Below are positions 1 to 64,000 of a stretch of DNA of 64,000 bases, in pieces. A program made the position numbers and the translations under genes. This DNA comes from Mantamonas sphyraenae STR306 (taxonomy: Eukaryota > Protista > CRuMs). The stretch lies in NCBI GenBank assembly GCA_026936335.1, contig JAPMXV010000007.1, positions 310,001 through 374,000 on the forward strand, in the 5' to 3' direction. Every line of letters begins with the position of its first letter. Position 1 is the stretch's first letter. Below the pieces are notes generated by a model. The model worked only from the letters and a program-made list of their open reading frames with translations, ran no database searches and had not been told where the DNA came from.

Positions 1-1947
1 GCTGCGCCACCGCTGCTGGCTCCGGCCTCGTCCACCGTGGGTGGCTCGACCATAAAGTCGGACAACTGCAGGTGCAGTGGAAAGGCAATGGGCTGGTCGA
101 TTTTGACACGGTCCAGAGTCTGCATGTCGATTTCAAAGCGGGAGAGGACGACATGCAGAACGGGGGGAAGGGTCTTGAGCTTGACGCCGCGCTCGCTGTC
201 CTGGTTGCTTCCACAGTGTTCGCAAAACACGGCGTTGTCGCCAGCCATCTGTTCCACAGCCGTGTACTCGGCCAGCGAGTCGACAATGTTGCGCTTTCCC
301 TTGACCACAATCTGCAGGTCGTAAAAGTTTTCGTCGCGCGTGCGTACGTTGCCGCAGTTCAGGCACTTCATCATGTTGGACAGTTCGCCTCGGTACAAAG
401 CCTCCACACTGTGTTCCGCATCCATCTCCTTGGCGCGCATCTTGCCTTCGATGTTGTCGATGAGCACACGTGCAAGCTCCTGCACATCGTGTTGCACAAA
501 CGTCTGCTCGTCGTCCCAGCCAAAGCTGCACGTCAGTCCAGACGTGCTCAGCGACGACACATCTGCACACTGCAGCCGTGCAAACAGCAGCTGGATCTGG
601 TACATGATGTCTGTGCGGTGTGGATCCTGCTGCACCGTGGCCTCTGCTGAATCGTCCTCCTCATCACTGTCCATGCCGCCCGCAGACTTGCCTCCTGCAA
701 CGCCCGTTTCAGTGTCCTCTTCACTGTCGTCTTCTTTCTTCTGGGCCTTGCTCTTGCTGCCAACCTCCTCGGTCGGGTAGTGGTAGATCAACCGTCGAAA
801 CTCGGGTGTCATGTACAGCAGCTGCACGAGTGAGTTGAGGTAGCAGGTGGCACCTTGGTTCTTGAGTCCCACCAGGTCGTTGTCTGGACGTGTTTGTGCC
901 AACGAGTCGTCGTCGTCGTCGAGCGAGTCGTCGCTGTCGTAGTTGAATCGCGACGGCATGGTTTGCTGGATCCAGTTCATGGTGGCCGATGCAGCCTCAT
1001 TGTTGCTGAAAGCGGTGTGTGAGTGTGTATGGTGTGTGTGTGAGTGTGCGGATGATGGGAAGAGGGGAAATGGAGGGAGAAGGGGGCAAGCGGCCGTCAC
1101 GTACACACTCATCGACGTGTTCTCCATGACAAAGTCCTCAAACATGTCTGGGGTGGTGAGACCGTAGCCGCGCAGGGTCTTTGCGTCTTCGTTGCAGGTA
1201 ATGCCCGAGACGGTGATTCGCTGTTCGCTGGGCAGCGTGCCTGTGCTCTCGAACAGGCGCTCCTTTAGATCACCAATCGTGGTCTCCTCCGTCACGTCCA
1301 CCTGGCAGTACTGCACAATGGTGCCAGCCTCCTTGTAACCAATAAAGATGGACATGGAGCCACTGTACAAAGAATGGCGCACACGTGCGCAGGCATGGTG
1401 TCAGCTGCGGCCGGAGAGGGAAAACGGGAATTCGACCCAAACCAAGCACGAACGGCGACTCACAACGAGCCGCTTCCGATGACGCACACGATGAGGACAC
1501 ACAAGGAGACACGGAAAGAGGCCACGGCAAGGGACGCATGATGCGTGCAGGCGAGTCTGTGTCGCACTTACTCTTCGTTTCGTTCGTTGTCGTAGCCGCC
1601 AAAGGGCAGCTGGTTGGGCTCCAAGCGCACGCCTTCCACGGCCAAGCTCTGCTCAAACAGCTCCCCCGGCGTCATGAAGCGTCCGTCAGCGCCCCACTGG
1701 TTGATCTGCGAAAACATGTCTTCGCTGTCGCCAGCTACAAAGTCGCCGTCGTCGAAATCATCCTGTGTGTGGCGCACACGTGTGTCAGCAGTGAGAAGAT
1801 CGCCTCTCGTCGTCGCACAAAAACTCACTTCGCGGTCCGACCACACAGCAGGCGTGTCGCTGTCACCATCAGAGCTCTGTGTATGTATATGCATTGGGTG
1901 TGTGAGTGTACATGTGTGTCTGTGTGTGTGTGTGTGTGTCGTACCAT
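1..1947 (-). CDS. Ubiquitin-specific protease (peptidase C19, USP7/USP47-like catalytic domain) with N-terminal ubiquitin-like domain; 3' end lies outside the window
   Basis: Missing from the ORF track because it runs off the edge. The minus strand reads LVGLKNQGATCYLNSLVQLLYMTPEFR (Cys box, ~800-880), QHDVQEL, and two CxxC pairs (CLNC, CEHC). A UBL-like segment (TTIGDLKERLFESTGTLPSEQRI...KTLRGYGL) lies at 1105-1362. Predicted exons 1947-1945 (ATG only), 1876-1829, 1762-1572, 1362-1105, 1005-<1 all join in frame through GT-AG introns. The 5'-most exons are less certain than the catalytic exon. Confidence 0.9.
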
Positions 1948-2858
1948 TCTTCAAAGGGGATGGCAAGGGCGACGAGTTTGGGTGTGTCCCGCTGGGCGGT
2001 CTGGTCGTCAACGTGCAATGACGTCCACACCACAGGTTGGCTGGACATCTGCACCATGTATGCCCTGCGTGGTGCATCGCTCATGTTTGGATAGGAGGCA
2101 TGGATGACGAGCGGGTTGATCAGCAGTGCCTGACCCTTGGTCATCTCAATGTCCACCGCATGGTTGTTCAGCCAGCCTTCATCGTTGCTTCCTTTCTCGG
2201 TGTCGACGCTGCGTTCGTTTGCTGCCTCCACCCGTTGTCGCTTGTGGTCGGGTGGTTGGTTCGTCGCTTCGCTTTCCTGCGCCGTGCTTGTGCCCGTGCC
2301 AGATGCAGACGAGTCTTCCTGTCCCGAATTCATTGGTACCATGCGCATGCAGCCGTTGTGCACGGTGGTGTCGTCCAGGGCAATCCACAGTGCAATCGTG
2401 GGCTGCGCGTGTGTTTCCGCGTAGTCTGCGTCTCGATGCCATCCAAAGGCACTGTTGGATGCCCCTGGACCACCCTCTGGCTTCACAATGTACTGTTCAT
2501 TGTACAAGAACAGGGTGCGTGTGTTCATGGCGTCGCGCGCGTGTTGGACGAGCTTTGGATCCACCAGTTGTTCAGACACCGACTCGGAGAGCACCTGAGC
2601 ACGTCGCTGGACATACTCTTGCATGTTGGCACTGCTCCTCAGGTGATCCTTTGTTTCTGAATCCAGGTAGCCACAGCACAGAGGGTCAACAACGCACCCC
2701 AGGTCGGCGACAAGATCCAGCTCCTGATCCACACACCACTGACACAGCGTGTCGATCTCCTCGCATGCCTCATCGACTTGTGCCTGCTCCCAAAGGTCGA
2801 CCACTGCAAAGCCGTGGGTGTCCAGGGTCCATTGGTGGGTGGACGGATGAGCAGACAT
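1869..2858 (-). CDS. Phytanoyl-CoA dioxygenase (PhyH)-family Fe(II)/2-oxoglutarate dioxygenase
   Basis: From ATG 2858: GFAVVD, YIVKP, WHRD (HxD), LWIALDDTTVHNGCMRMVP, IHASYPNMSDAPRRA (distal His and Arg). It ends at 1869 if unspliced (329 aa), or at a splice-created TG|A (1946-1945 plus 1876; 304 aa). Confidence 0.88.
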   Translation of the reverse strand: MSAHPSTHQWTLDTHGFAVVDLWEQAQVDEACEEIDTLCQWCVDQELDLVADLGCVVDPLCCGYLDSETKDHLRSSANMQEYVQRRAQVLSESVSEQLVDPKLVQHARDAMNTRTLFLYNEQYIVKPEGGPGASNSAFGWHRDADYAETHAQPTIALWIALDDTTVHNGCMRMVPMNSGQEDSSASGTGTSTAQESEATNQPPDHKRQRVEAANERSVDTEKGSNDEGWLNNHAVDIEMTKGQALLINPLVIHASYPNMSDAPRRAYMVQMSSQPVVWTSLHVDDQTAQRDTPKLVALAIPFEEWYDTHTHTQTHMYTHTPNAYTYTEL

Positions 2859-2910
2859 GTCGTGATGCCTGCGCCAGCGCCAGCAGCGAAAACGCAACAC
2901 ACCCGACGCG

Positions 2911-5004
2911 ATGCTTCCGTTGCTGCAGATCGACCCCAGCATCGGGTGGTGGTTCATCATCATGATCATCATCATCTTTGCGTTGATCCTCGTGGGCAGC
3001 ATCTATGTGTTGGTGTACTACATGGACGAGGAGGACAAGAACCAAGCCTACTTCCCCAAGGTCGTGGTTGTGCTTGGCCTGACTCTCGCTGCCGCCAACG
3101 TCCTCATGCTTCCCCTGGATGTGGCAAACACCAACGAGCAGGTGGGCCTGGGCATGCGCGACACCTGGCAGGTCATGTACATGATCATTGCCTTTGTCAG
3201 CCTCGTCCTCATCCCCTTTGCCATCTTTTACTACGAGGCCGAAGACTCGGAGAACGAGGGAGTACGTTGCGGGTGAAGGTGGAGAGACAGAAGACAAGAG
3301 GGGGTTTGTGGGAGGGAGGGAAGGCGGAGCTGCGAGGGGGGTGTGTGTTGATGATGTGCTTTGTGTGCTGTGTACCCCACAACGACGCTGACCACGCCTC
3401 GCGGACGACACACAACACACTCGCGCACTCACAGAAGGGCCAGCTTTCGACGGCCATTTTCTACGAGATCATGGCACTGATCATCAGCGGTTTGGCCATT
3501 GGCCTCATGTACGCCTTTCTGGGCTACGCTGACATTCCCGTCACGGTGCTCAACGCCTCGTTCGAGCCTGCCTCGGGCTCCATCGGCTGCGCAAACGTAC
3601 GTCAGGGATTCCTCTCACCGCAAGTCCACCCACAGCCTCGCCAGCACACACACAGGCCCACGGACAGGACAGATGCCATGCCATCGAGACTGGCAGCGTG
3701 TCAGACGGTGTGCATGTCGTGTGCACCCTTGTGCTCCGCTGTGGCTGGCGTGTCCTTGGGTTGGCCAAGTGGATTGCGCGCCCTCCCATCGTGAAATCCC
3801 CTTTTTGCTGACACCCCGCTTTGCGCACGCCATGGCCATGCTGTGTGCCCTTCCACACGTTCATTGGTTGCCATCGTACAGTGCAAGCGTATCTACAGCG
3901 TGCTGACTGTGCAGACCACCCTGCCCGTGTACATTGTGGCCATGCTCAGTTTCGTGGGTACGTTTTCACGCCCCTCTTCCTCCTTTCCCGCTTATGTCGT
4001 CGCTGACCCCGTGTCTGCTGTCCCTTGTCGAATGACTCCCTTGTGTTGTGTGTCCCGACGTCATGTGCCGACGCACACGCTCGCTTTCTCCAAACGACAC
4101 ACCGTTTGCCCACACCCTTGCGCACACCCCCAACACAGGTTTCTTCTTGTTCTGCGTGTTTGGCGGCATCGGCATTGTGGCGCTGCCCATCGACCTGATC
4201 CAGGCCTGGTCCGGCCGTCCCAAGTCCATTGAACTGCAGAGCTACAGCGATCAGCGTCAGCAGCTGTTGAGGCGCACAAGGAAACTGATCGACGTGGGCA
4301 AGCAGTGGAAGGAGGAGGAGCGCGCGGGCAACAAGAGCGCACGCAAGAAGCGCAAGTTTTACAACCGCTTCAAGCAGGCCGTGTATCTGCTGGAACGTGA
4401 CCACGAACACCTCAAGATTGCCTACAAGCTCCGTGGTGGCAACCCGCTGTACTATGCAGCCCAGCTCATTTTCGGCATCATTTCGCTCAGCATCTCCCTC
4501 ATGTGGGTGGTGCACATTGTGGGCTACATGATCATTGGCACCTACTTCCCGCCTGCCGAACCCCTGTTGAACAACCTCTTTGTGGCCCTGGACAGCGTGT
4601 GGGGTCTGTTTGGCACGGCCGCATACGGCACCTATGCTTTCTATCTGCTGCTGGCCGTGGTCAAGGGCAACTTTAAGTTTGGCATGCGCTTCTTCCTCAT
4701 GTCCATCCACCCGATGAAGGTGGGTGAGACCATGATGAACTCGTTCCTGTTCAACACGGGCATGATCCTGCTCTGCTCCATCACCGTCACTCAATTCTGC
4801 ACCGACGCGTTCAACATCTACGCCCGCCTGACCATTGCCGACCTCATTTTCAGCAGTCAGGTCAAGTATCTGCGCTTCCTGCGCTACTTCTGGCAGTACG
4901 GCACCTTTGCCTTTCTGGGCTTTGCCTTCCTCACCCTGGTCTTTCTGCTCATCCGTGGCCCCAAGGACAAGGCCGAGTTTATCAATGACGAGGACAGCGA
5001 CTAA
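2911..5004 (+). CDS. LMBR1/LIMR-family multi-pass membrane protein
   Basis: Exons 2911-3261, 3435-3596, 3882-3957, 4139-5004 join in frame with GTACGT donors. Motifs: DKNQAYFPK, VLMLPLDVAN, IPFAIFYYE, FGGIGIVALPIDLI, IHPMKVGETMMNSFLFN. Confidence 0.92.
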
Positions 5005-5124
5005 GAGAGTGATGGAAGCGAGTGTGTGCCGCAATGGATGGATGGGTCAACAGTGAGACGTGTTTGCTGGATGCAACGTTGTTGTTTGGTCTTTCCCCCC
5101 ACCCCCCTGCATCACACACACCCA

Positions 5125-6526
5125 TCACAGAGTGCGTGCAAGCGTGTACAGCTTGTCGCCGTTGCCGTTGCTGAGAAAGTAGAGTCGCTCGTGCAGCTCC
5201 GGTGTCAGGGGCGTGTTGAGCATATCCATGCGTGCAAAGTAGTTCATGATCTTCTTGGTCTCCTTGCGGGAGAGGGGCGGGACAGCCACAGTGGCGTACG
5301 AGGCCGTGTCCTCCTCCATGTCCTGCTGCCATTGGGGATCCCTCTTGGGATGGCTGAGGGTGGGGGCCATGATCACGTGGCCGTTGGCAAAGCCATGCTG
5401 CACACACTGACGCAGGGTGTTCACCAGACTCAGGTCTGTGGAGAGAAGCATGTTGCTGTCCACATCCTTGTACTCGCTGATGTCCCACAGGCCATCCGCC
5501 TGATCGATGACCAGTGACACCGAGTACTCGTCGCTTTCGTCACGCAGCTGAGCCATCAATTCACCAAAGACCAGACAGGAAAAGTCCCGCGCACGCACAC
5601 CAAACTCAGCCAGGTGACTCAACGATGGGTTGTCCAATGCCTCCTGGTTGGATTCAAAGGTGCGAGCCCACCGTTCTTGAAACACCTCGGGCAGCTCCTC
5701 CAGCTGCTTCTTCATGGGCAACAGTGCCAACTGGCCCATGTTGGCTTCACGAAGGCCACGCAACAGAGTGCTGCCCACCTCGGGCTGGTCGTACAGTCCC
5801 GTCAGCTTCGATTTGGCAACCACCCCTTCGCCTCCGTTCACAATGTCGTGGCGCACTGTCCAGCGCGGCAAATATGGCCGTGTCAGTGCACACAAATCAA
5901 AAACATCCAAGGGCAAACGTCCCCACACAGGGAAACTAGTGGGCATGGGGAGGGGGCATGCAACTGGATCCAACAGGCAACGAGGGGTGGTCCTCGCTGC
6001 GGACGTAAGGAAGGAAAACAAACGGACCTCGCGGCACTGCAATCACCACTCGGGAATCAGGGTCCCGCCTGCCCGCATGCGTCAGCACATTGAGTGCCTG
6101 CGACTTGCCCGCTCCCCGTGGGCCTGTGACAAGCGTGTTGGTGTTGCCACGTGCGTTGTCCAGCACCCGAGTGATGCACGCTCGCACCAGCAGGCCATGC
6201 GCCTCCGGCAGAGTTTCCAGCTGCTCCTGCAGCTTGCCTGCCAGTCCTTCAGGGAACAACGATGCCACATCTTCGCCTTCCATCTCGTAGAATGATCCCT
6301 GGTGGCTGCTGTCCAGTTGCGTGGGGTCATTCGTGGCAAAGAAGCCGTTGTTCGTCCTCTGCTGCTCGTCCTCGCCCACCGCCAGCTCCGCCTCTGCCTC
6401 TGCTGCCTCCGAAGCAATGGGGCCTGTGTGCAGCTGCTTGTTGGCCACACCTGAGCCTGTCACTGCCCATTGCCATGCCTGTGTGTGCATCCGTGCCACG
6501 CTGCTCTTGCTGCACCGTGCAAACAT
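5125..6526 (-). CDS. DAP3: Mitochondrial small-subunit ribosomal protein mS29 (DAP3)
   Basis: Exons 6526-6028 and 5855-5125. Mitochondrial presequence-like start (MFARCSKSSVAR), P-loop GPRGAGKS, LYDQP, Walker-B-like LVIDQ, and C-terminal LYFLSNGN typical of DAP3. Confidence 0.8.
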
Positions 6527-6648
6527 TGCCGAACGAATTGGGGTTGGAGTGACTGCGCCTTCCAAACCAACCCCACTCTCCACTCCGTCACCCACACTTC
6601 TATCATCCTCACCATCCTCATCATCCTCATCATCGACATCCCCGTGCC

Positions 6649-7683
6649 ATGTTAAGCAACAGCAGTCGTGACTTTCCCTGGCTGTGGCGTGTGTTTCTGG
6701 CACTTGCACTTGCGTATGTCGTCGCCATCTCCGTGTTTGCTGCAGAGATTGCACAGGAGTTTAACGATGTGCAAACCACCTTTTGGGCCATCCTTATCCT
6801 GCTGATCAGCTTCCACGTCCTTTCCGTGGCCATCACGGGTGTGGTGACGGAAAACCCGTTTGATTTGTGGTTGTTTGTGGCCCTCTCCACACTCTTGTCT
6901 GCGTTTGTCATTGTGCAAAGCATGGACATGGCCAAAGACTTGCATGTGCGTCGAATGGCCGTGGTAGCAACCATGCAGTTCCTCTTTTGGGGCCTGGGGC
7001 TGGTCGTCCAGCGCAAATTCGGCTGGTGGGTCTTTCTCCGAGCCGGCGCCAACAGCAGTGCCCACCTCGGCTACAGATCCTACCAACTGTGGATGACTCT
7101 TCTCAAGCTCGACCTTGTGCTCTCCCTCTGCTCGGGCATTGTGACCTACTTCAGCGCGGCGTTCCCCTGGGTGTACGTGCTTGATTCGGTCCTCATGCTT
7201 CTCAACCTGGTGTGGGCTGTCGTGGGCTACATGGGTGTCAAAACAGAGTCTTCGAGGCTGACACAGGCCTTTCTGGTGCTCTCTGTGGTCATTCCACTGC
7301 GCATCCTGTCTTCCATTGCACTCGATGTGGTGATGGTCTCGCAAGGAGGGCCGTCGGACGAGCGCAACACGCTGATGGTCCAAGTGGACATTGTGCGTGG
7401 TTTGGCCATTCTTCTACGCATGGCCCTCATCGGTGCCACCCTACGTCTGCGTTCGCAGTACGGAAGCAGCATCAGCGTGGTGCGGCGGGATGCCGCCCAG
7501 AGCGAATATGCGGCCATTGATGACACGAGGACATTCTTTGCCAACAGGGCACCCCGCAATGCAGATTCGGTCTCGGGTGGCCTTGCCGTGGCCTCCCATT
7601 TCACCGTGGAGGCTCGCTCCGCCTCACGCGCAGGCGCAGAGAGGAAGGAGGTGCAGCTGTACGGGTCACCCACCGGATGGTGA
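6649..7683 (+). CDS. Multi-pass membrane protein, UPF0658-like
   Basis: Single 344-aa ORF with about 7-8 hydrophobic helices. TENPFDL and KFGWWVFLRAGA...YRSYQLWMTLLKLD resemble the FGW..(F/Y)..GA...Y..YQ....LLK.D block of UPF0658 proteins (from memory). Confidence 0.65.
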   Translation: MLSNSSRDFPWLWRVFLALALAYVVAISVFAAEIAQEFNDVQTTFWAILILLISFHVLSVAITGVVTENPFDLWLFVALSTLLSAFVIVQSMDMAKDLHVRRMAVVATMQFLFWGLGLVVQRKFGWWVFLRAGANSSAHLGYRSYQLWMTLLKLDLVLSLCSGIVTYFSAAFPWVYVLDSVLMLLNLVWAVVGYMGVKTESSRLTQAFLVLSVVIPLRILSSIALDVVMVSQGGPSDERNTLMVQVDIVRGLAILLRMALIGATLRLRSQYGSSISVVRRDAAQSEYAAIDDTRTFFANRAPRNADSVSGGLAVASHFTVEARSASRAGAERKEVQLYGSPTGW

Positions 7684-7764
7684 TGCAACAGGGGTGAGAT
7701 GGAGACGGGGCATGGGTGCAGTGTGGCGAGAACAGAAAGTGCGCGATGAGAAACAACCCAGCCC

Positions 7765-9387
7765 ATGTCCTCGCAAGCAGAGGCGCAGGCACACAAGAAG
7801 CGGGCTTTGGAGGCACAATGGCGGTTTGGCAAGATGAAGCTGGGCACGTTGGTGAAGCAGTTGGACCAGTTTCTAGACATTCTGGCTCTGGTGGGCAGCA
7901 CACGTGTCAACACGCTGAATCGAGAAGGGATCGCACGCATCCACAGGTGGACAGAGTATCTGCAGCAGCTGGTGAGCAAGTTGGACAATGTAAAGCAAGT
8001 GCAGGTGCTCAATCAGCGCCTTGCCATGATCACACGTGCACGGCACCTTCAGCCACCGCTCGACGTGTCCTTCCTTGCTGCAGCCGCCCACCACAGTCTC
8101 GCCACGGTGATTCTGAATCCATGCTGCAAACATGCCGTGCGCGAAGGTATGCTCCGAGCCAACCTGGCCATCGGCACGCAACAGCGGCTGTTCTTGGTGC
8201 GAAAAGAGCAGCAGGAACCGAACAGGAATCTCCACGACGGTGTCGACGACGATATCCAAGACGTGGGTGACGATGAGATGGAGAGCGACGACAAGGATGC
8301 GCTGTATGGTGATGACTTGCACATGTGGCAGCTGGTGAGGGAGAGCACGCGGTCGCATGTGAGCCTGGGCAAGGTGAGTGATTACGGGGAGAGTGTTCAG
8401 GAACTGAGCCGGAGGGCTTTGGAAACACTGACAAGAAGTGAGGAAACGTCTCAGGATCTTGGCATTGCATTGCAGCGCAGGGCGGCGACACGGTGCCTGC
8501 TTTCATGGCAGGAGAACCTTGTGCGAGAGGCGTACCGTGTGGAATCGTCGACCAGGGCAAGTGGCACACCACACACCCTGTGTGTTGACTGGAAACAACA
8601 CTTTCGATCGGAATGCATAGCACAACGGTGCATGGGCATGACGATGCACAGGGAGGCAATGTACCGTGTACAAGTGAAACACAAGAGCTGCGAGGCGGTG
8701 GCATCGGATCTGGCATCCACAGCAGGGCGACACGAGACACTGATGCACTCTGTGGCCTCCATGATGGCGTTTGTAGAGTGGGGATGTTCCGAGGGAGAGA
8801 CGGTGCACACGCGAGTGATGGACAAGTTGTTGGAGAGCGACCAAAGCGAATTGGCACGCAGTCGTCTGCTGAGCCTTCATCCGTGGCTGGCGGCGCATCT
8901 GGCACACATACACATGGCCTACTTTGTGTCGTACATGCAAAATCTGATCAACAGGATGCAAGTTCAGGTGTTGGATGTGCTGCATGTGTGGACACATGCG
9001 CTAGGGACAGCCGAGGAAGAAGCCTCGCAATCCGCAGAGACGGCCCTGCCTGGGCTGGTTACGAGCTGGGGACAGATGCTCGACGAGCTCGTGGATGTGT
9101 ACATACGCGTGGCCAATCTGGTGCACTTGCACACAGTGTGCAAACCGCTACGGTCGTGCTTGACCACCGCCACAGGCATGGGACTGTGCACGCGCCTGGA
9201 CATCCCCACACGGACACATGCAGCTCTGCTACTGAGCGAGATCCCCACTCAGTGTGGCCAGTTGGCCGAGGCTCTCCTGGACGCAGCCTGTGTCGACATG
9301 CTTGCCTCGATGCAGGCAGATGCACGCGTGCTACCTCTGGTCGATCTTGCAGCTGAGATTCTGCAATGGTTTGCGTGCTTCACTTGA
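7765..9387 (+). CDS. Helical protein with Fanconi anemia group F (FANCF)-like N- and C-terminal blocks
   Basis: 540-aa intronless ORF. LVKQLDQFLDILALVGSTRVNTLNREGIARIHRWTEYL aligns by eye with the FANCF N-terminus (LLQHLDRFSELLAVSSTTYVSTWDPATVRRALQWARYL). LLSLHPWLAAHLAHIHMAYFVSYMQNL resembles the FANCF C-terminal helical repeat. The CDS is confident; the family call is moderate. Confidence 0.6.
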   Translation: MSSQAEAQAHKKRALEAQWRFGKMKLGTLVKQLDQFLDILALVGSTRVNTLNREGIARIHRWTEYLQQLVSKLDNVKQVQVLNQRLAMITRARHLQPPLDVSFLAAAAHHSLATVILNPCCKHAVREGMLRANLAIGTQQRLFLVRKEQQEPNRNLHDGVDDDIQDVGDDEMESDDKDALYGDDLHMWQLVRESTRSHVSLGKVSDYGESVQELSRRALETLTRSEETSQDLGIALQRRAATRCLLSWQENLVREAYRVESSTRASGTPHTLCVDWKQHFRSECIAQRCMGMTMHREAMYRVQVKHKSCEAVASDLASTAGRHETLMHSVASMMAFVEWGCSEGETVHTRVMDKLLESDQSELARSRLLSLHPWLAAHLAHIHMAYFVSYMQNLINRMQVQVLDVLHVWTHALGTAEEEASQSAETALPGLVTSWGQMLDELVDVYIRVANLVHLHTVCKPLRSCLTTATGMGLCTRLDIPTRTHAALLLSEIPTQCGQLAEALLDAACVDMLASMQADARVLPLVDLAAEILQWFACFT

Positions 9388-9421
9388 ATCATGGTCGTTT
9401 CATTGATGGAATGCACACGCG

Positions 9422-11426
9422 TCATTTCTTCTCCTGAACCACCCCCTTGAAAAAGATCTCTGCAGGCTCGCGGAACCCCTGGGCCCATTGTGCATGGTCG
9501 CCGTACGATACGACGGTTGGTGGTGAGCTGATGATGCGCCAGGCCACACGCTGGACATCCTCTGTGGTGAGTGCATCGATTTTCTTGCATGCCTCGCGTG
9601 CAGAGCTGGTTTTGCCGTAGATGAGGTTGGACTTGGCCAGCTCCTCAAACAAAATGACGCGTGACTCAAGGTTCATCATGAGGCTGCTCTTGAGCTGATT
9701 CTTGGCTCGCTCCAGTTCCACAGTGCCAATGTTGTTTGCCATGCGGTAGAGCTCGAGACAAAGGACCTCGTTGAGATTCATGGTGGCGTTGGAGGAGGTT
9801 TCGCCGTGGATGCCAAACAGGCCCGAATCGGTGTAGCAGATGTTGAACGCAGTGGCCGATTCGATCCAGGCGTGCTCCGACAGGACATTCATGTACAGAC
9901 GTGAGTACATGCCCTTGCCCGGCCCTCCGGAGGAGAAGGAGCCGCCGCCACCCATGAGCATGTGCAGCACGTTGGCCGCAAACAGATCCGGGTCATCCCA
10001 GGCCACCCCCTCAAAAGCAATGATAAAATGGGCGTCCGTGACACCACTCTTATCGATTTTGTACTCTCCTCCTGTGTACTGAGCACGAGCCTGGGATTTG
10101 GCTGTGGCGGAACCAGGGTAGGCTTCGGGCAATTCGTTGAAGCCATGCTTGACAGCCAAGTCGACAAACTGGCCATGGTCCACACCCGCCGCAGCCAAGA
10201 CCATGCCCGGAGCCACAAAGAAGCGCTTGCGAAAGTCGTGGACGGCGTCGAGGGTGATGCGTCCCACATCCTTGGGGTCTGCATACAGGGGCTGACCAAG
10301 GGTTTTGCCCTCTCCATAGGCACTGTAGTGAAGCACCTCGGGCAGATACATGTCAGGTGACATGGCCACCTCCTCCAGCTCCCGGGTCAGGTAGAATCGC
10401 AGTTCGTCCAGCTCGGCCTGGGTGTACTCTGGACGCAGCACCACGTCGGCCAGCAGATGCATCATCTTGTCCATTTCAGGGCGCATCACATCGCATGAGT
10501 ACAGCAGCTGTTCACGAGATGACCCACTGGTCAGGTTCCCGCCCACAAACTCCACTGTCTGCACAATGTCTGCGGCGGAATAGTTTTTGGTAGACTGTGT
10601 GTGTGTGTGTGAACGGGGCTGTGAGTACGTGGGAAGGGTATGACGTGCGGTGGGGCAACAGAGAGGAGAGAGAGAGAGAGAAAGAGAGAGAGAGTGTGTG
10701 TGATTGTACGACTGTGTGCTGTCATGGGGCGTACCTTGAAGGCCAACTTTTCGAGGAGATGCGTCATGCCGCGAGTCGCCTGGCTTTCGTTGCGGCAGCC
10801 GACATTGACCGCGACGCCAAAGGTTGCCGAGGGACCATAGGTTTCCTGGGTGACAATCTGGAGAGCGGGTGGGGCGGTGAGAGTGGCAAAAGGGTGAGTG
10901 GTAAGGGGAGAGACGAGAAGAGAGAGAGAGAGGACTGGTCGGGGGGAAAAGGGCAACGCACCTTGAGGCCGTTGTCGAGGACAGTGGTGTGTGAAGGCAA
11001 CTCATCGTCCGAGAGCCATTGCTTGGGCTCACGGAAGGGCACAGAAACATGCCAGGAAGGCACCTGGGTGAGCCAGTCGTCTTTGACGGGAGGCAAAGGC
11101 GGGAGATCGTCTGGGGCCGGACGCAGCTGGGCTTCCTTGGCGCGTACGTTGTCGGAAGTGGCCTTGATTGCATCGTTGCCACCGAGGCCAAACACACGCG
11201 TGAAGAAACCCTGGGATTCCTCTGGGGCAGCCTCGTCGACGTTGGCAGGGCTGGTGGGGGCGTGGGTTGCGTCCGGGGTCTTGCCGCCGGCTGCTGCCGT
11301 TCCTGTGTGTGTGTGCAGGCCATGGTGGGGGGGATGACGCAGCAGCACAGCCGCGGATGGACCGGAGGAGGCAGTGCTGGCCATGGCCACGGGACCACGG
11401 GTGTGCACAAGGGAACGGGCAAACAT
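9422..11426 (-). CDS. PMPCA: Mitochondrial processing peptidase alpha subunit
   Basis: Exons 11426-10962, 10857-10735, 10594-9422. TVLDNGLK, GMTHLLEKLAFK (no HxxEH zinc site), glycine-rich loop MGGGGSFSSGGPGKGMYSRLY, ELERAKNQLKSSLMMNLESR. Confidence 0.96.
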
Positions 11427-11476
11427 GGGTGGAGGTGGCGGCGACGGCGGAGGCAGAACGAAGCAGGCATCTCGAG

Positions 11477-12931
11477 ATGAATTTGGAGGAGAGCACACAT
11501 GCAGAGAGGGAGGAAGAGGAGGAGGAGGAGGAGGAGGAGGAGGTGGAGATGAGTGAGGCAGTGAGAGAGAGTCTGGAACTGGGAGCAAAGCTGAAGGCAG
11601 CGGCAGCGGCCGGACGGACGGTGATGGCGGTGGATGCATTCCCGTACGACAGCGACGAGAGTGACGATAGCGAGACACGGGAACTGATGGCGGAGATCCG
11701 AGCAGCACGGGCACGTGCAGAGAAGAGGAAAATGGAGGAGGAACTGGCCAGGTTGGGTGTAAAGAGAGGTGGGGGTGAAGAGGAGGAAGAGGAGGAGGAG
11801 GAGGCAGGAGGAGGAGCCAAAGGCAATGTGTCGTACAGCGAAATTAGGAGCAAGAACGAAGGCGCAGCGGAGGTGATGGATGTGCCAGAGGTGGATCCGA
11901 CCGAGGTGGATGGGTTGGAGGAGGCTGGCAAGGTGGAGCAGGTGGTGGACAGGGTGGTGCTTGTGCGCAGCAACGCCAACGTGGACGAGGAGGCAGACGG
12001 GTCGGCACAAGCAAGTGGCAAGTTGCTGGACACAGGCAGTGTGCTGTTTCTGGAAACAAAGGCAGTGTTGGGTGTGGTGGACGAGGTGTTTGGGCCTCTG
12101 GCGGCACCGTTGTACTTGCTTCGGTTCAAGAGCAAGGCTGAGGCAGCCACAGTGGCGCCAGGGACAACCGTGTATGCATGGCCAGGCAGGATGAGCATGG
12201 TGGATGTGGCACAGGCACGTGCAGTCAAGGCAACAGACGCCAGCAACGAGTATGATGAGGAAGCGTCGGTGGCCTCCTCGGACGACGACGAGGGTGAGGT
12301 GGTGGAGCTGACACGGGACCAGGAGTCACGCAAGAGGGAACGGGAGGAGGAGGAAGAAGCAGACGGGGAGGGCAAGGAGGGCAAGGAGGGAAAGAGGCAA
12401 CGTGTGGGTGGAGGGAATGGCACGGGCCTCATGGCAGTTCCCGTGCACAAGGACAAGGGTAGCCAGGGTCACCAGGCACCGCCACAGCCACGTGGGAGAC
12501 AGACACAGACACAGACACAGACGCAGACACAAGCGCAGCAACATGGCCAGCAGCAGCATGGGCAGCATGGGCAGGGTCATGGGTTGTTGCCTCAGCCGGG
12601 ATTTGTACAGGGCTATGGGCCACAGCAGGGGATGATGGGTGGAGGACCACCGCCTCCACCACCACCCCCGATGGGCATAGGAATGATGGGTGGGTACCCT
12701 GGAATGGGCTACCCTGGCATGGGGATGGGAGGGATGGGGATGGGGATGGGGATGGGTGGCATGGGTGGCATGGGTGGCATGGGGATGTCGCCCATGCACA
12801 TGACACCCCAACAACGATACATGCAGATGCAAATGATGCAGCAGCAACAGCAGCAGCAGCAATGGATGGCACAGCAGCAATGGCTGGCCCAGCAGCAGCA
12901 GTGGCAAAACAATCAAGCAAAGAAACAATGA
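11477..12931 (+). CDS. NAF1: H/ACA RNP assembly factor NAF1
   Basis: Gar1/Naf1 domain (LLDTGSVLF...LGVVDEVFGPLAAPLYLLRF) followed by the NAF1-type TDASNEYDEE...SDDDE motif. Acidic N-terminus and P/G/M/Q-rich low-complexity tail. Confidence 0.88.
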   Translation: MNLEESTHAEREEEEEEEEEEEVEMSEAVRESLELGAKLKAAAAAGRTVMAVDAFPYDSDESDDSETRELMAEIRAARARAEKRKMEEELARLGVKRGGGEEEEEEEEEAGGGAKGNVSYSEIRSKNEGAAEVMDVPEVDPTEVDGLEEAGKVEQVVDRVVLVRSNANVDEEADGSAQASGKLLDTGSVLFLETKAVLGVVDEVFGPLAAPLYLLRFKSKAEAATVAPGTTVYAWPGRMSMVDVAQARAVKATDASNEYDEEASVASSDDDEGEVVELTRDQESRKREREEEEEADGEGKEGKEGKRQRVGGGNGTGLMAVPVHKDKGSQGHQAPPQPRGRQTQTQTQTQTQAQQHGQQQHGQHGQGHGLLPQPGFVQGYGPQQGMMGGGPPPPPPPPMGIGMMGGYPGMGYPGMGMGGMGMGMGMGGMGGMGGMGMSPMHMTPQQRYMQMQMMQQQQQQQQWMAQQQWLAQQQQWQNNQAKKQ

Positions 12932-12960
12932 AACACAATGACCATCGAATTGGCTACTCT

Positions 12961-14232
12961 TCACTCGGGTTTGGGTTTCTGCAGGATGTACAAGGGGCGG
13001 GAGTAGCCTGCAGTTTTGCCGACCACCTCGTCGTGTTGCTGGAGGACATTGAAGCCAAGGGTCTGTGTCAGATGCTCCAGAAACTGTTCAGGTTGGAATG
13101 TGATGGTTTCAAACACCTGTTGGATGTGTGCTGTAACCTTGGAGCGCTTCTGATAGCTGATCCAGGGCTGGGGTTCCAGCACAAAGATGCCACCTGGGGT
13201 CAACAAGTCGTGGACACAGGCAAAGAATGCACGCATCCCGTCGTCCCCGTGGTGCAAGTGGATCCACTTGGTGACACTAAAGGCGCTGATGGTGTCAAAC
13301 GTCCCCAACGACCCTTGTTCTACATCCATGATGTCCAGGCAACGGAAGTGAGTGTTCCATGGGAACTGCTTGGGCAACGAGTGTGGCCGTGGGTGTTCTG
13401 CTTGCAACAGGTCAATGTCGTGCTGCAGACTCCTTCGTTCTGCGCCGCGATCCTCGTCCATGGAGAACCCTGGAGGGGCGGTCAGGATCTTTGCCAGGTG
13501 CACCTTGGCCGACAGAGGGAGCTGCTCCATTGTGTCGTCCCATGGAAGTGGCAGGTATGTGGCAAAGGTGTTGTGCTTGTGTTTTGTGCTGTCGTCGCCA
13601 TCGCCATCGTCATCGTCATTGTCATCGTCATCATCGTCGTCTGTGTCTTTGTCTTCCTCGCTGCTGCTTAGCTTTTTCGAAGCCTGCACGAGGTGTGTGC
13701 GTAGCTGGGCCACTGCCTTGTCCACCAATGCCTGGTCAATATCCACACCAAGCATGTGCTTGGCCCCCATTTGTGCCATGTGCATGGTGAGCTTGCCTGC
13801 GTTGCAACCAATGTCCAGGCACCGGCGGCCTGCAAACCACTCCTGTTGCAGCAGCTTCAGACGTGGGTCCTCGTCCCGCAGTCGGTAGTACATTGGATAG
13901 TTGCCGTATTCAAACGTGCTGCTCTTTTTCTTGCCCCCCTTGCCCTTGTTCTTGGTTGTCGTTTTGTGTGTGGTGCTTGACGACGACAAAGACGACTGGT
14001 GATCAGCCTCTTCATCCGTCGTCACCCGCTGCCGCTTGCTTGCTGGCTCTTCTGTGCCCTGCTTTGCCTCCTCCTGTCCATCCCCTCCCTCACTGGGGCT
14101 GTTTCCTTCCTGTGCCTCGTCACCATCCGTGTCCACCACCTCCTCCTCGTTGCTCCTGGACCGCTTGCGTTTGTTGCCGCCACTCATTGCTGCTTTTCGC
14201 TGGTTTCCCCCTCGCATCGGCCAAGTTGCCAT
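12961..14232 (-). CDS. MEPCE: Bin3/MEPCE RNA methylphosphate capping enzyme
   Basis: FEYGNYPMYY, DPRL, CLDIGCNAG (SAM motif I), SVTKWIHLHHGDDG, PGGIFVLEPQPW. The start is either 14232 or 14187. Confidence 0.93.
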   Translation of the reverse strand: MATWPMRGGNQRKAAMSGGNKRKRSRSNEEEVVDTDGDEAQEGNSPSEGGDGQEEAKQGTEEPASKRQRVTTDEEADHQSSLSSSSTTHKTTTKNKGKGGKKKSSTFEYGNYPMYYRLRDEDPRLKLLQQEWFAGRRCLDIGCNAGKLTMHMAQMGAKHMLGVDIDQALVDKAVAQLRTHLVQASKKLSSSEEDKDTDDDDDDDNDDDDGDGDDSTKHKHNTFATYLPLPWDDTMEQLPLSAKVHLAKILTAPPGFSMDEDRGAERRSLQHDIDLLQAEHPRPHSLPKQFPWNTHFRCLDIMDVEQGSLGTFDTISAFSVTKWIHLHHGDDGMRAFFACVHDLLTPGGIFVLEPQPWISYQKRSKVTAHIQQVFETITFQPEQFLEHLTQTLGFNVLQQHDEVVGKTAGYSRPLYILQKPKPE

Positions 14233-14313
14233 CCTGCAATTGGGAGAACGAATGGCTGAATCCTACTCTGCGTATGTGATTGGGGTCGTTTCGAATCTGC
14301 AATTTCATTGGGA

Positions 14314-15496
14314 TCACAGCCAGCAGGGGCATTGCAGCAAGCCCTTCCACTGCTTCATCTGCAGCTTGGCAGACGAGAGCAAGGTGGCGAGCTCGGCAGC
14401 CAGACCCTTGTAAGCAGGGCTCTTGGTAGCCACGTTGGCAGTGCGTGCCAGAAGATGGTACAGGAGCTGCTTGTGGGAGCGGTAGCGCTTGCAGGTGTCC
14501 GGGGCCTGGCGCATAATGGCCTTGGCTGACGCCTGGCAGCAGCTGCAGCCCGGATGGTACCAGCTCTCGTGCTCTTTCTTGTTGTGTGCGTTCAGTGTCT
14601 TGTGGGCATCCTGTTGGGCGTCCACCTGCACGTCTTGCATCACCTGCTCGGCCTCCAGGTCCGGCGGGTTGCGAGCGTCGCTGGCCGTCGTGCGAGCCGC
14701 GTGCTCTTCCTCGGCCTTGAGGGCGTTCGAGTCGTGCAAAACCTTGGCGTCTGTGTACGTGTCCGGAACAATCTGCTTCACCTCCTTGTTCTGTGCGTGT
14801 GCGTGTGCGTGTGTGCGTATGTGTTTGTGTGTGTCAGCAACGCGGACGTCCAAATCCAGCGGCGTTCGAGAAAAAAACGGAAAAAGCCCTCCTGCGCGGG
14901 ACGGCGGCGGGTTTCGGGGCAAGTACACGCGCCAGGCAGAGGCCCAGTGATGGCAACAAAGGGGCGAAACGTTGGCCACTGCGTGTGGCAGTCCCTGTAC
15001 GTACCTGGTTAGGGTCAAAGGTGTCGTCATTGTGCACACGGGCGGCTGCAGCGTTCTCAGGGGCGTTTGCGCCCCGCCAGCAGCTGTTGCAGCCCATGGT
15101 CTGGGAATCGGCATACAGGCGCCAGTACAGGGCTGCAGTGCCCTTGTACAAACGGTACAGCTTGCGCGCCGTCTTGACATGCGTCAGCTGATCGGCGGGC
15201 GACTGCGGCGTCGGCTGCTCACGCAGCGCGTGCCAGTGCGACCATGCCACGTTGCGAGCTTGCAACAGGGATTGGCGAGTCCAAAACAGTTGGTTGCAGA
15301 TGGGACGGGCGCTTTTGAGCACCGACAGGTAGCAGTTGACGTTCGCTCGCACCTGCTCCTTCCTGCTCAAAGAACGCACCGCGCTGCCTCCAGCGCTTGC
15401 CTTGTGTGCATCCGTCGTGCTGCTGGCCTCGGCCCAATGGGCCAACTGGGCCACCAGCATCATCACACACAGTGTCACGACCAGTGTTCGTGCCAT
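14314..15496 (-). CDS. Unknown secreted cysteine-containing protein (~322 aa)
   Basis: Exons 15496-15005 and 14790-14314 (GTACGT donor, GCTGAC branch, CAG acceptor, phase 0). Clear signal peptide MARTLVVTLCVMMLVAQLAHWAEA. No family recognised. Confidence 0.75.
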
Positions 15497-15540
15497 TTTT
15501 GGATGGGGGGGGTGGCGCACCCGGGTCCCGGTGGTTGTGG

Positions 15541-15559
15541 AGAGAGAGAGCGAGCGAGC

Positions 15560-15590
<31 letters not shown>
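15541..15590. repeat. (GA)n microsatellite
   Basis: Near-perfect AG run just upstream of the secreted-protein start codon (CT-rich on its sense strand). Confidence 0.9.
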
Positions 15591-15592
<2 letters not shown>

Positions 15593-16043
15593 TGGGGGGC
15601 AATGGGAATGGATTTGATGTGCGTGTTGATGTGTGTCGCAGACGATGCGCCGGGCGAGGCAGTTCAAATTGCCGTGACGTCGCCACACCCACCCGTGTCC
15701 GTTTCACAACTTTACATTCTACATCCGCTTGCGACACCGCTTCCGAATCGATAGCACCCAATTCCAGGGATCACACCGACTCGGATCAGCAACAGCCCAC
15801 TCGGCGGAAGCAAAAACCAACCCCACACGGGACGAATTTAGCGGAAAACCAACCCACGCGGAACTCGATGCGCAGGTGAACAGCCAGTTCTGCGAGCCAC
15901 CGGACGGCACACACACACACGCCGCCCGACATGGGCATGCATGTCGCGTGTGTCGTCCGCGGCTCCACACATCATAGTACATTCAACAGCAAGAAGAAAG
16001 AAGAAAACCAAGAGCAACTCCAAGAAGAGCAAGTTTCCAAGAA

Positions 16044-18947
16044 ATGACCCACCACGCAAGCCACGCACAGGTGGACCAAGACGCCTCCACGACAGGCAAA
16101 TGGATGTGGGAGGGCCAGCACACCATCAACAACAACGCCTCCCACCATCAAGTGTACTCCAAGGAGCAACACACAAGCACTAGCAGTGCACGAAGCAGCA
16201 GCAGCAGCAGCAGCAGCAGTACGCACCACCGCCATCACCACGGCTCAAGCAGCAGCACACATGAAGAATTGCACCTGGGCTCCATCATCACCAACATCGA
16301 GCCCACCCATCACATGCACTGGACCAAGCAGCAACTGGACCGCGTCGCACCAGCCAACCACGCGCTGGAACTCGTGCGCGTGGACGAGTCCAACGACCTG
16401 CTGGTCACCCCCACAGGAGGGGATGTGACCCTGGCCCTGGGCAGCATTCCAGATGCAACATGTGCCTATCTGGCACCTCTCATGGACGTGGGCATGGTCT
16501 GCGTGCACGCAGTACGCATCCAACTCGAGGAAGAGCGCCTCATGTCTGACTCTGAACTGGACCACACGCACGCAAGTGCAGCAGACACAGACATGGACGG
16601 CCTGGGGCTGCTGTCCAGCGCAGAGGACCGCGACGTGGATGACATCTTCACGTTGGCCCTGCCCGATCTTCCGGGACTGGACTTTGACGTGGAGATGGAG
16701 CACCAGGCCATGGCGGCACAGCTGGAACAAGATCCTGTGCGCCACCTCTACCTTATGCTCAACATCCATCTGCTGGCCACAGCCCAGTCGAACAAGATCA
16801 AACAGCTTGCCACCCAGTTTTCCATGCTCATGCGCGTCCTCAAGGAAGACCCCGAGTCTCTGGTGGCCACTCAAGGCACCGCAGCAATGGCCGAGTGGAT
16901 GCGCACCAAGCAACTCGAGCGCATCACCGCCATGCAGCACTCGCGCAAGCGCAAGGCACCCGAACCGGAGCAGGTGCCACAACCTCAATTTCATCAACAT
17001 CAACATCAACAACAACATCAACCCAGCACTGTACATACGACCGCATCATCATCATCATCCTCCTCCTCCTCCTCCTCCTCTTCCTCCTCTCACGTCGCCC
17101 AGCCTGCGCCAAAACGGTTGCGTGTTGAAGGAACCGATGGTTCCTACGGCCAGGGTTCTCTCAACGCTTTCTACGAGGCGCTGAAACCGCAGTCGCTGGC
17201 CAGCATGGATGCAAGCTCCAAACTGACTGTGTCGCTTCGCAGCTACCAGAAGCAAGCGCTGGCGTGGATGGTGGAGCGCGAAACGACGCGCAAGTCGCCC
17301 ATCTGGCAGGAAGAGCGCATGGGAGACACCCTGTGCTACTACAACGTCATTTCGCAGCAGTACGTGTATACAAAACCCACCGTGCTGCAGGCACACAGCA
17401 TGCCTCGCGGAGGTATCCTGGCTGACGAGATGGGCATGGGCAAGACGGTGGAGTTGCTGGCGCTCATTGCAAGCAACCCAGCACCCAGCAACCTGTCGTG
17501 CAAAACGACGCTGGTGGTGTGTCCCCTGTCCACACTGCAGCAGTGGCAGCAGGAGCTGCAGGACAAGACCACAGGGCTGTCCTACTACTGTTTCCACGGA
17601 GAGACCCGCAGCAGGGACGCGGCCTACCTCATGTCCATGGATGTGGTGTTTACCACATACAACACGGTGGCTGTCGAGTGTGGCGGCGGTGGCGGTGGCG
17701 GACGCAAATCCAGCAAAGGCAAGGGTGGCGCGTTTGCAGGCCGTTCTCCGCTTCTGTCCATCAACTGGTATCGCATCGTGCTGGACGAGGCACACACCAT
17801 CAAAGACCGCACCACAAAGACAGCGCGTGCCATGTACACCATGAGTGCGCACGTGCGCTGGTGTGTGACCGGTACGCCGATCCAGAACCGCCTCGACGAT
17901 CTGTTTTCGTTGATGCACTTTCTGCGTTTCGGCGAGCATTCCTGGCTCATCCAGACTGTCAAGAAGCCCATCAAGAACAACGACGATCGCGGGTGGGACC
18001 GTTTGCGCAAGGTGCTCTCTCAGATCATGCTGCGTCGCACCAAGGACTCACGCCAGGATGGCATGGAGAACATTGTCAGCAAGCGCGACCGCCTCGTGCT
18101 CCTTGACTTTTCGCAGGAGGAGCGCGCCTTTTATGACGCCATCTACACCCAATCCAAGAGTGCCTTTGACGCGCTTGCTCGCCAAGGCACTGTGCTTCGC
18201 AACTACAACCACGTGCTGGAGCTTCTGTTGCGCCTGCGTCAGATCTGTGATCATCCGCGCCTGATGACGGATGGTCTGCAGCGCAAGCAGGAGAAGGCCA
18301 GCAGCAGTGACAACACGTTCATGGGTGTAAACGCACACGACGGCATGGACCTGGAGGAGGCGGGTCATTCTGCACCCATGTTCTCTGCGTGGCAGAGCAG
18401 CACCAAGATCCGCGCGCTGATGGACAGCTTGGTGGAAGTGCGTGCGGAATGCGGCACGCAGGAGAAGGTGGTTGTGTTTAGCAACTGGACGTCGATGCTG
18501 GACCTGCTGGAGGAGGCGATGGCCAGCCACGGGTTTGCGTTTGCACGCCTTGATGGCACGCAAAAGGCACACATCCGACAGGAGCAGCTGGACAGGTTTC
18601 GAAACGACGACGAGTGCATGGTGTTGCTCATCTCACTGAAGGCAGGTGGCCAGGGCCTCAACCTGGAGGTGGCCAACCACGTGTACTTGATGGAGCCCTG
18701 GTGGAACCCAGGAGTCGAAGAGCAGGCTGCCGATCGCGTGCACCGCCTGACGCAGACAAAGCCTGTACATGTCACACGCTACGCCATGCGCCGATCCGTA
18801 GAGATGCAGATTCTTCGCAAGCAGAACAGCAAAAATCAGCTTGTCAGCGGCGTGTTCGGCACCGCCAACAGCAAGGAGGAGGAGCGTGAGAGCCGCGTTC
18901 GCGACCTTGCCAGCTTGTTTGACACGGAAGAGGGGGATGAAGAGTGA
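16044..18947 (+). CDS. SNF2-family helicase, RAD5/HLTF-like (HIRAN-like N-terminus, no RING)
   Basis: LRSYQKQALAWM, GGILADEMGMGKT, TTLVVCP, RIVLDEAH, WCVTGTPIQN, LLRLRQICDHP, SSTKI, KVVVFSNW, LISLKAGGQGLNL, EPWWNP, QAADRVHRL. HIRAN-like LGSIP...YLAPLMDVG near 16440-16500. Confidence 0.92.
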   Translation: MTHHASHAQVDQDASTTGKWMWEGQHTINNNASHHQVYSKEQHTSTSSARSSSSSSSSSTHHRHHHGSSSSTHEELHLGSIITNIEPTHHMHWTKQQLDRVAPANHALELVRVDESNDLLVTPTGGDVTLALGSIPDATCAYLAPLMDVGMVCVHAVRIQLEEERLMSDSELDHTHASAADTDMDGLGLLSSAEDRDVDDIFTLALPDLPGLDFDVEMEHQAMAAQLEQDPVRHLYLMLNIHLLATAQSNKIKQLATQFSMLMRVLKEDPESLVATQGTAAMAEWMRTKQLERITAMQHSRKRKAPEPEQVPQPQFHQHQHQQQHQPSTVHTTASSSSSSSSSSSSSSSHVAQPAPKRLRVEGTDGSYGQGSLNAFYEALKPQSLASMDASSKLTVSLRSYQKQALAWMVERETTRKSPIWQEERMGDTLCYYNVISQQYVYTKPTVLQAHSMPRGGILADEMGMGKTVELLALIASNPAPSNLSCKTTLVVCPLSTLQQWQQELQDKTTGLSYYCFHGETRSRDAAYLMSMDVVFTTYNTVAVECGGGGGGGRKSSKGKGGAFAGRSPLLSINWYRIVLDEAHTIKDRTTKTARAMYTMSAHVRWCVTGTPIQNRLDDLFSLMHFLRFGEHSWLIQTVKKPIKNNDDRGWDRLRKVLSQIMLRRTKDSRQDGMENIVSKRDRLVLLDFSQEERAFYDAIYTQSKSAFDALARQGTVLRNYNHVLELLLRLRQICDHPRLMTDGLQRKQEKASSSDNTFMGVNAHDGMDLEEAGHSAPMFSAWQSSTKIRALMDSLVEVRAECGTQEKVVVFSNWTSMLDLLEEAMASHGFAFARLDGTQKAHIRQEQLDRFRNDDECMVLLISLKAGGQGLNLEVANHVYLMEPWWNPGVEEQAADRVHRLTQTKPVHVTRYAMRRSVEMQILRKQNSKNQLVSGVFGTANSKEEERESRVRDLASLFDTEEGDEE

Positions 18948-19420
18948 ATTGGACGCCACGAATGGACACCAGGCCAACGGCACCCTTGGGGCGGAGGTTT
19001 CCCAGGTCGCAAACGAGTTTTGCATCGTGCTCGTTGTAATGTCGATCGGACGGGAGAGTGGAGCACACCATGTGGCAAACTCGTGGTGGTAGTCTTGGAC
19101 ACTGCGCAGACAGCATGCAGCGTGTGGTTGGTGTGGAGACGTTTCCAAATGCGCTGCGCAACAACGGCCAAGAATCCCCATTGGCAGAAACTTCGCCCGC
19201 ACGAGCACATTTCTTCGTGTCCTGTTCTACCCATCGAACGGCGAAACAGCAAGTGGCCAGTGACACGCACTTCAGACACCGTTTGGATCCCTGTGCGTGA
19301 CACACACACCAGTCTGTGCTCGAGGCTCGTTTCCAACACTTCTGGAAAACTTTTGCCTTTTGCTTCTGGCCCTTTTTTTCTCGCTCAACCCTCTCGCAAG
19401 CTTTACGGCACACAACGAGC

Positions 19421-22400
19421 ATGGAACCTGAGGAGAACGACGTGTGGGACAATGTGTATGATCCAGCAGTGAGTCCGGGCGGCTTGTCCGATCCGATGGC
19501 GGCCTCATACCGAAGCGGCAGCGACGAGGGAGTATTCTACAAGAGGCAGCCCGCACGGCGTAGTGTTTCGCACGACGACGAGAGCCCTGTGAGTCGTCAG
19601 CGGCGGAAAGCAGCCGAATCGACGGAACATCGCCGTGTGTACGAACAGCCTTATCAGAGGGCTGCCACGAGCCTGGACGAAGATTTGCAGGAGCTCCAAG
19701 CATTAGGCGGTCCCACGCCAACCACGCCGCTGGCTCAAAGCTCGCACACTATGATCAATGTGGTGGGAGGTACGCAGCGAGGCATGCGCCTGCTCCAGCC
19801 ACTCGACGACATGCAGCTTCCCTTTCACAACATCGAGACGGTGCGCTCTATGTTGGACTTTGCGGACGAGGTGACGCTTTGGGAAGGGTTGCCTTACACA
19901 GAAAGCGGCCTGCTCACGCTGGCCCTGGTGTTCTACCACGTGGGTATGAGCATCCAGTATTTCCACTTCCATTTCCATTCTAGCAACATGGTCAAGGAGG
20001 AGCTGAACCGGTACGGGTGCACGGAAGGGTATCTGGAGGTGATCTGCAACGCAATCCATGCCTGCAGCCAGCCCATGGAGCCGCAAAACGTCCTGGAGCG
20101 CATCATGTGCGACGCCCTCCATTTTTACATCACATCGGATGACTACATTCGCTACTTGGCCCTCCAGTACGAGGAGATGGTGAAGGTGAGCGCCACCAAG
20201 GATACGGGGCTGAGAACGAGTTCTTCCTCCTCGTCAGCTTCGAGTTCGTCGTCTTCGTCGTCGTCGTCGTCCACGGGCGAGGGGGAGACGACAGAGGGCA
20301 AAAAGAGCTCAAAACACATTGAACCGACAACCATTACAGCGTCGCAATGGTTCCATTCGCAGCTGGTACAACTGGTCAAGCACCAGTGGTACACGATCTC
20401 CGCGGACCGGATCCACACGGCGCGCAAACGCAAAAGCCTGACCAAACTGAAGATGGCACTGGCAGAGGTGGCCAAAATGGAGGAGGAACCCACGGTGGAG
20501 GATTTCATCAGACTGGAACAGACCTTCAACAGGAACTGGGACAAGGCGGAGGAGAGCAACTCGGATTTGTTCTCGTTGTCGACGCAGACCCTGGTGGAGA
20601 AGCACCTACGCCAACAAGAAGAAAGACACAGCAGCTCGTCGGACGAACTGGACATTGACGAGGAAGAGGAGCAGCATTCAAACGCAAGCAGCCTGGAGGA
20701 ACAGAGGCCCGAGTCGAATGTGGGTGTGCACGAGCCCATGAGCAACACGGGCACAGCCACAGGCACAGGAGGTATGGGCAAGTCGGGCAGCAACGTGACC
20801 AGCGACAATGCGTTTGGCCACTCGACAAGCTTCTCCACAGACGGTGGGCAGGAGGAGGCATTGCAGATGACCATGTCTCAGGCGGCCCTGGTCAGCCCTC
20901 AATTCCAACCGGGCTTTCCTGCGCGCCAACCACCTCCATTTTCGCCCAAGAAGTATACGTCTGGGTCGTCGTCGATGTCGCCGCTGCCCAACCTGGGTGG
21001 ATCTGGGCCGCGTGAGCGAAAGGTGAAGGGTCGTTCGACGCCGCAGCCTGCGTCGGAGCGTGGACGTTGGAAACAGAACGCGCGCAAGACGAGTCTGAAC
21101 ACGACACCCAGCACACAGAATCTGGAAGCGGTGAAGAACACGCTGGCGGTGTGGGGTGGTGGCCCAGGCGCTCACTCTGTGACGATGCTTGTGTTGCGCA
21201 ACCGCGCGCAGGAGGAGGACGAGGCCACGCTGGCCGACGTAAACAACCCAAATGGTGGGGAGCAGCAGTGGAACAGCCAGGGCAACCTTGACATGGCGGG
21301 GGGTGTGAACGCAACCGAGGCAGCTGCTGCGGGAGTGGGACATGCAAGCAACACCTCTCCATCAAACACCCTGGCGTCTGCAGAGGGCAGTGTGCCAGGT
21401 GCAAGGTCAACGAACGATGTGTATGTAAATGGAACCGTGCATGGAGCGGCTAAGAACCAGGTTCAGCGGATGCTGAACGATTTGGAGGACGATGGGTCGC
21501 TGTCGTCTCCGAGCACCAGTGGAAGCGGCAGCGATTCGGACAAGGGCCTACTGGCGACGAAACGGAAACAAGCGGTGGGGGCGATGAAGAGTGCGTGGAC
21601 AAAGCTGGTGAACGGGAGCGGAGCGAGGAACGAGATCGCGCTGCGAATGACAAAGTCGCTGCCGGATGGTGGGGATGGAGGTCGTGCCAAAGACAAGCAG
21701 CGCAGCAGCACGAAGGATCGACGCAAGAGAGGAGAGGACGAGCGTGCTGAGGAGATGGAGGAGCTGAGGGCGCGTATGGCGGAACGGGGCGAGCGCAACA
21801 CGATGCCCGACGGGTGGCTGAACGGCGGGACGCGAAAGAGATCGCCTCTGGTCAAGTCTGCGAGCTCGCCCAACATGGAGGTGGACAGCGATTCGGGTGG
21901 GTCGTCGAGTGGAAGTGGAAGCAGCAAGGAGGTGCTGGTACGCTCGGCGTGGTGGAAGCGTGCACGCAGGATGTTCAACAAGAAGCGTGTGGCAGCAAAG
22001 GTGGAGCGCAAGACGATGCATGCGGAGCAGCAGTTGTCGGAACGGATGACAGAGCTGGCGAGGATGCAGGAGGAACAGGCCCGGCGAACAAACGTGGACA
22101 GCACACGAGCGTCGCCGCCAGGGGCCGAATCACGTAACAACAGTTTGGTGGCGGATCAGCTGCGCAAGGCGGCGCAGCAGTTGAGTGCGGAGCAGGCTGA
22201 GGCGGAGCGTTTGGGAATGACGACGACGACGACGACAACGACGACGACGACAACGACAACGACAACGACTGCGGATGGGCGTTCTGGAGCGACCAACACG
22301 ATGATCAAGTCGGAGTCCAACTCGTCGGGCAACTCGGGAGACCATTCGTCGTCGTCGTCGGATTCGCAGTTTGGGTCGATGGAACGGGGCGTGCTGAGCA

Positions 22401-22609
22401 TGGTTGGGGCGACACCGAACCAGCTGAAACTGCAGCGGTCGCTTCCTGCGTTGCCCGCATTGCCGCGCAGACTCATTCCGCCGCCTGTGCGGCGCGCGTC
22501 TGCGCAGCAAGTGTTGGGCATGCTGGGCAATCCTGCTGCAGCGCCGCAGTCCGACGTGGACGACTACGACCAGCGCCAGGACCAGAACAAGGCGGAACGT
22601 GCAAAGTAG
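19421..22609 (+). CDS. Large, mostly low-complexity protein containing a degenerate HD-phosphohydrolase-like domain
   Basis: Open frame 19316-22609, with the first convincing ATG at 19421. A globular block at ~19815-20455 follows the spacing of a bacterial HD family. The rest is S/G/T-rich with short coiled coils. Confidence 0.8.
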   Translation: MEPEENDVWDNVYDPAVSPGGLSDPMAASYRSGSDEGVFYKRQPARRSVSHDDESPVSRQRRKAAESTEHRRVYEQPYQRAATSLDEDLQELQALGGPTPTTPLAQSSHTMINVVGGTQRGMRLLQPLDDMQLPFHNIETVRSMLDFADEVTLWEGLPYTESGLLTLALVFYHVGMSIQYFHFHFHSSNMVKEELNRYGCTEGYLEVICNAIHACSQPMEPQNVLERIMCDALHFYITSDDYIRYLALQYEEMVKVSATKDTGLRTSSSSSSASSSSSSSSSSSTGEGETTEGKKSSKHIEPTTITASQWFHSQLVQLVKHQWYTISADRIHTARKRKSLTKLKMALAEVAKMEEEPTVEDFIRLEQTFNRNWDKAEESNSDLFSLSTQTLVEKHLRQQEERHSSSSDELDIDEEEEQHSNASSLEEQRPESNVGVHEPMSNTGTATGTGGMGKSGSNVTSDNAFGHSTSFSTDGGQEEALQMTMSQAALVSPQFQPGFPARQPPPFSPKKYTSGSSSMSPLPNLGGSGPRERKVKGRSTPQPASERGRWKQNARKTSLNTTPSTQNLEAVKNTLAVWGGGPGAHSVTMLVLRNRAQEEDEATLADVNNPNGGEQQWNSQGNLDMAGGVNATEAAAAGVGHASNTSPSNTLASAEGSVPGARSTNDVYVNGTVHGAAKNQVQRMLNDLEDDGSLSSPSTSGSGSDSDKGLLATKRKQAVGAMKSAWTKLVNGSGARNEIALRMTKSLPDGGDGGRAKDKQRSSTKDRRKRGEDERAEEMEELRARMAERGERNTMPDGWLNGGTRKRSPLVKSASSPNMEVDSDSGGSSSGSGSSKEVLVRSAWWKRARRMFNKKRVAAKVERKTMHAEQQLSERMTELARMQEEQARRTNVDSTRASPPGAESRNNSLVADQLRKAAQQLSAEQAEAERLGMTTTTTTTTTTTTTTTTTADGRSGATNTMIKSESNSSGNSGDHSSSSSDSQFGSMERGVLSMVGATPNQLKLQRSLPALPALPRRLIPPPVRRASAQQVLGMLGNPAAAPQSDVDDYDQRQDQNKAERAK
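22219..22270 (+). repeat. (ACG/ACA)n trinucleotide run encoding poly-Thr
   Basis: About 17 consecutive Thr codons. Similar coding poly-Ser runs occur near 16195, 17045, 20220, 24225, 27530 and 40358. Confidence 0.9.
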
Positions 22610-22839
22610 GTCGCACGCAGCCATAGAAGAAGAATGAAGGGAAGGAAATGTGCCAACAACAACACAGTCGAGGTCATGGAACGAGAAGGAGGGGTGAGGG
22701 CAGGTGGAAGGGGCTGCCAACGTGGCAGGAGGGGTTGGTGTGGCCGTTGCGGCAAAGAAGAGGACATGGTGGTGTGGAGACAGCGAATGGGAGGTGGACA
22801 CAAACAACACACACACACATGCAAGGCAGTCACTTCACT

Positions 22840-23028
22840 TCATTTGATCTTTCGTCCTGCGCCGAAGCGTGACTTGCGCTTTTCCTTCTTGGCCTTCTTG
22901 GCTCCGAGCTTGGGTGTGGGCTGGGCGTTCTGCACAAGGGACCACGCGGCAAAGGCAAAGAAGGCAATGAGGATGACGAGGAAGAGAATCCACAGCGTCT
23001 TGTCGCTGGCAAGACCAAACAGGGCCAT
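22840..23028 (-). CDS. 62-aa single-pass membrane microprotein with basic tail
   Basis: CACCATGG start context, C-ending codon usage like neighbouring genes, one TM helix (LWILFLVILIAFFAFAAWSLV), then PTPKLGAKKAKKEKRKSRFG. It fills an otherwise empty gap in a very compact region. Confidence 0.7.
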   Translation of the reverse strand: MALFGLASDKTLWILFLVILIAFFAFAAWSLVQNAQPTPKLGAKKAKKEKRKSRFGAGRKIK

Positions 23029-23079
23029 GGTGAAGGCGCAGACAAGGGATGAGTTGGGCTGGGAGAGGGAGGGCCGAGG

Positions 23080-23375
23080 ATTTCATTTCGTTTTGCCATC
23101 CACCACACACAGTGCAGTGCGGTTGGATTGCGGCTTGCTTCGCAACGGTGGTTGTATGTGTTTGTATGTGTTGCATGTGTGTGTGTGTGTGTGTCCGTGT
23201 GTGTGTGTGGCTGCTCACTGAGTCGAATTTCATTTCGTTTTGCCATCCACCACACACAGTGCAGTGCGGTTGGATTGCGGCTTGCTTCGCAACGGTGGTT
23301 GTATGTGTTTGTATGTGTTGCATGTGTGTGTGTGTGTGTGTCCGTGTGTGTGTGTGGCTGCTCGCTGAGTCGAAT
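23080..23375. repeat. Direct tandem duplication, 2 x 147 bp
   Basis: ATTTCATTTCGTTTTGCCATCC... starts at 23080 and again at 23227. The copies differ at one visible position (ctcActg versus ctcGctg). Confidence 0.95.
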
Positions 23376-24222
23376 CAGAACTTTGTGGGCTGGACCTGCA
23401 GCATCTCCTCCTTGACTTCCTTGTACGAGGACTTTGTGTCGTCGTGCAGCTTGACCATGACGACGCTTGTGGCCCGCTTGGTGTTGCTGGCGACGCCAAT
23501 GTCGGCCTTGGACTGCAGCCAAATGTAGGGCAGGTTGTGTGTTTCACAGAGCACAGGGATGTGGCTCAGAATGTCGATGGGCGAGATGTCGCCTGCAATA
23601 ATGACCAGTCTGGGGTGGACGAGTGCGGCAAAGGGAGGTGTGTGGGCGTGAGTGGAGGGAACCGGTGGACATGTGTAACACTGGCCGTGCCACAGCGACA
23701 GGGGCAGGGTGCACGACGAGAGAGAGAGCGAGCGAGAATGTTGGGCATGCAGAAAACGCACCCCTTTTCCCCCTTGCGGATGGCCTTGACGACCTCCTTC
23801 ACGCCACGGCGCAGTCCCTTGACCTTGGACGCTGTGGAAACAAAGGCAAGGATGGACATGGGCACGGGTGGTGTACGGTGTGAGCGACGTGTGGGGCGGT
23901 GGCAGTCTCGGGGCCGGTCACGGCACGGCATGCGCAGCAAAGCGCAGGTAAGGCACAACACAGGAAGTAGATCGGATATGGGTGGGATGCGTTGAGGCAG
24001 CAAACGACGGGCCACGTTGTTGGGGGAATGCGGGCCTGCACACTCACTCTTCTTGATGAGCTTGAGCACACGCTTGGTCATCTTGCGGCCAGCGAGCGGA
24101 CTGGCAATGACGGCGATGTTGGCACGCGTCTCACCCTCCTTGACCTCAAAAGCAGGCGCATCGGAGGAGTTGCTGGCGGTCTCGTCCACAGACATGCGCT
24201 TCTTGCTCTTCTTGCTCTTCTT

Positions 24223-24253
<31 letters not shown>

Positions 24254-24255
24254 AT
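23375..24255 (-). CDS. NHP2: H/ACA RNP subunit NHP2 (L7Ae family)
   Basis: Exons 24255-24048, 23831-23762, 23609-23375 (170 aa). IASPLA, LRRGVKEVVKAIRKGEKG, IIAGDISPIDILSHIPVLCE, TKRATS. Confidence 0.95.
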
Positions 24256-24323
24256 GTTTGGGACGGAGGTTTCGGTGCCCTTTCCTGCGCTGGCGAGGCC
24301 ACATTGACACCAGCCATCCAAAC

Positions 24324-25988
24324 ATGCCAAAGTTGTCCGACACTATGGCCGGGGCGCTGACGTCCACAGCAGGCGGTGCGGTGTATGGCTACAACATTGG
24401 GGTCATTGCCACGACGACGCCGCTGATGGCCACCCACTTTGGGTTGGATCCTTACGAACAGGGCCTGTCGTCCACCAGCATGGTGCTCGGTGGCATGCTG
24501 TCCTCGTTTGCAGCAGGGGCACTTGCGGACAAGTACGGCAGGCGGCACACTCTGAGTGTGACGGGTGTGCTGGCGCTGTTGAGTGCCATTGGCGCGGGAC
24601 TTGTCGACGACGTGTGGGCCGTGTACGGCTTCCGCGTGCTCGCTGGCATGTCCATCGGCCTGGCTGGTGTCGTGGCTCCCATGTACACCACCGAGATTGC
24701 GCCTCCTGAGATGCGTGGCATGCTTGTGTCTGCCTTTCAGCTCTCGGTGACCTTTTTCATCTTTGCCGCCTATCTGATGGGCTACCTGCTCGTGCCCTTG
24801 GGCCCGGCTGTGGGCTGGAAGTACATGTTTGTGTTCTGCGGTGTGCCTGCCGTGGGCCTTACTGTGCTTGCCGCCTTGTTCCTGCCCCAATCGCCCACCT
24901 GGTCAACCACCACCCGCGCTCCGTACGTGCCTTTTTTCCCGCAAACGAGCGCGTGCGACTTTGTTTGCGTGTCTGCTTGCATTGGCCCCGCCCACCTTTG
25001 CCTCCCTTGCAGCGCTCCACACACGCACTGACACGGCTGTTGGATGTGCACACACACCATCGCACATGGGCGGTGGGACGCATGTGCACTCGTGCGCCGA
25101 CATACCCACCCGCATACCCACAGGGAGAAGCGTTCGCTGCTTCGCAACCAGGACAAGGCCGGGTTGGGAGGCGAGGCCAAGGAGGACGAGAGTGGCCAGG
25201 GAGAGGAGGATCCAGAAGCAGTGGTGTCGGACACAGAAGGACGGGGTAGGAAACGTGGTGCCTCGGCTGCTGTGAGCGGTGTGACCCAGCTGGGCAACAG
25301 CGCAGCAGCGCCCGGTGCTGCGGGTGCTGACGATGTGGCAGCCGCAGACAGCGAGTGGTCGGCCCTGTGGAGGGATCCCAAGAACCTGCGTGCGCTGCGC
25401 ATCGGCGTGATGATGTCGCTGGCCAACCAGCTCACAGGCATCAACACAGTGATCTTTTTCGCCCCGACCATCTTTGACCGCGCCGGTCTGCCGCCCTACA
25501 TTGCCACGGTAGGCCTCGGTGCATGGAACTTTATCACCACCGTGGCTGCAGTGCGTGTGATCGACAAAGCCGGGCGACGCAAGCTCATGCTCGTCGGCCT
25601 CGCGGGCATTTTCATTTCAGAGACAATCATTGGCGCAGCCTTTGTGGGCGACGCACAGGTCTCACTGGCGGTGTCCATTCTGACCATTGGTGGCACGCTG
25701 GTCTTTGTGGCTGCGTTTGAGTTTGGTCCCGGTCCCTGTTACTTTGTCCTCACCTCGGAGCTGTTCCCCAGTGCCGTGCGTGGCAAGGCCATGACTGTGT
25801 GCTCCGTTACGGTCTGGCTCTTCAACCTGCTTATTTCCGAGTTCTCTCTGCCGCTGTTCAACGCCATCGGCATCGGCACGGTGTTTCTGATTTTTGCCGG
25901 CGTCGCTCTCCTCTGCCTCGCCTTTGTGTACTTCCGTGTGCCAGAGACAAAAGGCATGGAACTGGACGAGATCCGCAACCGGCTGTGA
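24324..25988 (+). CDS. MFS sugar porter (SLC2/GLUT-like)
   Basis: Exons 24324-24922 and 25124-25988. YGYNIGVI, DKYGRR, PMYTTEIAPPEMRG, PQSP, NQLTGINTVIFFAP, DKAGRR, SELFPSAVRG, VPETKG. Confidence 0.95.
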
Positions 25989-26062
25989 GCGCGAGGCGTC
26001 CACTCATTGCGGTGCCCCGGCCACGACGCCGGCGAAACCATCCAAAAAAACCAGTAGCAAAT

Positions 26063-26815
26063 GTACGTGGATTCCATGACATACACGAGAGACATGTGGG
26101 CAGTGGGTCTGGACGCACCTGGCGTGTGCGGTGTGTGTGTGTGTGTACGGCGTGTGTGGCGCTCGTGAGCGTGTGCGGTGTGCTTGGCCGTGCCTTTGCG
26201 ATTGTTTGGGCGCGGCTGCATGCACACGACGCTGCGGGCCGGCACAAACGGAGACTCAGGACAGCAGACGACGCAGCAGGTAGCCACAGCGCTGCACGTG
26301 CATGTAGGGTGTGTGCAGGACGTGTGTATGGCAGACGCAGATCCTTGATGCGTGCGTGCGGGACGTGCCAGAGGGCAAGGGGATTGGCAAACCCTCGCCC
26401 CTTTGCGCTCGTTCAGACGCACCCTGCATCCCATACGCCGTCTTTACAGCCACACCCGCTTGCGTGTGCACGCATGTGTGTCTCTGTGTGTCCGTGCATC
26501 TGTCTCTCCGTGCTGTGTGTGTGTCTGTGTGTGCATGGGGACGCGCTGGAGGCCAGAGTGCAATTCGGCAACATGCATTTTTTTCGTGCTTCGTCGGCCC
26601 CCGTACACACGCCATTGGACACACACACGCGCGCCACGTCGCTTGATGGCACACACGTGCATCGTACACGCCGCACAACGTCTCGCCTGCGTGCCACATG
26701 CGCTGCCACACGCTTGCAGGCGCGCAGAAGCTGGCTTGCGAGGGACGGCTGAGCGAATTTGCGCCGCCGCGGCTTTTGCAACCGCTGACACAAGCAAAAC
26801 GTGCACTCTACACAG
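26063..26815 (+). other. Predicted 753-nt 5'UTR intron of RPS20
   Basis: GTACGT donor at 26063 after an A/C-rich leader, CGCTGAC branch near 26783, and CACAG acceptor abutting the ATG at 26816. The acceptor is stronger evidence than the donor. Confidence 0.6.
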
Positions 26816-27187
26816 ATGTCGACCACCACGGGCGCCTACAGCAAAAAGGGATTCGAGGGACAGCAAGACCAGTCGTCTGAGTTCAGGCGCATCCGCACGA
26901 CGCTGACGTCGATGAACGTCAAGCACCTGGAGAAGGCCTGCGCGATGCTCCGCAAGAACGCCGAGGACCGCAAGTACGTGGTCAAGGGCCCCAAGCGCAT
27001 GCCTACCAAGGTGCTGCGCATCACCACCCGCAAGTCGCCCTGCGGTAACGGTACCAACACCTGGGACCGCTTTGAGATGCGCATCCACAAGCGCGTCGTC
27101 GACGTGATCGCCCCGCCCGATATTGTCAAGCAGATCACCTCGTTCCCGCTGGACGACAGCGTCAACGTGGAGGTTGTCATGCTTTAA
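26816..27187 (+). CDS. RPS20: 40S ribosomal protein S20 (uS10)
   Basis: [18 protein letters not shown]...[41 protein letters not shown]. Strong codon bias and TAA stop. Confidence 0.98.
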
Positions 27188-27236
27188 ATCGTTGAAAAAT
27201 TGCAAATGGACACTCCATTTCCTCACGGATTTCCCT

Positions 27237-27526
27237 CTACGCGCTGCCGCTGCCCACCCCATTGCTCAGGTTGAGCATCTGGTGCAAAAAGTCTTGTGGA
27301 GCCATGGTGTCGGTGGCACCGACAATGACTTCAACGCCGGCCTCGTCGCTGACCTCATGGCCTGCACGCAGCTCGGAATAGGTGACGCCGCCCACGCCAA
27401 AGACAATCAGGCGGCCCTGGTTCCCTCGGCGGCTGCTGCTGCTGCCACCGCTGCTGCTGCTGCCTCCCCCTCCACTGTTGCCCCATCGGTTGACACCCAG
27501 CTTGCTCTTGAAGCCGCCCGTGGACG

Positions 27527-27558
<32 letters not shown>

Positions 27559-28655
27559 GACGAGCCGCCGTTGCTCGGTTCCTTCACAAACGGAAACTCG
27601 TCGTTGGACAGCTTGCCCGAGTGGGCACTGAGCATGACCTCTTTCAGCGCAGGCACAAAGCGCGACAGCTCATAGGACACCTCGCTGTTGTTGCGTTTGC
27701 CCTTGCCAAGTTTGCTCATCAGGTTCTTCAGGCCCTTGCCCCACTTCTTGTTGGCCTTGGACAGGTTGATGCCCAGCAGCGACAGGTTGTTCACTGTTTG
27801 CGTCTGGTCCAAGTCAAACCCAGCCAGGTCCATCAGCTTTCGACGCGCGCTGTTCTCCACACCCTCCTGCGAGATGATGTACAGCATGAGCAGACGCATC
27901 TTGTTCTCGGCACTGATGTTGTCGTCTTGCAGCAGCAGCGTCAGACTGGTGCTCAGGCTCGTCACCTGGTTCCCGTTGACGTCAAAGCCGGTCGCCATGT
28001 CTTGCTCCAGGCCGGCCACGTCGTTCAGCTGCTGGCGGTTGAACTCCTCCATGGCATGCGACTGCATCGTCGTGTGCATTGTGTACTGAGCCTTCATCTT
28101 GGAAAACTTTGGGATGGCCTTGACTGTGCTGCGCATGTTCTTCAGGTTCTTGTGCTGCTCCTCGCTGCTTTCCGAATCGCGGCTGCTCACCATGCTCTTG
28201 TTCTCCTCCAGGAAGCGCTTGAACTGGGCAGACACGTCGTTCAGCGCCACTGCAATGTGCTCATATCGATAGCGTTCCCACAGGTCGCCCGACACAAGGG
28301 TTTCCGTGTCTGTGCGCTTGCCCGACCCGTCTGTGTACGAGAAGCGGTACACGTTGTCCTTGCCAACCTTTGCCACATCGCGCACCAGTGCCTCGTACGT
28401 AAACTCGTGCAGCAGGGGGGCCACCATGTCAAAGGTGCGGTCGAAAATCACCAGCGTTCCTGCTGGGCTGCGCGGCGTCACACTCAGATTGTTGCCGTAA
28501 AACTCCTCCAGGGCATCAAACAGCAGGTTGGCAATCGATTGACACATCGTGTCCACCACCTGGTTGCCTGTGTTGGGCTTCTGGTACCGAATCACTGGCT
28601 TCTCCTCAAGCGTCACGCACAAGGACAGCAGCTGTGTGTCGAGAGGACAGCGTGT

Positions 28656-28688
<33 letters not shown>

Positions 28689-29597
28689 CCTATTGTGTGC
28701 TTCATCGTAGTGCCACCTACCTGCTCAACCATGCGCTTTTTGACCTTGGCCACCGCTCCGCCGCTCAAGGCTTGCCCAAACAGTTCGCTCAGCGCGTCCT
28801 CGTAGTTGAGCGTGAATGCAGTGGGCCCCACGGCTGTTCATGTGCAGTGGATTACACATGCGTAGTCGTCGATGGTGTGCAACGTGTCCGTGTGCATGTC
28901 TCGTGTCAGCGCCCGGAGCCGGCCCGTTGTGCGGCGGTCGTCAGGGAGGAAACTGAAAATCGGAAGCAACTCACCGTTGAAATCCAGGTAGAACTCCTTC
29001 AGGGTGGCCAGCTTGGCCATCAGGTCCTTGCTGCTGCTCATGGCGTCAATCACAGCGTCGCTTGCGCCTGTGGTTGTGTGTGCAGAGTGTGCGTGTGTGG
29101 TGTGTGTCAGACGGGGGGAGGGACTCCTGCGTGGGAAATCGCGCGGTGGAAACAAACGCACGTCCGGTGAAAAACACGTGGGCCTTGGCATAGATGGCTC
29201 CTCCGGCCCAGTTGTCTTCTTGAAAGTCCTCCACAATCTTGGCCGCGTTCTCCTCTGTCGGCTCCAGCAAGTAGATCATCTCCCAATCCTGCAGCGGCTG
29301 CCTGCGCAGCTCGACAAACTCCGTCACTGCAAACAAGGCGTACACGGTGTCAGCGTTGTGGACATACCTCTCGCCCCACATCCCCTTTATCGCTGTGGGT
29401 GTACACTGTCTCTGTCATCGTCGTCCACACGTACCCATCACGCCCTCGTCAATGAGGCTGTCCATGTCCATGAACGAACTGAGCATCGACACGGAGCGCT
29501 TGTCCACGACCAAGCCCTTGAAACCCGAGCTCGGATTGACAGTGCTAAGCACCTCAGACACCAATCGGTCGTATGCCAACTCTTTGATGTTGCTCAT
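27237..29597 (-). CDS. Sec1/Munc18 (STXBP-type) SM protein
   Basis: Exons 29597-29435, 29326-29162, 29067-28975, 28833-28721, 28631-27237 join in frame. KGLVVD, RRQP, IYLLEP, LCVTLEEKPVIRY, IFDRTFDMVAPLLHEFTYEAL, LEQDMATG, YELSRFVP, VFGVGGVTYSELR. Confidence 0.95.
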
Positions 29598-29657
29598 GCT
29601 TCCTGCGCGGTTGTCTTGCCGCTGCCCTCGCTCCGCCAACACACATCCCAAAGACCC

Positions 29658-32600
29658 ATGTCCAGTCTGCGATTCGAACATTCGCTGCCGGCTCACAAGA
29701 AGTACAGCAAAAGTGTGAGCGGCAAGTCGCGGAACAACAAGGCCACCCTGGCCTCAGTCCGAGGACTGGACGACGAGGAGAACGACGCTTCTGAAGAAGC
29801 CATGCTCGTATGTGGATTCCACCCCGGCGCTCATTTTGCTGTCTGCATGCCACCACACACGAGTTGCTGTGCACCCAGCTGCGTTTGGTCCTGCTTCGCA
29901 GCCTGTGTGTCCCGTGAGGCACGCTCGTGTCACTCGACCGTTTTGCGCGCCCTCAACCCGCCCTTTGCGTACCCCGTCGCGCACGCACTCACACGCCTCC
30001 TCTCGCACCTTCACCTGCAGAAACCGAGTGAATTCATCAAGAGCATTCGGCAGGACACGGGGGACCTGCTGCAGAAGACCGGCCTCAAGCGCAACAAGCC
30101 CGAGATCATCGAGTTCTTGCGATTGGCCGACTTTTCCATCCACACAGAGTGCAATGTCGATGTCGACGACACCATCTTCCAACCCTTCCCCCAGGAGATT
30201 GTGTTTCAGAACTACGAGCCCTTTCAATCTTACGAGCTCGTCCTCTATCTGCGCAACAACGACAAGGCATGTTGGCCCCTCGCCAACGGAAACGCCCTCC
30301 ACCTCGGCCCCGGCTCACACACACGTCCCACACGCACACACAACCGCCCACACCGCACACAGTTTGGCCGCCGCGTGAAAATCACCCCTCCCGACTCGGC
30401 CTACTTTGCCGTGTCTGCCCCCAAGATGAATGTCAAGGCCAACAAGGGCAAGGTTGCGCCGGGCATGGAGGTCTCGGCAACGGTTACTTTCACGCCCGAC
30501 TCCACACGAGATTACCAGTACGACCTCATTGTGGTCACCGAACGCGAAAAGTTCATTGTGCCCATCCGGTGCATTGGTGCACGTGGTGCCCTGGACTTTC
30601 CCGACGCGTTGCACTTTGCCGCGGCACCCGTGAAACACACCACCACGCGCACCGTACTCGTACGCAACGTCGGTGTCAAGCCCGTCAAGTTTGCCCTCAG
30701 CTGCCCCGAGCCGTTTGCCACTGTTTCTGAGGGCTATCTCGACGTCGACGCCTGCACACAGATCGCAGTCGACTTTCATCCGCGGGTGCGTTTTGGCGCG
30801 CGCGCCTCCCGCATTGCCTTCTTCCCCCCTTTCTCCGCGTCCCTGTATCCCACCTGCGCCTGGCGTCGTCCCATGCGCCGTAACTGTGCCTTGCTGACAT
30901 CTGTGTGCTTCTGTGGACATCCGACGTCCCCCCCCCCCCCACAGCAAACGGGTGACTATCAAGCGCCGCTGCTCATCACGTACGACTCGGGCGAGACTGT
31001 CGCCTGCCAGCTCACGGGTGAGGCAGAGGACGTGAACATCCGGCTGGAAAAGAGCACAGTGCGCCTGGAGCCCACGTTCATCTCGCTCAGCAGCCAGGCC
31101 ACGTTTCGCATCTTCAACCGCAGCAACATCACTGCCAAGTTTGCTTGGAAGCGCTATGCGACTGCACACGACGACAATCAGCACCGCATGCGCTCCAACC
31201 TTGAACTGGCCAAGGAGGAGGCCGCCGTAGCCATGGGCGAGCAGTCGGGCCTCTTGTCTAGCGAGGCAGCCGCGTCGTCGTCGTCTTCGCAGAGCAATGG
31301 TAAGTTGCGCTGTGTGTGTGTGTGTGTGTTGCCACGCGTTGCCTTTATCTAACACTTGCACCCTCTGCGTGTGTGGTGACACTGTTGCAGTCGACGCCCA
31401 GTTGTCGTCTACCATGCTGGCACGGCAGTTCAAGCAGCTGGGCAAAGACATCGAGGCTGATCCTCTGCTGTTTCAAGACGAATGCTTCACCATCACGCCT
31501 GAGGAGGGCACGGTGAGGCCCGGCTCGCAGGTGGAGGTGACGGTGTTGTTCAATCCCATCCTTGCGCAGCAATATTCGCGCACCGCGTTTTTGGAAATCA
31601 GCGGACGCGAAAGCAGGCTGCCGCTACAGATCAAGGCACCCGGCCTGGGACCGCACGTTGCGTTCAGCTACGATTTCCTGGACATCGGTGGCGTGTACGT
31701 GGACACCATCCACCAGTACGAGCTGTTCCTGGAGAACCAGGGCCAGATTCCAGCCGACTTTGAGATGGACCCAGTGGTGTCGTCGTTTGGCCAGCGCTTT
31801 GCCATCGAACCCACTCATGGCCACCTGGATGTGGGCCAGAGCCAACGTGTGCAGGTGACATTTGACTCGTCACAGTGCCTGGGCACGTTTGCCGAGCAGT
31901 TTGACTGGCGCGTGGGCGGCTCGCCCGAACCGCTGCACATTACCATCCGCGGCGAAGTGGTCGGCCCCAACTTTAGCTTTGATGTGCACAGCGTCGACTA
32001 TGGCATCATCAGCTACGGGTTCCTGAGCACGGCCACGTTCTATCTGCAGAACACGTCTGAAATCCCGCTTCTGTACGCCCTGCGCATCCCCAGCAACAAG
32101 AGCTTTGGCGAGCAGGAATTTGAGATCACGCCGTCCACTGGCGCAGTGCGTGCGTTTGGCAAACAGCAGATCCAACTCAACTTTACACCCGGCAGCGTGG
32201 CCAAGTACGACACGAAGCTGGTGGTCGACGTGGACAACGTGGGACCCAACCTGCTGTCGATTCCCGTGCGCGCAGAGGCGGTCATCCCCAAGATCCGGCT
32301 GTTGACAACGCACCTGGACTTTGGCGAGTGCTACATCCGCCACACATACACCATGGAGGTGTTGTTTTCCAACGAAAGCGATCTGCCGGCGACGTACGAG
32401 CTGCTCACCCAGGACGAAGACAGCAAGAACCTGGCCTTGTACGACGTGGACGAAGACCATGGCACCATCCCCGCAGGCATGCCACAGATCCCAGCGGAGC
32501 GCATTGTGCTTCTGACCATCACGCCGCAGCGTCTTGGCAGCATCAGCCTGCAGGCGGGATTTAGCATTGTGGGCAGCGACCAGCCTCCGTTTATGATCAG

Positions 32601-35600
32601 CATCAACGCGACGTGCGTGGGTCCGTACGCCACGCTGGAGCCCGAGCGGGTGCGGTTTGGCCAGATGGAAGTGCTGCACAGTCAGGAGCAGACGGTGCAT
32701 GTGCACAACCCGACGCCTATCCCGCTGCCCTTCAAGGCATTTGTCAAGGGCCGTGGCTCTCGTTTTGCTCTGTCTCACGCAGACAGTGTGGTGGCGCCGG
32801 GCGACACGCTAGACCTGACGGTCGAGGCGCACCTGGACGACACCAAAAAGTTTCAGGACGAACTGTGCATTGTGGTCACCGAAGGCCAAACCTACCGCGT
32901 GCCCATCAGTGCCACAGGCACAGGGACAACCATCAGCGCAGACGCAGACATGGAAATGATTGACTTTGGCGACCAGTTTAGCAACCGGTCGACGCGCAGG
33001 ACGTTCCGCCTGGAGAATCAGGGCCGCCGCCCGGCCACGCTGAAGTGGACGATGGAAAAGATCAACGGAGAGCCTGCGAGCGGGTCGCGAGAGCGCCGCA
33101 TGGCTGCTATCCGTGCAGGCAAGCAGCCGAAGCGACTGGAGTCGACGTTTGTCGTGACGCCAGACAAGTTTACCGTGGACGGCCACACAGGCTTTGAACT
33201 GGAAATCGAAGCGGCCAGCGATGCGGCACGCGAGATTGTGGAGGAGTGGGTGTGCACATCCACAGTGGGCAACAAGACGACGGTGGTGTTCCGCTCGACA
33301 CTTCGAGCCAACTTTGTAACGCCGCTGCTGGAGTTTGACCCGCCGCAGCTTGCGTGGGAGTTTCTGAACCGGTCGCACGACACGGAGCGCATTACAGAGT
33401 ACAAGCAGCTGCGTGTGCGCAATGGCAGCGCTCTGCCGCTGGAGTTTGCGATGTCGTGCGCAGCGCCGTTTGAGTGCACGTCGAACCAGCTGATTTTGCC
33501 GTCGGGTGGAGAGACGAGCATCAACGTGGGCTTCGACGTGGAGTGGAAGAAGGACACCGTGTCGCAAGAGGTGAACGAAAACATTGTGGTGAGCTACGCG
33601 GAGCATCCGCAGCGTGACCACATCCCACTGACGGGCAGCATTTGGTTCCCAAACGTGGCGATGGATCGGCAGGAGTTGAGCTTTGGCTCGCTGCTGAACG
33701 ACACAGAAAGCCGTGAGTTTGTGGTGGTGAGCAACCCGGGCAAGCTTGTGTCGCGTTGCGAGTGGACGTTTGTGGAGGGGTCGCTGTCGGTGACGTCGAT
33801 CACGCCGACAACGGCACGCACGCAAGAAGTGTCGGAACCCGAGATGGACATCCACGAGGTGTTTGACATCGTGCCGCGGGTGTTTGAGCTTGCGCCGGGC
33901 GAGTCGCAAAAGATCGAGTTTGTGTTTTACGGGTTTGAGGACACGCGGATCGCTGGAACGGCCATGTGTCTGGTGGACGGTGGACCGGAGTACCGCGTGG
34001 AGTTGCAGGGCGAGGCGTCGTCGGTGCACTACCGGCTGGATCAAAGCGAACTGGACTTTGGCGTGGTCGCGTTTGACCAGGTGGTGGAGAAAGAGATCAA
34101 GCTGATCAACCCAGGCAAGGTGCCGTTTGATTTTGACGTGCAGATGGACAAGGTGTCGCGAGCTGATGTGGTGGAGGTGCAGCCGATGTCGGGTCAGATT
34201 GGCGCGGAATCGATGCGCACGCTGCGCGTGCGCTTCCTTGCGTCGGGCCCCGAGCAAATCGAGGAGCAGTTTATGATCAAAGTGGCGCACTTTGAGCCGG
34301 ACATTGTGACCGTGCGTGGTTGTGGTGCCTTCCCGAGGCTGTCTGCGTCTTTGCCGCGGCTGGAAACGGATGACATGGAGGGGTTGTTGGAACGTGCGCG
34401 CCAGGTGCTGCAGGAAGGTGGAAATTGGCACCCGATGACGGTGGAGTACCGCCCGCCTGCGACGGCGATGCCCATGACGGCGCGCCCTGGGACACGTGCG
34501 GCCACGGCCATGGCCAGCAGCAGCAAGCAGGTGCTGAGCATCGACACGTCCGCAGGTGTGGGTGTGGATGTGAAAGGCAAGGGCAAGGTGGAGGCTGAAA
34601 GAGCGCCAGAGGAAGAGGATGACGAGGAGGAAGACGACGGCGACGTGGAGCTCGATGTGCCCGTGATGGGCATGCGTTTGGGAGAAGCAGAGTTGCTTGC
34701 CGAGGCGGAGCGTTTGACGGTGTTGGATCAAATCGATGCCCACGCGGAACGGCTGGCTGAGGTGCGAGCGAGCAGGGGACTGGTAAACACGGCCGGGTCA
34801 AGCAGCACGCGCGGACGACCGAGCACTTCTGGGCGTGGGAAATCGCACCTGAGTAGCGTGGCGCGTGATCTGCCGCACGCGCGTGTGGTGTTGGCCAACT
34901 ACGTGCTGGACTTTGGCTTTGTGGTGAAGGGAACTTCAAAGAGCAAGAAGTTCACGTTGCGCAACACCGGCTTTGGGCCAATCTCGTTTGACGTGGACAA
35001 GCGCAGGCTGCAGGGAATGGGCGTTGACGTGAAACCCGACCGTATGCTGCGCATGGTGAGCGGCCCGCAAGGAGAAGACGTGGAGTTTACGGCGGTGCTG
35101 CAGTCAAAGAGCAGCGCGGTGCAGGTGGGCGACTGGACGGGCGAATTCCCGATCCGAGTGAAGAACGGGCCGACGGTGATGGTGCACATGAAGGCACAAG
35201 TGGAGGTACCGGACGTGTACTTCAACCGTGAGCGCCTGGACTTTGGCAGCGTGGCTGTGGGCCAGTGCAAGGTGATTACGGTAAAGATTTGCAACCCGCA
35301 GAACGTGCCGTGCGAGTGGTCAGCCATGAGTTTGCGTGGCCAGAAGGACGAAGAGGGCAACTCGATCGGGTTTGGTGCGTTTAGCGTATCGCCTGCGCAG
35401 GGTACCTTGGCGCCTGGGGAAGAGCGTCTGGTGGAAGTGAAGTTTACGCCGGAGGAAGCACGCGAGCACGGGGTGAAGATTGGTGTACGTGTGACGCTGA
35501 ACCAGCGTCAGCGCGTGCTTGTGTGCCGCGGAGAAGGACAGGCGACGCGTGTTCGTCTGTCGAGCAACAAGGTGACGTTTGAGCCGTTGCTGCCGTACAC

Positions 35601-38600
35601 GACGCAAGAGAGCAAGAGTGTGGTGCTGTACAACCCGTGCGAATACCCGATCGAGGTGTACTCGCTGGACTTTGACACGCAGTACCTGCACGAGCAAGAA
35701 ATGGTGCGTGCGATGCCCGAGTTTCACACGGACGAGGAGGACGCCAAAAAGAAGGAGCTGCATATGCCTCCCCGTGGGCCGGGCGAGGGGCTGCCCGCGC
35801 CGATTGTAGCCAACTACCAGGCCATCAAGGAAGCGGAGCGAGCGGCAATGGAGGAAGAGCAGCGTGCGCTTGCAGAGGCGCGTGCGAAACAAGTTGCCGA
35901 GGAAGAAGCAGCAGCGGCGGCAGCGGCAGCGGAAGCAGGCGAGGATGTAGAGGCAGCTGCGGGAGCAAACACAACATCTGAGGGCGAAGATGGCAAGGGA
36001 CGTCCTGGTACGTCGTCGTCGAGGCACTCGCACAGCGGACGCAAGCGATCTGGACGGGGATCGTCGCGCGGGCGCAGCAAGGACAAGCAGCGCAAGGAAA
36101 AAGGCGGCGAAGCAGAGACGTTGCAGGTAGACACTGCAGCAGCGGCGGAGGAAGTGAATGTGCTGACGATTGACTCATCGCTCGCAGCGACGCCGAGGAG
36201 TAGCGCGAGCGCAGAAGAGGCGGAGGCGTCGTCGATGGCAATGGCCAGCCCTAGGTCTGTGAACGGAGTGGGCGAAGTGGAAGCAGCTGTGGCTGAGGCC
36301 GGAAGCGGACCGCAGAGTGGCCCAGCGCAGCCTGAACACGCGGTCAACGTGATTGTGTACGGACCGCCGCAGAGCGGAGTGACAAGCCAGGCGATGGCGC
36401 TGGGCAAGTACTACCAAACGCCTGTTGTCAGCGTGGATGCCGTGCTGGAGGAAAGCATGAAACAAGAAACCGGGCTTGGCATGGTGCTTCGCCACACGCT
36501 GGAGGAGATTGAGCGCAAACGGGCGGCCGGAGAGCTGGGCACTGACGGCGAAGCGGCACAGGGTGACGAAAGCAGCGTGTCAGCAAGCGGGCCTGGGTCG
36601 GGGAGCAAGACTGTGGCCGGACGACGTGCAGGAGGGTCGACGACACGGCGTGGGTCGCGTTCGGGCAGGCCGAACAAGGGCCGTGCGGGAGCAGGCGGAA
36701 GCAAGGCGGCTGGCGGACGCGGAAGCGGACGCAGTGGCCTGGGCGAGAGCGGAGAGAGCGAAGAGCAAAACGAAGCCAAGGAGGAAACAGCGGACGATCC
36801 GCGATACGCGCCGATGGGTTTGCTGGTGGCCATCCTGAAGCAGTTTCTGCGCGGCGAGGCGTTCCAGCGCGGCGTGGTTCTGGATGGACTTGCCAGCAGG
36901 TTTACAGCGGACGAGCACATGACGGCACGGGTGTTGGAGAGGCTGGCAAAGGGAGAAGAGGCTTCTTGGTACGTGGTGGTGCTGGACGTGTCGCCGCGCA
37001 AGGTGCTGGAGCGAGACCTTGCGGAGCGGGAAGCAGCAGCGCTTGCGGAGAAACAGGCAGCGCTGGATGCACGGGAGAAGGAGATTGCGTATGTGCAGGA
37101 GGTGACGGAGGATGAGTACGAGGCGATGAGCGAGGAGGAACAAGCGGAGTACGACAAACGGCTGCGCAAGTATGTGGATGAGAAGCGTGCACTGGAGAAA
37201 GAACGGCGCGAGGCAAAAGCAGAGCGTGAAAGGCTGGCGGAAGAAGAGCGCAAACGCGCAGAAGTGGCAGCAGCGGAAGAGGAGCGAGCAGCACAGCTGG
37301 CGGCGGAGGCCGAGGCGCACAAGCGCACAGGGCGTCGTGGAACGCGTGGAGCACGCACGGCACGACGTGGTGGTAAGGAGAGCAGCGGAAAAGAGATGGG
37401 TGTGCCTGCAACTGGCGGGGAGAGGGAGTTGTCGCCGCGGGAAGGCGGTAAACAAGGGCGTGCGAGCAGCTCGATGAGCGGCAAGAGCGTCGAGACGGCG
37501 GAGTCTGTGGGTGGCGGCGAGGAACACGGGGACCAGGAGGCGGAGACGGCCATGTCGCTGGACAACGAACAGTTTGACGCGGAGCTTGTGGTGCGCATGA
37601 AGGCTTTCCAGAGCGTGTTTGGCAAGGTGGCGAGTGCATTGCAGCTTGTGTTGGATGACGAGACAAGCGACCTGGCACAGCTGATGGCCGCCCACAAGGC
37701 GGAGGAGGAGGCAGCAGCGGCGGCAGCAGCTGAGGAGGAGATGAAGCATGGGAACCGAAGCGGGCGACGCACGAGCTCGCGAGGGAACAGTCGGGCGGCG
37801 GCGGCAGCAGCAGCCGCAGACGAAGAAGGGGAAGGCGAAGAAGCACAGGAAGCGGTTGACGAGGAGGAGAAGGAAGCTGTGGTGAAGTCTGTGGTTGTGC
37901 CCGGAAACTTGGACCAAGAACAGGCGATGGGTGTGATGCAGGTGTTGCTTCCGCTGGTGCCACCCATGGGCGACGAGGACGAAGGCAAGTTGCATATCCC
38001 GGGACCCGTAACGTATGATCTGTACAAGTACCCTCTGAAGACGAAGCCGCGAGTGCCAGTGACAAACTTTCGCATTGCGACCGTGCACCACCTGACTGAA
38101 GAGGAGATCCGCGCCAAGGCACAGGAGATGGCGGATGCCGCCGCCGCCGCCGCCGCAGCAGCAGAGGAGGAAGCACGCCGAGGACGTCGCGGGAAGCGCA
38201 GCAAGGAGAAGGAGACACACAAGGAGGTACCGAAGGAAGAAGGCGCCACGGGAGAAAGCGGCGTGGAAGAGGAGGACCCGCTGCTGGAGTGGATGGACAA
38301 GGTGCAAGTGTTTCACACCGACGAGACGCAGACGCGATGGGTGTTGCAGCCGTTTGAGAACGTGGAGCTGCTGGTGAGCTTTGAAGCGAGCCAGGTGGGC
38401 GACTACGTATCGCAGCTGGGCTTCCAGGCTGTGGGCGGACAAAAGATCCATACAGTGACGGTACAAGGCGTGTGCGCGTTGCCTCAGGTGAGCGACAACG
38501 TGCGCAACGTGTACATGAACCGACGCGCAGGGAAGCGCATGCGTGTGCCGACCAATGGTGTGTTGCAGAACGCCACGGAGCGGCTGCTGGAGGCGGAGAA

Positions 38601-41600
38601 GATCAAACGTGGGCCGTCGAGGCTGAGTGTTGCAACAAGCAGCTCGCATCGCATGGCACGCAGCATGTCGCGTGGCACGCAGCGGTCAGGAGCAGGCACG
38701 CCCGGGCCAAAGAAGGTGCAACTTGGCGCACTGGACCCGGCGCTGCTTGTGCGTGGTCTCGTAGCGAAACACTACGACCCAGCGAGCGATGTGTTTGAAT
38801 TTGGCCCGCTGCTGACGACCAAGGAGCCACTGCGGAACGAAATGGGCCAGAGTCGCAACCCGGAGCACTTTGAAGAGCTGCGCATCACGAACAACGGTCT
38901 GTTTGCAACGGACGTTCAGTTTGTGTTTGCCAACGACGAGCTGGGCGAAGTGTTTACAGTGGAGCCGAAGCAGATTCACCTGGAGGTGGACGAGACGCGC
39001 ACGGTGGTTGTTTGGGCATACCCGCGAAAGGACGGGGAGTTCAAGGATGCGCTTGTGTGCGTTGTGAAGAACAGTCCAAAGGTGGTTCAGTTTCCCATGC
39101 GCTGCGTGGGCAGCACGCCGTGTGTGGAGCTGGAAGGAGCGGAACTTGACTTTGACAAGATGAAGCTCGGCAGCGAGGACACAAAGACGGTGCTCGTGCA
39201 CAACCGCACGCCGTTGCCTGTGGTGTTCCGCGTGCAGGAGAACTCATTGCCTGCAGAGGCGTTTATGGTGTCGCCGATGCAAGGGTACATTGCTGCCAAT
39301 GGTTCGCAGGCAGTGGAAGTTCGCTTTTGCTCGGAGGAGGAGCGCAAGTTTAGCGGGAGCTTCGAGGTTGCTGTGAGCGACCCGTACGGAGTTTCTTCTG
39401 GGCTGGATGTGATCGAAGAGGTCATGGAGAGTGCAGACGAGTCAGAAGGGGCTAAGGAGGGCGAAGGCGACAAGGGAGATGTGCAGGCGCAGGTCCGTCC
39501 TGCAACGCCGGCTTGGACACCGAACCAGGTGGAGACGGTAAAGGTGGAGGCAGAGGCGTTTGAGATTGCACTGGACTTTGCGTTCCCGAAGGAGGAGAAG
39601 ATTCTGGATCTGGGCGTGTTTCGCGAAGTGCTGCACGAACAGTTTACGATCAAGAACAACGGCAAGTACGACGCACACTTTGCGCTGGAGGTGAACGAAG
39701 CGCTGGGGGCGGTGATGGAGGTGACGCCTTCGGAAGGAGTGCTGAAGGCAAACGACAAGCAGCCGCTGACGGTTGCGGTGCACGTGAACACAGGCTGCGA
39801 GATGAGCTACGACGGGATGGGTCTGACATGCCGCGTACTGGAGGCCGAGAGCGGAGAGGCACAGAAGGAGGTGGGCATCCATGTGCGTCTGCAGAGCGTG
39901 TACTCGAAGCCGAGCGTGACGCCTGCGCGTGGCATCAACTTTGGGCCGTTGAACTTTGAAAACACAAAGCGACGCGTGGTGGAAATCAGCAACCACGGCG
40001 AATTTGATTTCCGCGTGAACTTTGTGCGCATGACACGGGAGGTAGAGGAGCGGGAGGACGAGCGTGTGCGTGCAGTGCAACGAGAGAAGCGCGGTCTGCA
40101 GGCGGAACTGGAGGCACGCGCAATTGAAGAGGCTGTGGCCAACACGGGTAGCGAGGAGGGCGAGGCGGAGGCAGGCAAGGAGCCAGCGAAGGAGACGGGG
40201 AAAGAGGGTGGCAAACAGGAAAAGGAGGGACGTCCAAAGTCGAGCAAGGGGGACAAGAGCGAGAAGGGCCGCAAGGGCAACCGTACGTCGCGGCGCCTCA
40301 GCAGCCGGGAGGGAAAGAAGCGAGGCAGTGGATCAGGCAGCAGCAACGCGGGGGCGAGCAGCAGCAGCAGCAGTAGCAGCAGCAGCAGCGGTGTGGGTGG
40401 TGGTGTTGTTGGCTCGAGCAGTGACACACACGGCAACTCGGCGGGCGCGGTGGGACTTGGCGAGGCCTTGAAGACGGGCAACTTTACGATCCGTCCGGGG
40501 GCTTTGATGGTGCCACGCGGCGAGAGCGTGCAGGTGGAGATCGAGTTCCATGCGGGCGAGGCACGTGTGTACACGGAGGTAGTGGGCATCGACGTGGTGG
40601 ACCGAGATCCGCGGGAGCGCATGATGGCGTTTGAGCTTGTGGGCGAGTCTTGCGTGCCTGGAATCAACACACAGGACATGGCAGACATCTTTGAGGAGCA
40701 GACAGTGACACAGCACCTGGACGTGTTCCACACGAAGAGCTCGACGTACGCGGAGGCAGACCGGATCTTTATGTTTTCGCCCGTTGTGAGCGGATACGAA
40801 GCACGCGAGCGGGTGAAGATCATGAACCCGTACAAGGTGGCGTGTGACGTGGACCTGCGCATTGTAAGCCGTGGGGGCGTGGGAGGGAGCAAGAGCGGGA
40901 ACGATGCGGCCGCGTTTGACGTGCAGCCTGCACGTCTGCACATCCCGATGCACGAGCACAGGTATGCTACGGTGTATTTCAAGCCGGACGAGCTGCACCA
41001 GTATGCAGCGGTGTTTGAAGCGACTGTGGAAGGGGGCGTGGACGAGAGCAGCGCCAGGCTGAGTTTTGACGTGCGAGGCGAAGGTACGCTGCCACACGTG
41101 AACCTGGAGCTTCCCAACGGAAAAATGGCGAATGCGTTGCAGTTTTCGCGGCTGCTGCTTGGACGTGAGCAAGTGCTGCGGTTCAATGCGCGCAACGACG
41201 GAATCATCCCGGCCAAGATCAAGTGCGAAATGGCAAACGACCCCGGGTTTACGTTTATGCAGCGCGGTAGCAGCCTGACGGTAGGCGCAGGACAGTCGCG
41301 TCAGCTGGAGGTGCGTTTCCACCCGCAAGAAAGCAAGAAGTACGCGGTGCCGCTGAAGATTGTGGTGGACAAGAACGAGTACGCGGACACGGTGGTGCTG
41401 CTGCAGGGCGAAGGGTACCAGGAAGATGTGACGTTTGACGAGCTGCCGGACGGTGTTGTGAATGACGAGCTGCGCTTTGGCGACGTGGCGATTCACGAGT
41501 CTGTGCAACGCGGGTTTGTGCTGCGCAACAACAGCGAGCGCTGGTTCAGGTACGAGTGGCCGGAGCACGCACACTTTGGATTCACGCCGCGGTGTGGCCA

Positions 41601-44600
41601 TTTGGCACCGTACGGTAGCAAGGCACTGGTGGCAACGTTTGAGGCCAGCGAGCCGGTGCAATACGACAAGGTTGCGCTGGGCCTGCAGGTGTGCGAAATT
41701 GCACACGTGGAGGGAGAGGACGGAGAGGCGTGGGACAGCGAGATGCAAGTCGTACGCTGGGTGGACGAGGCACAGTGGAAGGTGGAGCAGGAGGCCAAGG
41801 CACGGCGTGCGGAAGAGGAGAAGCGCCGGGCTGAGGAAGAGAAGCGCCGCTCGGAGGGCAAGCGTGGCAAACGAGGCACAAAGAGGCAGTCGTCGAAGCA
41901 GCGTATGGTTGCAGAGGAGATGGAGGTAGCAGTGCCGCGGAAGCAGGGCGAGGCGTCGGCAGGCGAGTCGTCAGGCAGCAGCAGCAGCAGCAACGGCGGC
42001 GGCAGTGGCAAGCCTCGCAAGGTTGTGGAAGCGAAGGAGGAGCCAATGCATGAGGTGGTGAAAGAGAGCGAGCGGGAGCTTGTGATGACGGTGAGCGGGG
42101 TGGCGGACGAGGGTCGATACGAGTGCGACACGGAGAACATTGTGTTCCGAGACACGATGATGTTCCAGACGCGTGCGTTTGAGTTTCCTGTGCGCAACCC
42201 AAGCAAGACCGGGATGCAGTTCCGATGGTATGTGCTGGACGAGCTGAACGACGTGGTGGACGAGCACGCGCCCTTCCAAGTGCAGCCCGAGTCTGGGGTG
42301 ATTGCAAGCGGGGCGGTGCAGAACTTCAAGGTGCGATTTGCACCGCGGGACGTGGATCAATACGGCAGGCGACTGGCGTGTGACATCACCAACCTGGGCG
42401 ATGAGTGCGAGCCGCTTGTGATTGGAGTGCTGGGCGAAAGTGTACGCCCGCTGTGCCACTTTGAGCTTGCGGCAAGTGACTACCTGAGCGGAGAGCGTCG
42501 CAACCCGGAGCGACGTGGACCGGGTGGGAAGCTGGGACCGCTGGATAGCAACACCCAGGTGATTGAGATGGAGTCGTGCGGCATCAAGGTGAAGAACACG
42601 AGGCGCTTCCACGTGTTGAACCCGACGAATGTGTCGTACGAATTTGAATGGGAGAGCCACGACGTGATGGGCAAGGGCAAGCGCAGCGCATTCCGATGCG
42701 TGACGCGCAAGGGCCTCGTGCACAGCGGGAAAAAGTTTGAGATGGTGTTTGAGTACACACCGGAGAGCCTGGACCTGGTGGAGTCGTTCTGGACCTTCCA
42801 CATCCCGAGTGAAGGGTGCAGCGTGCCTGTGCTGCTTGTTGGCCAGGCGCGTGAGCCGAATGTGTACCTGGAGCAGAGTGCGATCCAGTTCAACGAAATG
42901 CTGGTGGGCCGCAAGGCACAGCAGGAAGTTGCGCTTGTGAACGACGAGGTAGTGCCGTTTTCGTTCAGTGTGGACAAGCGGTCGCTGCAGGGAGTGGGCG
43001 ACGCGCTGAGTGTGTCGCCTCTGAACGGAGTGGTGGGCCCGCACTCGCAAACGCCACTGAAAGTCCGGTTCAGGCCGGGCATGGAGAAGGAGTTTAACAT
43101 CAACGCGGTTGTGAACGTGCTGCGCAAGCCGAGCAAGGTGGTGTTGAATGTGAAGGGCGAAGGGTACCGCATCCACGAGGAGGTGGTTGTGGTGAGCGAG
43201 GAGGAGGAGCAGGGCATGGTGGAAGCAGCGAGCAGCAGCAAGGCAAAGGGCAAAGGCAAGGCAGCACATGGTGGAAGGCAGGTGCTTGTGCCGAGCAAGA
43301 GCGCGGGCCAGGCAAACGTGGTGGACTTTGGTCATGTGCATGTGAACGCGAAGCAGGTGAAGCGGATGGTGCTGCTGAACACGGGCAAGTTCAACTTTGA
43401 CTTTACGTTTACCGGTGGCGAGCACCGGTCGGTGTCGGTGTCGCCTGCTCTGGGCACGGTGCCGAAGGGCGAGCGAGTGACGGTGGAGTTGACTTTCCAT
43501 CCGCGAACACCGATGCAGCTGCGCAACGTGGAGCTTGTACTGAAGATCACCAACGGCCCGCGGTACACCATTGCGGTGCAGGGGGTGGGCAAGCGGCCGG
43601 CGCTGACGTTCTCGTGGACAGAGGCAGACTTTGGGCCGCAATTTGTGTTTCGTCAGGGGATGGAGCCGTACCAGAAGAGCTTGCTCGTGCGCAACGACGA
43701 CCAGGAGGAGATTAGCTTTGACGTGCCGTTTGTGCAGAACGAGTGGCTGGAGGTGCAGGCGTCGCCGACGATCCTGCAGCCGGAGCAAGAGGTGGAGATC
43801 CCGGTGCTGTTTACGCCGCGGGGAGTGAGCAAGTACGCAGAGGTGATTGACTTTCACGTGAACTCACTTGTGAAAATGCAGGTGACTGTGGCGGGGGAGG
43901 GTGTGGAACCGCACGTGGAGATGAGCAACAGCCAAGTTCGGAGCGTGTCGTTTGGGGCACTGCGTGTGGGAGAACGGCTGCAACGCACGGCGAAAATGGT
44001 GAACCGATCAAAGATTGGCGTGCGCGTGAAGATGACGACACTGGAGCGACTTGCGCGGTACGGGGTCACGGTGAAGCCGGCGGAGGTGTCGCTGAAGCCG
44101 AAGGAGTCGTGCAACCTGCAGCTCACGTTTGCGCCGGGAGAGCGTCTGATTCCGTTCCAGGAGGCGTTGGAGATGGAGATTATGGGCACTGGGATGCGAC
44201 AGGAACTGTTGGAGCTGCAGGGAGCGTGCAACGGAGTCGAGGTGAAGCTGGAAAACGAACGTGTGGCGTTTGGGGCGGTGAGCAAGGGATCGTTTGCGAA
44301 GCGCAAGCTGCAACTGCAGAACATGGGAGACATCGGAGTGCGGTTCAAGGTTCGCGGTATGCGTGCGCCGTTCAGCGTGACGCCCAGGGAAGGGTTTGTG
44401 CACGCGGGAGTGGACATGTCGCTGGAGCTTGGGTTCGCACCGCAGGAGCTGGATGGAGACATCGAGCTTGACGGGGTGGAGTGCGTGATTGACGACGAAA
44501 GCGGGGTGGAGCGTGTACTTCCGCTGTCGCTGAGCGGCATGTGTGTTGCGCAGGAGGCCGAAGTGGAACCTGTGGAGTTTACGGTGCCTGTGCGAGAGTC

Positions 44601-46542
44601 GCAGAGCAAGCATGTGACGCTGACGAACCGCAGCCAGGACAAATGGCACATTGTGCCGGTGTTTTCGGACGCAACGTGGAGTGGTGCGGAGTATGTGGAT
44701 GTGCCGGCGGGGCAGACTGTGAAGTACAAGATCGAGTACCGCCCGGTGGTGATGACTGGCCACAACGTGGAGGACGGTGGACATGGGAGCGGAAGTGGAA
44801 GCGGGAGCGGGAGCGGCAAGGGCAAGAAACGGGTGACGGTGGGCGAGAGTAGCAGTGGAAGTGGAAGTGGAAGTGGAAGTGGAAGTGGGAGCGCGCGGCG
44901 TCCGACGAGCAGCCGCAGGAAGAAGGGAAGCAGCAAGGGGACAGGCAGCAGCAGCAGCAGCAGCAGCGGGGGCGGCAAGAGGCGCAAGGGAGAGGATGAG
45001 GAGGTGGACCTGGGAGAGTCGTCACAAGGAGGAAGTGGAGGAGAGGATGTGGAGGACGAGAAGCTGCATCGCGGAAGCGTGTTCTTTCCGCTTCCGGACG
45101 GGACAGCGGTGCTGTACAAGCTGCACGGAAAGGTGCTGCCACCTCTGGCAAGCGGAGAAGTAGAGGTGAAGGTGGCTGCAAAGACGGCACACATCGAGGC
45201 GTTGCAAGTGAGCAACTGGCTGGCGAGTGCTCAGCGGTTTGTGGTGAAGAGCGAATTCGACGGGGACGAAAGCGTGAGCGTGGGTGGACTGGAAAAGATG
45301 GATGTGCCGGGCCAGTCGACGCGTGTGTACCAGTTGAACTTTTTCGCGCACAAGCCAGGGACGGTTCGTGGCCGGGTGACGTTTACGAACGCGGAGACCA
45401 GGGAGTACCAGTTCTTTGAGTGCGTGTTCCGAGTGGGCGAAGCGTCTGTGGTGGAGGAGTTTGTGCTGGACACGCCTGTGCGTCAGGAGGTGGTGCGGAC
45501 GGTGGAGGTGAGCAACACGCTAGATCGGGAGGTGAAGATGCGTGGAACGTGCGAGCACGGGGACGTGGTCGTGCCGAGTGAGGTGCGGGTGGGACCAAAG
45601 AGCACTGCACGCGTGCCAGTGTCGTACTTGCCGCTGGTGGTTGGAGAGAGCGTGTCCGCAGTGCGGTTTACGAGCGAAGAGCTGGGCGAGTTTGTGTACA
45701 AGGTGCGGCTGGTGGGGATGGCAGCGGCGGCGGAGAAACCGCTGACGTTCAAGAACGAGCTGGGGATGGCAAGCGTGCTGACGTTCCGGTTCATGAGCTA
45801 CACGCGCAGCAAGTGCGAGTACAGCGTGAGTGTGCAAGGCGACGATGGCGACTTTGTGGTGGACAAGAGCGTGAGCGCGCCTGCGGCAACAGGAGCACGT
45901 GGAGAGGGAGTGGAGGTGGGACTGGACGTGGGATTTGAGCCGACGCGTGTGGGGGAGTCGCGAGGGACACTTGTGGTGCGATCCAACGTGGGCGGGGAAT
46001 ACCGTGCAGTGCTTGTGGGCCATTGTGTGGCAGCGACGCCGCAGGGCCCTGTGAGCGTGAAGGGCACGGGCACGACGGGGATCACGTTCAAGAACGTGTT
46101 TGCATCGTCGATGGAGTTTACGTACAGTGTGGACAACCCGCGCTTCACGGTGACAAAGAAGAAGGAGACGGTGGGAGGGAAGAAGAGCACGCGAATCGAC
46201 GTGGGATTCAACGCAGGGGAGCTGAGTGTGGGCGCAGGCGTGGGATCGTCGAGCTCGAGCAGCAGCGATGGAGGAGCATTGAGCAGCAGCAGCTCGACGG
46301 GCGGAGCGGGACGCAAGACGAGCCGCAGCGGACGCAAGACCAAGCGCGGAAGCAGCAGCAAGAAGAGCGGAAGCGGAAAGGGCAAGGAGCGGGAGGAGGA
46401 AGGAGGGGAGGAGGAAGTTGCAGACGGAAGTGCAGAGGTTGTGAATGCGTTTGGAGGGACGGCGGTGATGGGCAAGCTGGTTGTGGTTGCGGCGAGCGGG
46501 GAGAGTTGGGTGTGGTACCTGCGTGGAAGCGTGGAGAAATGA
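29658..46542 (+). CDS. HYDIN: HYDIN, axonemal central-pair protein (~5441 aa)
   Basis: Exons 29658-29807, 30021-30266, 30363-30785, 30945-31299, 31391-46542 total 16326 nt in frame. FQPFPQEIVFQNYEP...LRNNDK, KVAPGM, VTEREKFIVP, many ASH/Ig-like repeats (LDFG...V.N), an adenylate-kinase-like block near 36340, FEFGPLL, and C-terminal WVWYLRG. Confidence 0.96.
44787..44892 (+). repeat. (GGAAGT/GGGAGC)n hexamer runs encoding GS repeats within HYDIN
   Basis: Two GSGSGS tracts in a low-complexity insertion. Confidence 0.85.
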
Positions 46543-46567
46543 TGATGTGGATTGGAATAGAGCGAGT

Positions 46568-47715
46568 TTATGCGCTGGTGGCACCATAGGACTGGTTGGC
46601 GGAGGAGGAGGACGGGGCATCGTCTTGGTCGTTGAGAGAGGCAAAGCCAGAGTCTTCGGAGCCGTCGGCCTTGATGGGAGAGAGCGGGAAGAGGCTCTTC
46701 TTCATGATCCACCAGAGAGCGTGGTGGATGCCGATGGAGAGGTAGGTGGCGGCGGCCATGAAGGTCATGAAGACGTAAAAGTCAAAGGGCGGGATGGGAG
46801 GGACCTTGACGGAGGTCTGCTGGTGGTTCCAGACGTCGTAGCTGCGGAAGAAGAGGTTGAACTTTGCGCCTCCAGAGTTACCCTGCATCTTGTACTGGGA
46901 GTTGAGGAGGGAGTACTGCTGGGAGGTGATCTTGCCTGCTTGGTCGCGGAAGATCTCGGTTGCGAGGGAAACCATGTTGCCCGTGCCAGCACCAAGGACC
47001 ATAAAGTCCTGGGCGCCGTAGGTGGTGATGTCCTGGCAGTTGCGGCTCGTGTCGCCAGGAGTGCCGACGTCGCAGAGGGCAAGCGAAAAGTCGTGGGGCA
47101 CGGGGTTGTTGTTTGCGTCGTAGGCCTGGGCAGTGCAAACGATGGGGGTCTTGGAGCCACGGACCTGGACAAAGGTGCCCTGGGAGTTGAAGAGGCCGCA
47201 GTTCTTTTGGTTGTCGGAGCAGACGCCGGCGGCAAAGTTGTGCGGGAGGGGCTGGTCGCCAGCGGGGGTCATCTGGTTGCAGGTGATGATGGAGTGGTCG
47301 ACCTGGGGTGGGTGGATGAGTGGATGTGCCGGTGTGAGGTTGGGCAGGAGAAGAACAAGCGGGGGAACGGGTGCGGGAACGCGAAAGGAGCCCGAGGAGG
47401 GCGGGAAAATTTTGCGTGTGGTTGGCCGAAGGGCTGCATGGGGCGTGTGGGTCGTACCTGGAAGTTGGTGAAGTTGCCAAAGGTCTGGAGCTTGACGAAG
47501 AATGTGGGGAAGGCGAGTTGGCTGTTGAATGCAAGCCAGCTCTTCCATTCGGAGTGGGCGGCGAGGTTGATTGTGGGCGGGGTGCCGCCGCCAAACTTGA
47601 CGGCCTTGTCGATGGCCGCGCCAAAGAAGATCATCCAAAAGATGACGGCGATGAGGAGGGCAAAGGTCCAACCGCGAGAGTCGTTGCGTGTAGAGAGGTG
47701 AGAAAGCTTGACCAT
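46568..47715 (-). CDS. Two-TM membrane protein with large Cys-containing extracellular loop (~330 aa), ENaC/DEG/PAC-like topology
   Basis: Exons 47715-47458 and 47302-46568 (phase 0). TM1 is WTFALLIAVIFWMIFFGAAI, followed by a beta-rich loop with 6 Cys, then TM2 FYVFMTFMAAATYLSIGIHHALWWIM. Both termini are short. The channel-family assignment is inference. Confidence 0.8.
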
Positions 47716-47786
47716 GGCGTGGGGTGGTTGGGTGGTTGGCGGAGCGCGGTGGGGGGCAAGAGGTGGAGAAAGAGAAAGAATTGATC

Positions 47787-49609
47787 ATGGGAGGGCATCG
47801 AAAGAAACCTTACAGTGGGAAGAAGAAAAAGGCGCAGTTGAAGGCAAAGAGGTTGCGAGAGAGTGCGGTGGAGGCGCGGGTGGAAGAGGAACTGGGACGG
47901 AGGGGGCAGAGGAAAGAGGTGGAGGTGGAGGTGGAGGAGGGGGAGAAGGAGGAAGAGGTGGAAGTGGGGTTGGATGTGGAGGTTGATATGGTGGAGACGA
48001 CATCGTTTTCGTCGTCGTCCGGCGGGCATGGGGGCAAGGAGCGAAGGTAGGAGGTTGGACGGAAAGCGAGCGGGTCAGGGTGGAAGGAAAGACTGACATG
48101 GGATGGGGGCTCAGTCTGCGCACAGAGTTTGAAAAGGAAACGAGGGAGGAGGTGGACGAACGCAAGGCAAAGATGGTGGAGGCGGTGGAGTTTGTCGGGG
48201 AGGATCGGCTGACGGAACACGGGGCGGTGATTCTGGGGCCGGAGACAAAGTTGGCGGGGTTTGGGGCTGGGGATGAAGGACCCGAGGTGGTGGAGATGCC
48301 AAAGAGGCCGCGTGGAAGCCGGCATCAGAGCGCAGGGCAGCTGGAACGGAGTGAGCAGAAGTACTTTCGAGATTGGTTGCGGGGGGTAAAGGGCAAACAC
48401 GGGCGTGGGAAGCTGAACAACTTTGAGCACAATCTGGAGGTGTGGAGACAGCTTTGGCGTGTGGTTGAACGTTCGGATGTGCTGCTACTGACGGTGGACG
48501 CGCGGCATCCGGTGTACAACTTTCCGGTGGCGCTGTATCGGTATGTGACGGGGGAGGAGGTGAACAAGCCGCTGGTGCTTGTGATGAACAAGGTGGATCT
48601 TGTGTCGCGGGAGTGTGTGGTGGCGTGGAAGGAGTACTTTGAGGAGCATTTCCCGAAGCTGCGAGTGACCTGGTTCTCGTCTTATCCGCGGGAGGGCAGC
48701 GTGACAGACGACGAGGCGACTGCGGATCGGAAGAGGAAGAAGATCGACCGTCGACGTCGTTGGAAGGCGTCTGGGGTGCGGCGGCTGCTGCGGCTGTGCC
48801 GGGAGCTGGGGTTTGAGGTGGGAGTAGGAGGAGGTGGTGGGGAGGAGGGATCGTATGAGATGAACACGGAGGAAGAGGAAGCGTACCGAGAGGAACACGG
48901 GGGGTCGTTTGTGACGATAGGGACGATCGGGAATCCGAACACGGGCAAGAGTTCGCTGATCAACGGCCTGGTGGGCAAGATTGTGGTGAGCGCAAGCAAG
49001 CAGCCGGGCCACACGAAACACTTTCAGACGATTTTTGTGAGCCGGGACATCCTGCTGTGCGACTGTCCTGGACTGGTGTTTCCTGCGGTGGACGTGGGCC
49101 GCGCTGAGCAGGTGCTTTTTGGGAGCTTTCCGATTGCACAGCTGCGGGAGCCGTTTTCGTCGCTGCGGTTTGTGGCAGAGCGTGTGCGGTTGGAGGATGT
49201 GTATCATTTGGATTTGGAGCACGAGGACGTTGGGGGAGGTGAGGCGAGCGAGTGGTCGCCGCATCTTTTGTCGGCTGCGTACGCGGTGCAGCGTGGATAC
49301 AGGATGGAGCGTAGCGGGTTGCCGGATATCTATCGTGCGGCGAGGGAGATGCTGTGGGATGTGGTGGATGGGAACGTGTTGCTGCACTTTGTGCCGGAAG
49401 GGTATCTTGGGCTGGAGGCGGATGAATCGTGGTGGAGTGAGGGGGAGGATGAGGAGGAGGAGGAGGACGGGGAGGGAGAGGAGGGAGAAGCTGTGAAGAG
49501 GGCGATGTGGGAGTTGTTGGGGGAGGAGGACGGGGAGGAGGACGGGGAAGAGGAGGGCGGGGTGGGGAGCGTGTTTGATTTGCTGGGGGAAGTAGGAGAT
49601 GTACATTGA
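47787..49609 (+). CDS. GNL1: Circularly permuted GTPase, GNL1-like (YlqF/YawG family)
   Basis: Exons 47787-48046 and 48115-49609. RKKPYSGKKKKAQL N-terminus, FEHNLEVWRQLWRV, G4 NKVD before G1 GNPNTGKS, G2 PGHTKHFQT, G3 DCPG. Confidence 0.88.
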
Positions 49610-49619
49610 AGAGGTTGTG

Positions 49620-51345
49620 TCATGACCAGATGGAACCGTAGGTGGAGTTTTGGGCAAAGCCAAAGGCGGTGGTCTTTTGGGATTGGGCAAAGATGCGTCG
49701 GAGGAGTAGGGAGAGGATGATGGCCAGGAGGAGGAAGGCGGCCATGAAGAGGATGGTGCAGTTTGCACAGAAGGGGCGTGTCATGTAAAAGAGATTGACG
49801 AGGAGGATGGGGGCGAGGAGCTTGAAGAGAGAGTGGAGTGCAGAGACGGCGGCAAAGATGGAGCCCTGCTGGTCGACGTCGACGGCGCGGGAAAAGATGG
49901 CACGCATGATGGGGATGGAGAGGGATCCGAGGGCCTCGACGGCAGTGGAGGCGAGGAGAAGCGGGTAGTCCCGTTCGCCAAAGGCATAGCCGAGGTAGGA
50001 GAGGAGGTAGAGGGCAAGGGTGAGGTGGAGGGAGAGGAGCTCACGGTAGAGGGAGTTTGGGTTTCGGTAGCGCCAGGCGAGGTAGAGGAGGAGGGCAAAG
50101 GCGATGAGGGAGGTGTGTATGACGAGGCGGGAGGAGAGGAAGCCTCGGAGATCAAGGTTGTTGACGGAGAAGCCGATGGGGAGCTTCCAGAGGAGGTAGC
50201 CAAAGCCGCGGGTGGCTAGGATGGTGGTGCAGAAGATGAGAGTGAGGGCGAGGGAGGCCCAGTGGGAGCCGATGGTTGTTGGGGCGGCGAGAAGGGCGAG
50301 GGTGCCCAAGGTGTTTGCTGAGCGCCAGTTGAGAGCATGGAGGCGGTAGACGTCGACGAGAGACTCGCGCATGAGGAGGTAGATGAGGAGAACGAGGGCG
50401 GAGACGGCGATGAGGAGGTAGAAGGGAGCATGGAGGCCCCAGAGAGAGACCATGCCGGGAAGGATGAGGAGGGCAAGGAGCTCTGAGAAGCAGAGGATGA
50501 GCTGTGCGGCAGTGAACATGGCAGTGCGATCTGAAGAGACGGGTTCGGTGAGGTCTGAGAGAAAGGCAAAGGTGCAGACCTGTGGGGGGAGGGGAGCGGG
50601 GGTGGGGGGAAAGGGTGAGGATTTGGCGGCAAGGTACACGCAAAGGGATTCAACTGACAAGGATGACGGCCGAGTCGCCGGAGAAGCCCTGAAAGGCATT
50701 GAGGGCAACGATGAGTTCGAAGGAGGCGTCTGTGGCGTAGCAGATGGTGAGGAGGATGGCGTAGGCGAGAGAGGCGACGGCCGGGACGAGAAAGATGGGC
50801 TTGCGGCCGTACTTGTCGCTGAGCTTGCCGTATGTGCCGACGGCCAGAATGGAGGGGAGAACGCGGGCAATGCGCATCCAGAGAGACCAGTGGTATACTT
50901 GGGCATTGAGAGCGTCAGCAGTTGCGGGCGGGAGGTGGCGTGTGCAATCGAGCTCGTGGTCGTCGAGGGTGAGGCCTGCGTGTGTGCAGAGGCGGGCACG
51001 GACGATGAGGTCGTGGAGGATGGGGTCGACGAGATGGTTGGCAAAGGAGTAGAGGAGGAGGGCGACGAGGGCGAGCCACCAGCGGGCCTGGGTGTGGTTT
51101 GAGACGCCGTTGAGGATGAGGCCCGAGTAGGTGCCGCCAGAGGAGGAGGTGATGGCAGAGGAGTTTGAACCAAAGAAGATTTCCTGTTTGCCAAAGGAGG
51201 AGTTGCTTGCGAATTTGAGAGGGGTGGAGGAGGAAGGGGGAGGGGCTTGGGAGGCCGAAGGAGTCGGGGTGGGGGTTGGAGTGGGATTGGGGTTGGGTTT
51301 GGGGGCCGTGTTGGCTGGAGGTGAAGCCGCGCCTTGCCAGAGCAT
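49620..51345 (-). CDS. MFS transporter, SLC46/TetA-like
   Basis: Exons 51345-50659 and 50579-49620 (GTCAGT donor). About 12 TM helices, GKLSDKYGRKP, FAFLSDLT, MRES, RAIFSRAVDVDQQGSIFA, and two Cys in loop 1 as in SLC46. Confidence 0.85.
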
Positions 51346-51393
51346 GGTGGTTTGGGTTGGTGGGGAGGGTGCGGGGTGCGAGGCAACGTGACG

Positions 51394-54300
51394 ATGTCGG
51401 AGCGGAGTGCACAGTTGCGGGCTTTGTTTGAGAGGAAACGGAAGGAGAAAAAGAAGAGGGAGAGTGAGGAGAAGGAAAAGGAGAAGGAGGAGGAGGTGGT
51501 GGTAGAGGCGGCGGTGGAGGAGAAGGAGGATCTTGGGGATCTGAAGGGGGCGGAGGAGCTGGCCAAGGCTGTGCATGAGGTTGTGAGGGAAGAGGGCCAG
51601 GAGATGGCGCAACAAGACAGGGATACAGAGGCAGATCGGCTGGCAGGGGCGGTGGCAGAGCTGGGAAAGGAGGAGGAGGAGGTGGTGGTTGTGGTGGAAG
51701 AAGGGAAGGAGCAAGATGAGGAGGGTGGTGGAGAGGAGCAAGGTGTGGCAGGGGCTGGGGATGATGTGGTGGTGGATGTGGGAGGGGAGGTAGAGGTGGA
51801 GGAGGCAGAGGTGGAGAGCGGAGCTTTTGGCGGGACGGATGACAAAGGGCGGGAAACGCAGGAACGCGGGGGATTGGTGAGTTGAGTGGGTGGGAGAAGG
51901 GGGAGATGGCGGGAGGGGGTATTGCGAGGAGGGCATTGACACGGAAGCGGGCAAGCAGCAATTCACAATGACGGCAGCGGAGGGCCGGGAGGAAAGGATC
52001 AGCGCGTTGGTATGTTTTGCGTGGTTGTGGGAGGAGGGGGTTGAGGGTGGGGCAGAGCAGTGGCTGACGCGGGAGGAGTGGTGTGGGGCTGCAGGCGACT
52101 CGGGTGTACAAAGAGCCAAGCGTGCCGTTGTATCGGGATCTTGTGGTGGAGTTGAGCAGCCAGCATGTAAGCGCACAGGCGCGGATAGGGGAGCTGGAGA
52201 GATACATCGAGCTGATGGGAGGCGGAGATTCGTCGTCGGAGGAGAGCGATGAGGAGAGTGGGGAAGCAGCGATGCTGAGGATGCAGGTGCAACGGCTGAA
52301 GAAGCAGCTGGCAGAAGGCGGGGGCGGCTCGGCAGGAGGTCAGCGGGTGCAGGAGCTGGAGGAGGTGGTACATAGGCGGGAAGAGACGATTCGAGTGATG
52401 GGACAGAACAGGATGGAGATGGAGAACGAGTACAAGGCAAGGGTTCATGCGTTGGAGGCGCAGTTGAGGGATTCGGAGGCAGCGATGGAGCGCGAGGAGG
52501 GGGAGGGGAGGGAGGAGGTGAAGAGGGTGCGTATGGAGAGAGATGAGGCGTTGAGGAGGGTTCGTGAGGTGGAGGGGAGGGAGGGGGAGGTTAGGAGGAA
52601 GTGGGAAGAGGAGCGGGGGGTTTGGGAACAGGAGAAGGCGGGGTTGGAGGCCGAGCGGGATCGGGTTGTTGTGGATTTGCAGGAGATGGAGAAGGTGTTG
52701 GAGGAGGAGCGAGGTGTGTGGGTACAGGAGAAGGAGGGGTTGCAGGAGAAGGTGGCAGGGTTGGAGGCCGAGCGGGATCGGGTTGTTGTGGATTTGCAGG
52801 AGATGGAGAGGGTGTTGGAGGAGGAGCGAGGTGTGTGGGTACAGGAGAAGGAGGGGTTGCAGGAGAAGGTGGCAGGGTTGGAGGCCGAGCGGGATCGGGT
52901 TGTTGTGGATCTAAACGAGGTGAAGAAGGTGTTGGAGGAGGAGAGAGAAGGGTCGACACAGGCAGTGGAGGAGGAGAGGAGGAAGCTTGCGGAGGAGGTG
53001 GAGAGGTTGGAGAGGATGCTCGAGAAGGAGCGGGGTGTGTGGGCACAGGAGAAGGCGGGGTTGGAGGCCGAGCGGGATCGGGTTGTTGTGGATCTGAACG
53101 AGGTGAAGAAGGTGTTGGAGGAGGAGAGGGAAGGGTCGACACAGGCGGTGGAGGAGGAGAGGAGGAAGCTTGCGGAGGAGGTGGAGAGGTTGGAGAGGAT
53201 GCTCGAGGAGGAGCGGGGTGTGTGGGCACAGGAGAAGGCGGGGTTGGAGGCCGAGCGGGATCGGGTTGTTGTGGATCTGAACGAGGTGAAGAAACAGTTG
53301 GAGGAGGAGAGAGAAGGGTCGACACAGGCAGTGGAGGAGGAGAGGAGGAAGCTTGCGGAGGAGGTGGAGAGGTTGGAGAGTATGCTCGAGGAGGAGCGGG
53401 GTGTGTGGGCACAGGAGAAGGCGGGGTTGGAGGCCGAGCGGGATCGGGTTGTTGTGGATCTGAACGAGGTGAAGAAACAGATGGAAGAGGAAACAAGCAG
53501 GGCTCAACTGGAGCGCACACAGGCTGTACAGGCGCTTGAAAGTGACAGGCAGAGGCTGCAGGCAGAGCTGGACACTGCCACACAGGCCCTAGGCCAAGCA
53601 AAGGAGCAACTAAAGGAGGTCGCGCGAGAACACGAGGAAGCACAGGAGTCCATGCGCAGCTCGTTGCATGCCCTCGAGGAGGAAAGAGGCAGGCTGCAGG
53701 CGCAATTGGAAGAGGCTGGGTCAGAATCTGCCGCTCAGCAGACAACCATCGACTCGCTGGAACAAATGCTGGCGTCTAAACAGGAGGACTTGCTTATGCA
53801 AGCCGTGGAGGAGAGCCAGAATCTGCAGCAGCAAGTGGCCACTCTCAAATCTGAGCTCGCACAAGCGCAGAGCAGATGCAAGCAGCTGGAGGAGGCCAAC
53901 GACGAGCTGAAAAAGACGAGCGGAGACGCAGCGCGCGTGCCCGGTCTCGAAAGAGAACTCGCGCGCCTGAACGAAGAGCTAGAGAGCACGCAGCACACAC
54001 TTGCACAGACCAAACGTGAGGCACAGTCGTTGCAAGACTCGAACGGTCAGCAGAGCAGCGCCATCACCGCGCTTCAAGAGCAGCTCGCACAGCGGGAGAA
54101 CGAGTACCAGGAAGCTCAGGCCACGCTCAACAAGCGCGAGAGTACCATTCGCAAAATGATGGAGAATAGGAAGCGCGCAGAGGACGAAACGGAAGCCGAA
54201 GTCGCTGACGAGCGGCGCAAGAGCGAGGCGCTTCGTACACAGGTCGAAGAGCTGCAGCAACAACTCGCAAGCACACGCGCAGACCTGTTGCAGAGCCAGC

Positions 54301-57300
54301 AGGAGGCAAGGCAGGAACGCGAACAGCTGGACAAGGTCACCGAAGAGCGGGACGTGCACATGGAGCTCATGGAGAAGCTGCAGGAGGCGACACGCGTCGC
54401 AGAGGAACGCCTCGAGCAGGTCAGCCAGACAAAGGAGATGCGGGCAGAGGAGGAACGGCAGCTGATGCACCAGGTGCAGGTGCTGACGCAGGAGAACGGC
54501 CAACTGCGCGACCAGATCCAGCGGGTGTCGTTTGAGCGCTCGCCCGCCTTTGTCAAGATGGAAGAAAACCTGGCGACATACCGCAGTCTGTCTGCAAGTG
54601 AGAAAGAGCGCGCAGACTCGCTCGAGGCACGTGTGGAGGAACTCAACGCGGAGCTGGTCCAGGAGCGCGCCTCACGCGAGCAAGCAGTGCGAGACGAGCG
54701 CAAGTGGTACGCAGAGGCCGAACAGACACGTGCTACCCTGCAGGACACACGCGTGCAACTCGAGAGTGTCGAACAGCAGGTGGAAAGTCTGCAGACACGG
54801 CGGGCGTTGCTGGTAACCGAGAACCACAGGCGCATGGAGGCAACAGAGAACCTGACCGCACAGTGTAAGCAGCTTCAAGAACAGGTGGCCATGCTGCAAG
54901 ACTCGCTGGAGCAAGCGACACAGCTGGAGGAAAACACACAGGCAAGGCTGGTGGAAGAGCACGCCGCACTCGAGATGACACGCAAACAACTCGCACACGA
55001 GCGTGAACGCGCAGAGACTCTGAACACAGAACGCAGCAGTATGGCAAACAGGCTTCAGAGCGTGCAAAACAGCGTGGACGAGTGGAGGCAACGGTACGAG
55101 AGCGCCGAAGAAATCGGCAGGCAGGTCAAGGAACAGGCCGGGAAGCTGGAGAACAGCATGTTTGGGTACGTGCAACTGCAGCAAGCAGTGGAAAAGCTGC
55201 AATCCAGACTGGAGCAGACCAACGCACAACTGGCGCTGCGCGAAGAGGAGCTGCTCGAGCAACAGGAGGAGCTCGCATACGAGCGCAGCATGGGCCAGGA
55301 CGTTCGTGGGCAAGTGGAGGAGCAGGAGGCGCACATCGACAAGCTCAACGTGGAGTTGCGGAGGTTGACAGAGGAGAACAGGCACGTTCATGCGCGTGCC
55401 AATTCCGTAGAGGCCATGATGGAGGAGGAGAGGACACAGAACGAGATTGCGTCTGCGGCCATGCAACAAGACTTGGAGGAGACGGCACGCACACTGCAGG
55501 GGTTGGAAGACGCGTATGTGGTGCAGGGAGACGATATGGCACGCATGCGCAGTGACTACGAAGGGGCAATCCGCGATCAGCGCAGGACCATCCTGGACAT
55601 GCAGCGCGAGCAACAGGCTTTGGCTGAGCGCGTGGAAGAGCTCGGCGGCTCGCTGTTGGACACAGAGGTCAAGTTGGAACGCGCACGCATGCAGCTGGAA
55701 GGAAGCATGGCCCTGGTGAAGGAGCTGAGCGTGGCCAACCAGCAGGTGAGCAACGAGCGTGCACGGTGGGCGGAACGCGCCACGTGGCTGGAACACCAGG
55801 TGGAGGCCAAGGTTGTGGAAGCACATCTGCGCGACGAGGAAATGCAGTGGATGCGCGTGGAGCACCTGCGCAGCGTGGCAAGCGTGCAAGCACGGCTGGA
55901 CGAACGATACGCTGTGTGGTCACATGTGCAAACCGAATTGGGCCAAGAGATAGGCTTGATGGTGTTTGCCGCACAGGAAGCAGAGGAAAACCTGATGACG
56001 GACATGTTCCGACTGCAGAAGCGCATCGTAGAAAAGACCGAACAGGAGGAGGCGTACGAACGCGTCATCGATTCGATGCGCGAGGAGTTGACGGAAAGCA
56101 TCAACCGAGCGCAGATGAGCCGCAGCGAGCTGGAGGTGCTGAACAGCAGCATGGTGTCGATGCACGACGAGGAGGAGGTCCGCAGTCTGCAAGCTGAGCT
56201 GGAACGCAGCAAAGCGCGGCTGCAGTTGGCCAGCAGCAACCGCATCAAGCTCAAAACCGAGCTGGAGGCGCAGTTGGAAGAGGCTCAGCGCAAAATGGAG
56301 GCAATGGTGGACAAGGCGGAACATGCAGAGGTGCTGGAGCAGCTTGAAGAGGCCACACGCAAGCTGGCTGGGATGGTGGACAAAGGGGAACACGAGCGCA
56401 AGGTAGCCAAGCTGGAGGAGGCACTGGGGCAGCGTCGCAAGGGCGCAGACGACCTGAAGCGCGAACTGGTGTGGGTGCAGGAGCAGATCACGCAGGAATT
56501 CGTGAGCAAGGAGGTGCACAGTGAGACGGTGCAGGAGCGAGATGCACTGGACGCAAAGTTGAATGACGTGGAGAAGGAGCGAGACGAGCTTCGGGCGCGA
56601 CTGGATGCAACCGTGGGCAGGGACGAGCTGGACGAGGTGGCACGCGAGCGCGCAGCTCTGGCACAGCAGCTGGCACGGATGGTTGACAAAGAGGCGTACG
56701 AAAAGGTCGTGGATGAACGCAATGCGCTTGCGACCAAGGTCGAAGCTATGGAGAAGACGCAGGAGGAACTTGACAGGTCGCAGGAACTGGTGGCCGGAAT
56801 GGTGGAACAGGAGCAGTATGCGGCAGTTGTGGAGGCGAGGGACAGTCTGCAGCGCAAGTTGAACCAAATGGTGGAGCGTGGGAAGCTGGAAGCGGCGCAA
56901 GAACGCATTCGAGAGCTACAGCGAGAGAAGAACGAGCTGCTTGCGTCGCGTGTGGAAGCCAGCGTTGTGGAAGAGCTGGAGGCACGTGTAAAAGAGCTCC
57001 AGGAAGCACAGGAAGAGGACGTGGTCGCACACGAGGTGGAGTCTCTACAGGCGGAAATCAAGGAGCTGCGCAGCATCCACAGCCAGGAGCGACAGACCAT
57101 TCTGGGAGAGAACAAACGGCTGAACGCAGAACTGCGCACTGCCAACGCCCTGCTGGAGAACAAAGCGGACGACAGGGAGATGCAGGCACGCATGGCACAG
57201 CTCGTGGAGGAGAACAGACGCTTGCGAGGACAGCTGGGCACCACACAGGACCTGCTTGCAAACAGGAAGCTGAACGAATCGACCCACAGTGAACTGGAAG

Positions 57301-60300
57301 ATTTGGACGACGAGCAACGCGCAAGCTTGCTGTCACTTGGTTGGTCGAGCAGCGCGCCGCGGAACACACACGAGTTTGTGGCACAGAAGAAGAAGATGGC
57401 GCGGCTGATCTTGCGCCTCATCAGCGACAATGAGTTTCTGATGAGTCGCATCGAGCAGCAAGAGTCATTGGAACAGGAGCTGAGCGCGTTGGCACGCAGG
57501 CTTCAGGAGCAGACGCAATTGGTGGATGCGACGGAGAAACAATGCAAGGAACTGGAAGCTGTGGCCGCCGAGCGATTGCACGAACGGCTGGCGATGCACA
57601 GCGAAGTCGAAGAGATGCGCGACGCAGTGGCGCGTGCGGAGGAGGCTCTGAAACGCAAGGCGAAAGAGTGGGGAGAGGAAAAGGAGAGCCTGGAGCAGCG
57701 CATCCGGCAGCTGAAACGCCGTGTGGACGAAAGCGTCGAAGAGATGGACAGTCTTCGGCTTTCGTCACGGCTCAGTGCCCCTCCACCTACGGTGATCGAC
57801 GATTCCGAGGCAGCGCGTTGGCAACAAAGGTGCAAAGAGCTGGAGGCAATGGTGGCCATGCAGCAGGAGCAGCAGAGTGGGCCGGCGGAGTTGGTTGCGG
57901 CACTGAAGAGGGATGTGGCGCTGTGGAAGGCTCGGGCAGAGGCGAGTGGAGGCGAAGACGTGCGTATGGAGACGCTGCGGCGGGAAGCCGACGAGTGGAA
58001 GAGACTTGCGTTGGAGGCAAGGGAGCAGCAGGGACAAGGAGGGACCAGCCAGCAGCAGCAGCAGGCGGCAGAGCTGCTGGAAGCAGCACGGCGAGAGGCA
58101 GAGGCATGGAAGGAGAGGTCGAGTGAGCAGGAAGCACAGCTGCAGGCAGAGGCAGAGAGGATGACACAGCGGGTGCGGGAACTGGGACGGCGGGTGACTG
58201 CGGAGCAGGAGCTGCGTGTGGCAGCAGAGGAGGAGGCGGAGAGGGCACGTGTGGGAATGAGTGGTGGTCGACGGGAAGTGGAGGAGGAGCTGGAAGTGGA
58301 GGTGAAGAGATGGCGGAAGCGGGCACGGGAGGCTGAGCGGAGGGCGGAGGAGGCGGAAGCAGGGAAGGAACGTGCGGAGCGGGAAGGGAGGAAGGAGGCA
58401 GAGGAGCTTGGAGGGGCGCTGCACGCGGCGAAAGAGGAGGCGGGGAGGTGGAAGAGCAAAGCGGAAGAAGGGGTGGAAGAGTGGAGGAACAAGGCGGAGG
58501 AGCGGCAGATGGAGGTGGAACGGATGGAGAGGCGCGAGCGAGAGCTGCGTGGGCAGATGGAGCTGGCGCAAGAAGAGGCGCGGGAGGAGCGCAGCCGTGT
58601 GAGGAAACTGGAGCGAGACATGGTCGAGACACAGCGCGCATTGAGCATTGCAGAAGTGGCTGCAAGCGAGAGTCAGCAGCTGGGAGGGCAAGTGAGCGAG
58701 TGGAAGCAGCGAGTGCAGCAGGAAAAGGCGCGGCTGGAAGACACGGAGCTTGCACTGCAACGAAGCGAGAGAAAGGTGCGGGAACTGAGCCAACTGGAGA
58801 CAGAGAAGGAAAGCGAGCTGAACGAAGCACGCACGACGTGTGTGCGTCTGCAACGGCAGACCAGCGAGCTGGAGAGACGCGTGGAGCACCTGGAAAGCGC
58901 GTTGGACGAAGCGACACGGCGCAACAAACAGATGGAACTGCGTGCAGCGATGGCACGGGACGAGCAAATGGCGTCGGAGAACGAGCGCAACAAGACTATG
59001 GAGAACATGCGAGCGCGGTTGGAACGGGAGAACGAAGAGTTGCAGCGAAAGATCCGAGAGCTGGATGGAAAGGTGGGCGAGGAACGGGCAGAGCGAGACA
59101 GGCTAGCAAGGGAAAACGCAGAGCGCGAAGCGACACAGGAACGAGTGGTGGGGGAGCGGGAACGTGCACGTGAAGAGCTGAGCCGTTCTCAGGGTCAAGA
59201 AGAGCTGTTGCGTCAGCGGGTGAAGGCGGCCGAGTCTGATCTGCACAAAGCGGAGGAGCAGGTGCGGACGTTGGGTGTGGAGGTGGAAACGACAACGGAA
59301 CGTGCTGCCAAAGCAGAGAGAGAGGCGGAGAGAGTAGGGGAGCGGGCGCGAATCCTGCAGGAGCGGGTGGTGGAGATGGAGCGTGCGGAGGAGGCAAGTA
59401 CGAGGCGGTTGGGACAGTTGCAAGCGGAATTGGACGCTTCCGTGGCCGAGGGACGTGAGCTGAGGAAGCAAGTGGCGAGATTGGGCGAGGAGGTGAAGTT
59501 CTGGGAAGATGCAAACGGGCAACACGAGGCGATGATCCAGAGCTTGTCGCGGGACCTGAACGCACTGCGCGTAGGCCGCGGAGGAGATGTGGTGGAGGAT
59601 CGAGCACCTGCGACGGTGGGCGCAGATGTGTCGTTGGCGAAACAGGAAGCAGAGGCTCGGATGGGGCGTCTGGAGGCGGAGTTGGAAAGGACCAAGGTGG
59701 AGTTGAAGAAGCAGCAACGAGAGACCAGCGAATGGAGGAAGCTGGCAGAGAGTAGCCACGGAGCGGACGGGGAGGCGGAACGTTTGCGTGTGCAGCATGC
59801 GCGCGAGTCGGCGGCGTTGCGCTCCGAGGTGGAGGAGTGGAAACGCAAGGTGGAGGTGTACACAGTGCAGGAAGCACGTGCCGAGGAGGAGACTCGTGAG
59901 ATGAAACGTGTGTTGGCGCAGTGGAAGGCGCGTGCAGAGGCGAGAAGTGAACAGGGGGAGTTGATAGAAGCGTTGAGGAAGGAGGTGGAGGAGTGGAAGA
60001 CTCGTGCTGAAGCACAAGAGGGAGCCAGAGGGGAGGCGAAGCTGGTGCAGGCGCTGAGAAAGGAGGTGGGAGAGTGGAAGACGCTTGCTGAGGCGAGGGA
60101 GAGTGAATCCGGGTTGGTGGAGGCTTTGCAGCGTGATGTGGCAGAGTGGAAGGCACGTGCACATGCCAACGGGGGTGACGTGGAGCTGATAGAGGCGCTG
60201 AAGAAGGATGTGGCGCTGTGGAAGGCTCGTGCCGAGGCGGAAGAGGTGCAACGAGACAATGGGGAGTTGGTGATTGCATTGAGGGAGGAAGTTGCGGCAC

Positions 60301-61787
60301 TGAAGAGGGATGTGGCGCTGTGGAAGGCTCGGGCAGAGGCGAGTGGAGGCGAAGACGTGCGTATGGAGACGCTGCGGCGGGAAGCCGACGAGTGGAAGAG
60401 ACTTGCGTTGGAGGCAAGGGAGCAGCAGGGACAAGGAGGGACCAGCCAGCAGCAGCAGCAGGCGGCAGAGCTGCTGGAAGCAGCACGGCGAGAGGCAGAG
60501 GCATGGAAGGAGAGGGCGAGTGAGCAGGAAGCACAGCTGCAGGCAGAGGCAGAGAGGATGACACAGCGGGTGCGGGAACTGGGACGGCGGGTGACTGCGG
60601 AGCAGGAGCTGCGTGTGGCAGCAGAGGAGGAGGCGGAGAGGGCACGTGTGGGAATGAGTGGTGGTCGACGGGAAGTGGAGGAGGAGCTGGAAGAGGAGGT
60701 GAAGAGATGGCGGAAGCGGGCACGGGAGGCTGAGCGGAGGGCGGAGGAGGCGGAAGCAGGGAAGGAACGTGCGGAGCGGGAAGGGAGGAAGGAGACAGAG
60801 GAGCTTGGAGGGGCGCTGCACGCGGCGAAAGAGGAGGCGGGGAGGTGGAAGAGCAAAGCGGAAGAAGGGGTGGAAGAGTGGAGAAACAAGGCGGAGGAGC
60901 GGCAGATGGAGGTGGAACGGATGGAGAGGCGCGAGCGAGAGCTGCGTGGGCAGATACAAGAGGTGGATGCCCTTAGTGGCGGTCTGCGAGAGCGGCTGGT
61001 TGGGATGCAAAACGAGATGGCGCAAACACGGGCTGCCCTGGAGAAGAAGCAGCAAGAGCTGGAGGAGGCAAGGAATCAGCAGAGAAAGTGGGTCAAGGAA
61101 CAAGCCAACATGTTGGAGGAGGTGGAGTCGCTGAGGGAACGGCTGTTTGCAAGCAAGAGCAACAGCAGCGAGAGCGACAACAGCGAGTTGCTTGCAGACC
61201 TGCAGCACGACAACGAGCAGCTGGCAAAGGACCTTGTGGATGCCTTGCGGGAAATCAAGCGACTTCAACAGGAACCTTCAAAGATGTCGGAGGTGTCGTC
61301 GTCGTCGTCGTCGTCGTCGTCGACATCGTCTGTGGCGCAGGATCTGGTGTTGGCGGACAAACTTCTAGCCAACAGAGTTGTGCGCCAGCGTGATATGTTG
61401 AGGGAGGAGAAACAGACACTTGTGGTGCTTGTAAAGCGTCATGCACCGCAGCTGCTGCGTCGGCGCGTCCGCTTGCGAGGATGTGCGGCTTGGCGTGCCG
61501 TGGCGTGGATGATCATCGCGGTACGTGTGTTGGGAGGCAGACGGGTGCAACGCATGCACGTGGCTGGAGTTGTGCGCGCGATGCAGCCGAAGCGACGATA
61601 TGTGGGCGCCGAGGGGCTCGGTGTGTCGATCCACTTGAGAGCGGAAAGGCCAAGTGCGGCTCGCGTGGGGAACAGGCAGCGCATTGAGCTGCCTGATCCG
61701 TTCTCGTTGTCTCCCTCGCAGGGGACTCTGGAAGGGGCGTTTGAGGCGAACCTGAGTGATTTGATCGCGCGATTGGGAGCAAAGTGA
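51394..61787 (+). CDS. Giant coiled-coil protein (~3400 aa) with PACT-like C-terminal segment
   Basis: Exons 51394-51876, ~51959-52009, 52095-61787 (all phase 0). E/Q/R/L heptad-rich throughout, with a basic-hydrophobic tail RVRLRGCAAWRAVAWMIIAVRVL. Confidence 0.88.
52605..53490 (+). repeat. Coding tandem repeat array (117-nt and 183-nt units)
   Basis: The core GLEAERDRVVVDL occurs 6 times. Period is 117 nt (52711 vs 52828), then 183 nt (53041, 53224, 53407). Confidence 0.95.
57894..60955 (+). repeat. Dispersed direct repeat: 57894-58558 and 60291-60955 (665 bp, in frame)
   Basis: Both copies begin GTTGCGGCACTGAAGAGGGATGTGG and end GAGCTGCGTGGGCAGAT. The offset is 2397 nt, with about four substitutions seen by eye. 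Confidence 0.95.
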
Positions 61788-61792
61788 AAGGC

Positions 61793-64000
61793 ATGGAGAA
61801 ATTGGAACGGTTTTTTGAAGCGCGTGCTTTTGTTCTGCGAGCGATTGGTGGCGTGGTGATTGTTGCAATGAGTGCAACATCGTTGGCGCTGTTTGAAGTG
61901 GTCGCGTTTCTGCAAATGGCGTGTGTTGGGGCCGCGCTTGTGTTTGGGGTTGCGCTGATGCTTCCGCCATCGTGGTTGGAGACAGTGTGTGGAGCATGTC
62001 GAGCAGTGAAGCGGCGTGTGGGGTTGATGGAAGCGGGTGGAAAGGTGGGAGAGGCGGAGGAAGAGCATGGACACGGTGGGAAACGGACCGACGATGGGAA
62101 AATTTTGGGAGTCGTGGTCGCGGGCTCGGCATTGGTCGCAGCGATGGTTCTTCCAGGGGTAGCCATGGCACAGTATCCTCTGAGTGGGGGTAGTTTGGAC
62201 GACCCGGCGTACGTGAGCCGTAACAGCGTGATTGCAGTGTCAGCGACGCTTGGAGCAGTTGTCCTTCTCGGTGGGCTTGTTCTCGCAGTGGCACGTGTGA
62301 TCGGCAAGGCTTTGCAGCATGTCATCGCATGGATGCTGACTTTGGAAAGCAAGGGCCTTGTGTTTGCCACGATGTGTGCATTGGGTGCTATGGGCTCGTT
62401 TGCTTCGCTCACCGTGCCCGAGCTGCTCGCGTATGTGTTGCCGACTGCCTTTGTCGCCAGCGTGACCTTGGTTGTGCATTGTGGCACACAGAAAGCACGG
62501 AGACAGTCTGGCAAGGAGAAGTGGACTGCCATTGGGGTTGCTGTGGCGGCGGCGGTGGTTGCGATTTTGATTGTCGCGACGTTTGCAGCGCCACTGGGCA
62601 CCGCCGCTGGTAGTCTGACCCCGTTGCGTGACTATGGTTACAACGCACCCAGTGGTGTTGGCAACGCAACTGCAAAAGGCACGTTTGAGGTAGAGCGCTA
62701 TGGGCTGATCGAGGCAAAGGTGCCCGTGTCAGGGTTGCAAGGGGCTGAACCTTTTCCCTTTTCGAACAAGACGGAGAAGGACTCGATGACAATGCTCACG
62801 ACCACGATGTCGCTGGATGTGTCTGCAGTGATGAACTTTACGGCTTTTCGAAAACGATTCTGGGGCTTCGATTCGAAGACGTTGCCCGTTCGGGGTCTTT
62901 TGTGGATGCCGAAGGGTGGCCAGCAAGCACCCGTGGTGATCATTAGCGCCGGAAATCATCAAATGGCAGACTCGAGCGCACCTGGGTACGCGTACCTGTG
63001 CGAACATCTCGCGAGCCATGGGTTTGCGTGCTTGTCGCTCATGGGGGACTTTTTCAACAGCGTTCTCATTGGATCTCAGCGCGTTGATGATCCCATTGGT
63101 GACGACATGGTCCCAAGGGGGTTGTTGTACTTGACGGCGGGGCAGCAGCTGCGCGCATGGGCATCCCAAACCGGGCACCCGTTGCACAACAGGCTGGACC
63201 TGGATCGGGTCACGCTCATGGGCCACTCGCGGACTGGAGAGTCCATTTCCTATGCATCTTGGTTGTTGAACGAGAAGAATTTGCCGAGCAAGATGTTGCG
63301 GGAACTGCCACAGTTCAACATCAGCGAAGCCCGCCAGGCGATGACTGTGCGTGGTTTGCTGGCTTTTGCACCCACAGATGGTGCTATTCGTCCCGGTGGA
63401 CGTGCAATGCGCCTGTCGAATGTGCAGTACTTGGTGCTGCAGGGAACGAACGACATCGACCAGGCCAACAACTTTCAAGGGTGGCGCCAAGCAATGGACG
63501 TGGACGTGACTGCGTCTGGAAATTCCACCGTGTTGCATACTGCCGCAGTACAGGTGTACAGGGCGAACCATGGAAACTGGAACACTCGCTGGGGAAACAC
63601 GGACCTGGGACCGCCGATGTCCTGGTTGCTGGACAAAGAATCCCTGCTCGCCAGCGCAGAACAGCGCGACGTGGCGCGTGCAATGGCATTGGCACTCGTC
63701 AACGTATCTTCATCGGATTCAGGCGTGAACCCGTACGCAGAGGTGCTGAAGGATGTGCGCAAGGCTCAGCGCTGGCTTCCGAACGTTCTCCTTCGTGCCA
63801 ACACACGTTGGACGCAACAGCAGCAGCTCGTTGACTGGGGAAGCACAGGGGAATTGTTGTCGTGCGGGAATGGTGTCCGATGCACGTTCACGGGGATGGA
63901 CGACTTGGCTGTCGCGGAGATCAACAACGGAATATTTCGCCGTGGCGAGCAGAAGGTACTCAAGGCAGCGGTAACTCGCGATACGGTAGGCACGTTGTCG
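61793..64000 (+). CDS. Membrane-anchored alpha/beta hydrolase of bacterial type; 3' end lies outside the window
   Basis: Missing from the ORF track (no stop in the window). Manual translation from ATG 61793 gives about 7 TM helices, then RKRFWGFD..LPVRGLLWMP, GNHQM, PGYAYLCEHLASHGF, GHSRTGE (Ser at ~63227), FAPTD, LQGTND, ANHGNWNTRWG. No intron is needed. Confidence 0.88.
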   Translation, partial: MEKLERFFEARAFVLRAIGGVVIVAMSATSLALFEVVAFLQMACVGAALVFGVALMLPPSWLETVCGACRAVKRRVGLMEAGGKVGEAEEEHGHGGKRTDDGKILGVVVAGSALVAAMVLPGVAMAQYPLSGGSLDDPAYVSRNSVIAVSATLGAVVLLGGLVLAVARVIGKALQHVIAWMLTLESKGLVFATMCALGAMGSFASLTVPELLAYVLPTAFVASVTLVVHCGTQKARRQSGKEKWTAIGVAVAAAVVAILIVATFAAPLGTAAGSLTPLRDYGYNAPSGVGNATAKGTFEVERYGLIEAKVPVSGLQGAEPFPFSNKTEKDSMTMLTTTMSLDVSAVMNFTAFRKRFWGFDSKTLPVRGLLWMPKGGQQAPVVIISAGNHQMADSSAPGYAYLCEHLASHGFACLSLMGDFFNSVLIGSQRVDDPIGDDMVPRGLLYLTAGQQLRAWASQTGHPLHNRLDLDRVTLMGHSRTGESISYASWLLNEKNLPSKMLRELPQFNISEARQAMTVRGLLAFAPTDGAIRPGGRAMRLSNVQYLVLQGTNDIDQANNFQGWRQAMDVDVTASGNSTVLHTAAVQVYRANHGNWNTRWGNTDLGPPMSWLLDKESLLASAEQRDVARAMALALVNVSSSDSGVNPYAEVLKDVRKAQRWLPNVLLRANTRWTQQQQLVDWGSTGELLSCGNGVRCTFTGMDDLAVAEINNGIFRRGEQKVLKAAVTRDTVGTLS

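Follow-up and report, generated by a model that had tools for sequence, protein, structure and literature searches.

A PhyH-family gene and a USP47-like gene that may overlap at one intron in Mantamonas sphyraenae

Layout of the PhyH/USP junction

In Mantamonas sphyraenae STR306, the end of a gene for a PhyH-family Fe(II)/2-oxoglutarate dioxygenase appears to overlap with the beginning of a USP47-like deubiquitinase gene on the same strand. The best reading of the locus, which I regard as somewhat probable, is that these are two separately capped, overlapping monocistronic genes to which one intron is common. Transcription of the USP47-like gene would begin within the final ~20-70 coding bases of PhyH, and the first coding exon of this gene would be an ATG alone, which removal of the intron 1944-1877 would join to the following exon. 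The PhyH transcript would begin near 2880 and cross the same intron, the splicing of which would produce a family-typical ...LAIPFEE* end, and its cleavage would fall within USP exon 2 or intron 2. In a fraction of PhyH mRNAs the intron may be retained, with the 3′ end placed right behind the TGA at 1869 by an AATGCA hexamer. Each protein would thus be made from its own cap by normal scanning, with no translational coupling. The reading frames, the quality of the splice sites, the ends of the homologues and the gene spacing across the genome are observed; the splicing, the transcription start within PhyH and the site of PhyH cleavage are inferred.

The window is a stretch of 64,000 nucleotides (positions 310,001 to 374,000 of contig JAPMXV010000007.1, hereafter C7), and positions are those of the window unless prefixed by a contig. 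On the minus strand, the putative USP start codon ATG (1947-1945) shares bases with the final codon of PhyH and with the TG of its stop codon. It is followed by a GTACGA donor (1944-1939) and, at 1879-1877, by a CAG acceptor, which together delimit a CA-rich candidate intron of 68 nt (1877-1944). When this is spliced to 1877, the PhyH CDS (1945-2858; 304 aa; Pfam PF05721, E 3e-27) ends with ...AIPFEE*, and base 1876 supplies the A of its divided TGA stop codon. The same splice puts the ATG in frame with MSSDGDSD... and, through three further introns, with the ubiquitin-like (UBL) and UCH domains. Those introns are 1828-1763 (66 nt, with a GTGAGT donor, a CTGAC branch point and a CAG end), 1571-1363 (209 nt, GTAAGT...CAG) and, in the gene model, 1104-1006 (99 nt, GTACGT...CAG). 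Exon 2 (1829-1876) begins with SSDGDSD..., exon 3 (1572-1762) encodes an acidic N-terminal extension, exon 4 (1105-1362) encodes the UBL domain (PF00240, E 6e-7), and the last exon (1-1005) encodes the UCH catalytic domain (PF00443, E 1e-35) and extends as one ORF (L007) past the window to G000:C7:307234. On re-reading the minus strand, the coordinates, the splice-made PhyH stop codon and the USP-frame ATG of the initial annotation were all found to be correct.

Other outcomes are encoded in the same bases. If the intron is retained, PhyH reads 25 more residues, a low-complexity tail, to a TGA at 1871-1869 and becomes 329 aa long. Splicing at a second AG, the GAG that ends at 1875, would create an in-frame PhyH-USP fusion. 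Two elements were absent from the initial annotation: a third in-frame acceptor for a fusion, CAG at 1860, and an in-frame ATG within the intron at 1894-1892 (MHIHTQ-SSD...), which is part of the AATGCA hexamer (1890-1895). Upstream, an LMBR1-like gene (2911-5004, plus strand; PF04791) diverges from PhyH, and the two ATGs are 52 nt apart (2858-2911). A search of the assembly (25,061,354 bases in 78 contigs) for a second copy of the locus matched repeat tracts only.

The candidate intron and the PhyH terminus

Splice sites were scored with a gene finder built on 264 kb of contig C7 (C7:110001-374000). The 71 genes modelled there are purely predicted, and a few of the models merge tandem genes or carry wrong starts. 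Acceptor 1877 belongs to the top 1.7% of all AGs and falls in the 69th-73rd percentile of modelled introns. Donor 1944 is weak, being in the 15th percentile and outscored by 14% of all genomic GTs, and it belongs to the GTACG class, which is common among modelled donors (24 of 110). A branch-point-like CTCAC lies at 1906-1902, and its A is 26 nt away from the intron's 3′ end (the modelled median is 31.5). In short, the content is intron-like and the length and acceptor are typical of modelled introns, with the donor on the weak side. An alternative acceptor at 1920 was rejected; it would leave a 25-nt intron without a branch point and break the USP frame. Farther down, USP intron 2 has a donor in the top 0.6% of all GT and an acceptor in the top 0.03% of all AG. 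The coding score of exon 2 is 0.5 in the USP frame against -9 and -6 in the other frames, and that of exon 3 is +23 against -38 and -32.

The PhyH protein passes the PF05721 cut-off and has the HxD...H iron ligands. In the alignment, its Met1 coincides with the starts of the homologues, H141-D143, H253 and R264 are invariant, and a LAIP motif stands at the C-terminus. The HxD...H and terminal motifs are common to a eukaryotic PhyH-like subfamily ending with LA[VI]P (P0002, P0009). The terminal A[VIL]P motif occurs in 56 homologues, of which 54 end no more than 21 residues after it (median 7.5) and none has a tail longer than 38 residues. After this motif, the spliced form of PhyH has 3 residues and the unspliced form has 28. 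On the grounds of the splice-site quality and this agreement of the spliced end with the homologue termini, the intron 1944-1877 is probably real.

The same data bear on the idea that the locus is one gene, in which PhyH and UBL-USP are joined in frame through acceptor 1875 or 1860, giving a main product of ~1,720 aa. Both acceptors preserve the frame, and the gene finder did pick the 1860 fusion, though its scoring penalises stops and starts. However, I consider this explanation highly improbable. Acceptors 1875 and 1860 rank in the 2nd and 13th percentiles, against the 69th for 1877; 57 of 66 introns end at the first AG past the branch point, while 1860 would skip two AGs; and an AGAG end occurs in 0 of 128 introns with a consensus donor. 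Nor do the homologues resemble a fusion: besides the short tails of the motif-bearing PhyH proteins, no USP domain was found in ten PhyH relatives scanned and no PhyH domain in six USP relatives, including the best ones (P0152 and P0153). A fusion as the main product is therefore unlikely from sequence comparison. It had been proposed that the choice between 1877 and 1875 could switch between two proteins and a fusion; with the GAG right behind the CAG, these acceptor ranks and the lack of fusion-type homologues disfavour such a switch.

The start of the USP gene

The USP model was compared with protein and domain sets exon by exon. The whole protein is ~1423 aa in length and, judged by its UCH domain, its N-terminal UBL and the USP47-type domains of its best relatives, the gene is USP47-like. 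Its orthologues include P0152 (MMETSP; 35% identity) and P0153 (Phalansterium; 32%). P0152 starts with MSED..., continues with ~60 acidic residues and a UBL (residues 63-134 align with exon 4), and then has UCH. Since its acidic extension precedes the UBL, it has the same order as the USP model starting at 1947. USP47-like deubiquitinases share the domain order of P0152, that is, acidic extension, UBL, UCH and a long C-terminal region. For the acidic extension in exon 3 itself, protein searches found no homologue. Both proteins of the locus are ordinary in themselves, although they are only 30-35% identical to known relatives. Exact-sequence look-ups of the PhyH variants and the neighbouring proteins in a protein collection gave no match, and no Mantamonas relative was recognised among the protein and metagenome search matches.

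Where does the USP transcript begin? The last 40 coding bases of PhyH were compared with the 40 bases before divergent start codons, using 44 modelled starts, in a post hoc test. In likeness to a 5′ leader they rank in the 97-99th percentile among CDS ends and in the 70-75th percentile among real leaders. Across 2200-1700, the leader-like composition peaks in 2020-1960 and nowhere else, and an insertion in PhyH that is absent from most homologues adjoins this segment. The putative transcription start and 5′ UTR of the USP gene would be placed within 1948-2020, a segment that begins in this insertion. In a synonymous-codon control that kept the amino acids fixed, P was 0.002 in a first-order model and 0.12 in a second-order model. 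These results are moderate evidence that the codon choice at the end of the PhyH CDS is leader-like, which would favour a promoter of its own for the USP gene.

On the other hand, the USP protein may be made on its own transcript from ATG 1894, 1717 or 1355, with ATG 1947 unused and the intron being at most the last one of PhyH, or just a CA-rich intergenic tract. ATG 1894 shares the frame of exon 2, ATG 1717 lies in exon 3 behind a 150-nt spacer that would be ordinary for this genome, and ATG 1355 in exon 4 would provide the first Met of a UBL fold. All three have better start contexts (48th, 86th and 55th percentiles of modelled starts, respectively) than ATG 1947, the context of which is weak (18th percentile). 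Their upstream regions tell otherwise; the 40 nt before 1894 and 1355 reach only the 5th-32nd percentile of leader likeness and those before 1717 the 16th-43rd. Furthermore, exon 2 and the segment 1762-1718 score as coding in the USP frame and are joined in frame by the strong intron 2, and P0152 has its ~60 acidic residues ahead of the UBL. The second residue would be His for ATG 1894, as in 1 of the 44 modelled starts, while the Ser encoded after ATG 1947 is the commonest one (17 of 44). I therefore regard a start inside or below the intron as rather unlikely.

Gene ends and ATGA stop codons

A stop codon overlapping with a start codon invites comparison with operons, and the ends of the 71 modelled genes (C7:110001-374000) were analysed. 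The most enriched hexamer is AATGAA, which was found at 20 of 71 gene ends where 0.5 would be expected, while AATAAA does not occur at any of the 71. Variants of AATGAA found at gene ends are AGTGAA, AATGGA, ATTGAA and AATGCA, the last one at 5 of 71 ends against 1 expected. Judged by position and enrichment, AATGAA is a probable lineage-specific poly(A) signal; a literature search found no paper on AAUGAA in this lineage. The hexamer often contains the TGA stop codon itself.

This has a consequence for the overlap. Of the 53 modelled TGA stops for which the neighbour is known, 15 are ATGA (12% expected; p 0.001). For 13 of these 15, however, the neighbour is convergent, so that no gene could begin at the ATG, and 9 of the 15 read AATGA. 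Since ATGA stops are mostly convergent and often lie within AATGA(A), they are likely a genome-wide by-product and not by themselves a sign of an operon; a probable AAUGAA signal that often contains the UGA stop would yield frequent "operon-like overlaps" in this genome. Candidates for ATGA overlaps in this genome thus need a test of gene orientation first. At PhyH/USP, unlike in the convergent cases, it is plausible that the overlap involves a real start.

Under the criterion of PMC7896298, a hexamer resembling a poly(A) signal is as frequent in tandem upstream genes (13 of 18) as in convergent genes (32 of 52), against a CDS background of 9%. After the PhyH stop, no AATGAA was found up to the USP exons, and 26 of the 71 modelled genes likewise have none of the listed variants. 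Candidate signals for PhyH are a weak AGTGAG (1829-1824) across the intron 2 donor and AATGCA (1895) in the intron. The latter would fit a PhyH mRNA that retains the intron and terminates just past TGA 1869. Splicing also makes an AATGAG at the PhyH stop, a hexamer that is not enriched at gene ends.

Gene spacing

In the same 264 kb of C7, divergent modelled pairs have a median distance of 70 nt from ATG to ATG, with five pairs at 29-52 nt. Convergent pairs have a median of 65 nt from stop to stop, including four at 10-16 nt and one overlap of 16 nt, and tandem pairs have a median spacer of 107 nt. Divergent and convergent pairs cannot be polycistrons, yet they are equally tight; this suggests that leaders are short and that transcripts often reach into neighbours. 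According to the gene models, packing is tight in all orientations, the neighbours are unrelated, and spacers are too short for UTRs. Trans-splicing of a spliced leader was rejected as a cause of the packing, there being no excess of YAG before starts (33 of 71, against a background of 52%). The published transcriptome has 9,255 contigs with a mean of 2,218 nt, compared with 9,416 genes with a mean of 2,282 bp (PMC10492846). About one transcript contig per gene is weak evidence against widespread polycistrons.

Several individual loci were noted in the course of this survey. At G000:C7:138254-138269, two convergent modelled genes share 16 coding bases. In the PhyH/LMBR1 spacer (2858-2911) and other divergent pairs at 29-50 nt, both leaders and a shared promoter would have to fit very little DNA. 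At 61787-61793 (plus strand), the stop codon of a very long ORF is embedded in a terminal AGTGAA, and an ATG (MEKLERFF...) follows 5 nt on, making a very tight tandem junction. The modelled tandem genes L012/L011 (G000:C7:258517-258530, minus strand) are separated by 12 nt; none of the poly(A)-signal variants follows the upstream stop, and the downstream start is tentative. In the model, the first exon of the upstream gene of this region consists of the ATG only. ORFs that run without interruption for 9.7-15.3 kb were found at 31231-46542 and 52068-61787 (plus strand) and at G000:C7:143772-157430, 184317-199535 and 203666-217219 (minus strand). An ORF at 7765-9387 (plus strand) has an N-terminal FANCF match (PF11107, E 1e-5). 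At G000:C49:188486-193513, two pairs of Ras-family matches with identical scores lie 3.3 kb apart, either through a recent duplication in tandem or through a repeat in the assembly.

As a whole, two overlapping monocistronic genes would be the best-supported arrangement. The small spacers in all orientations, the leader-like PhyH end, the signals on tandem upstream genes, the ends of the PhyH homologues, the MSED...-UBL-UCH order of P0152 and the strong intron 2 upstream of ATG 1717 all point to it. The weak donor, the weak context of ATG 1947, the lack of AATGAA after the PhyH stop and the small, post hoc leader test speak against it. If it is true, gene packing would be extreme in this free-living, deep-branching eukaryote, with an intron that is the last for one gene and the first for the next, and with a promoter in a CDS. 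The interest is modest and lies mainly in annotation; gene finders fuse such pairs, as the one used here did.

Comparison with coupled and overlapping genes

The initial annotation had left a choice between a spliced bicistronic mRNA and a USP promoter inside the PhyH CDS. The latter is best supported, with the end of PhyH ranking so high in leader likeness. In the former, PhyH translation would terminate at the splice-made UGA, and ribosomes would restart at the overlapping AUG for USP. The AUGA geometry is exact once the intron is spliced to 1877, no AATGAA separates the PhyH stop from the USP exons, and eIF2D is encoded in the genome. Nevertheless, a coupled bicistron is poorly supported and seems unlikely. 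The PhyH CDS holds 20 AUGs (90th percentile of density) and the PhyH start context ranks best of all modelled starts, which makes leaky scanning implausible, and the ATGA stops of this genome are mostly a by-product of the probable AATGAA signal in convergent genes. The functions of PhyH and USP are unrelated, and two fungal PhyH loci showed no PhyH-USP linkage. In addition to eIF1 and eIF2D (L030, L031), the genome encodes UPF1, UPF2 and Mago (G000:C55:382314, C34:195121, C42:180740); a genome search gave no match for DENR, which is itself uninformative. With these NMD genes and three junctions behind the first stop, a bicistron would be an NMD target unless reinitiation is efficient, although reinitiation can shield an mRNA from NMD (PMC10275272).

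The nuclear polycistrons of green algae (PMC7896298; PMC11291117) resemble this locus in their very close, co-oriented ORFs, and some proven bicistrons at Auxenochlorella loci include overlapping stop and start codons (PMC11291117). Leaky scanning is the demonstrated mechanism in the algal bicistrons (PMC11291117), and the algal features are a weak first start, few upstream AUGs and no upstream poly(A) signal. In contrast, PhyH has the strongest start and 20 AUGs, and the tandem upstream genes here keep a poly(A) signal.

Caliciviruses and influenza B have an AUGA overlap after a long ORF (PMC5972666, PMC10275272), as does this locus after the predicted splicing. Viral reinitiation after a long ORF requires a TURBS with a UGGGA core (PMC5972666). 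No UGGGA was found in the last 120 nt of PhyH; a CGGGA at 1991-1987 is one base off the core, and its presence by chance is likely enough. It is paired in the MFE fold and unpaired in the centroid fold, and a motif 2/2* stem that would expose it is not evident. There is no unusual fold at the overlap (z -0.5) and no Rfam match, and this is a nuclear spliced gene in a genome with NMD genes. Apart from the overlap itself, the locus does not appear from its sequence to have the tested features of algal polycistrons or TURBS. The full chain of events, namely a spliced bicistron in CRuMs with an AUGA built by splicing, reinitiation behind an ORF of 304 codons in the absence of a canonical TURBS, escape from NMD and a minor 1860/1875 fusion, is quite unlikely; a true bicistron would add to the few cellular cases in which ribosomes reinitiate behind a long ORF.

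Antonospora locustae and Encephalitozoon cuniculi, both microsporidia, offer a closer parallel. In these genomes (PMC2474625), transcripts overlap and span several genes, unrelated neighbours are separated by very short spacers in all orientations, as they are here, and control elements are inferred to have shifted inside adjacent genes. The flagellate M. sphyraenae differs in being free-living, in having many normal introns and in the shared intron that joins its predicted overlap, completing one stop codon and following one start codon. By analogy, the PhyH/USP arrangement may work like the overlapping transcripts of these compact genomes, and an intron that is the last for one gene and the first for the next is an unusual variant among the systems compared here.
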